Shown here one piece after another: positions 1 through 64,000 of a stretch of 64,000 nt of DNA. This DNA is from Octopus sinensis (Eukaryota): NCBI RefSeq assembly GCF_006345805.1, contig NW_021831284.1, positions 1-64,000 on the forward strand, in the 5' to 3' direction. The notes under the pieces are model-generated. The model was not told where the DNA came from, ran no database searches, and worked only from the letters and a program-made list of their open reading frames with translations. Position 1 is the first letter of the stretch; each line of letters begins with the position of its first letter. Made by a program: the position numbers and the translations under genes.

Positions 1-186
1 GAGGGGAAAGGCATCAATCCAAGCAGCGCTGCCTGGGTGACAGAGAATAAACTATGTTAAAAGCCGATTTCACGATTTCAGATTTTTTTGCGTTGATAGA
101 TAGGCCAATGGCCGAGAGTGATGGGATGATGAACCGAAAATCGTCGAAAACGACCTCGGTTGGACCACAAATAGTGTCCAGAAGCA
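1..186 (-). mobile_element. Degenerate CRE-like non-LTR retrotransposon RT fragment (part of the duplicated block; matches ~34202-34387)
   Basis: The minus strand reads LDTICGPTEVVFDDFRFIIPSLSAIGLSINAKKSEIV, like WYLDDVTIGGPTEVVMEDVKRITSGFSKIGLSLNGEKCELV in the element at 22265-25154. Confidence 0.75.
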
Positions 187-623
187 TTAAATAAAGGTAG
201 TTAACTTTAGGCTTACTAACATTAAAAAAATAAGTTTTTTAATAGATTAATTACATGATCAAAAACTAATAAAGCACCGTTGAAATTTATACATAAAAAT
301 AACATTTGTGATAATCAAAGGATTAAAGTACACTCAACCCTTTCAAATTGGCCATTTTTGGTTCCTTCAATTTTGTTGGCCAATTGGAGAAATGGCCAAT
401 TAGAGAATAAAATCGATAATTTTTTAAAGAAACTACTTAAATTTATCTTCAAAAATAAGTTGACCACCTTCACAAAGAACACGTTTCTAATCCAAATACT
501 TAAAGTAATGACATGGATTTTATTAGGAATTCTATTCATGTATAAATAATAATTTATTTTATATAAATTTACTTTTTTATAAAATAAAATCTAATATTGT
601 AAATTTTTCGTGTTGCGCTGATA

Positions 624-3282
624 ATGAATTCAATCTTACGATTTGAAGCTCTTTCTGGATGTCACAACGAGAGCGTTCCTTGCTATATTCTTGACATTGA
701 TGGATTTAACATTTTACTTGATTGTGGGTATGACATGAAGTGTAGTGAAGAATATCTCATTCAACTAAAAGAGTATTCCCAAAATATTCTAATTTAGTAC
801 TTGCTGTAAAATCGACGCAGTTTTATTGTCATATCCCGACAATTATCACATCGGAGCACTTCCGTATTTAGTTTGCAGCTGCTCACTTTCATGCTCTGTT
901 TATGCAACAATTCCTGTTTATAAAATGGGCCAATTATTCCTTTATGATTTCCATCAAGTTTCAATATTTTAATCTTAATGTTCATTAGTCTGTCAGTAAT
1001 GAAATTGAATTTGATTTGTATTCTCTCGATGATGTCGATACGTCTTTCAGCAGAATAAAGCAAGTCAAATACAACCAAACTGTTGTTTTAAATGGTATTG
1101 AGTCTATCATATAAAAAAGACAATTTACAGGTCATACCACTTCCCTCGGGACATATGATTGGCGGGACGGCCTGGAAAATAATCAAAGACAACGAAGAGG
1201 AAATCATTTATGCTATTGATTATAATCATAAAATTGAGAGGTGAGATATTAGAGCTCTTATTTGGCAGGCACCTTAACAGCGGCAACTTTAAAGACAATA
1301 TTTATAGGCCACTCTTGGTAATAACAGACGCCTTTAATGCAAACTATGTTCATCCAAAGCGTAAAAACCGGGAAGAATTGCTTTTAAGTTCATTCAGTTG
1401 TTAATATTTGTAGATACGATTCAAAGTACATTAGAAAATAAAGGAAACGTGCTTATTTGTGCAGATACTGCAGGCCGAGTGCTAGAATTGATTCATATTT
1501 TAGTTTTCTAACGTTTTTTGACCATAGGAACACGCATGGGGAGTTTGGGACTCAAATTTGAATGACAAAAACTTTGATTTATCCCCGAATCAACTCGTTT
1601 TTCTTTCTAACGTAACACAAAGTGTCATGAAGTTTGCAAAGTCACAGGTTTGATTATTTTGTTAAATTTTAGGTCGAATGGATGTCTGACAAAATACAAA
1701 AATCCTTTGAAGAACATCGATTTAACCCTTTTGAACTAAAATACTTTAAGCTTTGTCATAATTTAGCAGACATTGATAATATAAAACAGCCAATGGTGCA
1801 AAAATATACTTCAATTGGAATTAGGTTGTTGTAACCAGCATGGGAGATCTTGAATACGGATTTGGTAGAACTTTCTTTTTGAGATGGGCTGGGGATAAGA
1901 GAAATTGCATCATTTCGACAAGGAGAGCAATGCCTTCTACTTTAGCGAGGATAATTACTGAGAAAACTACAGATTTAAAGAATTTATCAATAATTGTAAA
2001 TTTTTTATTCTCATTAAAGGCTCGTTTCAAGACTAAAAAAACTATTCGCCATTCACTTACTGAAACCAAAGGAAAGTTTGAAAAACAAATACGGTTTTGT
2101 GTATGTACTCTTATTTATAGAATCAAGCAGGAATATATACCATCGTGTGATGACAATGATATTGAAGACGATTTTAAAGATGATGAGATCAAACAAGATA
2201 TTTATCTACCGGATAAAGTTATTTTTAATCAGAATACAACTACAGTTCAATAGCAGTGGATATATGCTATTTAATCGAAAACCTACTCAAACATTTCCAT
2301 TTAAAGAAGCGAAAAAAAATTACGACGAATACGGAGAAATCATTGAGTATTTTACCCATTTTCACTGTTTTTTCTAGTCGTGCTTTGTTTCATGAAAAGA
2401 AAATTCCTCACAAAAAGGTTGTTTTAAATATTTTATTAAAATTAGGATAAAATTAACGAAGAATGTTTTTGTTGGCAATATTTATTTTAGATAATATAAA
2501 ATCTGAGGAGTTTGAGAATTATTATGAGCTTAACACAGTGGAGGAATATACCAGTGAAATCCGACATGTTGATGTACGGGCAAAATCACTCTTTATCGAC
2601 TTTGAGGGTAGGTCTGATGGCGATTCTATTCGGAGGATCCTTCAGCAGATTAGGCCAAAAAATCTAGTAAATATGGAATTGCTAGTCTTCTTAGATTCTC
2701 GTGCATTCTAGTACTGAGAGTGCCAATTCTCTCACTCGTCACTGTTCTGCCAATTCGCTGGTTTCTGGCAAGACATTTTCTCCAAAAATATTTGAAAATA
2801 TTGACGTCATAAGCGATTCTTCAATGTTACAGGTTTTATTAGAAGTTTAATAGAAATTAGGTGAGAATGAAGGATTCGCTTTTAAATTCGTTAAAGTTTA
2901 TACAAACTCCTGATTCTTGCGACATTTCGTGGATTGATTGTGTCGTTGAAAATTCAGAATGTTTTAATTCTGAGGCCAAACGAAAGGCCCTGCCTTTGCT
3001 TTCTGATATTTCATCGCTTGACGTAAAGAATTTTTTGATAAGATTAATCGATAGGCAGCTCCTCATTCCGCTGTGTTTTTTAACGATCCAAAGCTTTTGA
3101 ACGTTAAGGAAACTTTAGAACAAAGCAAGGTCGAATGCGAATTTGTAAGTGGAGGAACTTTGTTATGTGGTGGTGTCATTTCATTAAAAAAAGATGGGAC
3201 TCAAGTTATGTTGGAAGGGCCGTTGTGTTCTCTATATTATAATGTGCGTGATGTACTTTATTCTTTTTATTCTGTTATTTGA
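624..3282 (+). CDS. CPSF2: Cleavage and polyadenylation specificity factor subunit 2 (CPSF100), copy A, multi-exon
   Basis: Spliced translation gives [123 protein letters not shown] and [23 protein letters not shown]. All match CPSF100 motifs. GT-AG introns at 773-797, 958-988, 1095-1119, 1241-1268 and 1648-1672 restore the frame. Confidence 0.96.
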
Positions 3283-3686
3283 TTCAGTGATTTTTTCTAT
3301 TAATTCATATTTAATTTGAACTGTATTTATTTATTGATTTTATAATTTAAATTGTTAAATTAGTTAAAATGCAATTTGCGGTTATACAATTGAGTCCCGC
3401 ATCTTTATTATTAAATAATAACTGAGGCAGTAGATTGCATTTTCAAGTAAAAAATGTAATTTTGAAAAAAAGGGTTGAAAGTATTCATTATAATTTATCA
3501 AATTTCTCTTCTTCTTTTAAGGAATTTTTTAATATTTTAATTTTTAGATCTTATGTTTTAAATTTATTATTAAAAATCAGAATTTTAAACTAAAAAGTAA
3601 ATATCTATGACTAACCTAATTTACGTCAGTTACGGTGAATAATTTGAATAAATTGAATTTTATCGCTTTTTCTAACTAACCATTTT

Positions 3687-6600
3687 ATGTTTTCTCAGTC
3701 AGAAGGAGGTGAAAACTGCCTGCTTCAAATAGGAGATATTGTAAGCTTGCATCTTCAAAGTGATTATAATGGATTTTTATCGACATTGGGGTAGTTGAAT
3801 TTTAATAAAAATATGCTTTTGATTTATAAAAATAGTCCAAAAATTATTAAAAATGAAATTTAACCATTTAGATTGGTTGACGACCGATGTATGGTAAATC
3901 CTTCATCTGGAGATTCTTCTTCTCCACCAAACAAATTTAGAGGTACATAACCATTCTTTCACCTATTTTTTAGATTGTCATTTTAAAATTCTTCCAATGA
4001 ATAAATATTCAGCACAGAAACAGTTCAATGTGGCTTGTCAAAGTCAAGGCTTGGAAGAAAATAATGAAGTTTTGCTTAAAAAACTACACGTTAGACTTTT
4101 ATTAGTTGATTTTAAGGACGCCGCGCAAACAGAATTTAAGCACAACGAAATCATAAACGAAAAATTGCAAGGAACAGTAGTACAGTACGGAACCATTATT
4201 CAAGTAAAATTTAAGCAAATTAAATTAAGTTTTTGCACATTAAAAGTAACAAGTTTCTATCTTGCAGTCAGCGTGTTCAAGCACCATTAGAAAAGAATGC
4301 ACTTTCAGTTTATTTGAGTCGTCAAGGAAAAGACGAATCATGGTTTGTAGTGGTTCCTCACTATAAATTGCGGTCAGTTGGCGATAACGTAGATTTTTAA
4401 TAATATAAACGAAGGTCATCATTGGAGACAATTTAATTTTTAAGCCAGTAGGACTCAATATATGCTTGCATGCAAGTAATCTTGAGCTAAAAGATTATCC
4501 AGGATGCAAAGAAGTAGATAATAACTAACTAAATTTTATAGGTCAATTGCTTACAACAAAGTTGCCCATGGAAAATTATTTTATTTTTAAAATATTCAGA
4601 AAATTCAGAAGATGTTCTAAAGGGGGTTTGGAAAAATTAATAATATATTTAAAGGGAGACGTCGTCCGTTTATTTCATGCCGAACAAGAAAAATATCTCA
4701 CAAGTGACCGATATAAAAAAACGCAATATGTTTTTCTAAGAACTACTTGGCGTTTATCTGCAACAACTGCTACAAGTTCGCAAGCTCTGTGGGAAGTTGA
4801 AGTTTGTGGTGATTCAGAAATTTATTTAAGGTTGTCAAAAATGATCCTTGTCGAAGTGGTGCTGGCCAATGGAATAATTTTTACCGATTCAAACATCTTG
4901 CGACTGGCCACTACCTTGCTGTAGAAGTCGACAATTCAATTTCATCTGACTTTAAAAATGAAAACAAAAACAGTTTTACGCTAGTTTGTGTGCCACATGG
5001 TCAAGATATTTCTACATTATTTGAACTTGATCCGACATCCCCCAGCCGTGGAAGTCTTCACGTTCAGAGGTAAATGAGAACAAATGTCTCATTCTTAGAG
5101 ATTCATATGTCAGACTCTTCCATACTTCTACGAAAACTTGGATTCGAAGTACAGCTATTCCTATTGATAAAGACCAAGAAAGGCCAATTATGAACAAAGT
5201 TTATTTATGTTTTATATACTGAGGTTTCATGCACTGCTCAAAAAGACGACAAAGAAGCATTTGCATTTTTATCTGTCTCTAGACAAGAAGTTAGAGATTT
5301 AGACTTTGCCAATGATGTTTGTCATGTTTTGGAAAATATTGCAAAAAGTATGAGAATCAGATTACTTACTCAACAAGAACAACAGTATGAAAACTATTGT
5401 CTACCTTTTATAGAATGACAGAAAATATTTTGAAGGAATTGATATTTTTTATTGGACATTTGGAGGATCAATATCAAAATTTGAATGCAATTGAGATCCA
5501 TCCTTTTCGAGTAAAATGTGATCGAGATAGACAAAAATTAATTCGCGAACAAAATTGTCTTACATGGGCTTTGCTTTAATAAAATAACTTTTAGGTAATT
5601 GGAATAATGCAGTCTCCTTTTGGAGAAAGAACCCCCCATACTGACTATTTGACAGACATTAATTGTTCTTATTATATTCAAATATGTCGTTTATGTTATC
5701 GATTAATTAACCTTTCTCAACACAATTATCGGAAAAATCAAGTTTTCATTTTTATTCTAAAAAATAAACCAGGAATGGATTGCTATGAACATTAGTTTTA
5801 TGCAGTCACAAATAGGCCATGGAGTCTATGCTGAAGATACAATAACTTTAATTCTACACAACAACGTGAAACTATTAAAAAATTTGATTAAAAGTCGTGA
5901 AATAGAAACTTTCATAATGCTAGCTCGTCAGAAAAAATCATACAAGTTTGTTAACTATTCATCATTATTAGATTTCTTGACTACTTATCTTCTCTTTGTA
6001 TATCAAATAATGTTGCAATACCAGAAACTCAAGAATTGATTTGTAAATGTTTGTTAACCGAGAGCAATAAGGATATTTTAATTCAAACAACGTATTAGAT
6101 TCAAGATAAACATTTAGTATTAAAAAATACAGTTCATCGTTTTTTCAAGTTTCTTCACACAATGAATCACTTTCGGAGGAAGATAATGTGGACGTTTATA
6201 TTATTTACGGAGACGATAAAAGAGAAAGAATTCTTCGAAATGTTCAAATAAATGCGAATAACGAAAACCAACACGATATAAATATTATGGAATACTATCA
6301 GTACATTATTATTAAATTATATAAGACATCAAATTGATCTATATTCGTACATGTGCCTTGATCGCCAATACATTGCGATAAACACGTTATCCAAGGAATT
6401 CACTATGGAAATAATAATTAAGTGACTTTAATAAATGGTTTAACTATTAAGGTGCATAAATGACTCATTTTTGTCATATAATTTAAGATCTTCATTTTGT
6501 CGCTTACTCTTACATCTACATATTATCCGGGATCCTCAAGAGCTGGCAATTCCGGTAAAATATTCACGTGTTTGGTCTTCCGTAACAAAAAAGGCAATCT

Positions 6601-9600
6601 CCGGGTTAGTGAGATTGTCAATTCTTTATAATTTAGTAATTTAAAAAACGACTCAAAGTCCGAAAAATATTCAAAATTTAGTGAATTATGTCTGTTCCTA
6701 AAAAAATTTATCTTGGACTTACGTAATTCTGAAAAACAGTTTTGCAATGACATTAAAAACGAATTTATTTACGAAGTAAAGTGTGAGTATTGTAATATAG
6801 ATGATTAACCTTACAAAACATATGGTCTACTTTGGATTTTTTAATTCTTTTGATCTTAATGAAATGGCAAGCTCTTTACTGGCTATTCTTAACATACAGT
6901 CAGATCACAAGCATAAAGGAAATAAAATTATTTTCCGTATTATTCATTTCAAAAATATTTCAAACTATGTAGAATTTCCAAAGACTGAAAAATTTTCGTG
7001 GTACGAAGATAACAAACGAATTTTTAAAAAATCAGCAAAAGAGAAAATTTTGATATAAAAACAAAGATACTTGAAATCCTACAAGTAAAAGCTTTTACCA
7101 ACTTTCCAGTTTATTATAGAAACACATTTAAACAGCACTATTACGCAAATACTATCTTACTACCACAATGAAATAACAAATTCTGAAGGTAAAATATTTT
7201 TTCAGAAATAATAGAGTCGATAGAGAAAATTGCAATCAACATAGAACAACTATATTTAAACAAGTTATTAATTTTATTTATAATATTAAGTGACAATGTT
7301 ATTAACAATTTGGGCTATGTTGAGAACAGCAAAGAATTTTTGCAAGTTATGATTAACCTCATCTTGGATGAAAATTCTAATATAACTTCTTGGGCTTTGC
7401 AAATCTATTCAAGACATTTTCGACATTTCATGACACAATTAAGACTTTAAAAGAAGTAAACAATAATTATAATAATTTTAGGTACAACTGTTGACCACAG
7501 ACGAAGATATCAATAACTACAATAAAATAAAACAGATATTCGTCGCCTGAGAATTTTGGTGGACAAATCTGAATTATGGATATATAAAAAGCAAAAAGAA
7601 GAATTTTCCTGTTCAATTTCTCCTAAGGTTGATTCTTTTCTAAATGTCATTAGATTGTTTTAATCGATGAAAATTTTAAAGAACGTGGAGAACGGATTAC
7701 CAGTGGAAAAGAAGATTTCATGCAAAGTAAATCGGTTATTTTTTAATTTAATTTTGTTTTTAGTGCATAAATATTATTAATAAAGATATAAATTATTCTT
7801 CGGATTCGATAGTAAAAGAAAATTACGTTTTGATGAGAGAAATTTTACAGAGATTGGCAGATTTCTGTGTCAGTGATATATCTGAGTCCAAATTAAAAAT
7901 TCACACAGAGAATCAAAAACTGTTAAAAAATCTTAGAGTAAATAAAGTTATAACTGGCTTGTTGAAAATATCGTACGAAAAAGTTATGGCATAAACATAA
8001 AAAACGTTTAAAAATTTACTGGAACTGGTGGCGCTCGTTATGGAGGACAGTCACCAAAACTTGACGAGATGAGCGTTTTTACGCTTATCAACGCCCGGTC
8101 AATTCGGAAACGGGCTACGGAGCTAACCTACTTGGTTAGCTCGGTAAACATGGACATATTGGTTGTTAATGAAACGAAGCTTAAGGGAAATCAGCATCAT
8201 AAAATCCATGGTTTCAGTCGATTGATATCCCATGGCGACCTGACGCAGTGGCTGGCACTGGGACATCCATATATTATAAAGACAATCTGATGGTGAGGGA
8301 CTTGAAAATCGTCGAACAAAATTTGTGCGAACTGATTACATTGAAACTACTAACATCCCTTGGATGGATATCTGTCGGAGCTATGTACTCCAAAGCAATG
8401 AAGAATTATCAAAATCTTATTGAAGAATTTTCCAGAACAATGATAGAGGAATTCTAATAGGAGACCTTAACGCAAAACACACATCGTACGGATGTGCCAA
8501 CACAAATTCGGACGGTAATATACTCCTCAGATTATCGGAGAACTGCGGTTTTAGTGTTTTGACCTCACGAGAACCAAACCACTTCTCTTGTTATGGAGAG
8601 GATTGTATTGGAGTTTTCCTCGTATCGGCAGATCTGTTCATCAATGCAGCATACCAAGGATTGAGATAACATTGGTAGTGATCACCTACCTCAATCCTTG
8701 TGTATGCGAACATCATCTACGATATGCGAAGATCTGTTTATCGGATACGATACGTCTCGGACAATCTGGTCGGACCTTGAGGTATCAATGAAAAGCATTT
8801 GACACCGTATCCAATACAAAACATCTCTTCGAATATACAAATTGAAAAACTTGATAAAATTCTCAGAGAAGCTATACTGGACTTTCTCCGAAAATCTTCA
8901 ATCAGGAAATACATCATGTCAAATACTAACAGAAAAACCCGGATTGACGAATCTTTGGGAAAACTTATAAAATGGAAGGGAAACCTTGAAAAGAAGCTAA
9001 GACGATGCAGTGACCCCATAGATCGTATTCGTTCGGGATAAGATTCGTACCGTGAAAATAGAGATAAATGATGTCGCAAAAAAACATTCAGACCTTGCTT
9101 GGAAGAGTCAATGCTCGAAACTGAATAAGAAAAACCCTCATTTTTGGAAGGTTTTCAACAGACTGAGTAATATGGAGAACAAAGGAGAAGAGATCCGACT
9201 AAAACAACTGAAGGAATAGATATCCCGCTCGATGAAGTTCCCTCACATCTGCGAAGTCAACTGGCAAAAGTTCAAGAGGTGGATCCGATCGACATGGTTC
9301 CGAAAGAAGTTATATGTGAGGCTCAGAGAAGTCTAAGAGCTAATTTGAGTCATACGGGACCACTGTGCAGAGACATAACGTTGGAAGAAACGTATGCCGC
9401 AATTATGAGCTGCAAGAATAATGCACCCGGCCATGACTACATTCCAATTTCTGTATTCAAACATGCTCCAAATATTCTCCTACGATACTTGACCGCACTA
9501 TACAATGCAAGCTGGAGACTTGGATACGTACCGGACTCTTGGAAAAAGTCAATCGTACGTATGATTCCAAAGCCTGGAAAAATAAAGGACCATGCAGAGA

Positions 9601-12600
9601 ACTATAGGCCGATAAGCCTAATATGCTCCGTCTCTAAAATTATGGAACGGATTGTCTTCACAAGACTTTCGAACTTCGTAGAGGAATCAGGTGCACTTGC
9701 AGTAGAGCAGTGGGATTCCGACGAAAAAGATCCTGTGGTGATTGTTTCGGAGAACTCGAGAAAGTCATCTCGCTTAGTCTTGCTAATAATACAGCGACTA
9801 TTGCTATCTGCCTCGATGTCTCAAAAGCTTTTGACAGCGTATGGCACCTGGGCCTCTTGGAAAGTGTCGCCAAGAGCAAACCCGGGTCTAAAACGGTCAA
9901 TTGGCTGAAGAGCTATTTATCAATGAGAAGGTCATACATACGATGCGGAAACCGTTTGTCGGAATCTGTCGATCTCAAAAGAGGGGTACCTCAAGGCTCG
10001 GTCTTGAGCCCCCTGCTTTTTAATATTTACGTTGCTGATATTCCAAAACCGAAAGATCCTACCAGTCGTCTCATGATCTACGCGGACGACATATTAATAA
10101 CGGATGCTTCGTGGAGAAAAGACATCTCGTGGAGGAAGTTAAAAGGATACGTGACAAGAGTGGAAGAATGGTGCATATCAAAAGGACTGACGCTTGCAAA
10201 AGAAAAGTGCACCGCCACTTGGATTGCAAAACAGGGAGCAAAACGAAAACCGCCGAGAAACCTCTATGGGTTTACAGTAACGGAGAACCTGAAATACCTT
10301 GGGGTTGAAGTTGGATCCAAGGGTTCTTACTTCAGATACATCGACTCGAGGAGAAGGAAATGCGCTCAAATTCTCAGGAGCATAATTCACTTCCACCTTT
10401 CCCCGGAAACGTTTTTATATGTTTATAAAACGTGCGTCGAACCATTGCTTACCTACGGGTTCGAGGGATGGTATCCTACTGCTGAAAGGGATGGCATTAT
10501 CGCTAAGCTCGAAAAGACGAGGCGATATGCCATCAAATTGGCAAATGGACTCCAGTTGGACCAACCCATCCCTCAAGTGATGGAAGACGCGACGGAAACG
10601 GTTGGAAGTGTTCTTGAGAGAGCCTTTTCCTCTCGAATTAAATATTAAAAAAAAAAAAAAAAAAAGAGGGAAACAACGAAGAAGAGGCATACGTTGTCTC
10701 ATTAACTTTCTCCCTCTTTTTTCGGCTTTTCCGTTAATAAAAATTCATTCATTCATTCATTCATTATTAAACATAAACAAATGTCGGAAGACGAATTAAT
10801 GATCGAAATAATGAAATTGGCTCATACGCACTGCAGAATCTCTGTCGTGACAATAAAATAAATCAAACATACTTTACAAGATATCGAATCAACTGAAATT
10901 TAGCGTACATTTACCATTAAAATAGATTGATGGGATCTGTACTGCCACAGCAATCGTTGAAAATAATTTAAAAATATGCGAGAGCATGCCTTTGAGTATA
11001 ATTCAAAAAGTGGTTATGAAATCGAATCTTTTGGACACAATCCAGAATGTCTCATATTCTTCAGAAAATCGTGACTGTCAATAATGAATGCATTAAGCGA
11101 AACCAGGAATATGTTTTAAAAGAGGTTTATAGTGGTTCTAAGAATTTACTAGATTTTGAGTGCTAGTGATAAAGTAATTTTTCTAATTAACAATCGAGAG
11201 GCACGAGAGAATTTAAATAAATTAATGTCTTCTGTCAACTGTCAAATAAAATCAAATGTTCGTGTTATACCCAGAAAAGTTCTTTATCATATTGAAGTGA
11301 TAAATTTGCTTACAATGATCACCAAAGGAAAAAATGTGTTTACTGAATTAAAATGTCAATCACTTGTGACTACTGATGATATAAAAGAGATTCTTTTCAT
11401 GAATAGCTGCCTCCTTGAGATAAAACTCGCTTATACATATTTGCTTTGCTTCACTGTTACATAGACACTGAGGTGGAAGCTAAGGAATTTTTCCAAAGCG
11501 CCATCGTTTGGGAGATATTTGAAAAACTAGTTGAGGATGTTGAGAAGGTTTATTTTAAAGTTTTTGATAACTCCAGTACACTGAAAACGTTAAAAAAGAT
11601 TGCCACGAATGTCATATAAATAATAAATACATTTCAACTCTCATAGATGTATTTACATCATTCTTTTCGTCCAGTTTTCTTCATTACAGCGGAGCATTAC
11701 AAGTTATAGTAATTTTATGCGAATGTGCTTATTTTTAGGCGAGACAGTCATTTTGTCAACGAGTTGTGAATTCATTAGTAAAGATGTACGAGTGCGAGTT
11801 TCTTAATCTGAAATGATTAATGCTTCCATAATATGCTTAAAGTCGTTTTGGGACTTGTGTAATCAATAATAAATATTAATTTTAAAGTCCATAGTCGGGA
11901 CATTGCAATGCTTCCAGAAACAGAGAAGAAAGTTACTTCAATTTTAGCACAAAATACTTATGACCAAATCATCTTTAACGTGGAAAATACACATTTAAAA
12001 AAACAGAAAACGTTAAACAAACAAGGAATTAACGAAATATTTGATGTATCAACTATATCATTTTTATTTAAATTAGTCTTTGGTAGAAAAAATGGACGAT
12101 AAGTTCAAAGATTATTCAAAAATAGAGAATTCAGTATTAATCGAAATTTTTTACCAGCCGGAATTATGTGTACCAAAAATATCTCCGCTCCATCAAACAT
12201 ATTCAAATGGAAAACTAATTTCCTCGTTAACTCAATGTTATATAATTTAGTATAATTCTCATATATCAGAAAAAAATAAACAAAGCAAAGACTTTGGAAT
12301 TATCTCTCGCTTGCTAGATGCCATTATAGCAATGATATATGTTAAAAATACTAAAACTGAAGTATAGTTTTATTCAATAATGTTACAGGAGAACTGGCTG
12401 AAAAATAAACTGACAAATCGATATTTTGACAAATCCTATTTTTACATGGAAAAGGGTACTTGAAAATAAATCTGACGATTTTAATTATTTCCTATTAAAG
12501 AAACGAGAAGTTGCTGATATGCAGGTAAATTTTTCAATCCCACTTGCAAGACATATTTAAACGAAAAAGGATAGCCAAACTTTTAGTAGAGCTTATCATT

Positions 12601-12998
12601 AATAGCACCTGTACAAACAGTTTTCTGAAATCCGTTCAATTAGGAATAGCATTATTGGACGGCGGAAAACGTTCTGTTCAAGTAGAATCGAATAAATATT
12701 TAAATATAGAAAAAATTATACACAAATATAGTCGAATGCAAAAATGCCGAAATTTTTTTCAAATATTAAAAAATACATGGAAAAAGCCGACAGGCGTGTA
12801 AAATACTTATCAATCAGCAGTAAAACCACTTTTGGAAGATTTCAATAATTTAAGTATATTTTAAATAGTACAATATTTATTAGATCGGAGTAAGGGATCA
12901 GAAAGAAAGAAAATAGACAAGCTTCTTGAATCTTTAAATATTATCAAATCAAAAAATCAAACTTCTCATTTATAGCATTTTTATATAAAATATTAAAG
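3687..12998 (+). pseudogene. ITPR: IP3 receptor copy A: LINE-interrupted and 3'-truncated by satellite; lacks the channel domain
   Basis: Near-identical to 37888-44454. Contains a LINE at 8005-10767, the acceptor AG changed to CG at ~10785, and several single-base indels after ~7000. Homology ends at 12998, where the satellite begins. Confidence 0.88.
8005..10767 (+). mobile_element. Jockey/I-group non-LTR retrotransposon (APE endonuclease + RT, frameshifted; no ORF1 visible)
   Basis: APE motifs: LINARSI, DILVVNETKL, IGDLNAKH, IGSDHLP. RT motifs: WKKSIVRMIPKPGK..NYRPISL, LDVSKAFDSVWH, GVPQGSVLSPLLFNIY, YADD. The 3' end is AATAAA + (ATTC)n. The TSD is ~13 bp, TAAACATAAAAAA at 7992-8004 versus 10768-10780 (1 mismatch). 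The empty site is visible at ~42201. Confidence 0.93.
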
Positions 12999-14156
12999 GG
13001 ACTTCTCAAAATGAAGAATATATTACGCAATTTATTACATAATCTCAAGTACCCACATATGCTCACGTCTAGGGAGCTCCCAAAATTGCATGAAATATTA
13101 AGTAATTTATTGCATAATCTCAAGTACCCCCATATGCTCACATCTAGGGACCTCCCAAAATTGCATAATATATTACGGAATTTATTACATAATCTCAAGT
13201 ACCCATATATGCTCACATCTAGGGACCTCCCAAAATTGCATGAAATATTAAGTAATTTATTGCATAATCTCAAGTACCCACATATGCTCACATCTAGGGA
13301 CCTCTCAAAATTGCATAAAATATTACGTAATTTATTGCATAATCTCAAGTACCCCCATATGCTCACATTTACGTACCTCCCAAAATCGCATAATATATTC
13401 GCAATATATTGCATATTCTCAAGTACCTGCATATGTTCACATCTAGGGAGCTTCCAAAATTGCATGAAATATTAAGTAATTTATTGCATAATCTCAAGTA
13501 CCCCCATATGCTCACATCTAGGGACCTCCCAAAATTGCATTAAATATTACGTAATTTATTGCATAATCTCAACTACCCCCATATGCTCACATCTAGGGAC
13601 CTCCCAAAATTGCATAATATATTACGGAATTTATTACATAATCTCAAGTACCCATATATGCTCACATCTAGGGACCTCCCAAAATTGCATGAAATATTAA
13701 GTAATTTATTGCATAATCTCAAGTACCCACATATGCTCACATCTAGGGACCTCTCAAAATTGCATAATATATTACGTAATTTATTGCATAATCTCAAGTA
13801 CCCCCATATGCTCACATTTACGTACCTCCCAAAATCGCATAATATATTCGCAATATATTGCATATTCTCAAGTACCTGCATATGTTCACATCTAGGGAGC
13901 TTCCAAAATTGCATGAAATATTAAGTAATTTATTGCATAATCTCAAGTACCCCCATATGCTCACATCTAGGGACCTCCCAAAATTGCATTAAATATTACG
14001 TAATTTATTGCAAAATCTCACGTACCCCCATATGCTCAAATTTAGGGACTTCTCAAAATGAAGAATATATTACGCAATTATTACATAATCTCAAGTACCC
14101 ACATATGCTCACGTCTAGGGAGCTCCCAAAATTGCATAAAATATTACGTAATTTAT

Positions 14157-14375
14157 ACAAAACAGACAAAAATTACAGATAGCTAAGTTAGTTAAAGGCC
14201 TCACGAGACACCCGACCAGCCGCGCGAATGGCGAAGACGTTCCCTCGGATCACAGCAATCAACACAGACGTTCCAGGAGCCAAGAAAACTCTCTTGGATC
14301 GTGACTAGTCCTTGAAATCCGTCGACCGAGCGAGCGAAGAAGCGGAGTGTCTTGGGACCGAAGATCCCGGAGGAG
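14157..14375 (-). mobile_element. 3' tip of a CRE-like retrotransposon inside the satellite (HOR insert 1)
   Basis: The minus strand encodes SGIFGPKTLR..RSLGRRISRTSHDPREFSWLLERL..AVIRGNVFAIRAAG, homologous to the C-termini at 22265 and 27909. It is flanked by TTTAT on both sides. Confidence 0.85.
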
Positions 14376-16245
14376 TTTATTATATAATCTCAAATAACCC
14401 CATATGCTCACATCTAGGGAACTCCGAAAAATTGCATAAAATATTAGGCAATTCATTTTATAATCTCAAATACCCCAATAACTTAACATCTAGGGACCTT
14501 CCAAAATGCATAATATACTACGCAATTCATAACATAATCTCAAATATCTGAATATCCTCACATCTAGCGACGTATCTAAAATGCATAATATATTACGTAA
14601 TTTATTGCATAATCTCAAGTACCCGCATATGTCACATCTAGGGAGCTTCCAAAATTGCATAAAATATTACGTAATTTATTGAATAATCTCAGGTGCCCTC
14701 ATATGCTCACATCTTGAGACCTCCCAAAATTGCATAATATATTACGTAATTTATTAGATAATCTCAAGTACCTACATATGCTCAAATCTAGGGACCTCCC
14801 AAAATTGCATTAAATATTACGCAATTTATTGCATAATCTCAAATACCTGCATATGCTCACATCTAGGGAGCTCCCAAAATTGCATAAAATATTACGTAAT
14901 TTATTGCATAATCTCAAGTACCCCCATATGCTCAAATTTAGGGACCTCCCAAAATTGCATTAAATATTACGCAATTTATTGCATAATCTCAAATACCTGC
15001 ATATGCTCACATCTAGGGAGCTCCCAAAATTGCATAAAATATTACGTAATTTATTGCATAATCTCAAGTACCCCCATATGCTCACATTTAGAGACATCCC
15101 AAAATTGCATAATATATTACGGAATTTATTACATAATCTCAAATACCCCCATATGCTCACATCTAGGGACTTCCCAACATGAATAATATATAGCGCAATT
15201 TATTACATAATCTCAAGTACCCCCATATGCTCACATTTAGCGACCTCCCAAAATTGAATAAAATATTACGTAATTTATTGTATAATCTCAAATAACCCCA
15301 TATGCTCACATCTAGGGAACTCCGAAAAATTGCATTAAATTTACGCAATTTATTGCATAATCTCAAATACCTGCATATGCTCAAATTTAGGGACTTCTCA
15401 AAATGAAGAATATATTACACAATTTATTACATAATCTCAAGTACCCACATATGCTCACATTTAGCGACCTCCCAAAATTGAATAAAATATTACGTAATTT
15501 ATTGCAAAATCTCACGTACCCCCATATGCTCAAATTTAGGGACTTCTCAAAATGAAGAATATATTACGCAATTTATTACATAATCTCAAGTACCCACATA
15601 TGCTCACGTCTAGGGAGCTCCCAAAATTGCATGAAATATTAAGTAATTTATTGCATAATCTCAAGTACCCCCATATGCTCACATCTAGGGACCTCCCAAA
15701 ATTGCATAATATATTACGGAATTTATTACATAATCTCAAGTACCCATATATGCTCACATCTAGGGACCTCCCAAAATTGCATGAAATATTAAGTAATTTA
15801 TGCATAATCTCAAGTACCCACATATGCTCACATCTAGGGACCTCTCAAAATTGCATAATATATTACGTAATTTATTGCATAATCTCAAGTACCCCCATAT
15901 GCTCACATTACGTACTCCCAAATCGCATAATATATTCGCAATATATTGCATATTCTCAAGTACCTGCATATGTTCACATCTAGGGAGCTTCCAAAATTGC
16001 ATGAAATATTAAGTAATTTATTGCATAATCTCAAGTACCCCCATATGCTCACATCTAGGGACCTCCCAAAATTGCATTAAATATTACGTAATTTATTGCA
16101 AAATCTCACGTACCCCCATATGCTCAAATTTAGGGACTTCTCAAAATGAAGAATATATTACGCAATTTATTACATAATCTCAAGTACCCACATATGCTCA
16201 CGTCTAGGGAGCTCCCAAAATTGCATAAAATATTACGTAATTTAT

Positions 16246-16463
16246 ACAAACAAGACAAAAATTACAGATAGCTAAGTTAGTTAAAGGCCTCACGAGACAC
16301 CCGACCAGCCGCGCGAATGGCGAAGACGTTCCCTCGGATCACAGCAATCAACAGACGTTCCAGGAGCCAAGAAAACTCTCTTGGATCGTGACTAGTCCTT
16401 GAAATCCGTCGACCGAGCGAGCGAAGGAAGCGGAGTGTCTTGGGACCGAAGATCCCGGAGGAG
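16246..16463 (-). mobile_element. CRE-like 3' tip, HOR insert 2
   Basis: Near-identical to insert 1 and at the same position in the monomer. This copy reads in frame: SSGIFGPKTLRFLRSLGRRISRTSHDPREFSWLLERLLIAVIRGNVFAIRAAGRVSREAFN*. Confidence 0.85.
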
Positions 16464-18013
16464 TTTATTATATAATCTCAAATAACCCCATATGCTCACA
16501 TCTAGGGAACTCCGAAAAATTGCATAAAATATTAGGCAATTCATTTTATAATCTCAAATACCCCAATAACTTAACATCTAGGGACCTTCCAAAATGCATA
16601 ATATACTACGCAATTCATAACATAATCTCAAATATCTGAATATCCTCACATCTAGCGACGTATCTAAAATGCATAATATATTACGTAATTTATTGCATAA
16701 TCTCAAGTACCCGCATATGTCACATCTAGGGGCTTCCAAAATTGCATAAAATATTACGTAATTTATTGAATAATCTCAGTGCCTCATATGCTCACATCTT
16801 GAGACCTCCCAAAATTGCATAATATATTACGTAATTTATTGCATAATCTCAAGTACCCGCATATGTCACATCTAGGGAGCTTCCAAAATTGCATAAAATA
16901 TTACGTAATTTATTGAATAATCTCAGGTGCCCTCATATGCTCACATCTTGGGACCTCCCAAAATTGCATAATATATTACGTAATTTATTGCATAATCTCA
17001 AGTACCTGCATATGCTCACATCTAGAGAGCTTCCAAATTTGCATAAAATATTACGTAATTTATTGCATAATCTCAAGTACCCCCATATGCTCACATCTAG
17101 GGAGCTCCCAAAATTGCATAAAATATTACGTAATTTATTGCATAATCTCAAGTACCCCCATATGCTCAAATTTGGACCCTCCAAAATTGCATTAAATATT
17201 ACGCAATTTATGCATAATCTCAAGTACCCACAATGCTCACGTCTAGGGAGCTCCCAAAATGCATGAAATATTAAGTAATTTATATGCATAATCTCAAGTA
17301 CCCCCATATGCTCACATCTAGGGACCTCCCAAAATTGCATAATTATTACGGAATTTATTACATAATCTCAAGTACCCATATTGCTCATTTACTTTGGGAC
17401 CCTCGAAAAAAATGCATGAAATATATAAGTAATTTATTGCATAATCTCAAGTACCCACATATGCTCACATCTAGGGACTCTCAAAATTGCATAATATATT
17501 ACGTAATTATTGCATAATCTCAAGTACCCCCATATGCTCACATTTAAGGACCTCCCAAAATTGCATAATATATTACGGAATTTATTACATAATCTCAAGT
17601 ACCCACATATGCTCACATCTAGGGACCTCTCAAAATTGATATATATAGCGCATTTATACATAATCTCAAGTACCCACATATGCTCACATTTAGTACTCCA
17701 AATCGCATAATATATTCGCAATATATTGCATATTCTCAAGTACCTGCATATGTTCACATCTAGGGAGCTTCCAAAATTGCATGAATATTAAGTAATTTAT
17801 TGCATAATCTCAAGTACACCCCATATGCTCACATCTAGGGACTCCCCAAAATTGCATTAAAATTACGTAATTATTTAAATCTCACGTACCCCCATATGCT
17901 CAAATTAGGGACTTCTCAAAATGAAGAATATATTACGCAATTTATTATAATTTCAAGTACCCCACATTGCTCACATTAGGGAGACTCCCAAAATGCATAA
18001 ATATTACGTAAAT

Positions 18014-18226
18014 ACAAACAGACAAAATTACAGATGCTAAGTTAGTTAAAGGCCTCACGAGACACCCGACCAGCCGCGCGAATGGCGAAGACGACTCGGA
18101 TCACAGCAATCAACAGACGTTCCAGGAGCCAAGAAAACTCTCTGGATACGTGAATAGTCCTTGAAATCCGTCGACCGAGCGAGCGAAGGAAGCGGAGTGT
18201 CTTGGTGACCGAAGATCACGGAGGAG
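18014..18226 (-). mobile_element. CRE-like 3' tip, HOR insert 3
   Basis: Same sequence and flanks as insert 1, with small indels. Confidence 0.8.
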
Positions 18227-19916
18227 TTTATTATTAATCTCAATAAACCCCATATGCTCACATCTAGGGAACTCCGAAAAATTATAAAATATTAGGCAAT
18301 TCATTTATAATCTCAAATACCCAATAACTTAACATCTAGGGACCTTCCAAAATGCATAAAATATACTACCGAATTCATACATAATCTCAAATATCTGAAT
18401 ATCCTCACATCTAGCGAGTATCTAAAATGCATAATATTTACGTAATTTATTGCATAATCTCAAGTACCCGCATATGTCACATCTAGGGAGCTTCCAAAAT
18501 TGCATAAAATATTACGTAATTTATTGAATAATCTCAGGTGCCCTCATATGCTCACATCTTGAGACCTCCCAAAATTGCATAATATATTACGTAATTTATT
18601 GCATAATCTCAAGTACCTGCATATGCTCACATCTAGGGAGCTCCCAAAATTGCATAAAATATTACGTAATTTATTGCATAATCTCAGGTGCCCTCATATG
18701 CTCACATCTTGGGACCTCCCAAAATTGCATAATATATTACGTAATTTATTGCATAATCTCAAGTACCTGCATATGCTCACATCTAGAGAGCTTCCAAATT
18801 TGCATAAAATATTACGTAATTTATTGCATAATCCAAGACCCCCATATGCTCAAATTTAGGGACCTCCCAAAATGCATTAAATATTACGCAATTTATTGCA
18901 TAATCTCAAGTACCCACATATGCTCACGTCTAGGGAGCTCCAAAATTGCATGAAATATTAAGTAATTTATTGCAGATCTCAAGTACCCCATATGCTCACA
19001 TCAGGACCTCCCCAAATTGCATATATATTTACGGAATTATTATCAATCTCAAGTACCCATATATGCTCACATCTAGGGACCTCCCAAAATGCATGAAATT
19101 TAAGTAATTTATTGCATAATCTCAAGTACCCACATATGCTCACATCTAGGGACCTCTCAAAATTGCATAAATATTACGTAATTTATTGCATAATCTCAAG
19201 TACCCCCATATGCTCACATTTCGTACCCCCCAAAATCGCATAAATATTCGCAATATCCATTGCATATTTCAAGTACCTGCATATGTTCACATCTAGGGAG
19301 CTTCCAAAATTGCATGAATATTAAGTAATTTATTGCATAATCTCAGTACCCCATATGCTCACATCTAGGGACCTCCCCAAATTGCATAAAATCTTACGTA
19401 ATTTATTGCATAATCTCAAACTACCCCATATGCTCACATCTAGGGAATCCCAAAATTGCATAATATATTACGGAATTTATTAACATAATCTCAAGTACCC
19501 ACATATGCTCACTCTAGGACCTCTCCAAAATTGCATAATATATAGCGCAATTTATTAATAATCTCAAGACCCCCATATGCTCACATTTACGTACTCCCAA
19601 AATCGCATAATATATTCGCAATATATGATATTATCAAGTACCTGCATATTTCACACATTAGGGAGCTTCCAAAATTGCATGAAATATTAAGTAATTTATT
19701 GCATAATCTCAAGTACCCCCATATGCTCACATCTAGGGACCTCCCAAAATTGCATTAAATATTACGTAATTTATTGCAAAATCTCACGTACCCCCATATG
19801 CTCAAATAGGGACTTCTCAAAATGAAGAATATATTACGCAATTTTTACATAATCTCAAGTACCCCCCTATGCTAAGTCTAGGGAGCTCCAAAATTGATAA
19901 AATATTACGTAATTAT

Positions 19917-20121
19917 AAAACAAGACAAAATTACAGATAGTTAAGTAGTTAAAGGCCTCACGAGGACACCCGACGCCGCGCGAATGGCGAAGACGTTCCT
20001 GGCACAGCAATCAAAGACGTTCCAGGAGCCAGAAAAACTCTCTTGGATCGTGGTAGTCCTTGAAATCCGTCGAAGACAGCGAAGGAAGCGGAGTGTCTTG
20101 GGACCGAAGATCCCGAGGGAG
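19917..20121 (-). mobile_element. CRE-like 3' tip, HOR insert 4
   Basis: Same sequence and flanks as insert 1, with small deletions. Confidence 0.8.
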
Positions 20122-22135
20122 TTTATTATATAATCTCAAATAACCCCATATGCTCACATCTAGGGACTCGAAAAATGCATAAAATATTAGGCAATTCATT
20201 TTATAATCTCAAATACCCCAATAACTTAACATCTAGGGACCTTCCAAAATGCATAATATACTACGCAATTCATAACATAATCTCAAATATCTGAATATCC
20301 TCACATCTAGCGACGTATCTAAAATGCATAATATATTACGTAATTTATTGCATAATCTCAAGTACCCGCATATGTCACATCTAGGGAGCTTCCAAAATTG
20401 CATAAAATATTACGTAATTTATTAATAATCTCAGGTGCCCTCAATGCTCACATCTTGAGACCTCCCAAAATTGCATAAATATTACGTAATTTATGCATAA
20501 TCTCAAGTACCTGCCTATGTCACATCTAGAGAGTTCCAAATTTGCATAAAATATTACGTAATTTATTGCATAATCTCAAGTACCCCCATATGCTCACATC
20601 TAGGGACTTCCCAAAATGAATAATATAATACGCAAATTATTAGATAATCTCAAGTACCTACATATGCTCAAATCTAGGGACCTCCCAAAATTGCATTAAA
20701 TATTACGCAATTTATTGCATAATCTCAAATACCTGCATATGCTCACATCTAGGGAGCTCCCAAAATTGCATAAAATATTACGTAATTTATTGCATAATCT
20801 CAAGTACCCCCATATGCTCAAATTTAGGGACCTCCCAAAATTGCATTAAATATTACGCAATTTATTGCATAATCTCAAATACCTGCATATGCTCACATCT
20901 AGGGAGCTCCCAAAATTGCATAAAATATTACGTAATTTATTGCATAATCTCAAGTACCCCCATATGCTCACATTTAGAGACATCCCAAAATTGCATAATA
21001 TATTACGCAATTGATTGCATAATCTCAAGTACCTGCATATGCTCACATCTAGGGAGCTCCCAAAATTGCATAATATATTACGTAATTTATTGCATAATCT
21101 CAAGTACCCGCATATGTACACATCTAGACACCTCCCAAAATTGCATAATATATTACGGAATTTATTATATAATCTCAAGTACCCCTTATGCTCACATCTA
21201 GGGAGCTCCAAAATTGCATAAAATATTACGTAATTTATTGCATAATCTCAAGTACCCCCATATGTACACATCTAGGGACCTCCCAAAATTGCATAATATA
21301 TTACGTAATTTATTGCATAATCTCAAGTACCCACATATGCTCACATCTAGGGACCTCCCAAAATTGCATAATATATTACGTAATTTATTACATAATCTCA
21401 AGTACCCACATATGCTCACATTTAGCGACCTCCCAAAATTGCATAATATATTCGCAATATATTGCATAATCTCAAGTACCTGCATATGTTCACATCTAGG
21501 GAGCTTCCAAAATTGCATGAAATATTAAGTAATTTATTGCATAATCTCAAGTACCCCCATATGCTCACATCTAGGGACCTCCCAAAATTGCATAATATAT
21601 TACGGAATTTAATAATTTCAAGTACCTGCATATGCTCACATCTAGGGAGCTCCCAAAATTGCATAAAATATTACGTAATTTATTGCATAATCTCAAGTAC
21701 CCCCATATGCTCACATCTAGGAACTTCCCAATTTGATACATTGATTTTTGAAGATGACATTTTAAGTTTGTAATTAACAAATTGACTTGAAAATGGTATA
21801 GATCTGTGCCTTCGATAGAACTATCGACTTTATTGGTTGAGTCTTTATTGCTGTTTGTTCGATTGCTCCCTTTGTGGTAGTTGCGCATCGTGATTTCTCC
21901 CCAGTGCCATAAATGTCAGCGTGAAGAGTTCACTTAAACACAGGTAAACGGCGAGGTTAAAACCAATTGCGAAGAAATGAAAATCCAAAATAAACCAAGT
22001 TCAAACCAAATTTGCGAAAAAATCTCTGGAGTAGATAGTAAAAATTGACACGACCAATTAATACGGGCTGTATTTAGATTGTTTAACATTTACTGCGATA
22101 TTTAGGTATATATTTTTTAATAAATAATTTAAAAA

Positions 22136-25100
22136 CTTTTTCTTTTTTTTTTTTTTGCAATTAAATTTTTTTTTTTTTCAAAAAAGGATTAAATTTAATT
22201 GTCCCGTAAACTAAGAAAAAAGTAAGCAATTTGGTGGCTAAGGGAATTGTCGAGGGCCTGAGGGTCAGCTCAACGATGCCGCGCTGCGTATTGAGTGGCA
22301 GTTTCCGCGGAGCACAGCAACCGAGATTCGCTGGAACAGCCAGCTCGTCTCCCTCCGGTCGTTTGTTTTTGTGGAGATTTTTCTACCAATGGCGGTGAGG
22401 AGTTGAGTCGCAGCCTTTCCGACGATTCCAGAGGTTTCGAAGGCGAGGGGGGCAAACTCAAAAGCGTCCGAAATACACCGGTATTTCGTCATCTTTGTCT
22501 CTTCAGCCACGCACTGGCGGAACCCGGGTTTGCGACAGTCCTGGGAAGCATTGTCGCCGAAAAAGAGTCGACACACGTGGCATCCCAAACCAGGGACTTG
22601 CCTTCCCTAAAAGGAAAGGTCGTCATCCCGTCGGGCGCTTGCCGTCGCTCCGGGAAAGGCCGACTGGCTCTAGGGTGGAAGGGAAACCAGCCGACTCTAG
22701 AGCCCTCCTCACAACGTCATTCAGATAAGTGTGACGGGGAATTCTCCCGGCACTCTTCTTACACGACAAGGCGTGCAAGCCGTTTGACGAAATTGAGGAC
22801 CCGCACCGGCAAGGGTGGCTGGCAGATGTCCAAACCCAATCGTAAGCTGATCCCAATCCGCAAGGATTCGTCGTCCAGTAGTAACCCCGTACTAGGAGTG
22901 GGGAGAGCTTTGAGCCAGTCACCCGTGTGCGGCTGACAGGCGCAGTTAAGGGTGGCCAGCTGGAGTTGGTCCGACTTGGAGCGAAGTTTTCGTAATGTGT
23001 TCAAGCAGAGAATTTCGTCCCAGCCCTTTTGAACTGAAGGGATCGTGGGAAAATCAAGGTCGAGTGAGCACCACGTACGGCATGCAGATGAGAATTCCGA
23101 GAGCTCATTAAGTTCGAGAGAGGGAAGTAGAACTGAGCAAACGGAATTCCTGGAGGCCGACATGGATGAGAGATAGCAGGGTAGGGCCAGGTCCGCACAA
23201 GGGCGGATCCCGATCCCCCCGAAGCGAGTTGGTAAACTGGCACGGGTAAAACCGTCACCAGTGAACCTCAAATTGAGGTGGAATGTTAGCGATTGGTGGA
23301 CAAGATTATCGATTCTGGATAATGAGTCTGTGGCAGCGAAACACGGGGAGGAACGGAGAATATAGGTCAGTCTGGGACGAAAAGAAAGTTCTTCAACAAG
23401 AAAAACGCAAGATGCGAGCCAAGCCCACGGATCCGATCAGTGAGTAGTTTAATTTCGTCCCATTTAGACGATAAGGAATTTTCTATGCCAACAGCGGAAA
23501 TTGGAGAGCCCAAGATAACTAGATCGCTGGTGGGCGTTAGCCTTAACCCAACGATCAGGCTGCTGAGAGAGGAGAATGTGTTGCGGAGAGCGGCGGGGGC
23601 AAGAGAAATGTTTACGAGTTCGCATTTTTCGCCGTTAAGAGATAGTCCGATCTTGGAGAAACCGGAAGTGATTCTCTTAACGTCTTCCATAACGACCTCT
23701 GTAGGTCCACCAATCGTCACGTCGTCCAGGTACCAGAAGTTAACAGTGGAAGAAAGGTTCCGTGCAATGTGGTCAACAGAGAGGGCAAACAGCAATGGCC
23801 CAGTGGGTCACCCTGCTGAATGCCGCATTCTGACATGATGATCTGATCATGGATCAGAAGGCAGCTTGGGGCAGAGTATGCCAGCTTTACAATTGGGAAG
23901 AGAACGGGGCAACGTGCCGAGAACCACTTCGAGCAGATGGTCCCGGCGGACGCAGTTGAATGCGTTGCTGACGTCCAGCTTCACGATGAACTTGCAGTCT
24001 TCTGACTTTGACTGGACAAGTTGGCGAGTGCCGTGCGCGAGAATTTCGCAGGCACCTTGGACGCCGACACCGTACTGGAAAGGGAGAACTCCAGACTCAA
24101 GGGGGGAACCACCCTGCGGGACATTATCTTGGCCGAGAGTCTCCTGAAAACGTTACCGACCGCAATGGGCCTCACGCCACCATCGGCTTTCGACAGGGCA
24201 ATGAGGCCAGCAGAGAAAAGAAGATCTCTGGCGACGGTTGGAATCTCGCCCGAGACAATGTGCGAACAAAGACGAGTGACAGAAGATAGCAGGTCTTTTC
24301 CGGATTCGTGGGTCAATGGGCTCAGGAAATCGCGTAGGTGGATGGGCTTTACACCGTCTATCCCGCCGCTGCTACTGGGCGCAAAAGACCCGAGAGCGGC
24401 CGAACCTCAGACGAGGTTATCGGGTTGGACGGAGCCGAAACTAACGTCGGTGTTGCACGGAGGTCGGTGGGAGCTTGGGGGTGTTTGCTGCGGAGTTGAT
24501 TCAGGACAGCATCACACCGAGGAGCCACAGAGGAGTTGGATGAAATTGCGCGCACTGCTCCAGAGATATCGCCCTGGAGGAGTTTGCTTCGGACTGCCCG
24601 GGAAAAGCGCAATTCTGCGAGACAGGGCCGTTTTGAGGGTGCCTCCTTACAAGGGGGCGTAAGAGAGACAGACAGCTAATCAGAGTTGAACTCTGAGTGG
24701 ACGTAAGATGTACAACGGTCCTTAATCCGCTGGGCAGAAGAAACGTGATTAGCAGCGCATGAGGCATGGGAGAAGAATTGAGGCAAACGGGAAAGAAAGA
24801 GAACAGCTTGAACCAAGGGTCAGGAGCGCTGGAAGCCAGCGCCTGGTCGATCAAGGCTGCGAGGGACTTGGCCACAGTGGGTCTGGCCGATTTTGGAATC
24901 CTTACTGGGATGAATGATTCGCTTCGGAAAGCAGATAAGGATTTGAGGAATTGAGAAGGGGTAAAATGGCTCCCGGGAATTGGGGATATGCGTTTGGGTA
25001 GACCAAGGCAACTCGGGCACTTCCAGCATTGGATAACGGCCGAGCTGGCCCTGGAGAGCCCGACGCAGGATAGATGGAAGTACAGATCGCAAGAGGAGCA

Positions 25101-25400
25101 CAAGCGGCCCTTCATGCGGGACTTGGATGATTTACAAGAGGAACAAGTTGCCATGTAAAGAATGATGCAATAAAGCGAAAGAAAAAGGAAAAGGAACGAT
25201 TAATAGAATGATAACGACAGGATAGATTAATAGATGATAGAATAATGAAATGATAACAAAAATAATGTATAATTGAATAGCAAATAACGAATGAACAAAT
25301 GAATACAGAAAGTACACCACAACAACAACACGCGCGCGTGAAAATCAAGAATAAGCTAGCTATTAAGCATCGGCTCGCAGGATTGAGAGACAATTCCCGC
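22136..25400 (-). mobile_element. Near full-length CRE-clade (RLE-type) non-LTR retrotransposon with N-terminal PHD finger
   Basis: One frameshifted ORF at 25154-22265 reads PHD finger, RIPKSAR, KLLQGDISGAVRAI..LRSKHP, RT (GGVRPIAVGNVFRRL, WYLDD), and RLE ([38 protein letters not shown]). Poly(A) tracts lie at ~22141-22179. The 5' boundary is approximate. Confidence 0.88.
22265..25154 (-). pseudogene. PHD-RT-RLE polyprotein of the CRE-like element (~960 codons, several frameshifts)
   Basis: Overlapping ORF pieces 24501-25154, 24358-24612, 23981-24316, 23367-23795, 22759-23271, 22623-22922 and 22265-22588 tile one protein. The pattern C4-C7-C19-C22-H27-C30-C46-C49 is C4HC3. Confidence 0.85.
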
Positions 25401-25688
25401 GTAAAACAGAACGGAGGTCTGGGCCCCCGTTCCAGTTTTGATTTGGCTTTTCCTGCCTTTCTTTGGCGTTAAATCATATCTCCTTATCCAAAAGATTCTG
25501 GAAAAAACTATGTCACCGGTTTTATAGCCCACCGGGCTGGATAACTCACCATTGAAAAAACTACCAAAAAAATATAAATATAATCTAAAAATCATCTGAA
25601 AATATAATTAACTTTGATTTTCTTCTTTTTTATTTGTTTTTATATATCTGCCTGTTGCATAAATCACACATCATTCATTTGTGCTTTA

Positions 25689-26640
25689 TTATTATTTTTA
25701 TTAAAGCAATCTCGCGGAATCAAAAAGTTAATTAAGATTCCACTTTTGCAATCCGACTCAGGATACGCTCTGTTAGTCGTATCCACGCTCCCCTGTTACG
25801 TGCGAGGTATCTCAGTTCGTCCAGATAATCGGCCGATTTCAGTTTCCTTCCAATCGACGTGAGATCATGGTCGAGCGTATTCGGTAATGTTGTTCTTTGT
25901 CGGCCCCTATATGCCGTTTTATTTAATGAGCAGAAGTAGGATTCCATGTTCTGATTGGCCGGCGTCATTTCCGAGGCTCTTAGGACATGTCCAAAGAGCA
26001 TCCACTTCGTGAACATCACTTTCTTTGCAATCTCGGATGTATGGGTGATTCTGTAGAGTTCATTATTGGTCATCTATTTTGGCCAGTGAATTCTCAGGAG
26101 TAGTCGTAGTTGTTTTCTGTGGAAAGAGTTGAGCTGCTGCAGTTCTTTAGCGGTTAGGCCCCAGGTCCCCGCGTTGTAAAGCAAGATTGGTTCGACAAAG
26201 GAGTTGTACAGCCGAATTCGAAGGCGGGTTCCTATGTACTTGCGCCTCATCCAGATCGTCCACATTTTTTTGAAGGATGCAACAGCCAGCACTTTCCTTC
26301 GAATAACGTCCTCCGAGTCCCCAAGGAGAGATCCAACTTTCTTGCATGTTCTCCACTTCTCCTCGTTTCTCGTCCCCAGGCGGGATATGGTAGTTCTTTC
26401 CGTTTTGTCCGGGTTTATTACAAGGGACCAGTCCTTCAACGAATGAGAGATCACTTTTAATAAGTTTTCCAGTGAGTCCTGATCTCGGGAGACGAAATCA
26501 ATATTGTCGGCGTAAATTACTTCCATCACGTTGGTAAAGCATTTATTCCTCCGAAGAGGTCTTAGGGCTGCCTCCAGGTAGATTATGAATAGAACCGGAG
26601 ATAACGAGTCGCCCTGAGGTACGCCAGTGTCGGTTTTAAA
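25689..26640 (-). mobile_element. 5'-truncated RTE-clade LINE
   Basis: Motifs GVPQGDSLSPVLF, YADN (degenerate YADD), FGHVLR, GRQRTT and ARNRGAW. Short TAA-rich tail. 13-bp TSD CATTTGTGCTTTA at 25676-25688 and 26641-26653. Confidence 0.9.
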
Positions 26641-26748
26641 CATTTGTGCTTTACATTTTAAAAATAAATAAAATTTTATTGGGAGTCAATTTAATGGGAG
26701 TCAATAAAAAATAAGAATTAATTCATTTAAAAAAAATCACAATTTTAA

Positions 26749-27228
26749 TCAAATTTTTTTTAATCTACTTAAATGCACGTTTAATACTGTTTCTCCATTA
26801 TCTTTATTAATAGTACACGTAGTTTCAAATTTTTCTGAAACTGTGTACTTATTTATATCCAGTTCGTCATATAATGGGTATCTACGGTTACCAGGGTTAT
26901 CATCCCTGTCGTGTTTCAGCAGCACTGTATCTCCAATTTCAATGTCTTCTGCGTCATATTTCCACTTACGACGTTTTTTCATTTTCTCTCCAGCTTTAAC
27001 AAGGTTTTCATGCACTTGTTTCTCAGTTCTTTTATCGTCATTTTCAAAATAATTCGAATTTGACTCATCATTGAGTTCTGCATTTGTTCCGTCGAACATT
27101 AACAATGCATTTATTTGATCTTCTGTTCTCTCCGAATCTCTTTTATCCTCCATAAAAATTTTGAAGGGCGCCCATTTCGTAGTTTCATGTTGTGTAGAGT
27201 TATATTTGTATACAATCTTAATAATAAA
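26749..27228 (-). pseudogene. C-terminal part of the transposon 1 integrase
   Basis: Reads IVYKYNSTQHETTKWAPFKIFM ... IGDTVLLKHDRDDNPGNRRYPLYD ... VHLSRLKKI*. The tail matches transposon 2 (HDIDANPNNRKYPLYD...VHKSRIKK). Confidence 0.78.
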
Positions 27229-27274
27229 ATGGTATGGTGTGTGTCTGTCTGTGTGTGCACACCAACTTCAAATT

Positions 27275-27515
27275 GGCAAAATGAACAACTACGATGTCCT
27301 CGACTTACATGATGAGGTCCTTAAAACCTTCCCCCCAAAAAAAATTAAAAAAAATGTTCTGCATTTTGGTTAAAATGAACAACTACGATGTCCTCGACTT
27401 ACATGATGAGGTCCTTAAAACCTTCCCCCCCAAAAAATTTAAAAAAAATTTCTGCATTTTGGTTAAAATGAACAACGTTAATGTCCTCGACATTCATGAT
27501 GAGGTCCATTAAAAC
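27275..27515. repeat. ~94-bp tandem repeat, ~2.5 copies
   Basis: AAAATGAACAAC...GTCCTCGAC.T.CATGATGAGGTCC recurs, with its ATG at 27281, 27375 and 27468. Confidence 0.85.
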
Positions 27516-27859
27516 CTTCGAGGCAAAAATCTCACGTATTAAGAATATCCTTGATGAAAACGACAGCGAGAATATTAACAATGATGAACTCCCAATTATT
27601 CGCGATAAAGAAATTCAATTCATCCTATGATTTTCTCTTTAAAATTAAATGCATATATCATTATCGACCATGAATCAAAATTAAAGCTATTATCATATTT
27701 GACTTTGACAGAATGTGCAATCACAGATTGCACGACTTTGAATAGAGTGTGCAATTAACAGATTTTGAAAAACCACTTTGATAGTTGAAACCACATTAGC
27801 ACAATCATTAACACAATTTACCACCAATTGACAGCGCAATCAGAAGAATTTGCGTAAAA

Positions 27860-28788
27860 ATTTTTTTTTTTATATATTCACATATTATATGTAATTAACA
27901 AATAGTTATTAACTAACTAAATTCCCGGCATCGTAAATGGAAACACAGTTTCCACGTACTATGGCCAAGGAAATCCTTTCGAAAAGCCACTTGGACTCGC
28001 GTGGGTCTCCCCGTTTATGGGAGATCATGCGGCCAAGCTTTTTTAGAAAGGAAAGAGACTTTTCGCCGATGACGCCGGAAGTCTCGACGGCGATGGGAGT
28101 GAACAGATACCGTTCAGAGAGCTCCTTGTACTTTCCAATCTTCATCTTCTCGGTTTTGCGAGAGACTGAGCCAGGCTCGACAGCTGAAGAAGGAAGGTTG
28201 AGCTCCGAGAAAGTGTCTGAACACGTCGCATCCCATAACAGAGACTTGCCGAACTCAAACGGGAAAGTCGATAGGCCGTCGGGTCTTTTTCCGTCTCCCC
28301 TCGCAAGCCCGACGGGTTCGAGGATTGATGGGATCCTAGCGGCCGCGAGCCCCCTCTGAATAACGTCGTTAAGTGCTGCATGGCGTGGTGCGCGCCCTGC
28401 ACTGCGACGACAGGAAAGGGGATGTAGACCAAAACGGTCAATGACAGCACCACAACGACATTTGTGTATTTCGCAGATTTCCAATCCAAGACGCAATGAT
28501 AAACCAATTCGTAGGCAATCTTTGTCTAGTAGGTTACCGGTGGAAGGGACAGGGAGAGCATCCAGCCAGGCCCCACTCCCTGTGCAGCAGCCTGCGCGGA
28601 GACATGCAAGTCTGTGCTGATCGAAATTTTTGCGTAGATGTACGTCAAGAGCTTCACAAGAAATGGCATCCCATTGAGCTTGGATACACGGGTCACTGGG
28701 TCTTTTGTTGTACAATGAATCCCAAAGGTCCAGAGCGGCCACGTGATCAACTGGCATTTTTCGTTCGGGAAGGTTTCTGAGAACGATA
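27860..28788 (-). mobile_element. 5'-truncated CRE-like retrotransposon (RLE domain), distinct subfamily
   Basis: Reads WLDALPVPSTGNLLD..LRIGLSLRLG, CEIHKCRCG, HPLSCRRSAGRAPRHAALND, GKRPDG, WDATCSDT, AVETSG, LFERISLAIVRGN. Poly(A) at ~27860-27872. Confidence 0.9.
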
Positions 28789-28872
28789 GGAAATTCAAGG
28801 AATTTTATCAAGAAACTAGCTTGGCAGCTCGCTTCGCTCACCGCGAAGCGTAAAAATATTAACTATTTAGTT

Positions 28873-29095
28873 AAGTTTTTCGTAAGATAGAATTTATTTT
28901 CGGTATGCCTCTTTTCCTAAACTTTTTTATTATTCAAAAATAATTTTTTCAATAGATAACCGAAGGAGGGAAGACGACCTTAAGAAAAGAAGTTTTTCGT
29001 AAAGATAGAATTTATTTTCTTTATGCCTCTTTTTTCCTAATATTTTTTATTATTCAAAAATAATTTTTAAATAGATAACCGAAGGAGGAAAAACG
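28873..29095. repeat. ~117-bp imperfect tandem duplication
   Basis: AAGTTTTTCGTAA.GATAGAATTTATTTT...ATTATTCAAAAATAATTTTT..ATAGATAACCGAAGGAGG occurs at 28873 and 28990. Confidence 0.8.
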
Positions 29096-29384
29096 AAGCT
29101 GAAGAAAAAACGGTCAGCTTAAGGTAATTAATTAAATCTTTTTTGTGTGTCGCTTTTTTGGCTGCTGCTACTCTGCCTGCCCCATTTCCGCCAGTGGTTT
29201 GTCTAATCAAGGTCACTAAGCTAAATCTCCGGACTATAAAGGCTCTTAAGCATTATCTTAATTGGCTGTTAAAAAAATTAGACAGGTTGTTGCCGTGGCG
29301 GCAGAGATTTTTTTTGTTTATACTATTTTACAAATTTTTAAAGTTTTTTATTTGTTTTTTTTATTTTTTTTGTTATTTTCTAAA

Positions 29385-29972
29385 AATTCAACTGGATTGA
29401 ATTTTTAAACTCCTTAGATCCCTCTGGAATGCCGAATCATCTTTTAAAGTTAAAGATAGGCGTTCCAGTGGTTTTATTACGAAATCTTGCGCCACCTAAA
29501 TTATGCAACGGAACGAGGTTAGTTATCAAAAATTTGATGGCTAACGTAATAGAGGCGACGATATTAACAGGTAAGTATAGAGGTGAGGATGTTTATATTC
29601 CACGAATTCCGATAATTTCTGATGAATTACCATTTAGATTTAAAAGGCTGCAATTTCCTTTGAGGATGAGTTTTGCAATGACAATAAACAAGGCCCAGGG
29701 ACAGTCATTAAAGGTAGTTGGGTTATTTTTAGAGAGTGAGTGCTTTTCACATGGACAGCTGTATGTGGGATGCTCGAGGGTAGGCAGAAGAGAAAATTTA
29801 TTCATATATGCCAAGGAAGGACGGACGACAAACATCGTTTATCAACAGGCGATAGAATAGGGTTACATTAAACCAGGTAGTTTTATACATCTACATAAAC
29901 TTATAGTTGTTTGATGAAACAGGCCCTCCGCAGGAGCTAGGTCGCGGTGAGCGAAGCGAGCTGCCAAGCTAG
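29385..29972 (+). mobile_element. Helitron 3' end with PIF1 helicase C-terminal fragment
   Basis: Reads [78 protein letters not shown]-rich subterminal segment is followed by CTAG (29969-29972) and then T. Confidence 0.9.
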
Positions 29973-29974
29973 TT

Positions 29975-30855
29975 TCTTGATAAAATTCCTTGAATTTCCC
30001 TAGCATTCCGTTGTATGCACTTGTAGAGCTAATCCATCTTTTAATTGATTGATTAAACCTACAAATAAATTGACTATAAGAAACCTCTCCACTTGCCCCT
30101 GAACCCAGGGTGCTCTAGGTCGTCCACATATATGAGTGATGTTTAATTCGGAGCACATTATTTCCATGCATTTATTCTTGAACTCTTTCCCATTGTCTGT
30201 TTGCAAGATAAACGGGGGTCGGATTGAGAAGAAAATCTTTTTTAACTTTCTTGTTATTTCTTCAGCTGATTTCGTTTTTGCAAGTTTTACCACTGCAAAT
30301 TTGGAAAAGGAGTCGATTACAACAACCAACTATGACTTATTCAAAAAAAGACCCATCCATAATTGCTGTTAAGATTTGAATATCTCCTTAGATCCACTAA
30401 ATCTGCAATATACCGATCTCTAGGTCCTCTTGCAATTATGGGGGTGATAGTTGGTTTTGTTGGCATGAAATTTTTCGACTAACACTGATTAACAACATTA
30501 CTTGGCAATAGACACATTTTCCTATCACACTACAAATTTCTGTTACTGAATATATTTGGTCTCTTAGTAGCGAGAGCATTCTGTCTCTACCAAAATGAGT
30601 ATTCATATGCTCGATCTTCAATTGTTTTGAAATGGATACCTCAATAATTTTTAACTTTAGCTCACTTTCTTCTAGAGTAAAAAAACGCAGTTTTTTATTT
30701 CCGACTTTTATATACGTTTTTTTAGAAACTTTGAAGCAAAAACGATTTTTAAGCGTCCTGAGCCTTCTCCTTTTCTCTTTATCGTATATAGTAGTGGTGT
30801 CATCAAAATTTTTTATTTCATTAAGTTGGTTTGTCGTTAATTTCAAAAGAACCAT
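29975..30855 (-). pseudogene. Transposon 1 integrase, N-terminal part (HHCC zinc finger + DDE core), with tiny introns
   Basis: Reads HMNTHFGRDRM..CVYCQ, YIADLVDLRRY..GWLVVVIDSFSK, LQTDNGKEFKN, GRPRAPWVQGQVERFNQSIKRW. Introns of 23-26 nt (e.g. 30330-30352) restore the frame. Resembles the KRBA2/SCAND3/GIN-type integrase family. Confidence 0.88.
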
Positions 30856-31378
30856 ATTCTAATTGAACTTTATTGAACATCCCTACTTATTTTCACAGTT
30901 TTTAAACTTTATTAATAAAAAGTTATAGTTTTCACGCTAAAATATTTAAAAAAAGAACAATAAATTATTAAAATAATTAAGAAAATCATTTTTTCCAATG
31001 AAATTAAATATATGAAAAATATTATTATTATAAAATATGGCAGTAGGTGGGTTATCCAACCCAGTGGGCTATAAAACCGGTGACAAACTATCTTCAAGTT
31101 TAGACTAGACTTTGCCAAAATTTATCCCCAGCATCCAACCAACAAAAATTTTTTAATGTTTTATTCCATTTTTGTCATAAAAATTATCCGTTTTTTAAAA
31201 TAAATTTTAATTTTTTTATTTGTTGGAATTTTATTAACCAAATTTCCTATAATGTTAAAAAACTATGATTCCAACTCGTTCGGATCACTTTTATATAGAA
31301 TTTTGATTTAATTTTGAAAAAAATATTTAAAAACGTGCTTTTAGGTAGTCTGTAAAGTTTTAGAACAATCGGTTAGTT

Positions 31379-31450
31379 CAGCGGTTCTCAACTTTTTTAG
31401 ACTGGGGACCACTTTTCATTATAAAATTTTGTGGGGACCACCTTAAATAA
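31379..31450 (+). mobile_element. Possible hAT (Charlie-like) terminal remnant
   Basis: CAGCGGTTCTCAACTTTTTT resembles hAT-Charlie termini, with two GGGGACCAC subterminal motifs. No partner TIR was found. Confidence 0.4.
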
Positions 31451-31697
31451 AATGAATTTGTTTGCTACTACCGCACAATTTTTGCTTTGTCAGGAGCAGG
31501 TTTAGAATGTTCGTTATTGTTTTTGCTGTCTTCTAATTTTTCATTTCTTTTTGTATTTTCTTTTCATATTAATTCTTTTCTCTTTAAATCATTTCTATAT
31601 AAATCTCATTTCTCTTTCCAATCCTTAATCTCTCATTTTTGCTTCTAATCCTTTTCATATTAATTTTTTAATAGTTTGTACCAATCTCATTCTCTGC

Positions 31698-31900
31698 ATG
31701 GCTGTCTCTCATCATGGGTCCATTGCCGTTCCCCTGTGCAGATCATGCAACGTGGTTAACAAAAGAAGGAGGACCCGACTCTATTCTTCCTGTTCTCTAT
31801 TTTTTCATCTCTCTTGCGTCTCCCTTCTTCGCCACACTTTGGAGCGTATTCCATCGTGGGTGTGTCCTGCCTGTCTCTCTGATAACTCCTTATTTTTATC
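31698..31900 (+). mobile_element. Isolated CRE-like 5' fragment with a degenerate PHD finger
   Basis: Reads CRSC...(Y)SSCSLFFHLSCVSL...SWVCPAC, preceded by a CT-rich leader. Confidence 0.65.
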
Positions 31901-32429
31901 CATGCATTCCATCACTACGATTTCTGATGTTTGCCACTTCCCTGTCTTCTGCTTGTTCTCGGTGTTTCTACCTGCCCAACCCTGTTTTATAGGCGTTTAA
32001 GAGACTATCGTGATGTGATCAACTCGAGTTCCTTCCTAAGTTTGTCAAACTTCGCGTTCATCATTCCGATCCACTCACTTTTTTTTACTGACGCCGTGGG
32101 TCAGTGCGTCATATGCTCGTTAGCCACATAAAGGATGTCAGCAATGTCATGAAAATTAACCGGTCAATTTGCTTTCATAAATTCCCTAATCGAGGAATTT
32201 ATACCAGTAAAAATTTATTTGTTAGAAAGCTGATAGGGAGCTTTCCTGGTCGGCGTCTGCAAATCATGTGAAATAAAAATTTCTTTGTTAGAAAGTTGAA
32301 CTTGTCCAATTTGGGAATCACACATACGCACATTGTTGTTCTTGCTCTTCTCTAATCTTCCAGTTTATAATTCTCTAATCTCTCATTGTTGTTCTTGTTC
32401 TCTAATTTCTCATTGTTGTTCTTAAAACC

Positions 32430-32830
32430 AATGTGTTCTAGTGGTTTTACTTGTTTCCCTTGTAAAAATTCTAATTCCCAGAAGAAGGGTCGTTCTTGTG
32501 TTTCTTGTGGTTTTCTTTTTCATTTCTCTTGTATAAGCCTCTCTAAAGCCCGCTCTTTATTAATTCCTAACTGGAAGTGCCAGGGATGTCTTGTGCCTTC
32601 CCTTAACCCTCCCGCTGCTTCGGAACCTACTGCCAACTGCTTGGATTCTGAAACATTCCTTTGCCTTCTATCTTCCTTTCGGCTTTCTTCGCATGTTTTG
32701 GTGAGAATTCTAAAGTCAGCAAGACTTTCAGTCTTGAAAGCTCTTTTCTCTGTCATCTATCAAGCTCTGTCGTCCGATTCTCCTGCAGCTTTGTATAAGC
32801 TCTTCTGTTTTGCTCCCTGCTGTTTGTGTT
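32430..32830 (+). mobile_element. CRE-like 5' fragment: PHD finger plus adjacent N-terminal region
   Basis: Reads CFPC..KGRSCVSCGFLFHFSC..NWKCQGC..FLCLLSSFR..VRILKSAR..QALSSDSP..KLFCF, collinear with 24501-25154. Confidence 0.8.
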
Positions 32831-33120
32831 CAAGTTCTGTCCGTCCGCGTGAAGTACGTTGACGTGCTCAAAAAAGTCAGAAGACGAGCCATCCGGCTAG
32901 CCCATGGCTTAGGATGGCGAGAGGAGCTCTCGGACACCCAGGAATTGTCCCTCAATGGCTTCCCTGAGGTCTTAGAGAAGATAATGTCTGGGTGGCAGGT
33001 AAGGCGGTAAGTCTTAGTTTGCGGCTGAGAGGCGAGCGTCTGTGCGGGACTGAAAAGGCAGGAATGCCGAAGGTCTTAATATACCCTCTACTAACAGCCT
33101 TTTTAAAATAAAAATTTTTC
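32830..33120 (+). mobile_element. 3' remnant of a Jockey/I-like LINE
   Basis: KYVDVLKKVRRRAIRLAHGL..EVLEKIMS resembles KLEKTRRYAIKLANGL..SVLERAFS at the end of the 8005-10767 element. Confidence 0.55.
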
Positions 33121-33159
33121 GTTTCGTGTCTTGATAAGGAGTGCTGGCCGATTTCCGCG

Positions 33160-33450
33160 CTATGCTTTACTCAGTAAAGTGGTTAAGAAGGCTTTTAATT
33201 CCGCGGGATTTCCGTCTATCCTGGAACCGGTTGATTTCTTTTAGGGTGATGGAAAACGTCCCGACGACATGACTACATTCCTATTCAGGGAAGGTAGGTC
33301 TCTTATTTGGGACGTGACCTGTGTGGATTCCCTGTCGGAAACATTGTTGTGCAGGACGGCATGTTCACAAGGGTATGCGTGCGCGCTTGCGGAAAAAGAA
33401 AATTTTAAAGTACGCTCAGCTTTCGGAGGCCTATGAGTTTGCTCTCTTTA
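33160..33450 (+). mobile_element. Degenerate CRE-like RLE fragment
   Basis: Reads KKAFNSAGFPSILEPV..GDGKRPDDMTTF..GRSLIWDVTCVDS. Confidence 0.75.
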
Positions 33451-33559
33451 CTCAACAACTAGTCTCCTAGATTTAGTTCCTCACTGATGATTTTAAAACT
33501 CAAATCACGCCGAAAACATAGTCATTGTTTCAATTTTTTTATTCGAAGTGTATTTATTA

Positions 33560-34387
33560 AAAGACAGTTAAAAAATGGAGAAGGATTGTTTAAGACTACG
33601 CAGGTTAGGGTGCACTCCCAGCCTTACGGATTGCGAAGCAGTTGCCGCGGATTACAACAATGGAGAGACCTTGAAGAAGCCAAAAGAACTCTCTCGGGTC
33701 GTCCCTCCTTTTGGCGATTCTTCTCCTCAAACAGCGTAGGAAACAAAGCGACTTCCGGCCGAAGACCCCAGAGGTCTCAACGGCGATGGGCGTGAAAACA
33801 GAGCTGGAGAGGTGACCGTATTTCAGGATTTTGAAGTCTTTAGCGCGATTGGAAGCAAAGCCTGGATCGACGGCAGACCTGGCTAGGTTCCCGTTGGAGA
33901 ATGTGTCACAGCAAGTGGAATCCCATATAAGGGTTCTTCCCTGCTCAAAGGGGAATGTAGTTAAGCCTTCAGGGGCTTGCCGTCACCTCTGTCCAAACCA
34001 ACAGGTTCGAGGACGGACGGCACCCCGGCAGCTTCGAGGGAACTCTTCACGATGTCGTTCAGTTCACTGTGTCGTTCAGTTCAACCCGAACTTGTCCACA
34101 GTTCCGCCACAGCGACGTTCGTGGGACTGACAGATTTTGAGCCCGACACATAAAGAGATGGCGATTCTTAGGCACTCAGAGACCAGGAGGTTCCCAATTG
34201 AAGGGAGGGGAAAGGCATCAATCCAAGCAGCGCTGCCTGGGTGACAGAGAATAAACTATGTTAAAAGCCGATTTCACGATTTCAGATTTTTTTGCGTTGA
34301 TAGATAGGCCAATGGCCGAGAGTGATGGGATGATGAACCGAAAATCGTCGAAAACGACCTCGGTTGGACCACAAATAGTGTCCAGAA
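33560..34387 (-). mobile_element. Internally deleted CRE-like element
   Basis: RT piece joined to [51 protein letters not shown] and AVET. Same subfamily as 52345-53025. Confidence 0.82.
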
Positions 34388-37300
34388 GCATTAAATAAAG
34401 GTAGTTAACTTTAGGCTTACTAACATTAAAAAAATAAGTTTTTAATAGATTAATTACATGATCAAAAACTAATAAAGCACCGTTGAAATTTATACATAAA
34501 AATAACATTTGTGATAATCAAAGGATTAAAGTACACTCAACCCTTTCAAATTGGCCATTTTTGGTTCCTTCAATTTTGTTGGCCAATTGGAGAAATGGCC
34601 AATTAGAGAATAAAATCGATAATTTTTTAAGAAACTACTTAAATTTATCTTCAAAAATAAGTTGACCACCTTCACAAAGAACACGTTTCTAATCCAAATA
34701 CTTAAAGTAATGACATGGATTTTATTAGGAATTCTATTCATGTATAAATAATAATTTATTTTATTAAATTTACTTTTTTATAAAATAAAATCTAATATTG
34801 TAAATTTTTCGTGTTGCGCTGATAATGAATTCAATCTTACGATTTGAAGCTCTTTCTGGATGTCACAACGAGAGCGTTCCTTGCTATATTCTTGACATTG
34901 ATGGATTTAACATTTTACTTGATTGTGGGTATGACATGAAGTGTAGTGAAGAATATCTCATTCAACTAAAAGAGTATTCCCAAAATATTCTAATTTAGTA
35001 CTTGCTGTAAAATCGACGCAGTTTTATTGTCATATCCCGACAATTATCACATCGGAGCACTTCCGTATTTAGTTTGCAGCTGCTCACTTTCATGCTCTGT
35101 TTATGCAACAATTCCTGTTTATAAAATGGGCCAATTATTCCTTTATGATTTCCATCAAGTTTCAATATTTTAATCTTAATGTTCATTAGTCTGTCAGTAA
35201 TGAAATTGAATTTGATTTGTATTCTCTCGATGATGTCGATACGTCTTTCAGCAGAATAAAGCAAGTCAAATACAACCAAACTGTTGTTTTAAATGGTATT
35301 GAGTCTATCATATAAAAAAGACAATTTACAGGTCATACCACTTCCCTCGGGACATATGATTGGCGGGACGGCCTGGAAAATAATCAAAGACAACGAAGAG
35401 GAAATCATTTATGCTATTGATTATAATCATAAAATTGAGAGGTGAGATATTAGAGCTCTTATTTGGCAGGCACCTTAACAGCGGCAACTTTAAAGACAAT
35501 ATTTATAGGCCACTCTTGGTAATAACAGACGCCTTTAATGCAAACTATGTTCATCCAAAGCGTAAAAACCGGGAAGAATTGCTTTTAAGTTCATTCAGTT
35601 GTTAATATTTGTAGATACGATTCAAAGTACATTAGAAAATAAAGGAAACGTGCTTATTTGTGCAGATACTGCAGGCCGAGTGCTAGAATTGATTCATATT
35701 TTAGTTTTCTAACGTTTTTTGACCATAGGAACACGCATGGGGAGTTTGGGACTCAAATTTGAATGACAAAAACTTGGATTTATCCCCGAATCAACTCGTT
35801 TTTCTTTCTAACGTAACACAAAGTGTCATGAAGTTTGCAAAGTCACAGGTTTGATTATTTTGTTAAATTTTAGGTCGAATGGATGTCTGACAAAATACAA
35901 AAATCCTTTGAAGAACATCGATTTAACCCTTTTGAACTAAAATACTTTAAGCTTTGTCATAATTTAGCAGACATTGATAATATAAAACAGCCAATGGTGC
36001 AAAAATATACTTCAATTGGAATTAGGTTGTTGTAACCAGCATGGGAGATCTTGAATACGGATTTGGTAGAACTTTCTTTTTGAGATGGGCTGGGGATAAG
36101 AGAAATTGCATCATTTCGACAAGGAGAGCAATGCCTTCTACTTTAGCGAGGATAATTACTGAGAAAACTACAGATTTAAAGAATTTATCAATAATTGTAA
36201 ATTTTTTATTCTCATTAAAGGCTCGTTTCAAGACTAAAAAAACTATTCGCCATTCACTTACTGAAACCAAAGGAAAGTTTGAAAAACAAATACGGTTTTG
36301 TGTATGTACTCTTATTTATAGAATCAAGCAGGAATATATACCATCGTGTGATGACAATGATATTGAAGACGATTTTAAAGATGATGAGATCAAACAAGAT
36401 ATTTATCTACCGGATAAAGTTATTTTTAATCAGAATACAACTACAGTTCAATAGCAGTGGATATATGCTATTTAATCGAAAACCTACTCAAACATTTCCA
36501 TTTAAAGAAGCGAAAAAAAATTACGACGAATACGGAGAAATCATTGAGTATTTTACCCATTTTCACTGTTTTTTCTAGTCGTGCTTTGTTTCATGAAAAG
36601 AAAATTCCTCACAAAAAGGTTGTTTTAAATATTTTATTAAAATTAGGATAAAATTAACGAAGAATGTTTTTGTTGGCAATATTTATTTTAGATAATATAA
36701 AATCTGAGGAGTTTGAGAATTATTATGAGCTTAACACAGTGGAGGAATATACCAGTGAAATCCGACATGTTGATGTACGGGCAAAATCACTCTTTATCGA
36801 CTTTGAGGGTAGGTCTGATGGCGATTCTATTCGGAGGATCCTTCAGCAGATTAGGCCAAAAAATCTAGTAAATATGGAATTGCTAGTCTTCTTAGATTCT
36901 CGTGCATTCTAGTACTGAGAGTGCCAATTCTCTCACTCGTCACTGTTCTGCCAATTCGCTGGTTTCTGGCAAGACATTTTCTCCAAAAATATTTGAAAAT
37001 ATTGACGTCATAAGCGATTCTTCAATGTTACAGGTTTTATTAGAAGTTTAATAGAAATTAGGTGAGAATGAAGGATTCGCTTTTAAATTCGTTAAAGTTT
37101 ATACAAACTCCTGATTCTTGCGACATTTCGTGGATTGATTGTGTCGTTGAAAATTCAGAATGTTTTAATTCTGAGGCCAAACGAAAGGCCCTGCCTTTGC
37201 TTTCTGATATTTCATCGCTTGACGTAAAGAATTTTTTGATAAGATTAATCGATAGGCAGCTCCTCATTCCGCTGTGTTTTTTAACGATCCAAAGCTTTTG

Positions 37301-40300
37301 AACGTTAAGGAAACTTTAGAACAAAGCAAGGTCGAATGCGAATTTGTAAGTGGAGGAACTTTGTTATGTGGTGGTGTCATTTCATTAAAAAAAGATGGGA
37401 CTCAAGTTATGTTGGAAGGGCCGTTGTGTTCTCTATATTATAATGTGCGTGATGTACTTTATTCTTTTTATTCTGTTATTTGATTCAGTGATTTTTTCTA
37501 TTAATTCATATTTAATTTGAACTGTATTTATTTATTGATTTTATAATTTAAATTGTTAAATTAGTTAAAATGCAATTTGCGGTTATACAATTGAGTCCCG
37601 CATCTTTATTATTAAATAATAACTGAGGCAGTAGATTGCATTTTCAAGTAAAAAATGTAATTTTGAAAAAAAGGGTTGAAAGTATTCATTATAATTTATC
37701 AAATTTCTCTTCTTCTTTTAAGGAATTTTTTAATATTTTAATTTTTAGATCTTATGTTTTAAATTTATTATTAAAAATCAGAATTTTAAACTAAAAAGTA
37801 AATATCTATGACTAACCTAATTTACGTCAGTTACGGTGAATAATTTGAATAAATTGAATTTTATCGCTTTTTCTAACTAACCATTTTATGTTTTCTCAGT
37901 CAGAAGGAGGTGAAAACTGCCTGCTTCAAATAGGAGATATTGTAAGCTTGCATCTTCAAAGTGATTATAATGGATTTTTATCGACATTGGGGTAGTTGAA
38001 TTTTAATAAAAATATGCTTTTGATTTATAAAAATAGTCCAAAAATTATTAAAAATGAAATTTAACCATTTAGATTGGTTGACGACCGATGTATGGTAAAT
38101 CCTTCATCTGGAGATTCTTCTTCTCCACCAAACAAATTTAGAGGTACATAACCATTCTTTCACCTATTTTTTAGATTGTCATTTTAAAATTCTTCCAATG
38201 AATAAATATTCAGCACAGAAACAGTTCAATGTGGCTTGTCAAAGTCAAGGCTTGGAAGAAAATAATGAAGTTTTGCTTAAAAAACTACACGTTAGACTTT
38301 TATTAGTTGATTTTAAGGACGCCGCGCAAACAGAATTTAAGCACAACGAAATCATAAACGAAAAATTGCAAGGAACAGTAGTACAGTACGGAACCATTAT
38401 TCAAGTAAAATTTAAGCAAATTAAATTAAGTTTTTGCACATTAAAAGTAACAAGTTTCTATCTTGCAGTCAGCGTGTTCAAGCACCATTAGAAAAGAATG
38501 CACTTTCAGTTTATTTGAGTCGTCAAGGAAAAGACGAATCATGGTTTGTAGTGGTTCCTCACTATAAATTGCGGTCAGTTGGCGATAACGTAGATTTTTA
38601 ATAATATAAACGAAGGTCATCATTGGAGACAATTTAATTTTTAAGCCAGTAGGACTCAATATATGCTTGCATGCAAGTAATCTTGAGCTAAAAGATTATC
38701 CAGGATGCAAAGAAGTAGATAATAACTAACTAAATTTTATAGGTCAATTGCTTACAACAAAGTTGCCCATGGAAAATTATTTTATTTTTAAAATATTCAG
38801 AAAATTCAGAAGATGTTCTAAAGGGGGTTTGGAAAAATTAATAATATATTTAAAGGGAGACGTCGTCCGTTTATTTCATGCCGAACAAGAAAAATATCTC
38901 ACAAGTGACCGATATAAAAAAACGCAATATGTTTTTCTAAGAACTACTTGGCGTTTATCTGCAACAACTGCTACAAGTTCGCAAGCTCTGTGGGAAGTTG
39001 AAGTTTGTGGTGATTCAGAAATTTATTTAAGGTTGTCAAAAATGATCCTTGTCGAAGTGGTGCTGGCCAATGGAATAATTTTTACCGATTCAAACATCTT
39101 GCGACTGGCCACTACCTTGCTGTAGAAGTCGACAATTCAATTTCATCTGACTTTAAAAATGAAAACAAAAACAGTTTTACGCTAGTTTGTGTGCCACATG
39201 GTCAAGATATTTCTACATTATTTGAACTTGATCCGACATCCCCCAGCCGTGGAAGTCTTCACGTTCAGAGGTAAATGAGAACAAATGTCTCATTCTTAGA
39301 GATTCATATGTCAGACTCTTCCATACTTCTACGAAAACTTGGATTCGAAGTACAGCTATTCCTATTGATAAAGACCAAGAAAGGCCAATTATGAACAAAG
39401 TTTATTTATGTTTTATATACTGAGGTTTCATGCACTGCTCAAAAAGACGACAAAGAAGCATTTGCATTTTTATCTGTCTCTAGACAAGAAGTTAGAGATT
39501 TAGACTTTGCCAATGATGTTTGTCATGTTTTGGAAAATATTGCAAAAAGTATGAGAATCAGATTACTTACTCAACAAGAACAACAGTATGAAAACTATTG
39601 TCTACCTTTTATAGAATGACAGAAAATATTTTGAAGGAATTGATATTTTTTATTGGACATTTGGAGGATCAATATCAAAATTTGAATGCAATTGAGATCC
39701 ATCCTTTTCGAGTAAAATGTGATCGAGATAGACAAAAATTAATTCGCGAACAAAATTGTCTTACATGGGCTTTGCTTTAATAAAATAACTTTTAGGTAAT
39801 TGGAATAATGCAGTCTCCTTTTGGAGAAAGAACCCCCCATACTGACTATTTGACAGACATTAATTGTTCTTATTATATTCAAATATGTCGTTTATGTTAT
39901 CGATTAATTAACCTTTCTCAACACAATTATCGGAAAAATCAAGTTTTCATTTTTATTCTAAAAAATAAACCAGGAATGGATTGCTATGAACATTAGTTTT
40001 ATGCAGTCACAAATAGGCCATGGAGTCTATGCTGAAGATACAATAACTTTAATTCTACACAACAACGTGAAACTATTAAAAAATTTGATTAAAAGTCGTG
40101 AAATAGAAACTTTCATAATGCTAGCTCGTCAGAAAAAATCATACAAGTTTGTTAACTATTCATCATTATTAGATTTCTTGACTACTTATCTTCTCTTTGT
40201 ATATCAAATAATGTTGCAATACCAGAAACTCAAGAATTGATTTGTAAATGTTTGTTAACCGAGAGCAATAAGGATATTTTAATTCAAACAACGTATTAGA

Positions 40301-43300
40301 TTCAAGATAAACATTTAGTATTAAAAAATACAGTTCATCGTTTTTTCAAGTTTCTTCACACAATGAATCACTTTCGGAGGAAGATAATGTGGACGTTTAT
40401 ATTATTTACGGAGACGATAAAAGAGAAAGAATTCTTCGAAATGTTCAAATAAATGCGAATAACGAAAACCAACACGATATAAATATTATGGAATACTATC
40501 AGTACATTATTATTAAATTATATAAGACATCAAATTGATCTATATTCGTACATGTGCCTTGATCGCCAATACATTGCGATAAACACGTTATCCAAGGAAT
40601 TCACTATGGAAATAATAATTAAGTGACTTTAATAAATGGTTTAACTATTAAGGTGCATAAATGACTCATTTTTGTCATATAATTTAAGATCTTCATTTTG
40701 TCGCTTACTCTTACATCTACATATTATCCGGGATCCTCAAGAGCTGGCAATTCCGGTAAAATATTCACGTGTTTGGTCTTCCGTAACAAAAAAGGCAATC
40801 TCCGGGTTAGTGAGATTGTCAATTCTTTATAATTTAGTAATTTAAAAAACGACTCAAAGTCCGAAAAATATTCAAAATTTAGTGAATTATGTCTGTTCCT
40901 AAAAAAATTTATCTTGGACTTACGTAATTCTGAAAAACAGTTTTGCAATGACATTAAAAACGAATTTATTTACGAAGTAAAGTGTGAGTATTGTAATATA
41001 GATGATTAACCTTACAAAACATATGGTCTACTTTGGATTTTTTAATTCTTTTGATCTTAATGAAATGGCAAGCTCTTTACTGGCTATTCTTAACATACAG
41101 TCAGATCACAAGCATAAAGGAAATAAAATTATTTTCCGTATTATTCATTTCAAAAATATTTCAAACTATGTAGAATTTCCAAAGACTGAAAAATTTTCGT
41201 GGTACGAAGATAACAAACGAATTTTTAAAAAATCAGCAAAAGAGAAAATTTTTGATATAAAAACAAAGATACTTGAAATCCTACAAGTAAAAGCTTTTAC
41301 CAACTTTTCCAGTTTATTATAGAAACACATTTAAACAGCACTATTACGCAAATACTATCTTACTACCACAATGAAATAACTATAAATTCTGAAGGTAAAA
41401 TATTTTTTCAGAAATAATAGAGTCGATAGAGAAAATTGCAATCAACATAGAACAACTATATTTAAACAAGTTATTAATTTTATTTATAATATTAAGTGAC
41501 AATGTTATTAACAATTTGGGCTATGTTGAGAACAGCAAAGAATTTTTGCAAGTTATGATTAACCTCATCTTGGATGAAAATTCTAATATAACTTCTTGGG
41601 CTTTGCAAATCTTATTCAAGACATTTTCGACATTTCATGACACAATTAAGACTTTAAAAGAAGTAAACAATAATTATAATTAATTTTAGGTACAACTGTT
41701 GACCACAGACGAAGATATCAATAACTACAATAAAATAAAACAAGATATTCGTCGCCTGAGAATTTTGGTGGACAAATCTGAATTATGGATATATAAAAAG
41801 CAAAAAGAAGAATTTTCCTGTTCAATTTCTCCTAAGGTTGATTCTTTTCTAAATGTCATTAGATTGTTTTAATCGATGAAAATTTTAAAGAACGTGGAGA
41901 ACGGATTACCAGTGGAAAAGAAGATTTCATGCAAAGTAAATCGGTTATTTTTTAATTTAATTTTGTTTTTAGTGCATAAATATTATTAATGAAGATATAA
42001 ATTATTCTTCGGATTCGATAGTAAAAGAAAATTACGTTTTGATGAGAGAAATTTTACAGAGATTGGCAGATTTCTGTGTCAGTGATATATCTGAGTCCAA
42101 ATTAAAAATTCACACAGAGAATCAAAAACTGTTAAAAAATCTTAGAGTAAATAAAGTTATAACTGGCTTGTTGAAAATATCGTACGAAAAAGTTATGGCA
42201 TAAACATAAAAAAATGTAGGAAGACGAATTAATGATCGAAATAATGAAATTGGCTCATATCGCACTGCAGAATCTCTGTCGTGACAATAAAATAAATCAA
42301 ACAATACTTTACAAAGATATCGAATCAATCCTGGAATTTAGCGTACATTTACCATTAAAAAAATAGATTGATGGGATCTGTACTGCCACAGCAATCGTTG
42401 AAAATAATTTAAAAATATGCGAGAGCATGCCTTTGAGTATAATTCAAAAAGTGGTTATGGAAATCGAATCTTTTGGACACAATCCAGAATGTCTCATATT
42501 TCTTCAGAAAATCGTGACTGTCAATAATGAATGCATTAAGCGAAACCAGGAATATGTTTTAAAAGAGGTTTATAGTGGTTCTAAGAATTTACTAGATTTT
42601 GAGTGCTAGTGATAAAGTAATTTTTCTAATTAACAATCGAGAGGCACGAGAGAATTTAAATAAATTAATGTCTTCTGTCAACTGTCAAATAAAATCAAAT
42701 GTTCGTGTTATACCCAGAAAAGTTCTTTATCATATTGAAGTGATAAATTTGCTTACAATGATCACCAAAGGAAAAAATGTGTTTACTGAATTAAAATGTC
42801 AATCACTTGTGACTACTGATGATATAAAAGAGATTCTTTTCACGAATAGCTGCCTCCTTGAGATAAAACTCGCTTATACATATTTTTTGCTTCACTGTTA
42901 CATAGACACTGAGGTGGAAGCTAAGGAATTTTTCCAAAGCGCCATCGTTTGGGAGATATTTGAAAAACTAGTTGAGGATGTTGAGAAGGTTTATTTTAAA
43001 GTTTTTGATAACTCCAGTACACTGAAAACGTTAAAAAAGATTGCCACGAATGTCATATAAATAATAAATACATTTCAACTCTCATAGATGTATTTACATC
43101 ATTCTTTTCGTCCAGTTTTCTTCATTACAGCGGAGCATTACAAGTTATAGTAATTTTTTGCGAATGTGCTTATTTTTAGGCGAGACAGTCATTTTGTCAA
43201 CGAGTTGTGAATTCATTAGTAAAGATGTACGAGTGCGAGTTTCTTAATTCTGAAATGATTAATGCTTCCATAATATGCTTAAAGTCGTTTTGGGACTTGT

Positions 43301-44454
43301 GTAATCAATAATAAATATTAATTTTAAAGTCCATAGTCGGGACATTGCAATGCTTCCAGAAACAGAGAAGAAAGTTACTTCAATTTTTAGCACAAAATAC
43401 CTTATGACCAAATCATCTTTAACGTGGAAAAATACACATTTAAAAAAACAGAAAACGTTAAACAAACAAGGAATTAACGAAATATTTGATGTATCAACTA
43501 TATCATTTTTATTTAAATTAGTCTTTGGTAGAAAAAATGGACGATAAGTTCAAAGATTATTCAAAAATAGAGAATTCAGTATTAATCGAAATTTTTTACC
43601 AGCCGGAATTATGTGTACCAAAAATATCTCCGCTCCATCAAACATATTCAAATGGAAAACTAATTTCCTCGTTAACTCAATGTTATATAATTATAGTATA
43701 ATTTCTCATATATCAGAAAAAATTAAACAAAGCAAAGACTTTGGAATTATCTCTCGCTTGCTAGATGCCATTATAGCAATGATATATGTTAAAAATACTA
43801 AAACTGAAGTATAGTTTTATTCAATAATGTTACAGGAGAACTGGCTGAAAAATAAACTGACAAATCGATATTTTGACAAATCCTATTTTTACATGGAAAA
43901 TGGGTACTTGAGAAATAAATCTGACGATTTTAATTATTTCCTATTAAAGAAACGAGAAGTTGCTGATATGCAGGTAAATTTTTCAATCCCACTTGCAAGA
44001 CATATTTAAACGAAAAAGGAATAGCCAAACTTCTAGTAGAGCTTATCATTAATAGCACCTGTACAAACAGTTTTCTGAAATCCGTTCAATTAGGAATAGC
44101 ATTATTGGACGGCGGAAACGTTTCTGTTCAAGTAGAATCGAATAAATATTTAAATATAGAAAAAATTATACACAAATATAGTCGAATGCAAAAATGCCGA
44201 AATTTTTTTTCAAAATATTAAAAAATACATGGAAAAAGCCCGACAGGCGTGTAAAATATCTTATCAATCAGCAGTAAAACCACTTTTGGAAGATTTCAAT
44301 AATTTAAGTATATTTTAAATAGTACAATATTTATTAGATCGGAGTAAGGGATCAGAAAGAAAGAAAATAGACAAGCTTCTTGAATCTTTAAATATTATCA
44401 AATCAAAAAATCAAACTTCTCAGTTTATAGCAATTTTTATATAAAATATTAAAG
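34202..44454 (+). repeat. Second copy of the segment at 1-12998 (initial offset 34,201 bp), without the LINE
   Basis: ORF tracks are identical at a constant offset (794/34995, 1210/35411, 6801/41002), and direct sequence comparison agrees. Confidence 0.95.
34825..37483 (+). CDS. CPSF2: CPSF100, copy B, multi-exon
   Basis: Essentially identical to 624-3282; one substitution was seen (AACTTTGAT vs AACTTGGAT, F/L). Confidence 0.96.
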
Positions 44455-47126
44455 AAATCAAACCTCACCTGTCGATCAGCAACAAAAAGATTCAATTGAG
44501 GTTTCAGTCCCAATTTTACGCTTTCTCCAACTAATGTGTGAAAACCACAACTGGGATATGCAAGTTCCTCTTCAATTATAATAAATATTAAGAATATGTT
44601 GAGAAATCAAAATCTTAAAAGTTCACATAATTTTATTGTGGAAACCTTGCTGTTTATTGAGACCATTTTTGAAAATACAAGTGGAGGAATGGATTTGTTG
44701 GGATTATACTTGAACGAATCAAATGTCGATCTCATCGAACAAACAATGATAACCCTCATTGAATTTTGTCAAGGTCCTTGCCATGAAAATCAGGTGAAAT
44801 CCTGTTATTTGTCTAAAATTAGATGGCCATTGTATTACATGAAAGTAATGGAATTGACATTATTAGTGCTATTCTAACAAACGACATACTTCCTTTGGCC
44901 TCTCAGCGTCCGGATCTTGTTTATAAATTAAAAGTTATAACTTAAAAAACAAGTTATTCTTAGGATACTGCATCTAAATTATTGTTGGCTATAATAGAAA
45001 GTCGGTCTGATATTGAAATTGCAAAAAAAGTCAGCAATTCCATGAATCTTCAACAACTTGTAAAATAACTGCTAAAAAACTTTCAGCTTAATGTTGCAAG
45101 AAGAGCATACCATCAAGGAGTAACTGAAATACACACAGTATCACCGCTCTCTGTAGGACACAATATTTATATTTTGGCATATCAGGTAGTATAACCTAGG
45201 AATATCTTCTAGCTTGCTCAACACGACGAAAATATGCAAAGTTTTATGAAAGAAGAGATTAAATCTGATCCTGCAATCAAATATTTTCATTCTAGAACAT
45301 CACAAATCGAAGTATAACTGATATTTCAGTCGTTTTTAAGATTGTACGAAGCGATCGCACTATTGAATCCATTGTTTTTCCAATCCCAGATCTGTCCAAA
45401 TATTTGACCAAAGAAACAAAAACTCGAGTTTTCCTAGAAACAGAAGTCGACGAAAAAAACAGCAAAATTTCTAACTTTTTTAATCAAGCGGATGACATGT
45501 ACAAAGAAATGCTGTGGCAGAAAAAATTAAGATGTTTAAATATCTGTTCTCCTATAAACATTTAGATAATCCATTGTTGTTTTATATTTCAAACAATGAA
45601 ACTTTTTGGAGTAAGATGGTTGTACTTATTGCAATATTACTGAATTTGGTTGTCATTTTTTTCTATCCATTCAATACAAAATCAGACGGTAAATTAGAAC
45701 GATTTATAATATTATAGTTTCATATGGACAGTATTCTAACTTCATTACATTTTTGATTATAATTTTCGTTTTTAGCTTTATGTGGTTTAAAAAACTATCA
45801 TACATCGCCGGAATATTAACTATCATTTTAATGAAGATAAATTTTTTCATTGGGATAAAATCAGTTGCAGTTCTCCTTGGAATAATTAATGCAATAAGAT
45901 TTTACTTAAGATTTTAGGTTTTCATGAAAACAATACACTTGATTGCAATATTTGGAAATATAGGAACGTTTAGACTCAGAACAATCTTTGAAAACAAGAC
46001 AGTCAGTTATAATACGATTTATCTATTTATCTGCCTTGCTGGTCTTTTCTATCATGAACTAATATACGGAATTTTGGTTTCTACTAAGTTTGCAAATTGT
46101 TTAGCTCCTTGATGTGGTTTATCGAGAAGAAACGTTATACAATGTTATTCGTTCGGTTACTAGAAATGGACGTTCGATAATTCTCACTGGAGTGTTGGCC
46201 GTTATTTTAGTCTACTTATTTTCGATTGTCGGTTATCTATTATTTAAAGATGACTTTCTCCTGAATGTCGAACTGACCGATAAAATAACAGGCTAGCTGT
46301 CGTTTTAATTCAATTTATAGACAACCTTCTCAATTTGAATGAAATAGAAAAAACTGAAATCGTAGAAAGTGGATGTGAGACGTTGCTCATGTGTTTTCTT
46401 ACAACTTTAAATAACGGTTTCCGCAGTGGCGGTGGGATTGGCGACATTCTTCGGACTCCAAGCACTAAAGTCATTAATTTGTTATAATTAATTATTAGGA
46501 ACTTGTTTTTTTGCCGCGAATTTTGTATGATCTTATATTCTTTTTCACCATAATTGTTATTGTCCTCAATCTTATATTTGGAGTGATCATTGATACTTTT
46601 GCAGATTTAAGATCTGAAAAATATCAAAAAGAGGAAACACTGCGCAATACATGTTTTATTTGTGGTCTTTTATTTTTTTGTTTTAAAATATCTCAGGTCT
46701 CCACAGATCTTCTTTCGAAAACAAAAAAATCTCATACGAACAACATATTAATAGTGTTCACAATATGTGGCACTATTTTTATTTTATCACGTTAATAAAA
46801 ATTAAAGACCCTACCGAATTTACAGGACCAGAAAGTTATGTTCATATGATGATAGAGGTGCCTTTTAAATAATATTTTGGAGAATCGTAAATTGGAGTGG
46901 TTTCCTCGTATGAGAACAATTTCTTTAGACATTGAAAGTAATGAAGATGAAGATGATGATCATCTATATAGAAAAGAACTTTATAAAATTTATTCGGAGT
47001 TAAATGTTTATTTTAATATGCATTTTTATAATTTAGAAAATCACAATGAATTTGGAAGATCTCAGGAACACGCTTTCTGGGAATTTTAATGATCAAAATC
47101 TCGATATGATTATTAAAAACGAATGA
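37888..47126 (+). CDS. ITPR: Inositol 1,4,5-trisphosphate receptor, apparently intact, dozens of tiny introns
   Basis: Reads [24 protein letters not shown]|[85 protein letters not shown] (pore), [40 protein letters not shown]. The stop codon is predicted by splicing. Confidence 0.96.
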
Positions 47127-47264
47127 AATCTTTAATTATTTAAAAACATTACATTTATTCAGATTTTCAATTTATTCTATTTTACAAATTTAATTCTATG
47201 ATAAAATTAAAATCCAAAATATGCTGGCAGTTCAAAATAATTTTTGCCTGTGATAAATTAAGTT

Positions 47265-47560
47265 ATTTTTAACAATCTCCCCGGTGACCTTATCATGGAC
47301 CACAATATCGGGTTTGTTATGCTGGACAACAATTTGGGTGCGTATTAGGGTATCTACTTTAATGCAGATCTTCGAGTTTTCACACACCAATTGAAATCGA
47401 TGGGTTTTTAACTTTTTTACGTAGCTGGGTTAGAGAAAAACGTTGAAAAATCTGTGACGAATCTTAACTTCTTGCCTGCTAGTTTCTATGTGCAAAGAGA
47501 TTTTTAACAAGTTCAATCCAGATGAGTCAATATGTTTGTTAATTAACTAACTTAATTAAA
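47265..47560 (-). mobile_element. Degenerate RLE-domain fragment of an R4/NeSL-like retrotransposon
   Basis: Reads VCENSKICIKVDTLIRTQIVVQHNKPDIVVHDKVTGEI, a typical HN(R/K)PDI restriction-like endonuclease motif. Confidence 0.6.
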
Positions 47561-48039
47561 GCTTTTGAAGTAATCAAAACGCGGGAATCTAACCTCTACC
47601 CTCCTTCTTTTTCTTATTCTAAAAATAAAAATGCCTCAGAAAATATGCAGCTGTCGAGCATGGAGTTTGTTCTAATAGAGTTTTAGACTAGAAGAGTCAT
47701 AAGGAAAGTTAAACTACCGTTGAAAATTATTTTGTTCATATAGCGACTTCCGGAATGTTAAAAGAAAAATGTCTAAATGCCATACGCGGAATCCTCAGAC
47801 TCATCGTTTAAAATCTTTAACAGCCTCTTTTAAAATAAATATTTTTCCTTTCTTTAAAAAAATAATTATTAAATGGAAATGAGGATTCGCCAGTGGCCGC
47901 ACCGCGAATAGCAAAAAAGTTACCTCGCAATAATTGGATTTTTGTTGTTGTTGATTTGTTCTTGTATAAATGCATCGTAATTCAAAAAATATTTTTTTCG
48001 GATTTTACAAAAAAGGTGATAATTGGACATTATTCTTCC

Positions 48040-48400
48040 AGAAAAACAATTAAAGAGATATTTAAAATGTCAAAAATTCAAGATTGACTGTGGAATTTAG
48101 AACAAGAAATATTTCCAAAGACGGAACGACAATGCGAAAATTGGATCAGGACGTCCCCCGAAGTTCTCTTTAGATAAAAAAACACATTACAATTATCTCT
48201 AGGAATAAACCATCAATTTCTGCTGTGTCTCTTTCTGAAATTGCCAAAACCAACTGTAATTTTGTCATCTCTCCCAAAACAATTAGTCGGATACTGGATT
48301 CATTTGGGTTGTATGCCAAATAACCAAAACATAAGCCTCTTCCAATATCGGTGGAGAAAAGTTAATGGTCTAGAGGTGTTTCTCATATAAAGGTGCGAGC
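48040..48400 (+). pseudogene. Tc1-like transposase N-terminal (HTH) remnant
   Basis: Reads RKIGSGRPPKFS..NKPSISAVSLSEI..ISPKTISRILDSFGLYAK*PKHKPL, with stops and frameshifts. Confidence 0.6.
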
Positions 48401-48619
48401 AATCTTATCATCATTAATAGAAAAATGAACAGTGAGAATATATAAACATCTTTTAAAATAATCTGAACAATCAGCAAGATAATACCCCTTTCCATACTTC
48501 GCAGACAGTAACTGAACATGATTTATTAAAAAAGAAACTAATTAACTAAGTAATTTTACTAAGTCCAGAGCCTTCGAAGTGAGCAGAAGGTGGCACTCCA
48601 CGCACCTCCTCCCCTTCTT

Positions 48620-48833
48620 CCTCCTCTTCTCTGGCACTTTAGACCTTCGAGAAGGTGCAGTACAGCGCCTTTTGCTGACTAAACGTCAGGAAAGGGCTGG
48701 ATCGGCGAGCATCAAACGAGACACTTTCCAGAGTCCTCTTAAGAACAGTTGACTGTATATAAGCCTGTAGAGACTTATCTACATCCAACTGTCTTAAGTA
48801 CTGCTTGTGGTATTTGGTGACCAGTCCATGACA
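48620..48833 (-). mobile_element. 3' end of an R4/NeSL-like RLE retrotransposon
   Basis: Reads GLVTKYHKQYLRQLDVDKSLQAYIQSTVLKRTLESVSFDARR, similar to RLE C-termini. Confidence 0.55.
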
Positions 48834-49150
48834 GTAACTGTCACAGGCTGGATAATGCCCTGGGTTGGATTATACCCCCTTAAAATTTTTTTTAAAATCA
48901 AACGAAAATAACCTGATAATTAATTAAAAATAACTTGATAATGGAATTAATTCGATTTATTCAATTTTTTATCCATTTTTTGATTGAAAGAATTTTTCAA
49001 AGAGTCGGCAAAAACCGGCATCACCAATTTTTCCGAATCAATAACGTATTTTATTATAATTATACAATTTTTTAGGTCTACCATTTAAAAACAAATATTA
49101 AAAATTCATGAATTTTTATTATATAAAAATTTTTTATAAGAGTCATATTT

Positions 49151-50228
49151 GCTTTTACCTAACAATGGGGATTTCGTGGAGGAAGATCCACAGGGGACTG
49201 CCTCAGGGAGTTAGAGCACCAATTATCCCGTGCTGACAGAAATGAAGCATGGCTAACTGTGGTGTGTCTGGATCTGGCCAAAGCCTTCGATAGCGTGTGG
49301 CACCTGGGCCTACTCTCCAGAATCCATGACATCGGAGCCGGGATAAAGACCTATCGATGGCTGGAGAGCTTCTTGTCAGGAAGACAATCATTTGTCCGCT
49401 GTGGAAACCGCCTATCTGGGTGTGTGGAACTTAGAAGGGGAGTCCCGCAGGGATCTATCTTGAGTCCACTTCTGTTCAACCTCTTCTTGGCGGACATTCC
49501 TCTGCCGTCGACACGTACTGGCAAGCTCGTTATCTATGCTGACGATATCCTGGTCATGGATACCTCGAAAAGGATATCGCAGTCTTGGAGACGACTGAAA
49601 TCATACATTGCAACGCTAAAGATGTGGACTATAGAGAAGGGTTTGACCCTAGCACCGGAGAAGAGCACCATTTCATGGTTGCGGAGAGGGAGTCGCTATG
49701 CGGAGTCTTGTGCATATGCGATGAGTAGCTATGTGATGGATCTCTCGAAAAGAAAAAATCTTTCTTACCTGGGAGCAACCATTAACTGTCGTGGCTCGTA
49801 CGTAGAGCATATAGCAAATCAGAGAAAGAGGAGTGTGAGGATCCTCAAAAGCTTAACCAGGTTCCATCTGGATCCGGAAACGTACATCTACGTATACAAA
49901 ACGTGTGTGCAGCCAGTCCTCACATATGGCTACGAGGGCTGGTACGGTACGGAGGAGAGTGACTACCTGATCGAACAGTTGGAAAAGACAAGACGTTTCG
50001 CTATGAAATTGGCTTACGGAGTACAACTTGACGGAAGGCTAAAAGACTCACAAGAATCCTCTGTGCCCACGATCCGGATGGTCTTGGAGAATTGTCGTCA
50101 AACATGACTAGTATTGGGATACGCATGGAAAGAGACACTTCGGTGCCTTGTTTTTATCTCCCCGCCGATGTTTTTCTTCCTTGTTTTTCTTTTTCTTTTC
50201 GCTCAATAAACACTATTCTATTCTATTC
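49151..50228 (+). mobile_element. 5'-truncated Jockey/I-like LINE (RT C-terminal half)
   Basis: Reads LDLAKAFDSVWHLGLL, GVPQGSILSPLLFNLF, YADD. The 3' end is AATAAA + (TATTC)3. 14-bp TSD TAAGAGTCATATTT at 49137-49150 and 50229-50242. Same family as 8005-10767. Confidence 0.92.
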
Positions 50229-50239
50229 TAAGAGTCATA

Positions 50240-51773
50240 TTTTTTTTATACGACTTTTGTGTACATATTTGGATGATTCGTCATTAAAATCTTTAAGTAC
50301 GCATTTGTCTTTATCAACCTCCGATATTTCATATATAGTGGAATCAATCTGATCGTATAGGGGGTATTTTCGGTTATTTGGATTCGCATCAATATCATGT
50401 CTCAATCGTCCTCGTTACAAATAACTGGCCTTTCTACTTGACCCTGAATCCATGGTGCTTTAGGGCGTCCACTTATGTGTATGATTTTCAGATCATTACA
50501 CATTGTTTCCGTACATTTGTTCTTAAATTCTTTCCCATTATCCGTCTGTAAAATAAATGGGGGACCAATCATGTAAAAAATGATCTTTAATTTTCTAGTA
50601 ATTTCCTCCGCTGATTTCCGCCTGGCAAGTTTTACAACTGCGAATTTAGAAAATGAGTCTATAACCACAACCAACTACAATTTATACAAAAAATACCCAT
50701 CCATTATCGCTATTAAGGCTAGCATACCTTCTTAAATCCACTAAATCTGCAATATAGCGATCTTTAGGCCCTCTTGCAATAATAGGAGTGATTGTTGGCT
50801 TAGTCGCCATCAACTTTTTTGACTAAAAATAATTCAATACATATGCACCTGACAGTGAACGCATTTTGAGATCACAGCAGTAATTTCGTCTCGGGTTACT
50901 GCATAAATTTCCTTTCTCAATATCGAAAGCAACTTATCTCTTCCAAAATGTGTCCTCATATGTTCAATCTATAATAATTATGTAATGATCACGATCACCT
51001 CGATAGTTTTTAGTTTAAGTTCCTTTTCTTCTTTGGGAAAAAAGCGTAACCTCTGGTTTTTGTATTTTATGTATACTATCCCTTCCTCCTCGAAAATTAA
51101 CTGTTCTGCTAATTTTCTGTATCTTTTCTTTTTAGATTTCTGAAATCGGTCAATATAAAAAACATCTACAGTGCAACCCCTTATTGGGGCGACCCCGGAC
51201 GTGGGGCACCCTCGGGTTTTGGGGCAATTTGAATTTCTATTAGGAGTTTTTCTGTTTATTCTTTATAAGATAAACCCCGTTATGGGGCATTTAATATTCT
51301 ATATATTTTTTAGTTATAATTTTTGAATTTTATTTTATAATGACTAATAATAACGTGTTTCTGTTGTTTTGATGGATGTAATTTTGATGGATGTGAAGGT
51401 TCTGATGGCTTCAGAGAACCCGATAATAGTGATAAACATTCATTTCTCGACAAGGTCGTTTTGGATCGATTAATTTGACAATGGATCGATTAATTTGACA
51501 ATGGATCGATTAATTCAAAAGTACCAATTCGGAGCGAAAATAACGGATCATTTGCCGACAAGTAAAGATTAAAATTGTTAAATGAAATTAAGAATAAACA
51601 TCTTTTGGTTTTAAATTAACAAAACGTTAGTTTTTTTCGTTAATATTAGAAAACCCCTCTATCTGGGGAAACCCCTGTTTTTGGGGCACTAGGTGCCCCA
51701 AAAAGAGGTTAGACTGTATTTGAATATTTTTGATTACTTCAAGTTCATCTTTGGTAAGGTTGAGTAAAACCAT
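50240..51773 (-). pseudogene. Transposon 2 integrase: MITE-interrupted, internally deleted
   Basis: Reads MVLLNLTKDEL, GWLVVVIDSFSK, LQTDNGKEFKN, QGQVER, then jumps to HDIDANPNNRKYPLYD..VHKSRIKK. A 22-nt intron at 50675-50696 is in the same position as in transposon 1. Confidence 0.85.
51169..51716. mobile_element. Tc1/mariner/pogo-type MITE
   Basis: TA|CAGTGCAACCCC...GAGGTTAGACTG|TA with imperfect TIRs and a TA TSD. Removing it restores the integrase frame (IQIDVFY). Contains an internal 20-bp repeat x3 (TGGATCGATTAATTTGACAA). Confidence 0.82.
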
Positions 51774-52039
51774 TTCTGAAAAAAAGATTTGATCGATTAT
51801 ACTTATTATTTTTTCAAATTGGAAAACTTAGATAACCAAAACAAATTTTCACGCTAGATTAATTTGAAAAAAACTTTGATAAATTAGTAAAATAATTAAG
51901 AAAATCAAAAAATCTAATCAAAATTAATTTGAAAAAATATTTATTTTTTTAAAATAACGTTGAGGGGGCATTATCCAACCAAGGGCATTATCCAGCCGGT
52001 GACAGTAACTGAATATATAAAAGATAAAAAATATACTAT

Positions 52040-52200
52040 TCTTGATCAGGCCTCTCAATCACCTGGCCCGAATCCGATAGATCATGTTTGGGTGACGATA
52101 AAGAGTAAATTATTGCAAAATTTCCCCAAATAATTGAAAGATTTTGAAACAAAATTATTTGACAATATGGGAGTCACTACCAAAAAGTTTATGGGGCACG
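52040..52200 (+). pseudogene. Tc1-like transposase C-terminal remnant
   Basis: LDQASQSPGPNPIDHVWVTIKSKL resembles the WPxxSPDLNPIENxW motif. Confidence 0.6.
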
Positions 52201-52344
52201 AAGGGAGATGTAAAATTATTAAATTTTTAATTAATTTAAATTTTGCTTTAAAATTAAATTTTAAAAGGGACAAATAAATTTTAATATCACAAAAATAATT
52301 AAAATTTTCCAAGAATTGTATTAATATGACAAAAAATGCAAATA

Positions 52345-53025
52345 GACAGTTAGTAAAGGGAGAAGGATTGTTTAAGACTACGCAGGTTAAGGTGCCTCCC
52401 AGCCTCACGGATTGCGAAGCAGTTGTCGCAGATTACGGCAATGGAGAGGCTTTGAAGAAGCCAAAAGAACTCTCTCGGGTCGTCCCTCCTTTTGGCAATT
52501 CTTCTCCCAAACAGCGTAGGAAACAAAGCGACTTCCGGGCGAAGACCCCAGAGGTCTCAACGGCGATGGGCGTGAAAACGAAGCTGGAGAGGGGTGCGTA
52601 TTTCAGGATTTTGAGATCTTCAGCGCGATTGGAACCAAAGCCTGGGTCGACGGCAGACCTGGCTAGGTTCCCGTTGGAGAATGTGTCACAGCAAGTGGAA
52701 TCCCATATAAGGGTTCTTCCCTGCTCAAAGGGGAATGTAGTTAAGCCGTCAGGGCGTTTGCCGTCACTTCTGTCCAAACCAACAGGTTCGAGGACGGACG
52801 GCACCCCGGGGGCTTCGAGGGAACTCTTCACGATGTCGTTCAGTTCACTGTGGCGAAGATTTCGGCCTGCACTGCGGGCGCAGGAGAGGGGATGTAACCC
52901 GAACTCGTCCATAGTTCCGTCACAGCGACATTTATGGGCCTGACAGATTTTGACCTCGACACGTAAGGAGATGGCGATTCTTTGGCACTCGGAGTCCAGG
53001 AGATTCCCGATTGAAAGGAGGGGGA
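52345..53025 (-). mobile_element. 5'-truncated CRE-like element (RLE domain)
   Basis: Reads [64 protein letters not shown]. Confidence 0.88.
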
Positions 53026-53154
53026 TGTATTAATTTTTTAAAGAAAAAAGTCGATCCAATTTTTTTTGTCGACACTGTAGAAACTAATTATCTTTTTAAG
53101 CTTCATCTTGATCAAGTGAAATAAAGAAATTTAACGAAAATAAAAACAAAATAA

Positions 53155-53720
53155 TTAGTCATAATCGCTATCAATGATCCTTTCATCTTCACCCTTCCGG
53201 TCAACAAAACACTGTGGAGGATCCTCCCGCATCTCTTCTTCCTGTTTAGATACAAAATTAGGATTTATCCCAGGCAATTCAGTCATGCATTGCTCACGTC
53301 GAGCCTAAATTTAAAGAAAACGCCAACTTGATCAAATAGCTCCGTTTGTAACTTTAGAAGCTCATCAATAGTAAGTTCAGAGTTTTCTAAAAGACCTTTT
53401 TTCCGTAGTTTTTTTGATTCAAAAATATCATTTGCATTGCAATGGACACGTGCGTCGGCGGAAAATTCGGGAAAGCCAATATTTTTGACAGCCTCCAGAA
53501 GTATTTCTTCATTTATGGTCTTTCTTTTTGCTTTATCACAAATTTTGGCAGCCTCAGCAGCTACTGAATGTACAAACGTTGTACAGCAATCACGTATGAA
53601 TGATTTACATTGAGTTGAGAGTTTCAAGTCAGGCATTATGTCTTTAATAGCTTTATTGACTGCCAACTGAGATATGCTAACATCGTCATGATCACTTTTA
53701 AATTCAATATCAGATTTCAT
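53155..53720 (-). CDS. DR1: Negative cofactor 2 beta / Dr1 (histone-fold TBP repressor), one 23-nt intron
   Basis: DDVSISQLAVNKAIKDIMPDLKL..FIRDCCTTFVHSVAAEAAKICDKAKRKTINEEILLEAVKNIGF..ELLKLQTELFDQ|ARREQ is collinear with NC2-beta. Confidence 0.9.
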
Positions 53721-54733
53721 GTTAAAAACAAAAATAAGAAAATGAACCAACAACAAAATATAACAAGAATTTTTTTATTCAAAATTTAATTAATACAAAC
53801 AATAAAGGCTAAACTATTTAACCTATTGGTGAATAGTTACCGTCAATTCTTTAAAGTTTAAACCGTCCATTTCCTACGCCTGCAAATCATAAGGAGCACG
53901 GTTATCGTGGTTCAACAGGAGGCGAATCAAGAAGGTCCAACAAAGGGCCCACAGATTAATCGAACGTTGGTCCACGAATACAAACGCTCCGGTCCGGCTC
54001 CTCTGGAAGACCTTATCAAGCTGAACCTCGGTCCGTCAACAAATGCCCCGGCAAAAACGGACTGCCGCCCGGTGTGATCTTGTGTAGGCTCGTAGAAAGA
54101 TCACCGTGCAAGTAAGAGGTCCCTGGTCGAGTGCATCAGGATCACGTGACTTTTTTTGATTCTTACCGTGGTCCTGGTGTTTTTAAAAAAACCTGCCGAT
54201 GGAGGAGCTTGGTGAATAGAATTTCAAAATGTGAGGCAAAAACGGGAACTTAGTTAATTTACATTCTTTTTTTTAATGATAATAATTTAACCTCGTAAAA
54301 TGGGCAGTATATACAGAACTTTTTACGTGTTAGAAAGTCAAGACGGTTAATAACGATCTTGTTCTCGGCCAAGGACACTGCAAATTACTAGAACATGTTC
54401 TCGACCACTCGGCTAGCTGGCCACGGTATATAAACTAATTATCGAATTATTATTTTAGTGAGGATCACTTTCAAAATTCTAAAATTTTATATTCTTTTAA
54501 TTTAATATTTCTTAAATTATTTATATTTAGATTCAAGTAATTATTTGATTTTAAATAAAATATATAATTTGTTTTCTTGTTAAAGTCTAAATTGATTTTG
54601 ATTTATCGGTTGGTTCTTTACTTTGCATTTTTTGGTTCTGATGATTGATAACTATTTTTTAATAATATCCTATTTTTTATAATTTAAATTAGTTCATTAT
54701 TTATTAACTCAAATTCGACGTAAAATTTATTAG

Positions 54734-57700
54734 ATGGAAGAATCACTGTTAAAAGCAGCAGCCACGAATGATTTAAAATTGCTCAACTTTTGCCTCGAAA
54801 ACAACATCTCTATCAACTCAACAAATATGGTTTCTAATTAGTCTAATAAAATGTTATCAGCTGCTGGATTGATTATTTTTATTGTTATACTCTCTTATCA
54901 ATATATCAATTAATTATTTGTAGAATGGATTGACTGCCCTCCACATTGCAGCTAAAGAGGGGAATTTAGAAATCGTGGAGCAACTTATCTCCATGGGAGC
55001 AGACATTAACGCAAAAACCCAGGTAGATAGGACATTTAAATCAATAATCTATTATTTAGATGGGGAACACTGCTCTTCACATTGCTGCTTTGTCAGGCAA
55101 AGACCAAGTTGCGGATTTCCTGATTGAAAATAACGCAAATATAAATGCACAGACAAATGTTTGTATTTTTGACTAATTTTTCTAATTAGAGAGGCTTCAC
55201 TGCTCTTTACATGTCAGCCCAGCAGAATCATATTAGCATTGCAAAGGCTCTACTGTCGGCAGGAGCCAATCCTTATTTATTAGCCGATGTACTGCCATCA
55301 TATTTATTATCTAAAAGGAAAAGTACGCTCCTCTTGCCGTGGCATCCCAACAAGGTCACACTGAGCTGATTGATTTGCTGCTAACACACGAACAAATGCT
55401 TGAAGGCACTTCGAAGTTGACAAAACTTCATATGGCCGTGAAAAAAGAAGATATTGACATTATCGAGTCTCTATTAAAGATAGATCACCCTATCGACGAA
55501 CTATCCGGTGTAAGTATATGCATAGAAATGTATTGATAGGATGGTTTTACTCCCCTGTGTACAGCTATTAACTACGGGTGTTATAAAGCTGCAGTGTGTC
55601 TCATAGAACATGGGGCTGACGTCAATATAGTTCTTAAAGTGCATTTTTATCCACTATTGATATAGAATAACAACTCTCCTATTCATTTTGCTACAAAATC
55701 TGGTAGATTAAAGTTCATAGAGTTACTTATATCTTTCGGGGCCGACGTTAATCCGAAAAATACTGTAAATGTGGTTAATTAATGTTTTAGAGTGGTATCA
55801 CGCCTTTGCACTGTGCAGCCACTTCAGGACACCAGCAAATATTGGAATATTTATTGGAAAATAATGCCGATCCAACATCTTCTACCAAAGTTGATCATTA
55901 AACTTGTTTATTTCAAGAGCGGACTCACTGCACTTCATTATGCCTGTCAGAAAAATAACGACGGATGTGCCAGATTACTTATCCGTGCGGGCGCCCAAAT
56001 AGAAGCCAAAACAAAGGTTTAATAAACCTCAAATACCTCTAGAATGGCCTGACTCCTCTTCACACCGCAGTTCACTATGGAAATGTGGCGATAATTAACC
56101 AATTGATTATTCGTGGTGCAGATTATAATGCAAGGACATTGGTAATTAAGCTCACACCTAATTAATTTAGAATGGATATACTCCTCTACATGTAGCCTGT
56201 TCACGACAAGCTATTCAAGTCGTTGAAGCACTGGTTTCGATTGACCAAGTGTTGGTAGATGATCCTGATTTGGTTTTTTCATAAATATTTAAACATGCAG
56301 GATGGATGGACTCCCCTTCACACTGTTGTTTATATGGGGAATTTGGAATTGGCGAAATATTTGGTTGATAGAGGGGCAGATTTGAATATTGTAAACAAGC
56401 AAGGACTTGGAGTTATTCACTTTGCAGCTGCAAATGGGGATATCTCTATTCTCGAATATGTCATTCAGTTGGGCTTGGATGTTAACCTTCCGGCAAGGGT
56501 TTGGTGCAAATCCTTAAATTTCTAGAACGGAGAGACTCCTTTACTGTTGGCAGTTTATTCGTGTAACGTGGAGGCTACCAAAATTCTAATCGCTAACGGG
56601 GCTGACTGTCTATTAACGTCTACTAAACATTACAATGTGCACCACATGGCTGCTAAACATGAAGTGGTTGAATTGATGGGAATTGTACACGACAATGTCG
56701 TCAAGCAAAGTGGTTCTGATCTCAACCTATCAAAGAAAACATACGTAAACAATTATTAATATTTGTTTTAGAAAGGGTTTTGCCCAATTCACATTGCCTG
56801 TAAATACGGGAGTTATAAAAACGTGGAATACTTATTGAGTGTAGGCGACGACGTGAACAGCCTGGCAGCTGTAATATAATATTAGTTAATAAATAGAGGA
56901 AACTAACTCCTTTGTTGATTGCAACCCACTACGGGAATTATAACACAGTAGAAACATTAGTGAATGGTGGTGCTAATTTGACAAGTGCTGCTTCGGTTTA
57001 GTTTGAAATTTTTCATTTTAAAGAATGGTTTCACAGCAGTTCATATTTCGATTTCATATAACAACTTTCTTATCGCTGAATTGCTTCTCTCCCGTGGTGC
57101 CTCCCCTGACACTCTTTCTAAGGAATATTTTATCTTTGTCATGCTTAGGTGGGATTCGCTCCACTTCACTTAGCCACTAGCAGATCCTCGATTGAAGGGG
57201 TTACTTTACTTTTGAAGTATTCTGCCTTTAATTCTCCTTCATCCAATGTCTTGATAATTTACATATATTGATAGGAAGGAATTACCCCAATGCATTGCTG
57301 TGCTAAAGAAGATTGTGTTGACTGTGCAGAGCTGCTCTACGCTGATGGGGCTTCTCTTAATGTTCAGAATAAGGTGGTTGTAATTTGATAATCTGTAGGA
57401 CGGATACACTCCTCTGTTGATTGCATGCTACTACGGAAGTTTGAAAATGATTTTGTTTCTCCTTAAGAATAAAGTGTCTATTGACATGCAAACTAATGTT
57501 TGTAATTTTTGAATAATTTCGATATAGATTGGTTACACTGCTCTTCACCAGGCAGCTCAACAGGGGTCTCTCGAGTTTGTTCATTTGTTATTGGAGGCTG
57601 GAGCCAATCCAGATATTTTGTGCTATGAAAATCAAACTGCTCTGGACATTGCAAGACTGTTTGATCATCCCGAAATTGTCAATGTTCTCTCCGCTTGTAC

Positions 57701-60700
57701 GACTGCTGAGACATCTGGGCCAATATCGAAAGAAAGCCGAATTGTTGGAGCACCTACGGGAATATATGAAAGCATTTACATGGAATCTGAAGAGGAAACA
57801 AGTATTTAAATTGCTGTGGCTTTTAATCGGCGTACTATAATATACACGCTTGAAATAGTTATGTAGCTTACCGCATCGTTAAGTCTTTGATGCTGTTGTG
57901 CATTGCCGTTTTAATTATTGCTGTATTATGTTTTTTTTTGATACAATATTTAATCGGTTATTAATTTAATCTTATTTTTAGGTGACGCTCATACATTAAG
58001 AAGACTTCTACGTTTCCCAAGTAAGTGTCAATAAATATATATCTAATGATAATTTCGCGTATATGACATATGTTGTCATTGCTTTTATATTTAATGGTCC
58101 CAATGAATCATTTCCTTTTTAACTATGAATTGCTTTTGCTGTGGCTCGTCTCGCAAAAAAGCCAAAAATTGGTGCAAAAGATTTTTTAGTCGCAACAAAG
58201 TCAAGAGTATATTAATCCCTGAATCATTAATATTTATTGTTTTTACTGACTATTTAAAAATTATTGGCAATTTTACTATAATTTAGAATATGTTGACAAT
58301 TCTTCAAATTTCCTGAACAGTACATATCCCGTTGGTCAGTCATTTGATGGAGTATCTGCTACAATTGTTACTACCGATATAATATTTTTGTAGGAAGGAG
58401 AGTTGAAGAGGAAAGACGGCACTGAGACTAAACTCAATGTCGCTTCTAGCGTTCCTTTGGTGTCGACTTCTTGTATATTTGAATCGAACACCCAGACCAC
58501 AAATCACGAGCAAAATAAAATTTTTACAACTTTGTGCCAAAAACAGTTACGTGAAAGAAATGGTAGAATATTCGCATTTGATGGTCACGGGAATCCATAT
58601 TTTTGCAAAAATTATTTTTCTTCATTAATGATTGACAAAAATGATGATGACGTTCTACGATTGTGTGATTCAACAAATGCCAATATTTGTTATGACATTA
58701 ATGGCATTCCTTTGGTTGATTCCATCGAATATTTGCTTTACTACGATTCCTCTAAGCTCCTTTTTGCAAAATCTAAAGATTCGAAGGTGTATCGGGTTCA
58801 TTATGGGGATGAAACGTATGATGATGGAAAGCAGTTAGAGAAGCCGAGTGTTTCTGTTAAACTGAGAAGTAATGAGTGCTATGATATTGAAAACAATGAG
58901 ACGACGTTTTTCGACTTTGAGGGATTCCCTATTCTAGAAGGAAATGGAATAATTCACGCAGATTATCACCGAAAACTGTACTATTTGGACCAACAACAGA
59001 AACAGGTGAAACCTTTGTATAACAGAACATATCAAATGAAGAGAGAACCTAAGGAGGTTTTAACAACATTTGACCATAACGGAAACCCACTACTTGGTCT
59101 ACTCCCAGATTCCTTGTTTTCAAAATGTGCGGATTCCTTCATGTTAAATAAATATGGGATTCCACTAATTAATAACACGGTTGCTCGTCAACTCTATTTT
59201 GACGAAGACGGGGAATTGGTATCAGTCGATGAATCAGGGAAGTCCACCACGGTTGTAATGGAAAAAAACGATTCCCCTCTCATGAACACAATGTCTCGTA
59301 TAATAAATGAAACGGATGATGCAATATATATTAGCTGTCTCAATTACAAGTCTGTGCAGTATAATTATTATGGCTTTCCTATCATTTTTGGAGATTATCG
59401 ACAAGAAGCAGTCGATTTCCGACCAAATGGATTGTTGGAACTAAACTCTAAAGTTTTATGTGATTCTACCACCAAAAAGCCCTTAGTATGGCCATTTGCT
59501 TATTCTGATATGATCTGTGACTGTAAGGGTATTTCTCTACCCTTTTCCGACCTTTCTTCTTTTATGAGATGTGTCAAAATAACTGAAGACAATATTTTGT
59601 TAAACTGTGATACTTGCACTGGAAATATGATATATTTACCCAATGGGCTGCCTTTTTGCAATACTGACCGTTCATTGTCAATGTTTTACGGAAATGACAA
59701 CCTACTTTACTGTGAAAGTGGGGAAATACTCAAGCCAGTGTTTAACAGTAATATGGAACAGATCGACATGGTGTCTGTTAATGCTCATTTCCGTGATAAT
59801 TCATACGTTACATCTTGTGATGATATTTCATATGACTGTTTTGGAATGCCATTGGTGAGGTTTGAGTCTAATTCTCTTGCTTTGGTGGCCAATGAGGATG
59901 GACGAGTATGTATAGTTGATGGAAATGACGTAAAGTCTGAATATTTCCTTCTCGACTCTCGTGGAAATTTTGTGATGCGTCGTACTCGTCTTGGTTCACT
60001 TGTTTACAATTATTATGGAAAATTGATTAATCCAAATGACTATGACGCGACTCTTGTCATGGCCGACAATCATTACTGCCTGCAATACTCAAGTCAAACT
60101 GGGCTGATTTATGATGATTCTGCGTGCCCATTAATCTGCAATTTGGATCAGACCTTATTAAGATATGATGCTTCCGGAGAACTCATGTACAATAATTTGG
60201 TAGTTTGTGATCAAGATGGTGTGCCCTTGAGGCATCCGGGTTCGTTTGTACTACGAGGGGGCGGATGTGCTTACCTTTCATCTCAATACAATCCTTCGTT
60301 TTTTTATAATTGGAGGGGAATCCCTATTACTACTGATAGCACCATTGGATCAATATTACGAAGAAATGAAGACTATACACTCTGTTTTACAGATCAAGTC
60401 AGTTCCTTTCCCCTATATTATGATTCTGACTGTTCTATCCATATTCCATCGCCCAATTTGATTGAAAATGAAAATTATTTTTATAATTCGTCTGGTTTCC
60501 GAGAAAATGGTCAAATACCATACAGAAAAATATTTTCTCGATCTGATGGAAATTTATATATAGACGAGAACACTGAGAGATGTGTTTATATGGCTAGTGG
60601 GCTTCCATATGCTTTTGTCGATAATGGATATGGAGAGGTTCTCTATTACAACAGAAATGGAGAATTAATGCACTATTCCTCGATTAACAAGAAATTGTCC

Positions 60701-63297
60701 CCCATTTATGCTCATCCTTCTACTCCTTTTACTGATCCCTGTGGTTCTGTCGTATTGTGCGATGACAAGAATGCATATGTCAAACCGGGACAGCGAGGAG
60801 GTATTTTATTTGGCTCCAATGGAATGCCATTGTTGGATGTTCCCCCAGGAAGATTAAAGTCAATATCTGATGGGACATTTTTGTTCACGCCGCATATTGG
60901 AGGAAATCCTCTCATTCTTGTTTATGAGGGCAATCATAGGCCAATCACTTGTAAAGAACAAGCCGAAATGGTTTTACTGTTTTCTGTCATTTCTAAGGTT
61001 GATATCGCTGCGGTAGAGGAGACTGGATGGGCTAGTACTGGTCTGAATGGTCCAGTAATTCCATTACTCGATAATGCAAATCTGCTGGAATGTCAATTTA
61101 CTGATAATTTCGAATCAAATATTACCGAATCTATCACTTCATTAAAGTTTGAGTTATAAAACAGAATTTTCTTAGATTCCGAGTCAATTTTATGATTGAT
61201 GCAAAGCCGAAAGTGTTGGAGAATGAGAAGCTTAGAAACATGCATATTTTTGTTGGTGTTGACACTGTTTTGCGTCCAACAAGAATAAATGTTAGTTTCT
61301 CACATCCTTCATCTGTGACTGGACCAGAATTAACAGACGGAGAATACTTTATTACAAAAATTATTCAAATCAATGCTCAGCAGGCTAATTTCAGAAGGTT
61401 TCCAGGTATTTCTATTTTAGACCTCTGGTGATTGACATTCCGTATTATTCAGTGAATGAGGCTGATCGTTCGATTAATGTCCTATATTGTATTTCCGACG
61501 GGAAGTGGCTGCCTTATCCTCCAAATGATTGCGCAGAAATTCTTAACGAGATCGTTTTGTCTTCTTTTGGTGCAGAGAAAAAAGAAGGTTTGTATAGTTG
61601 ATAGATTTAAAGATTTTTTGAATGTGCCTGCTAATGTCGTGAGGATGTGTATTAAATCATTTCCTCTCTCAATGGTTGTTATTTCACGTCCAAAAACAGT
61701 CGTTTATGAAGTGGACATCAATGAACAGACTATATACCCTAATTCTTATTGTTCTCTTACTTTTCCCGCCAATTCCGTTAAGGTCTCATCAAAAATCGCT
61801 ATTCAGGTTTTATATTTTTAATTATTTTAATAGATTCTTGATGTGGAAAAGACCGAGATTGAAGACGTTCTTGGCGGAGAGATACTCGTGAGTCCCGTCA
61901 TTGTTATAAAACCACTGAATCTCGAATTCCGAGACAATTTCAAATGCAAACTTCCCATGATTGTTCTTAATGACATTAATACTCTTCTGGGTTATGAACA
62001 CAACATACACATCTTCTCATCTACTAACTGTATATGATTTCATGTGTAATCGACACAGACAAGTCCTCTTTGTGGGAAGATGTGACTTATTCTTCGGATA
62101 TTTCTCTCTACGGGGACAGTAATGTTGTCTTCACTGCATCTCGAACAGCCAAGTAGAAAAATAAATAACGATGATAGATATTGGGCTGTGGCTGCAAGGA
62201 ACAGTGATGAAAATATTTGCCATAGTAATTTGGGAACTCTCTATAAGCGGATCATTTCTTTAAATTATTTTGCTCGCTTTGTAGTCTACGCTTTTCGGAC
62301 TTCTCCAACATTATGTCATCTCATATGTGCCTGTGTTACTGATGCAGTTCAACAATCATTTTCATTTTTCGAACACAGTGGATATCAAAATGTGATGAAT
62401 TCAAATTATTTAAAAGTATATCCGATTTTTGAATTGATATTTACAGATTCCTGGATATCAATATATTTATGTGTCTGTTTCTGGTTGGGGATCTTATTCA
62501 ATTAAGCAGAAGGATCTTTGCATTATTTATTTCGATCCCCTTTTTGAGAATTTGTTGGAAATGTATGTAGAATTTCCCTCAAGATTGGATGAGTCAACAT
62601 CTCAAAAATCATTGATATCTTTTTACAATAACAAGTCCAGGACGTTCACTAAACAGACTATTATATATCCTGATAATATACTGGTATATTTGGTGATCAA
62701 ATTTTTAGGAGTCCCCCGCCAACTCGAAACAAAACGGGCATGAATCAGAGGGTTAGTCATACTCAACAATGATTAGCTTTAGATTTTTCTGTGCCAATTC
62801 AAATTCCGAGTGACAATTATTCTGAACACTCCGAGGAGCCTATTAAGACAAATCATAGTTTTCAGTCCGAGAGTGAATCAAATGAGTTACGTTCTGAAGA
62901 GTGTGTACTAGAAATGTCGATCAATGTGGAGGACGATAATTTTACAAGAGGTAATTTTGTGTTTGACATGATTATAGTGGATTCCTGTGAACTTACCGAT
63001 GAGCTAAGAACACCTATTAATATAAGTGAGGAGAATCCAAGTATGGAATTACAGTCCGGTTAGTATGTTTATTCTGATGATAAAGATGATCCAGTTGTAG
63101 ATAGCTTGAATTTATCAGACTCAGGTGATGCTAATATTTCGAATCCCATTCAAACTTTGATTTATGAGACTAATATACAAATCACCAACGAAACACGTGA
63201 CGATCCAGCTGAATCAGGTTTGTGATTTATAATAATATTTTTAGTTCAAGTTGTGACACAAGAAGCAGAGGTGGAATCTAACCAAAGTAAATTTTAG
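54734..63297 (+). CDS. ANK: Canonical ankyrin homolog: ANK repeats, ~920-aa novel repeat domain, ZU5-ZU5-UPA-like region, acidic tail
   Basis: N-terminal repeats follow ankyrin membrane-binding-domain order (NGLTALHIAAKEG, GNTALHIAALSG, GFTALYMSAQQNH, PLAVASQQGH). ZU5A: FRVNFMIDA..PTRINV..LVIDIPYY. ZU5B: SFPLSMVVISRP..LTFPANSV..VSPVIVIKP. Introns lie between repeats. The start may have an upstream exon, and the 3' end is predicted by splicing. Confidence 0.85.
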
Positions 63298-64000
63298 TTT
63301 ATTTCTATGTTGTGTGTTTTGATTTCTTGATAATTTGGTCTATTTGGGGCCTATTTATCACATATCGCTTATTAATTCCCTATTTCTTAATTTTGTCCTT
63401 ATTAAAAAGCATCTAGATTATTTAGATTCATTATTCTAAATTGTTTTATTAATTAAATATTTTTTATTGGTTGATATTTATCCTATTTTAGATTTGGATT
63501 GATCTACCATCCTTACCAATTCGTTTTCTTAATCTTTAGTAATTTTAATACATTTTAAACTAAATCACTTCTTTTATTTTCGTAATTTTAAAAACTTATA
63601 TTTACAGAAATAGCTTAATATCTTAGTGACTTGATTTGTATAACTTATCCAAATATCGTCAACCTGAGATATTTCTATTTTCGTAAAAGACCTTTTCACA
63701 TAAACTTAGTGTTTGGGGAAATACTGACTATTTATATGCCCTAAGACCTCAAATAATTAGTTTTTTAATCTTGTAAAGGAATGAATTTTGTATGTCGGAG
63801 TTTTATGGGTTGGTCACAAATGAGTGTTAATAAGTCGTCGACTTTGCTAAGTGGGATATGCCACATCTCATCATTTTATGTTAGGATGATGATTATAAAA
63901 ACAGATTTAAATGTTAAAATTAAAACACTGCATACTGAAAATACTTGAAAAAAAACATTGAGTCTCAATTTCCATTACTATATGTCAGTATACTGTCCAG

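What the first reader, a model, noticed from the sequence alone, without database searches (positions are those of the whole stretch)
58394..61152. Ankyrin carrying an intron-free ~920-aa novel repeat domain between the ANK repeats and ZU5
Seen: one 2.76-kb open exon, in a gene whose other exons are mostly ~100-300 nt. The intron at 61153-61175 (23 nt) splices it in frame to ZU5A. It is built of about 10 or more degenerate ~30-aa modules of the form (Y/F)(D/N)xxGxP(L/I)-x8-11-hx(Y/F)(D/N)x(D/N)GxL. Examples: YDINGIPL..LYYDSSKLL, LNKYGIPL..LYFDEDGEL, YNYYGFPI..VDFRPNGLL, YDCFGMPL..VANEDGRV, YDDSACPL..LRYDASGEL, YMASGLPY..LYYNRNGEL. There are also half-modules and many Cys. Known: canonical ankyrins have only a short regulatory linker here, and the giant-ankyrin exons of vertebrates lie downstream of UPA. 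Inference: an independently acquired beta-hairpin-repeat module, possibly captured or transferred given the absence of introns, creating a new kind of giant ankyrin.
Basis: partly seen in the sequence, partly recalled or inferred. Interest (0 to 1): 0.8.

Follow-up and report, generated by a model that had tools for sequence, protein, structure and literature searches.

The report
Orphan repeat exon inside ankyrin gene
A canonical ankyrin gene from an animal parasite with ultra-short introns carries one 2.76-kb exon between its 24 ankyrin repeats and its spectrin-binding ZU5 domain; the exon encodes about 920 residues of a degenerate ~35-residue repeat with no detectable relative, at a position where human ankyrin-1 has only ~100 residues.

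Summary
Frame 58394-61156 is open for 921 codons. It lies on the + strand between 24 ANK repeats (54734-57801) and a ZU5-ZU5-UPA block (from 61176) that aligns colinearly with human ankyrin-2 (E 6e-26). A 23-nt (or 29-nt) GT..AG intron joins it in frame to the first residue of ZU5A. Such intron sizes are normal in this gene. The repeat is real: GxP[LIFYV] occurs 13 times against 0.9 expected, in 13 strong and 3-4 weak copies of a ~35-aa unit. Codon usage matches the flanking ankyrin exons (r 0.85) and not the window's transposon ORFs. No relative was found in Pfam, NCBIfam, PDB or 1.84 billion cluster representatives.

- The 5' junction is unresolved. The natural donor of the last ANK exon (57802, phase 1) fits acceptors 58398 or 58401, not 58394.
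- Cysteine content is unremarkable.
- Capture or horizontal transfer has no support.

The beta-hairpin fold is plausible but unproven (AlphaFold pLDDT 31 and 51). No transcript data could be reached.

Verdict: a native, lineage-specific, probably folded repeat domain that replaces the short ankyrin linker. It is a new variant of a known kind, of moderate interest.

The parts
54734..57801 (+). Ankyrin membrane-binding domain: 20 exons (mostly 99 nt) encoding 24 ANK repeats, plus a ~37-residue acidic tail (SACTTAETSG...MESEEET)
   Evidence: Exon and intron map. Pfam Ank 1.2e-134. The last three repeats plus tail align to human ankyrin-1 residues 701-813. The tail 57678-57800 scores coding-like, 0.273 bits/codon against a background of -0.076 +/- 0.134.
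57802..58393 (+). Unusually long intron (592-599 nt depending on acceptor). Content is unresolved. It holds a candidate 39-nt mini-exon at 57982-58020 (phase 1 to 1) and an ATG-initiated ORF at 58125.
   Evidence: GC is 0.297, against 0.246 for the short introns and 0.37-0.42 for exons. All ORFs inside score noncoding-like, -0.47 to -0.01 bits/codon. Donor and acceptor phases. 7655 possible exon chains.
58394..61152 (+). The large exon (2759 nt as given). The true 5' end is 58394, 58398 or 58401, and the 3' end is 61146 or 61152. It encodes ~918-919 residues.
   Evidence: Coding score is 0.125 bits/codon over 919 codons. Every boundary combination gives a length that is not a multiple of 3.
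58394..58561 (+). Non-repeat lead of the exon (residues 1-56, EGELKRKDGTETKL...QLRERN)
   Evidence: No repeat motif here.
58562..60913 (+). Repeat array, residues 57-840. The A motif (h-x-[YF]-[DN]-x-x-G-x-P-[LI]) starts at residues 62, 100, 173, 226, 251, 323, 375w, 414, 480, 538w, 573, 605, 638, 697w, 732, 806 and 833w (w = weak). In window coordinates these are 58577, 58691, 58910, 59069, 59144, 59360, 59516, 59633, 59831, 60005, 60110, 60206, 60305, 60482, 60587, 60809 and 60890. A B motif (h-h-x-[DN]-x-[DN]-G-x-L) follows 16-18 residues later in most copies.
   Evidence: Self-hhalign pairs 249-331/732-814 and 257-330/579-645. No DNA-level repeat.
60914..61152 (+). C-terminal tail of the exon (residues ~841-919), leading into ZU5A
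   Evidence: the last 70 codons, residues 850-919, score 0.195 bits/codon.
61153..61175 (+). 23-nt GT..AG intron (alternative donor 61147 gives 29 nt). It contains the in-frame TAA that ends the ORF if unspliced.
61176..62442 (+). ZU5A-ZU5B-UPA exons: 61176-61397, 61421-61569, 61598-61806, 61834-62029, 62059-62152, 62178-62442+, separated by introns of 23-29 nt
   Evidence: Pfam ZU5 1.1e-11 and UPA_2 0.0013. phmmer against PDB: ankyrin-2 6m3q_E at E 6.1e-26, query 2-348 against chain 18-370; ankyrin-1 residues 913-1287. Splice map.

Best explanation
The 2.76-kb ORF is a native internal coding exon of a canonical ankyrin gene (24 ANK repeats, then ZU5-ZU5-UPA). The host is an animal parasite with ultra-short introns, most likely a dicyemid such as Dicyema japonicum, otherwise a myxobolid myxozoan.

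The exon replaces most of the ~100-residue stretch that separates ANK24 from ZU5A in human ankyrin-1. In its place are ~920 residues built from 16 or more old, diverged copies of a ~35-residue unit. Each unit has two aromatic-D/N-x-x-G-x-(P)-L turn motifs, which suggests four short beta strands.

Shown: the ORF, the repeat, its position, the in-frame 3' junction, native codon usage, and the absence of any recognisable relative.

Inferred:
(a) The exon is constitutive, because no boundary combination has a length divisible by 3. Also, the ZU5A acceptor needs a phase-2 donor, and such donors exist only at the end of this exon or inside ANK23-24.
(b) The array arose by ancient internal duplication within the lineage, not by capture.
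(c) It is a folded beta-rich scaffold, not a disordered spacer. It would hold the membrane-protein-binding ANK solenoid away from the spectrin-binding ZU5-ZU5-UPA module and probably offers an extra docking surface. It would also displace or re-site the flexible linker, which I recall from the ankyrin literature to be autoinhibitory in vertebrates.
For: - ORF of 921 stop-free codons in ~36% GC DNA.
- Coding score 0.125 bits/codon over 919 codons, from a model trained only on the flanking exons, against -0.076 for stop-free background.
- RSCU r 0.85 to both ANK and ZU5-UPA exons, with identical GC3.
- In-frame 23- or 29-nt intron into the first residue of ZU5A.
- The ZU5 exon has no upstream in-frame ATG, so it must be fed by an upstream exon. 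This is the nearest one.
- The ORF is open from the acceptor for 78 codons before its first Met.
- Exon length is never 3n. Donor phases.
- Repeat statistics. No DNA-level repeat, so the duplications are old.
- Composition resembles the folded flanks: S+E 13.8%, SETDKP 35.9%, YFW 11.6%. Giant-ankyrin long exons have >55% SETDKP (PMC5135030).
- The pseudo-MSA AlphaFold model gives strands at 12-15, 21-24 and 30-33 of one unit, with pLDDT 56-73 over that unit.
- Human ankyrin-1 has ~100 residues between the aligned end of the ANK tail (813) and ZU5A (913). Here there are ~930.
Against: - No transcript evidence of any kind.
- The 5' junction is ambiguous. The best-looking acceptor (TAG|G at 58394) is out of phase with the natural donor 57802.
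- The intron in front (~595 nt) is some 20 times the gene's norm and could hide a promoter or further exons.
- Both structure models are low confidence (pLDDT 30.8 and 50.7), and Foldseek found nothing (best E 1.3).
- The function is pure inference.
- Small in-frame 3n introns inside the exon cannot be excluded.
- The protein searches returned nothing even for this gene's own ZU5-UPA. So 'no homologue' says nothing about sister species.
Confidence: 0.6

Rival explanations
1. Two transcription units or an internal promoter. The ANK repeats end at the stop 57807-57809 as an ANK-only product. A second transcript starts inside the ~595-nt gap (for example at ATG 58125, MNCFCCGSSRKKAKNWCKRFFSRNK, a palmitoylation/polybasic-looking N-terminus with a phase-0 donor at 58200 that fits acceptor 58394). 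That transcript would encode repeat domain + ZU5-ZU5-UPA without ANK repeats.
For: - The gap is anomalously long for this gene.
- The frame of the last ANK exon runs into a stop 6 nt after donor 57802.
- The best acceptor, 58394, is phase 0, as is the donor after the ATG-58125 ORF (and reading).
- From memory, ANK-less ankyrin isoforms are known in vertebrates.
Against: - The ATG-58125 ORF scores as noncoding, -0.47 bits/codon, and so does every other ORF in the gap.
- The phase-1 donor 57802 has two compatible acceptors (58398, 58401) that continue the long frame.
- The 24 ANK + ZU5-ZU5-UPA architecture is one gene in cnidarians, the placozoan Trichoplax and bilaterians (PMC5135030).
Confidence: 0.13
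2. The exon is foreign or mobile in origin: a retroposed, transposon-derived or horizontally transferred intronless gene captured between two ankyrin exons.
For: - It has no frame-shifting introns, in a gene that otherwise has an intron every ~100-270 nt.
- The window is full of retroelements (RVT_1 hits).
- A long atypical intron lies immediately upstream.
Against: - Codon usage and GC3 are indistinguishable from the flanking ankyrin exons and unlike the window's transposon ORFs.
- There is no transposon domain and no other Pfam or NCBIfam hit.
- There is no relative among 1.84 billion representatives that include bacteria and viruses. The single hit is a spurious PEGA-repeat kinase.
- There is no second copy in the window.
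- Splice phases fit the host gene at the 3' end.
- An ancient, fully ameliorated capture from the same genome cannot be excluded.
Confidence: 0.07
3. A giant-ankyrin-type exon that has merely moved: a fast-evolving, largely disordered spacer equivalent to the long exon found downstream of UPA or the death domain in bilaterian ankyrins.
For: - Long single exons are a recurrent ankyrin feature.
- Their sequence evolves too fast for homology to be seen.
- Their position has already shifted once in evolution (PMC5135030).
- Some carry internal repeats.
Against: - Its composition is not that of long exons: S+E 13.8% against ~25%, the top-six set 35.9% against >55%, and it is rich in Y/F/L/I/V/N/G.
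- The regular aromatic-D-x-x-G turn motif implies structure.
- Its position is upstream of ZU5A, where that paper describes no long exon. The paper searched only downstream of UPA.
- At 2.76 kb it is below the >3 kb criterion used there.
Confidence: 0.1
4. A non-functional relic or annotation trap: the ORF is skipped or is a decaying pseudo-exon, and the functional mRNA joins ANK to ZU5 by junctions not recognised here.
For: There is no expression evidence. The splice signals of this organism are minimal (GTa / AG; PMC13644364), so many junctions are formally possible.
Against: - 921 codons without a stop, where stop-free background windows of 40 codons are already uncommon (2117 of 20000 sampled).
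- The codon score is positive along the whole length, including the first 77 and last 70 codons.
- The repeat motif is kept in one frame throughout.
- Direct joining of the natural ANK donor (phase 1) to ZU5A acceptor 61176 (phase 2) breaks the frame.
Confidence: 0.05

Closest known systems
Giant ankyrin long exons (vertebrate ankyrin-G 480 kDa and ankyrin-B 440 kDa, Drosophila Ank2-L/XL, C. elegans UNC-44 long form)
   Same: A single, exceptionally long exon within an otherwise finely split ankyrin gene, which greatly enlarges the protein. It shows no detectable homology between lineages, and some carry internal repeat arrays (PMC5135030).
   Different: The long exons described in PMC5135030 lie downstream of UPA, before or after the death domain. 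This one lies between ANK24 and ZU5A. Known ones are Ser/Glu-rich (about 25% S+E, >55% S/E/T/D/K/P). This one has 13.8% and 35.9% and is aromatic and aliphatic rich. It is 2.76 kb, below the >3 kb criterion of that survey.
The canonical ANK-to-ZU5 linker of ankyrins
   Same: Same position in the protein. The acidic stretch just after ANK24 is retained here (ESIYMESEEET) and aligns with the human ankyrin-1 tail up to residue 813.
   Different: About 100 residues in human ankyrin-1 (813 to 913), against ~930 here. Here the region is a motif-bearing repeat array.
YD / Rhs-type beta-hairpin repeats (teneurins, bacterial Rhs-family shells)
   Same: The core signature, aromatic-D-x-x-G-x-L, is the B motif here (LYFDEDGEL, LRYDASGEL, LYYNRNGEL). 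The spacing from A motif to B motif is 16-18 residues, close to my recalled YD period of ~20.
   Different: There is no match to the Pfam RHS_repeat or NCBIfam YD-repeat models. A profile of the units hits no teneurin or Rhs chain in the PDB. Alternate motifs carry G-x-P-L. Spacing between units is irregular (25-94 residues). The protein context is cytoplasmic.
Ricin-type beta-trefoil sub-repeats (e.g. actinohivin)
   Same: The unit profile weakly matches each of the three ~38-residue sub-repeats of actinohivin (whole-chain E 0.005). A ~35-40-residue, four-strand unit fits.
   Different: Each individual stretch is far below significance (i-E 12-250). There is no QxW motif and no Pfam Ricin_B hit. 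This is a lead only.

Membership tests
Canonical ankyrin (ANK24 - ZU5-ZU5-UPA - death domain) | N-terminal array of 24 ANK repeats | tested here: met
   20 exons, 24 repeats by inspection. Pfam Ank 1.2e-134. Best PDB matches are the ankyrin-1 and ankyrin-2 repeat domains.
Canonical ankyrin (ANK24 - ZU5-ZU5-UPA - death domain) | Tandem ZU5-ZU5-UPA supramodule | tested here: met
   Pfam ZU5 1.1e-11 with two stretches. UPA_2 is only 0.0013, below the cut-off. However, one colinear alignment of query residues 2-348 to ankyrin-2 ZU5-ZU5-UPA has E 6.1e-26.
Canonical ankyrin (ANK24 - ZU5-ZU5-UPA - death domain) | C-terminal death domain | not testable with these tools
   The window ends at 64000, ~1.5 kb after UPA. 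Only an acidic, S/E/D-rich stretch is seen at 62773-63222, with no Pfam hit for 62773-63060.
Giant ankyrin (long-exon isoform) | Long exon (>3 kb) located downstream of the UPA domain | tested here: not met
   The exon is 2759 nt and lies upstream of ZU5A. Criterion from PMC5135030.
Giant ankyrin (long-exon isoform) | Ser/Glu-dominated composition (S+E ~25%, S/E/T/D/K/P >55%) | tested here: not met
   S+E 13.8%, S/E/T/D/K/P 35.9%.
YD / Rhs repeat | Match to the family profiles (Pfam RHS_repeat, NCBIfam YD repeat) or to solved YD-shell proteins | tested here: not met
   No hit at E <= 10 in Pfam, NCBIfam or PDB, by sequence or by unit profile. HMMER's filters drop very weak hits, so a very remote relation is not excluded.
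YD / Rhs repeat | Regular ~20-residue Y-x-Y-D-x-x-G-R-L hairpins forming a continuous sheet or shell | tested here: inconclusive
   The D-x-x-G-x-L turn motif is present, and [YF][DN]xxG occurs 12 times against 1.0 expected. The period is irregular, and the models are too weak to show a shell.
Cell-wall / choline-binding hairpin repeat | Match to the Pfam CW_binding profiles, with a ~20-residue G-W...Y-Y-F-D-x-x-G-x-M period | tested here: not met
   No Pfam or PDB sequence hit. The LytA choline-binding domain appears only as a non-significant Foldseek row (E 3.6).
Ricin-type beta-trefoil | Threefold ~40-residue sub-repeat with a QxW motif, and a profile match | tested here: inconclusive
   Actinohivin has whole-chain E 0.005 from three sub-threshold stretches. 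No QxW motif and no Pfam hit.

The most novel reading that the evidence does not exclude
A previously unseen intracellular repeat fold, built from ~35-residue double-hairpin units, has been built into the ANK-to-ZU5 junction of ankyrin in one parasite lineage. This would create a 'giant' ankyrin by a route independent of the long exon found downstream of UPA in other animals. It would put a rigid, ~800-residue folded scaffold, possibly a new cytoskeleton- or membrane-protein-binding platform, where other ankyrins have a short flexible linker.
Probability: 0.35. Interest if true: 0.65.

Novelty: new variant of a known kind. Interest (0 to 1): 0.5.

Why it matters
Ankyrin is one of the most conserved adaptors of animal cells. 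Jegla et al. 2016 (PMC5135030) report that mouse, fly and sea-anemone ankyrins share roughly 50-64% identity across the ANK-to-UPA core.

A constitutive ~920-residue folded insert at that point would therefore be notable for four reasons:
- It would show that the two halves of ankyrin can be separated by a large domain and still, presumably, work.
- It would be a second, independent way of making an enlarged ankyrin.
- It would add an orphan repeat family with a clear sequence signature for structural study.
- It is an example of large-exon gain in a genome otherwise known for extreme reduction of genes and introns.

If it is instead an internal-promoter isoform, it would still define a new partner domain for the ZU5-ZU5-UPA spectrin-binding module.

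Tried and rejected
- Homology searches of the whole insert and of unit profiles found nothing usable. The only hit of the exhaustive search, P0001, is a bacterial kinase with PEGA repeats that matches one 48-residue stretch eight times. I rejected it as spurious.
- A ZU5-UPA query against the word-indexed database found nothing, and exact look-ups of three window ORFs found nothing.
- blastp of the insert against itself gave no off-diagonal hit. Significance had to come from shuffling tests and an HMM. Self-hhalign gave only weak pairs (P 0.012-0.19).
- Single-sequence AlphaFold was useless (pLDDT 30.8).
- A pseudo-alignment of overlapping shifted windows failed because MAFFT aligned the identical overlaps (A2). 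A second one of non-overlapping segments (A4) raised pLDDT only to 50.7. Foldseek on that model was non-significant.
- Enumerating exon chains across the 57.8-58.4 kb gap gave 7655 solutions and was abandoned as uninformative.
- A scan for hidden in-frame introns in the exon found a few 27-nt GT..AG candidates (59017-59043, 60971-60997) but nothing compelling.

Full report
**What is there**

On the + strand the frame starting at 58394 is free of stops for 921 codons, up to 61156. It is bounded by TAG at 58391-58393 and TAA at 61157-61159. The window is ~36% GC. In comparable background sequence only about one in ten sampled 40-codon windows is stop-free, so chance is excluded. The first methionine is residue 79, so the open 5' part behaves like an internal exon and not like a gene start. 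No ORF longer than 67 codons overlaps it on the other strand.

**The host gene**

Upstream, 54734-57801 holds 20 short exons, mostly 99 nt, that encode 24 ankyrin repeats. Their introns are 25-37 nt, plus one of 94 and one of 52. Pfam gives Ank at 1.2e-134. The last three repeats with their tail align best to residues 701-813 of human ankyrin-1.

Downstream, exons from 61176 to about 62442 are separated by introns of 23-29 nt. They encode a polypeptide that aligns in one colinear stretch (residues 2-348) with the ZU5-ZU5-UPA module of human ankyrin-2 at E 6.1e-26, and with ankyrin-1 residues 913-1287. Pfam gives ZU5 at 1.1e-11.

This is therefore a canonical ankyrin. No death domain is seen before the window ends.

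**Junctions**

GT at 61147 gives a 29-nt alternative. Both are phase 2 and both read in frame into FRVNFMIDA, which aligns with FLVSFMVDA at the first strand of ZU5A. A second 23-nt intron lies at 61398-61420, so this size is normal here. The ZU5A exon has no in-frame upstream ATG, so it must be fed by an upstream exon.

The 5' end is less clear. The last ANK exon stays open to a stop at 57807. Its final donor, 57802, is phase 1. The 41 codons before that donor score as coding: 0.273 bits/codon against -0.076 +/- 0.134 for stop-free background. They also fall within the alignment to the human ankyrin-1 tail. A phase-1 donor fits acceptors 58398 (AAG|G) or 58401 (GAG|A), not the better-looking 58394 (TAG|G). 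That acceptor needs a phase-0 donor, at 57678, 57684 or 57744.

The ~595-nt gap is about twenty times the usual intron size of this gene. Its ORFs all score as noncoding. They include a 39-nt candidate mini-exon and an ATG-initiated MNCFCCGSSRKK... ORF. Frame-preserving exon chains across the gap number 7655, so sequence alone cannot settle the join.

Whatever pair of boundaries is used, the exon length is not a multiple of three. The ZU5A acceptor needs a phase-2 donor, and such donors are found only at the end of this exon or inside ANK23-24. By frame logic the exon is therefore not a skippable cassette.

**The repeat**

Counts against 2000 shuffles:

| Pattern | Observed | Shuffle mean |
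|---|---|---|
| GxP[LIFYV] | 13 | 0.93 (max 5) |
| h-x3-[GA]-x-P-h | 12 | 0.41 |
| [YF][DN]xxG | 12 | 1.04 |

Ungapped 25-residue window pairs scoring at least 35 number 23, against 1.0 in 60 shuffles. An HMM of 13 units recovers them at 23-30 bits and adds three weak copies.

The unit is about 35 residues. It has an A motif (h-x-Y/F-D/N-x-x-G-x-P-L/I), then 6-10 residues, then a B motif (h-h-x-D/N-x-D/N-G-x-L). A motifs are 25-94 residues apart, with degenerate units between them. Self-hhalign pairs stretches of 67-83 residues, for example 249-331 with 732-814.

There is no DNA-level repeat and unit identity is ~20%, so the duplications are old. Residues 1-56 and about 841-919 carry no strong copy of the motif.

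**Native or foreign**

Relative synonymous codon usage correlates at 0.85 with both the ANK exons and the ZU5-UPA exons. GC3 is 0.332, identical to ZU5-UPA. The window's reverse-transcriptase and other transposon ORFs correlate at 0.16-0.44 and have GC3 of 0.48-0.57. A codon model trained only on the flanking exons scores the insert positively along its whole length. There is no paralogue in the window. Capture or horizontal transfer thus has no support, although an ancient, ameliorated capture cannot be excluded.

**Relatives**

None was found. The searches run were:
- Pfam and NCBIfam.
- PDB by sequence and PDB with two unit profiles.
- The 5.8-billion-cluster database, with the sequence and with a profile.
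- An exhaustive phmmer pass over 1.84 billion representatives, whose single hit is a spurious PEGA-repeat kinase.

The only weak signal is actinohivin, a ricin-type beta-trefoil. It has whole-chain E 0.005, made of three stretches that are each non-significant. I treat it as a lead only.

The same databases also failed to return this gene's own ZU5-UPA or any ORF of the window. The negative result therefore says nothing about sister species.

**Fold**

The composition resembles the folded flanks and not a disordered spacer: S+E 13.8%, S/E/T/D/K/P 35.9%, Y+F+W 11.6%, Cys 3.4% against 2.3-2.4%. Single-sequence AlphaFold failed (pLDDT 30.8). A model of residues 568-672 with nine other non-overlapping segments as alignment reached 50.7 overall. 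Over the first unit it reached 56-73, with strands at PLIC, LLRY and LMYN flanking the two D-x-x-G turns. Foldseek found nothing significant. A beta-hairpin or beta-meander unit is thus plausible. The overall architecture (open YD-like sheet, propeller blades or trefoil sub-repeats) is undetermined.

**Organism (inference)**

Introns of 23-37 nt with minimal GT/AG signals are reported among animals only for myxobolid myxozoans and Dicyema japonicum (PMC13644364). The window's ~36% GC, abundant LINE-type reverse transcriptases and high repeat load fit D. japonicum best. That genome has 36.7% GC, 49% repeats, a 38-bp mean intron and a 198-bp mean exon (PMC6736024).

**Comparison with what is known**

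Jegla et al. 2016 (PMC5135030) searched downstream of the UPA domain and found ankyrin long exons there, before or after the death domain. They are Ser/Glu-rich, evolve too fast for homology to be seen, and were not found in cnidarians or placozoans. The present exon differs in position (between ANK24 and ZU5A), in composition and in having a structured-looking motif. In human ankyrin-1 the corresponding segment is ~100 residues (813 to 913). Here it is ~930. No paper linking ankyrin or ZU5 with these parasites was found.

**Verdict**

The best explanation is a native, lineage-specific, probably folded repeat domain built into ankyrin at an unprecedented position. It most likely acts as a rigid spacer and extra docking surface between the membrane-binding and spectrin-binding halves.

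Estimated confidence:
- about 0.6 for exon membership and native origin;
- about 0.5 for a beta-hairpin fold;
- about 0.2 for the proposed role.

Transcript evidence is the missing piece.

Noticed in passing
window 1-12998 and 34205-44454: Segmental duplication, or an assembly or haplotype artefact. 1-8004 equals 34205-42213 at 99.84% identity, and 10768-12998 equals 42201-44454 at 98.4%. The first copy is interrupted by a ~2.76-kb retroelement (RVT_1 4.9e-30 at 9710-10645). The duplicated segment carries part of a MIR-domain gene (Pfam MIR 2.1e-15 at 4547-4921 = 38748-39125), probably an IP3-receptor or ryanodine-receptor type gene.
   Followed up: partly
window 12997-21731: An 8.7-kb satellite array with a 75-bp unit (higher-order period 224 bp), ~116 copies at 75-85% match. 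It gives long spurious ORFs on both strands.
   Followed up: partly
window 22000-29900 and 49259-50107: A GC-rich (0.45-0.51) cluster of degraded non-LTR retrotransposon ORFs (RVT_1 at 26077-26643 minus strand and 49259-50104 plus strand). There is also a Pif1-type helicase fragment (Pif1_2B_dom 1.3e-12 at 29429-29857), possibly Helitron-derived.
   Followed up: partly
window 53283-53756 (- strand): A small histone-fold gene (CBFD_NFYB_HMF 1.5e-12; NF-YB / Dr1 / POLE3-like), divergently oriented ~1 kb upstream of the ankyrin start codon at 54734.
   Followed up: partly
window 57123-57148: The 26-nt intron between ANK19 and ANK20 begins with GA instead of GT (GAATATTTTATCTTTGTCATGCTTAG). It is either a non-canonical GA-AG intron or a base error. 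The only GT..AG alternative that keeps the frame would be an 11-nt intron.
   Followed up: no
window 58125-58199: An ATG-initiated ORF inside the long intron reads MNCFCCGSSRKKAKNWCKRFFSRNK. It looks like a dual-palmitoylation plus polybasic membrane anchor and ends at a phase-0 GT that would fit acceptor 58394. Its codon score is noncoding-like (-0.47 bits/codon), so it may be chance. An internal promoter giving an ANK-less isoform is worth checking in RNA data.
   Followed up: partly
window 57867-57961: If the 65-nt GT..AG interval 57802-57866 were spliced, the ANK exon would continue into TYRIVKSLMLLCIAVLIIAVLCFFLIQYLIGY-stop, a transmembrane-like tail. The codon score is neutral (-0.008), and this is probably an effect of AT-rich sequence.
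   Followed up: no
window 62773-63222: After UPA the frame continues into an acidic, Ser/Glu/Asp-rich stretch (…SEHSEEPIKTNHSFQSESESNELRSEE…, codon score 0.10-0.24). It looks like the usual disordered C-terminal regulatory region. No death domain or long exon appears before the window ends.
   Followed up: no
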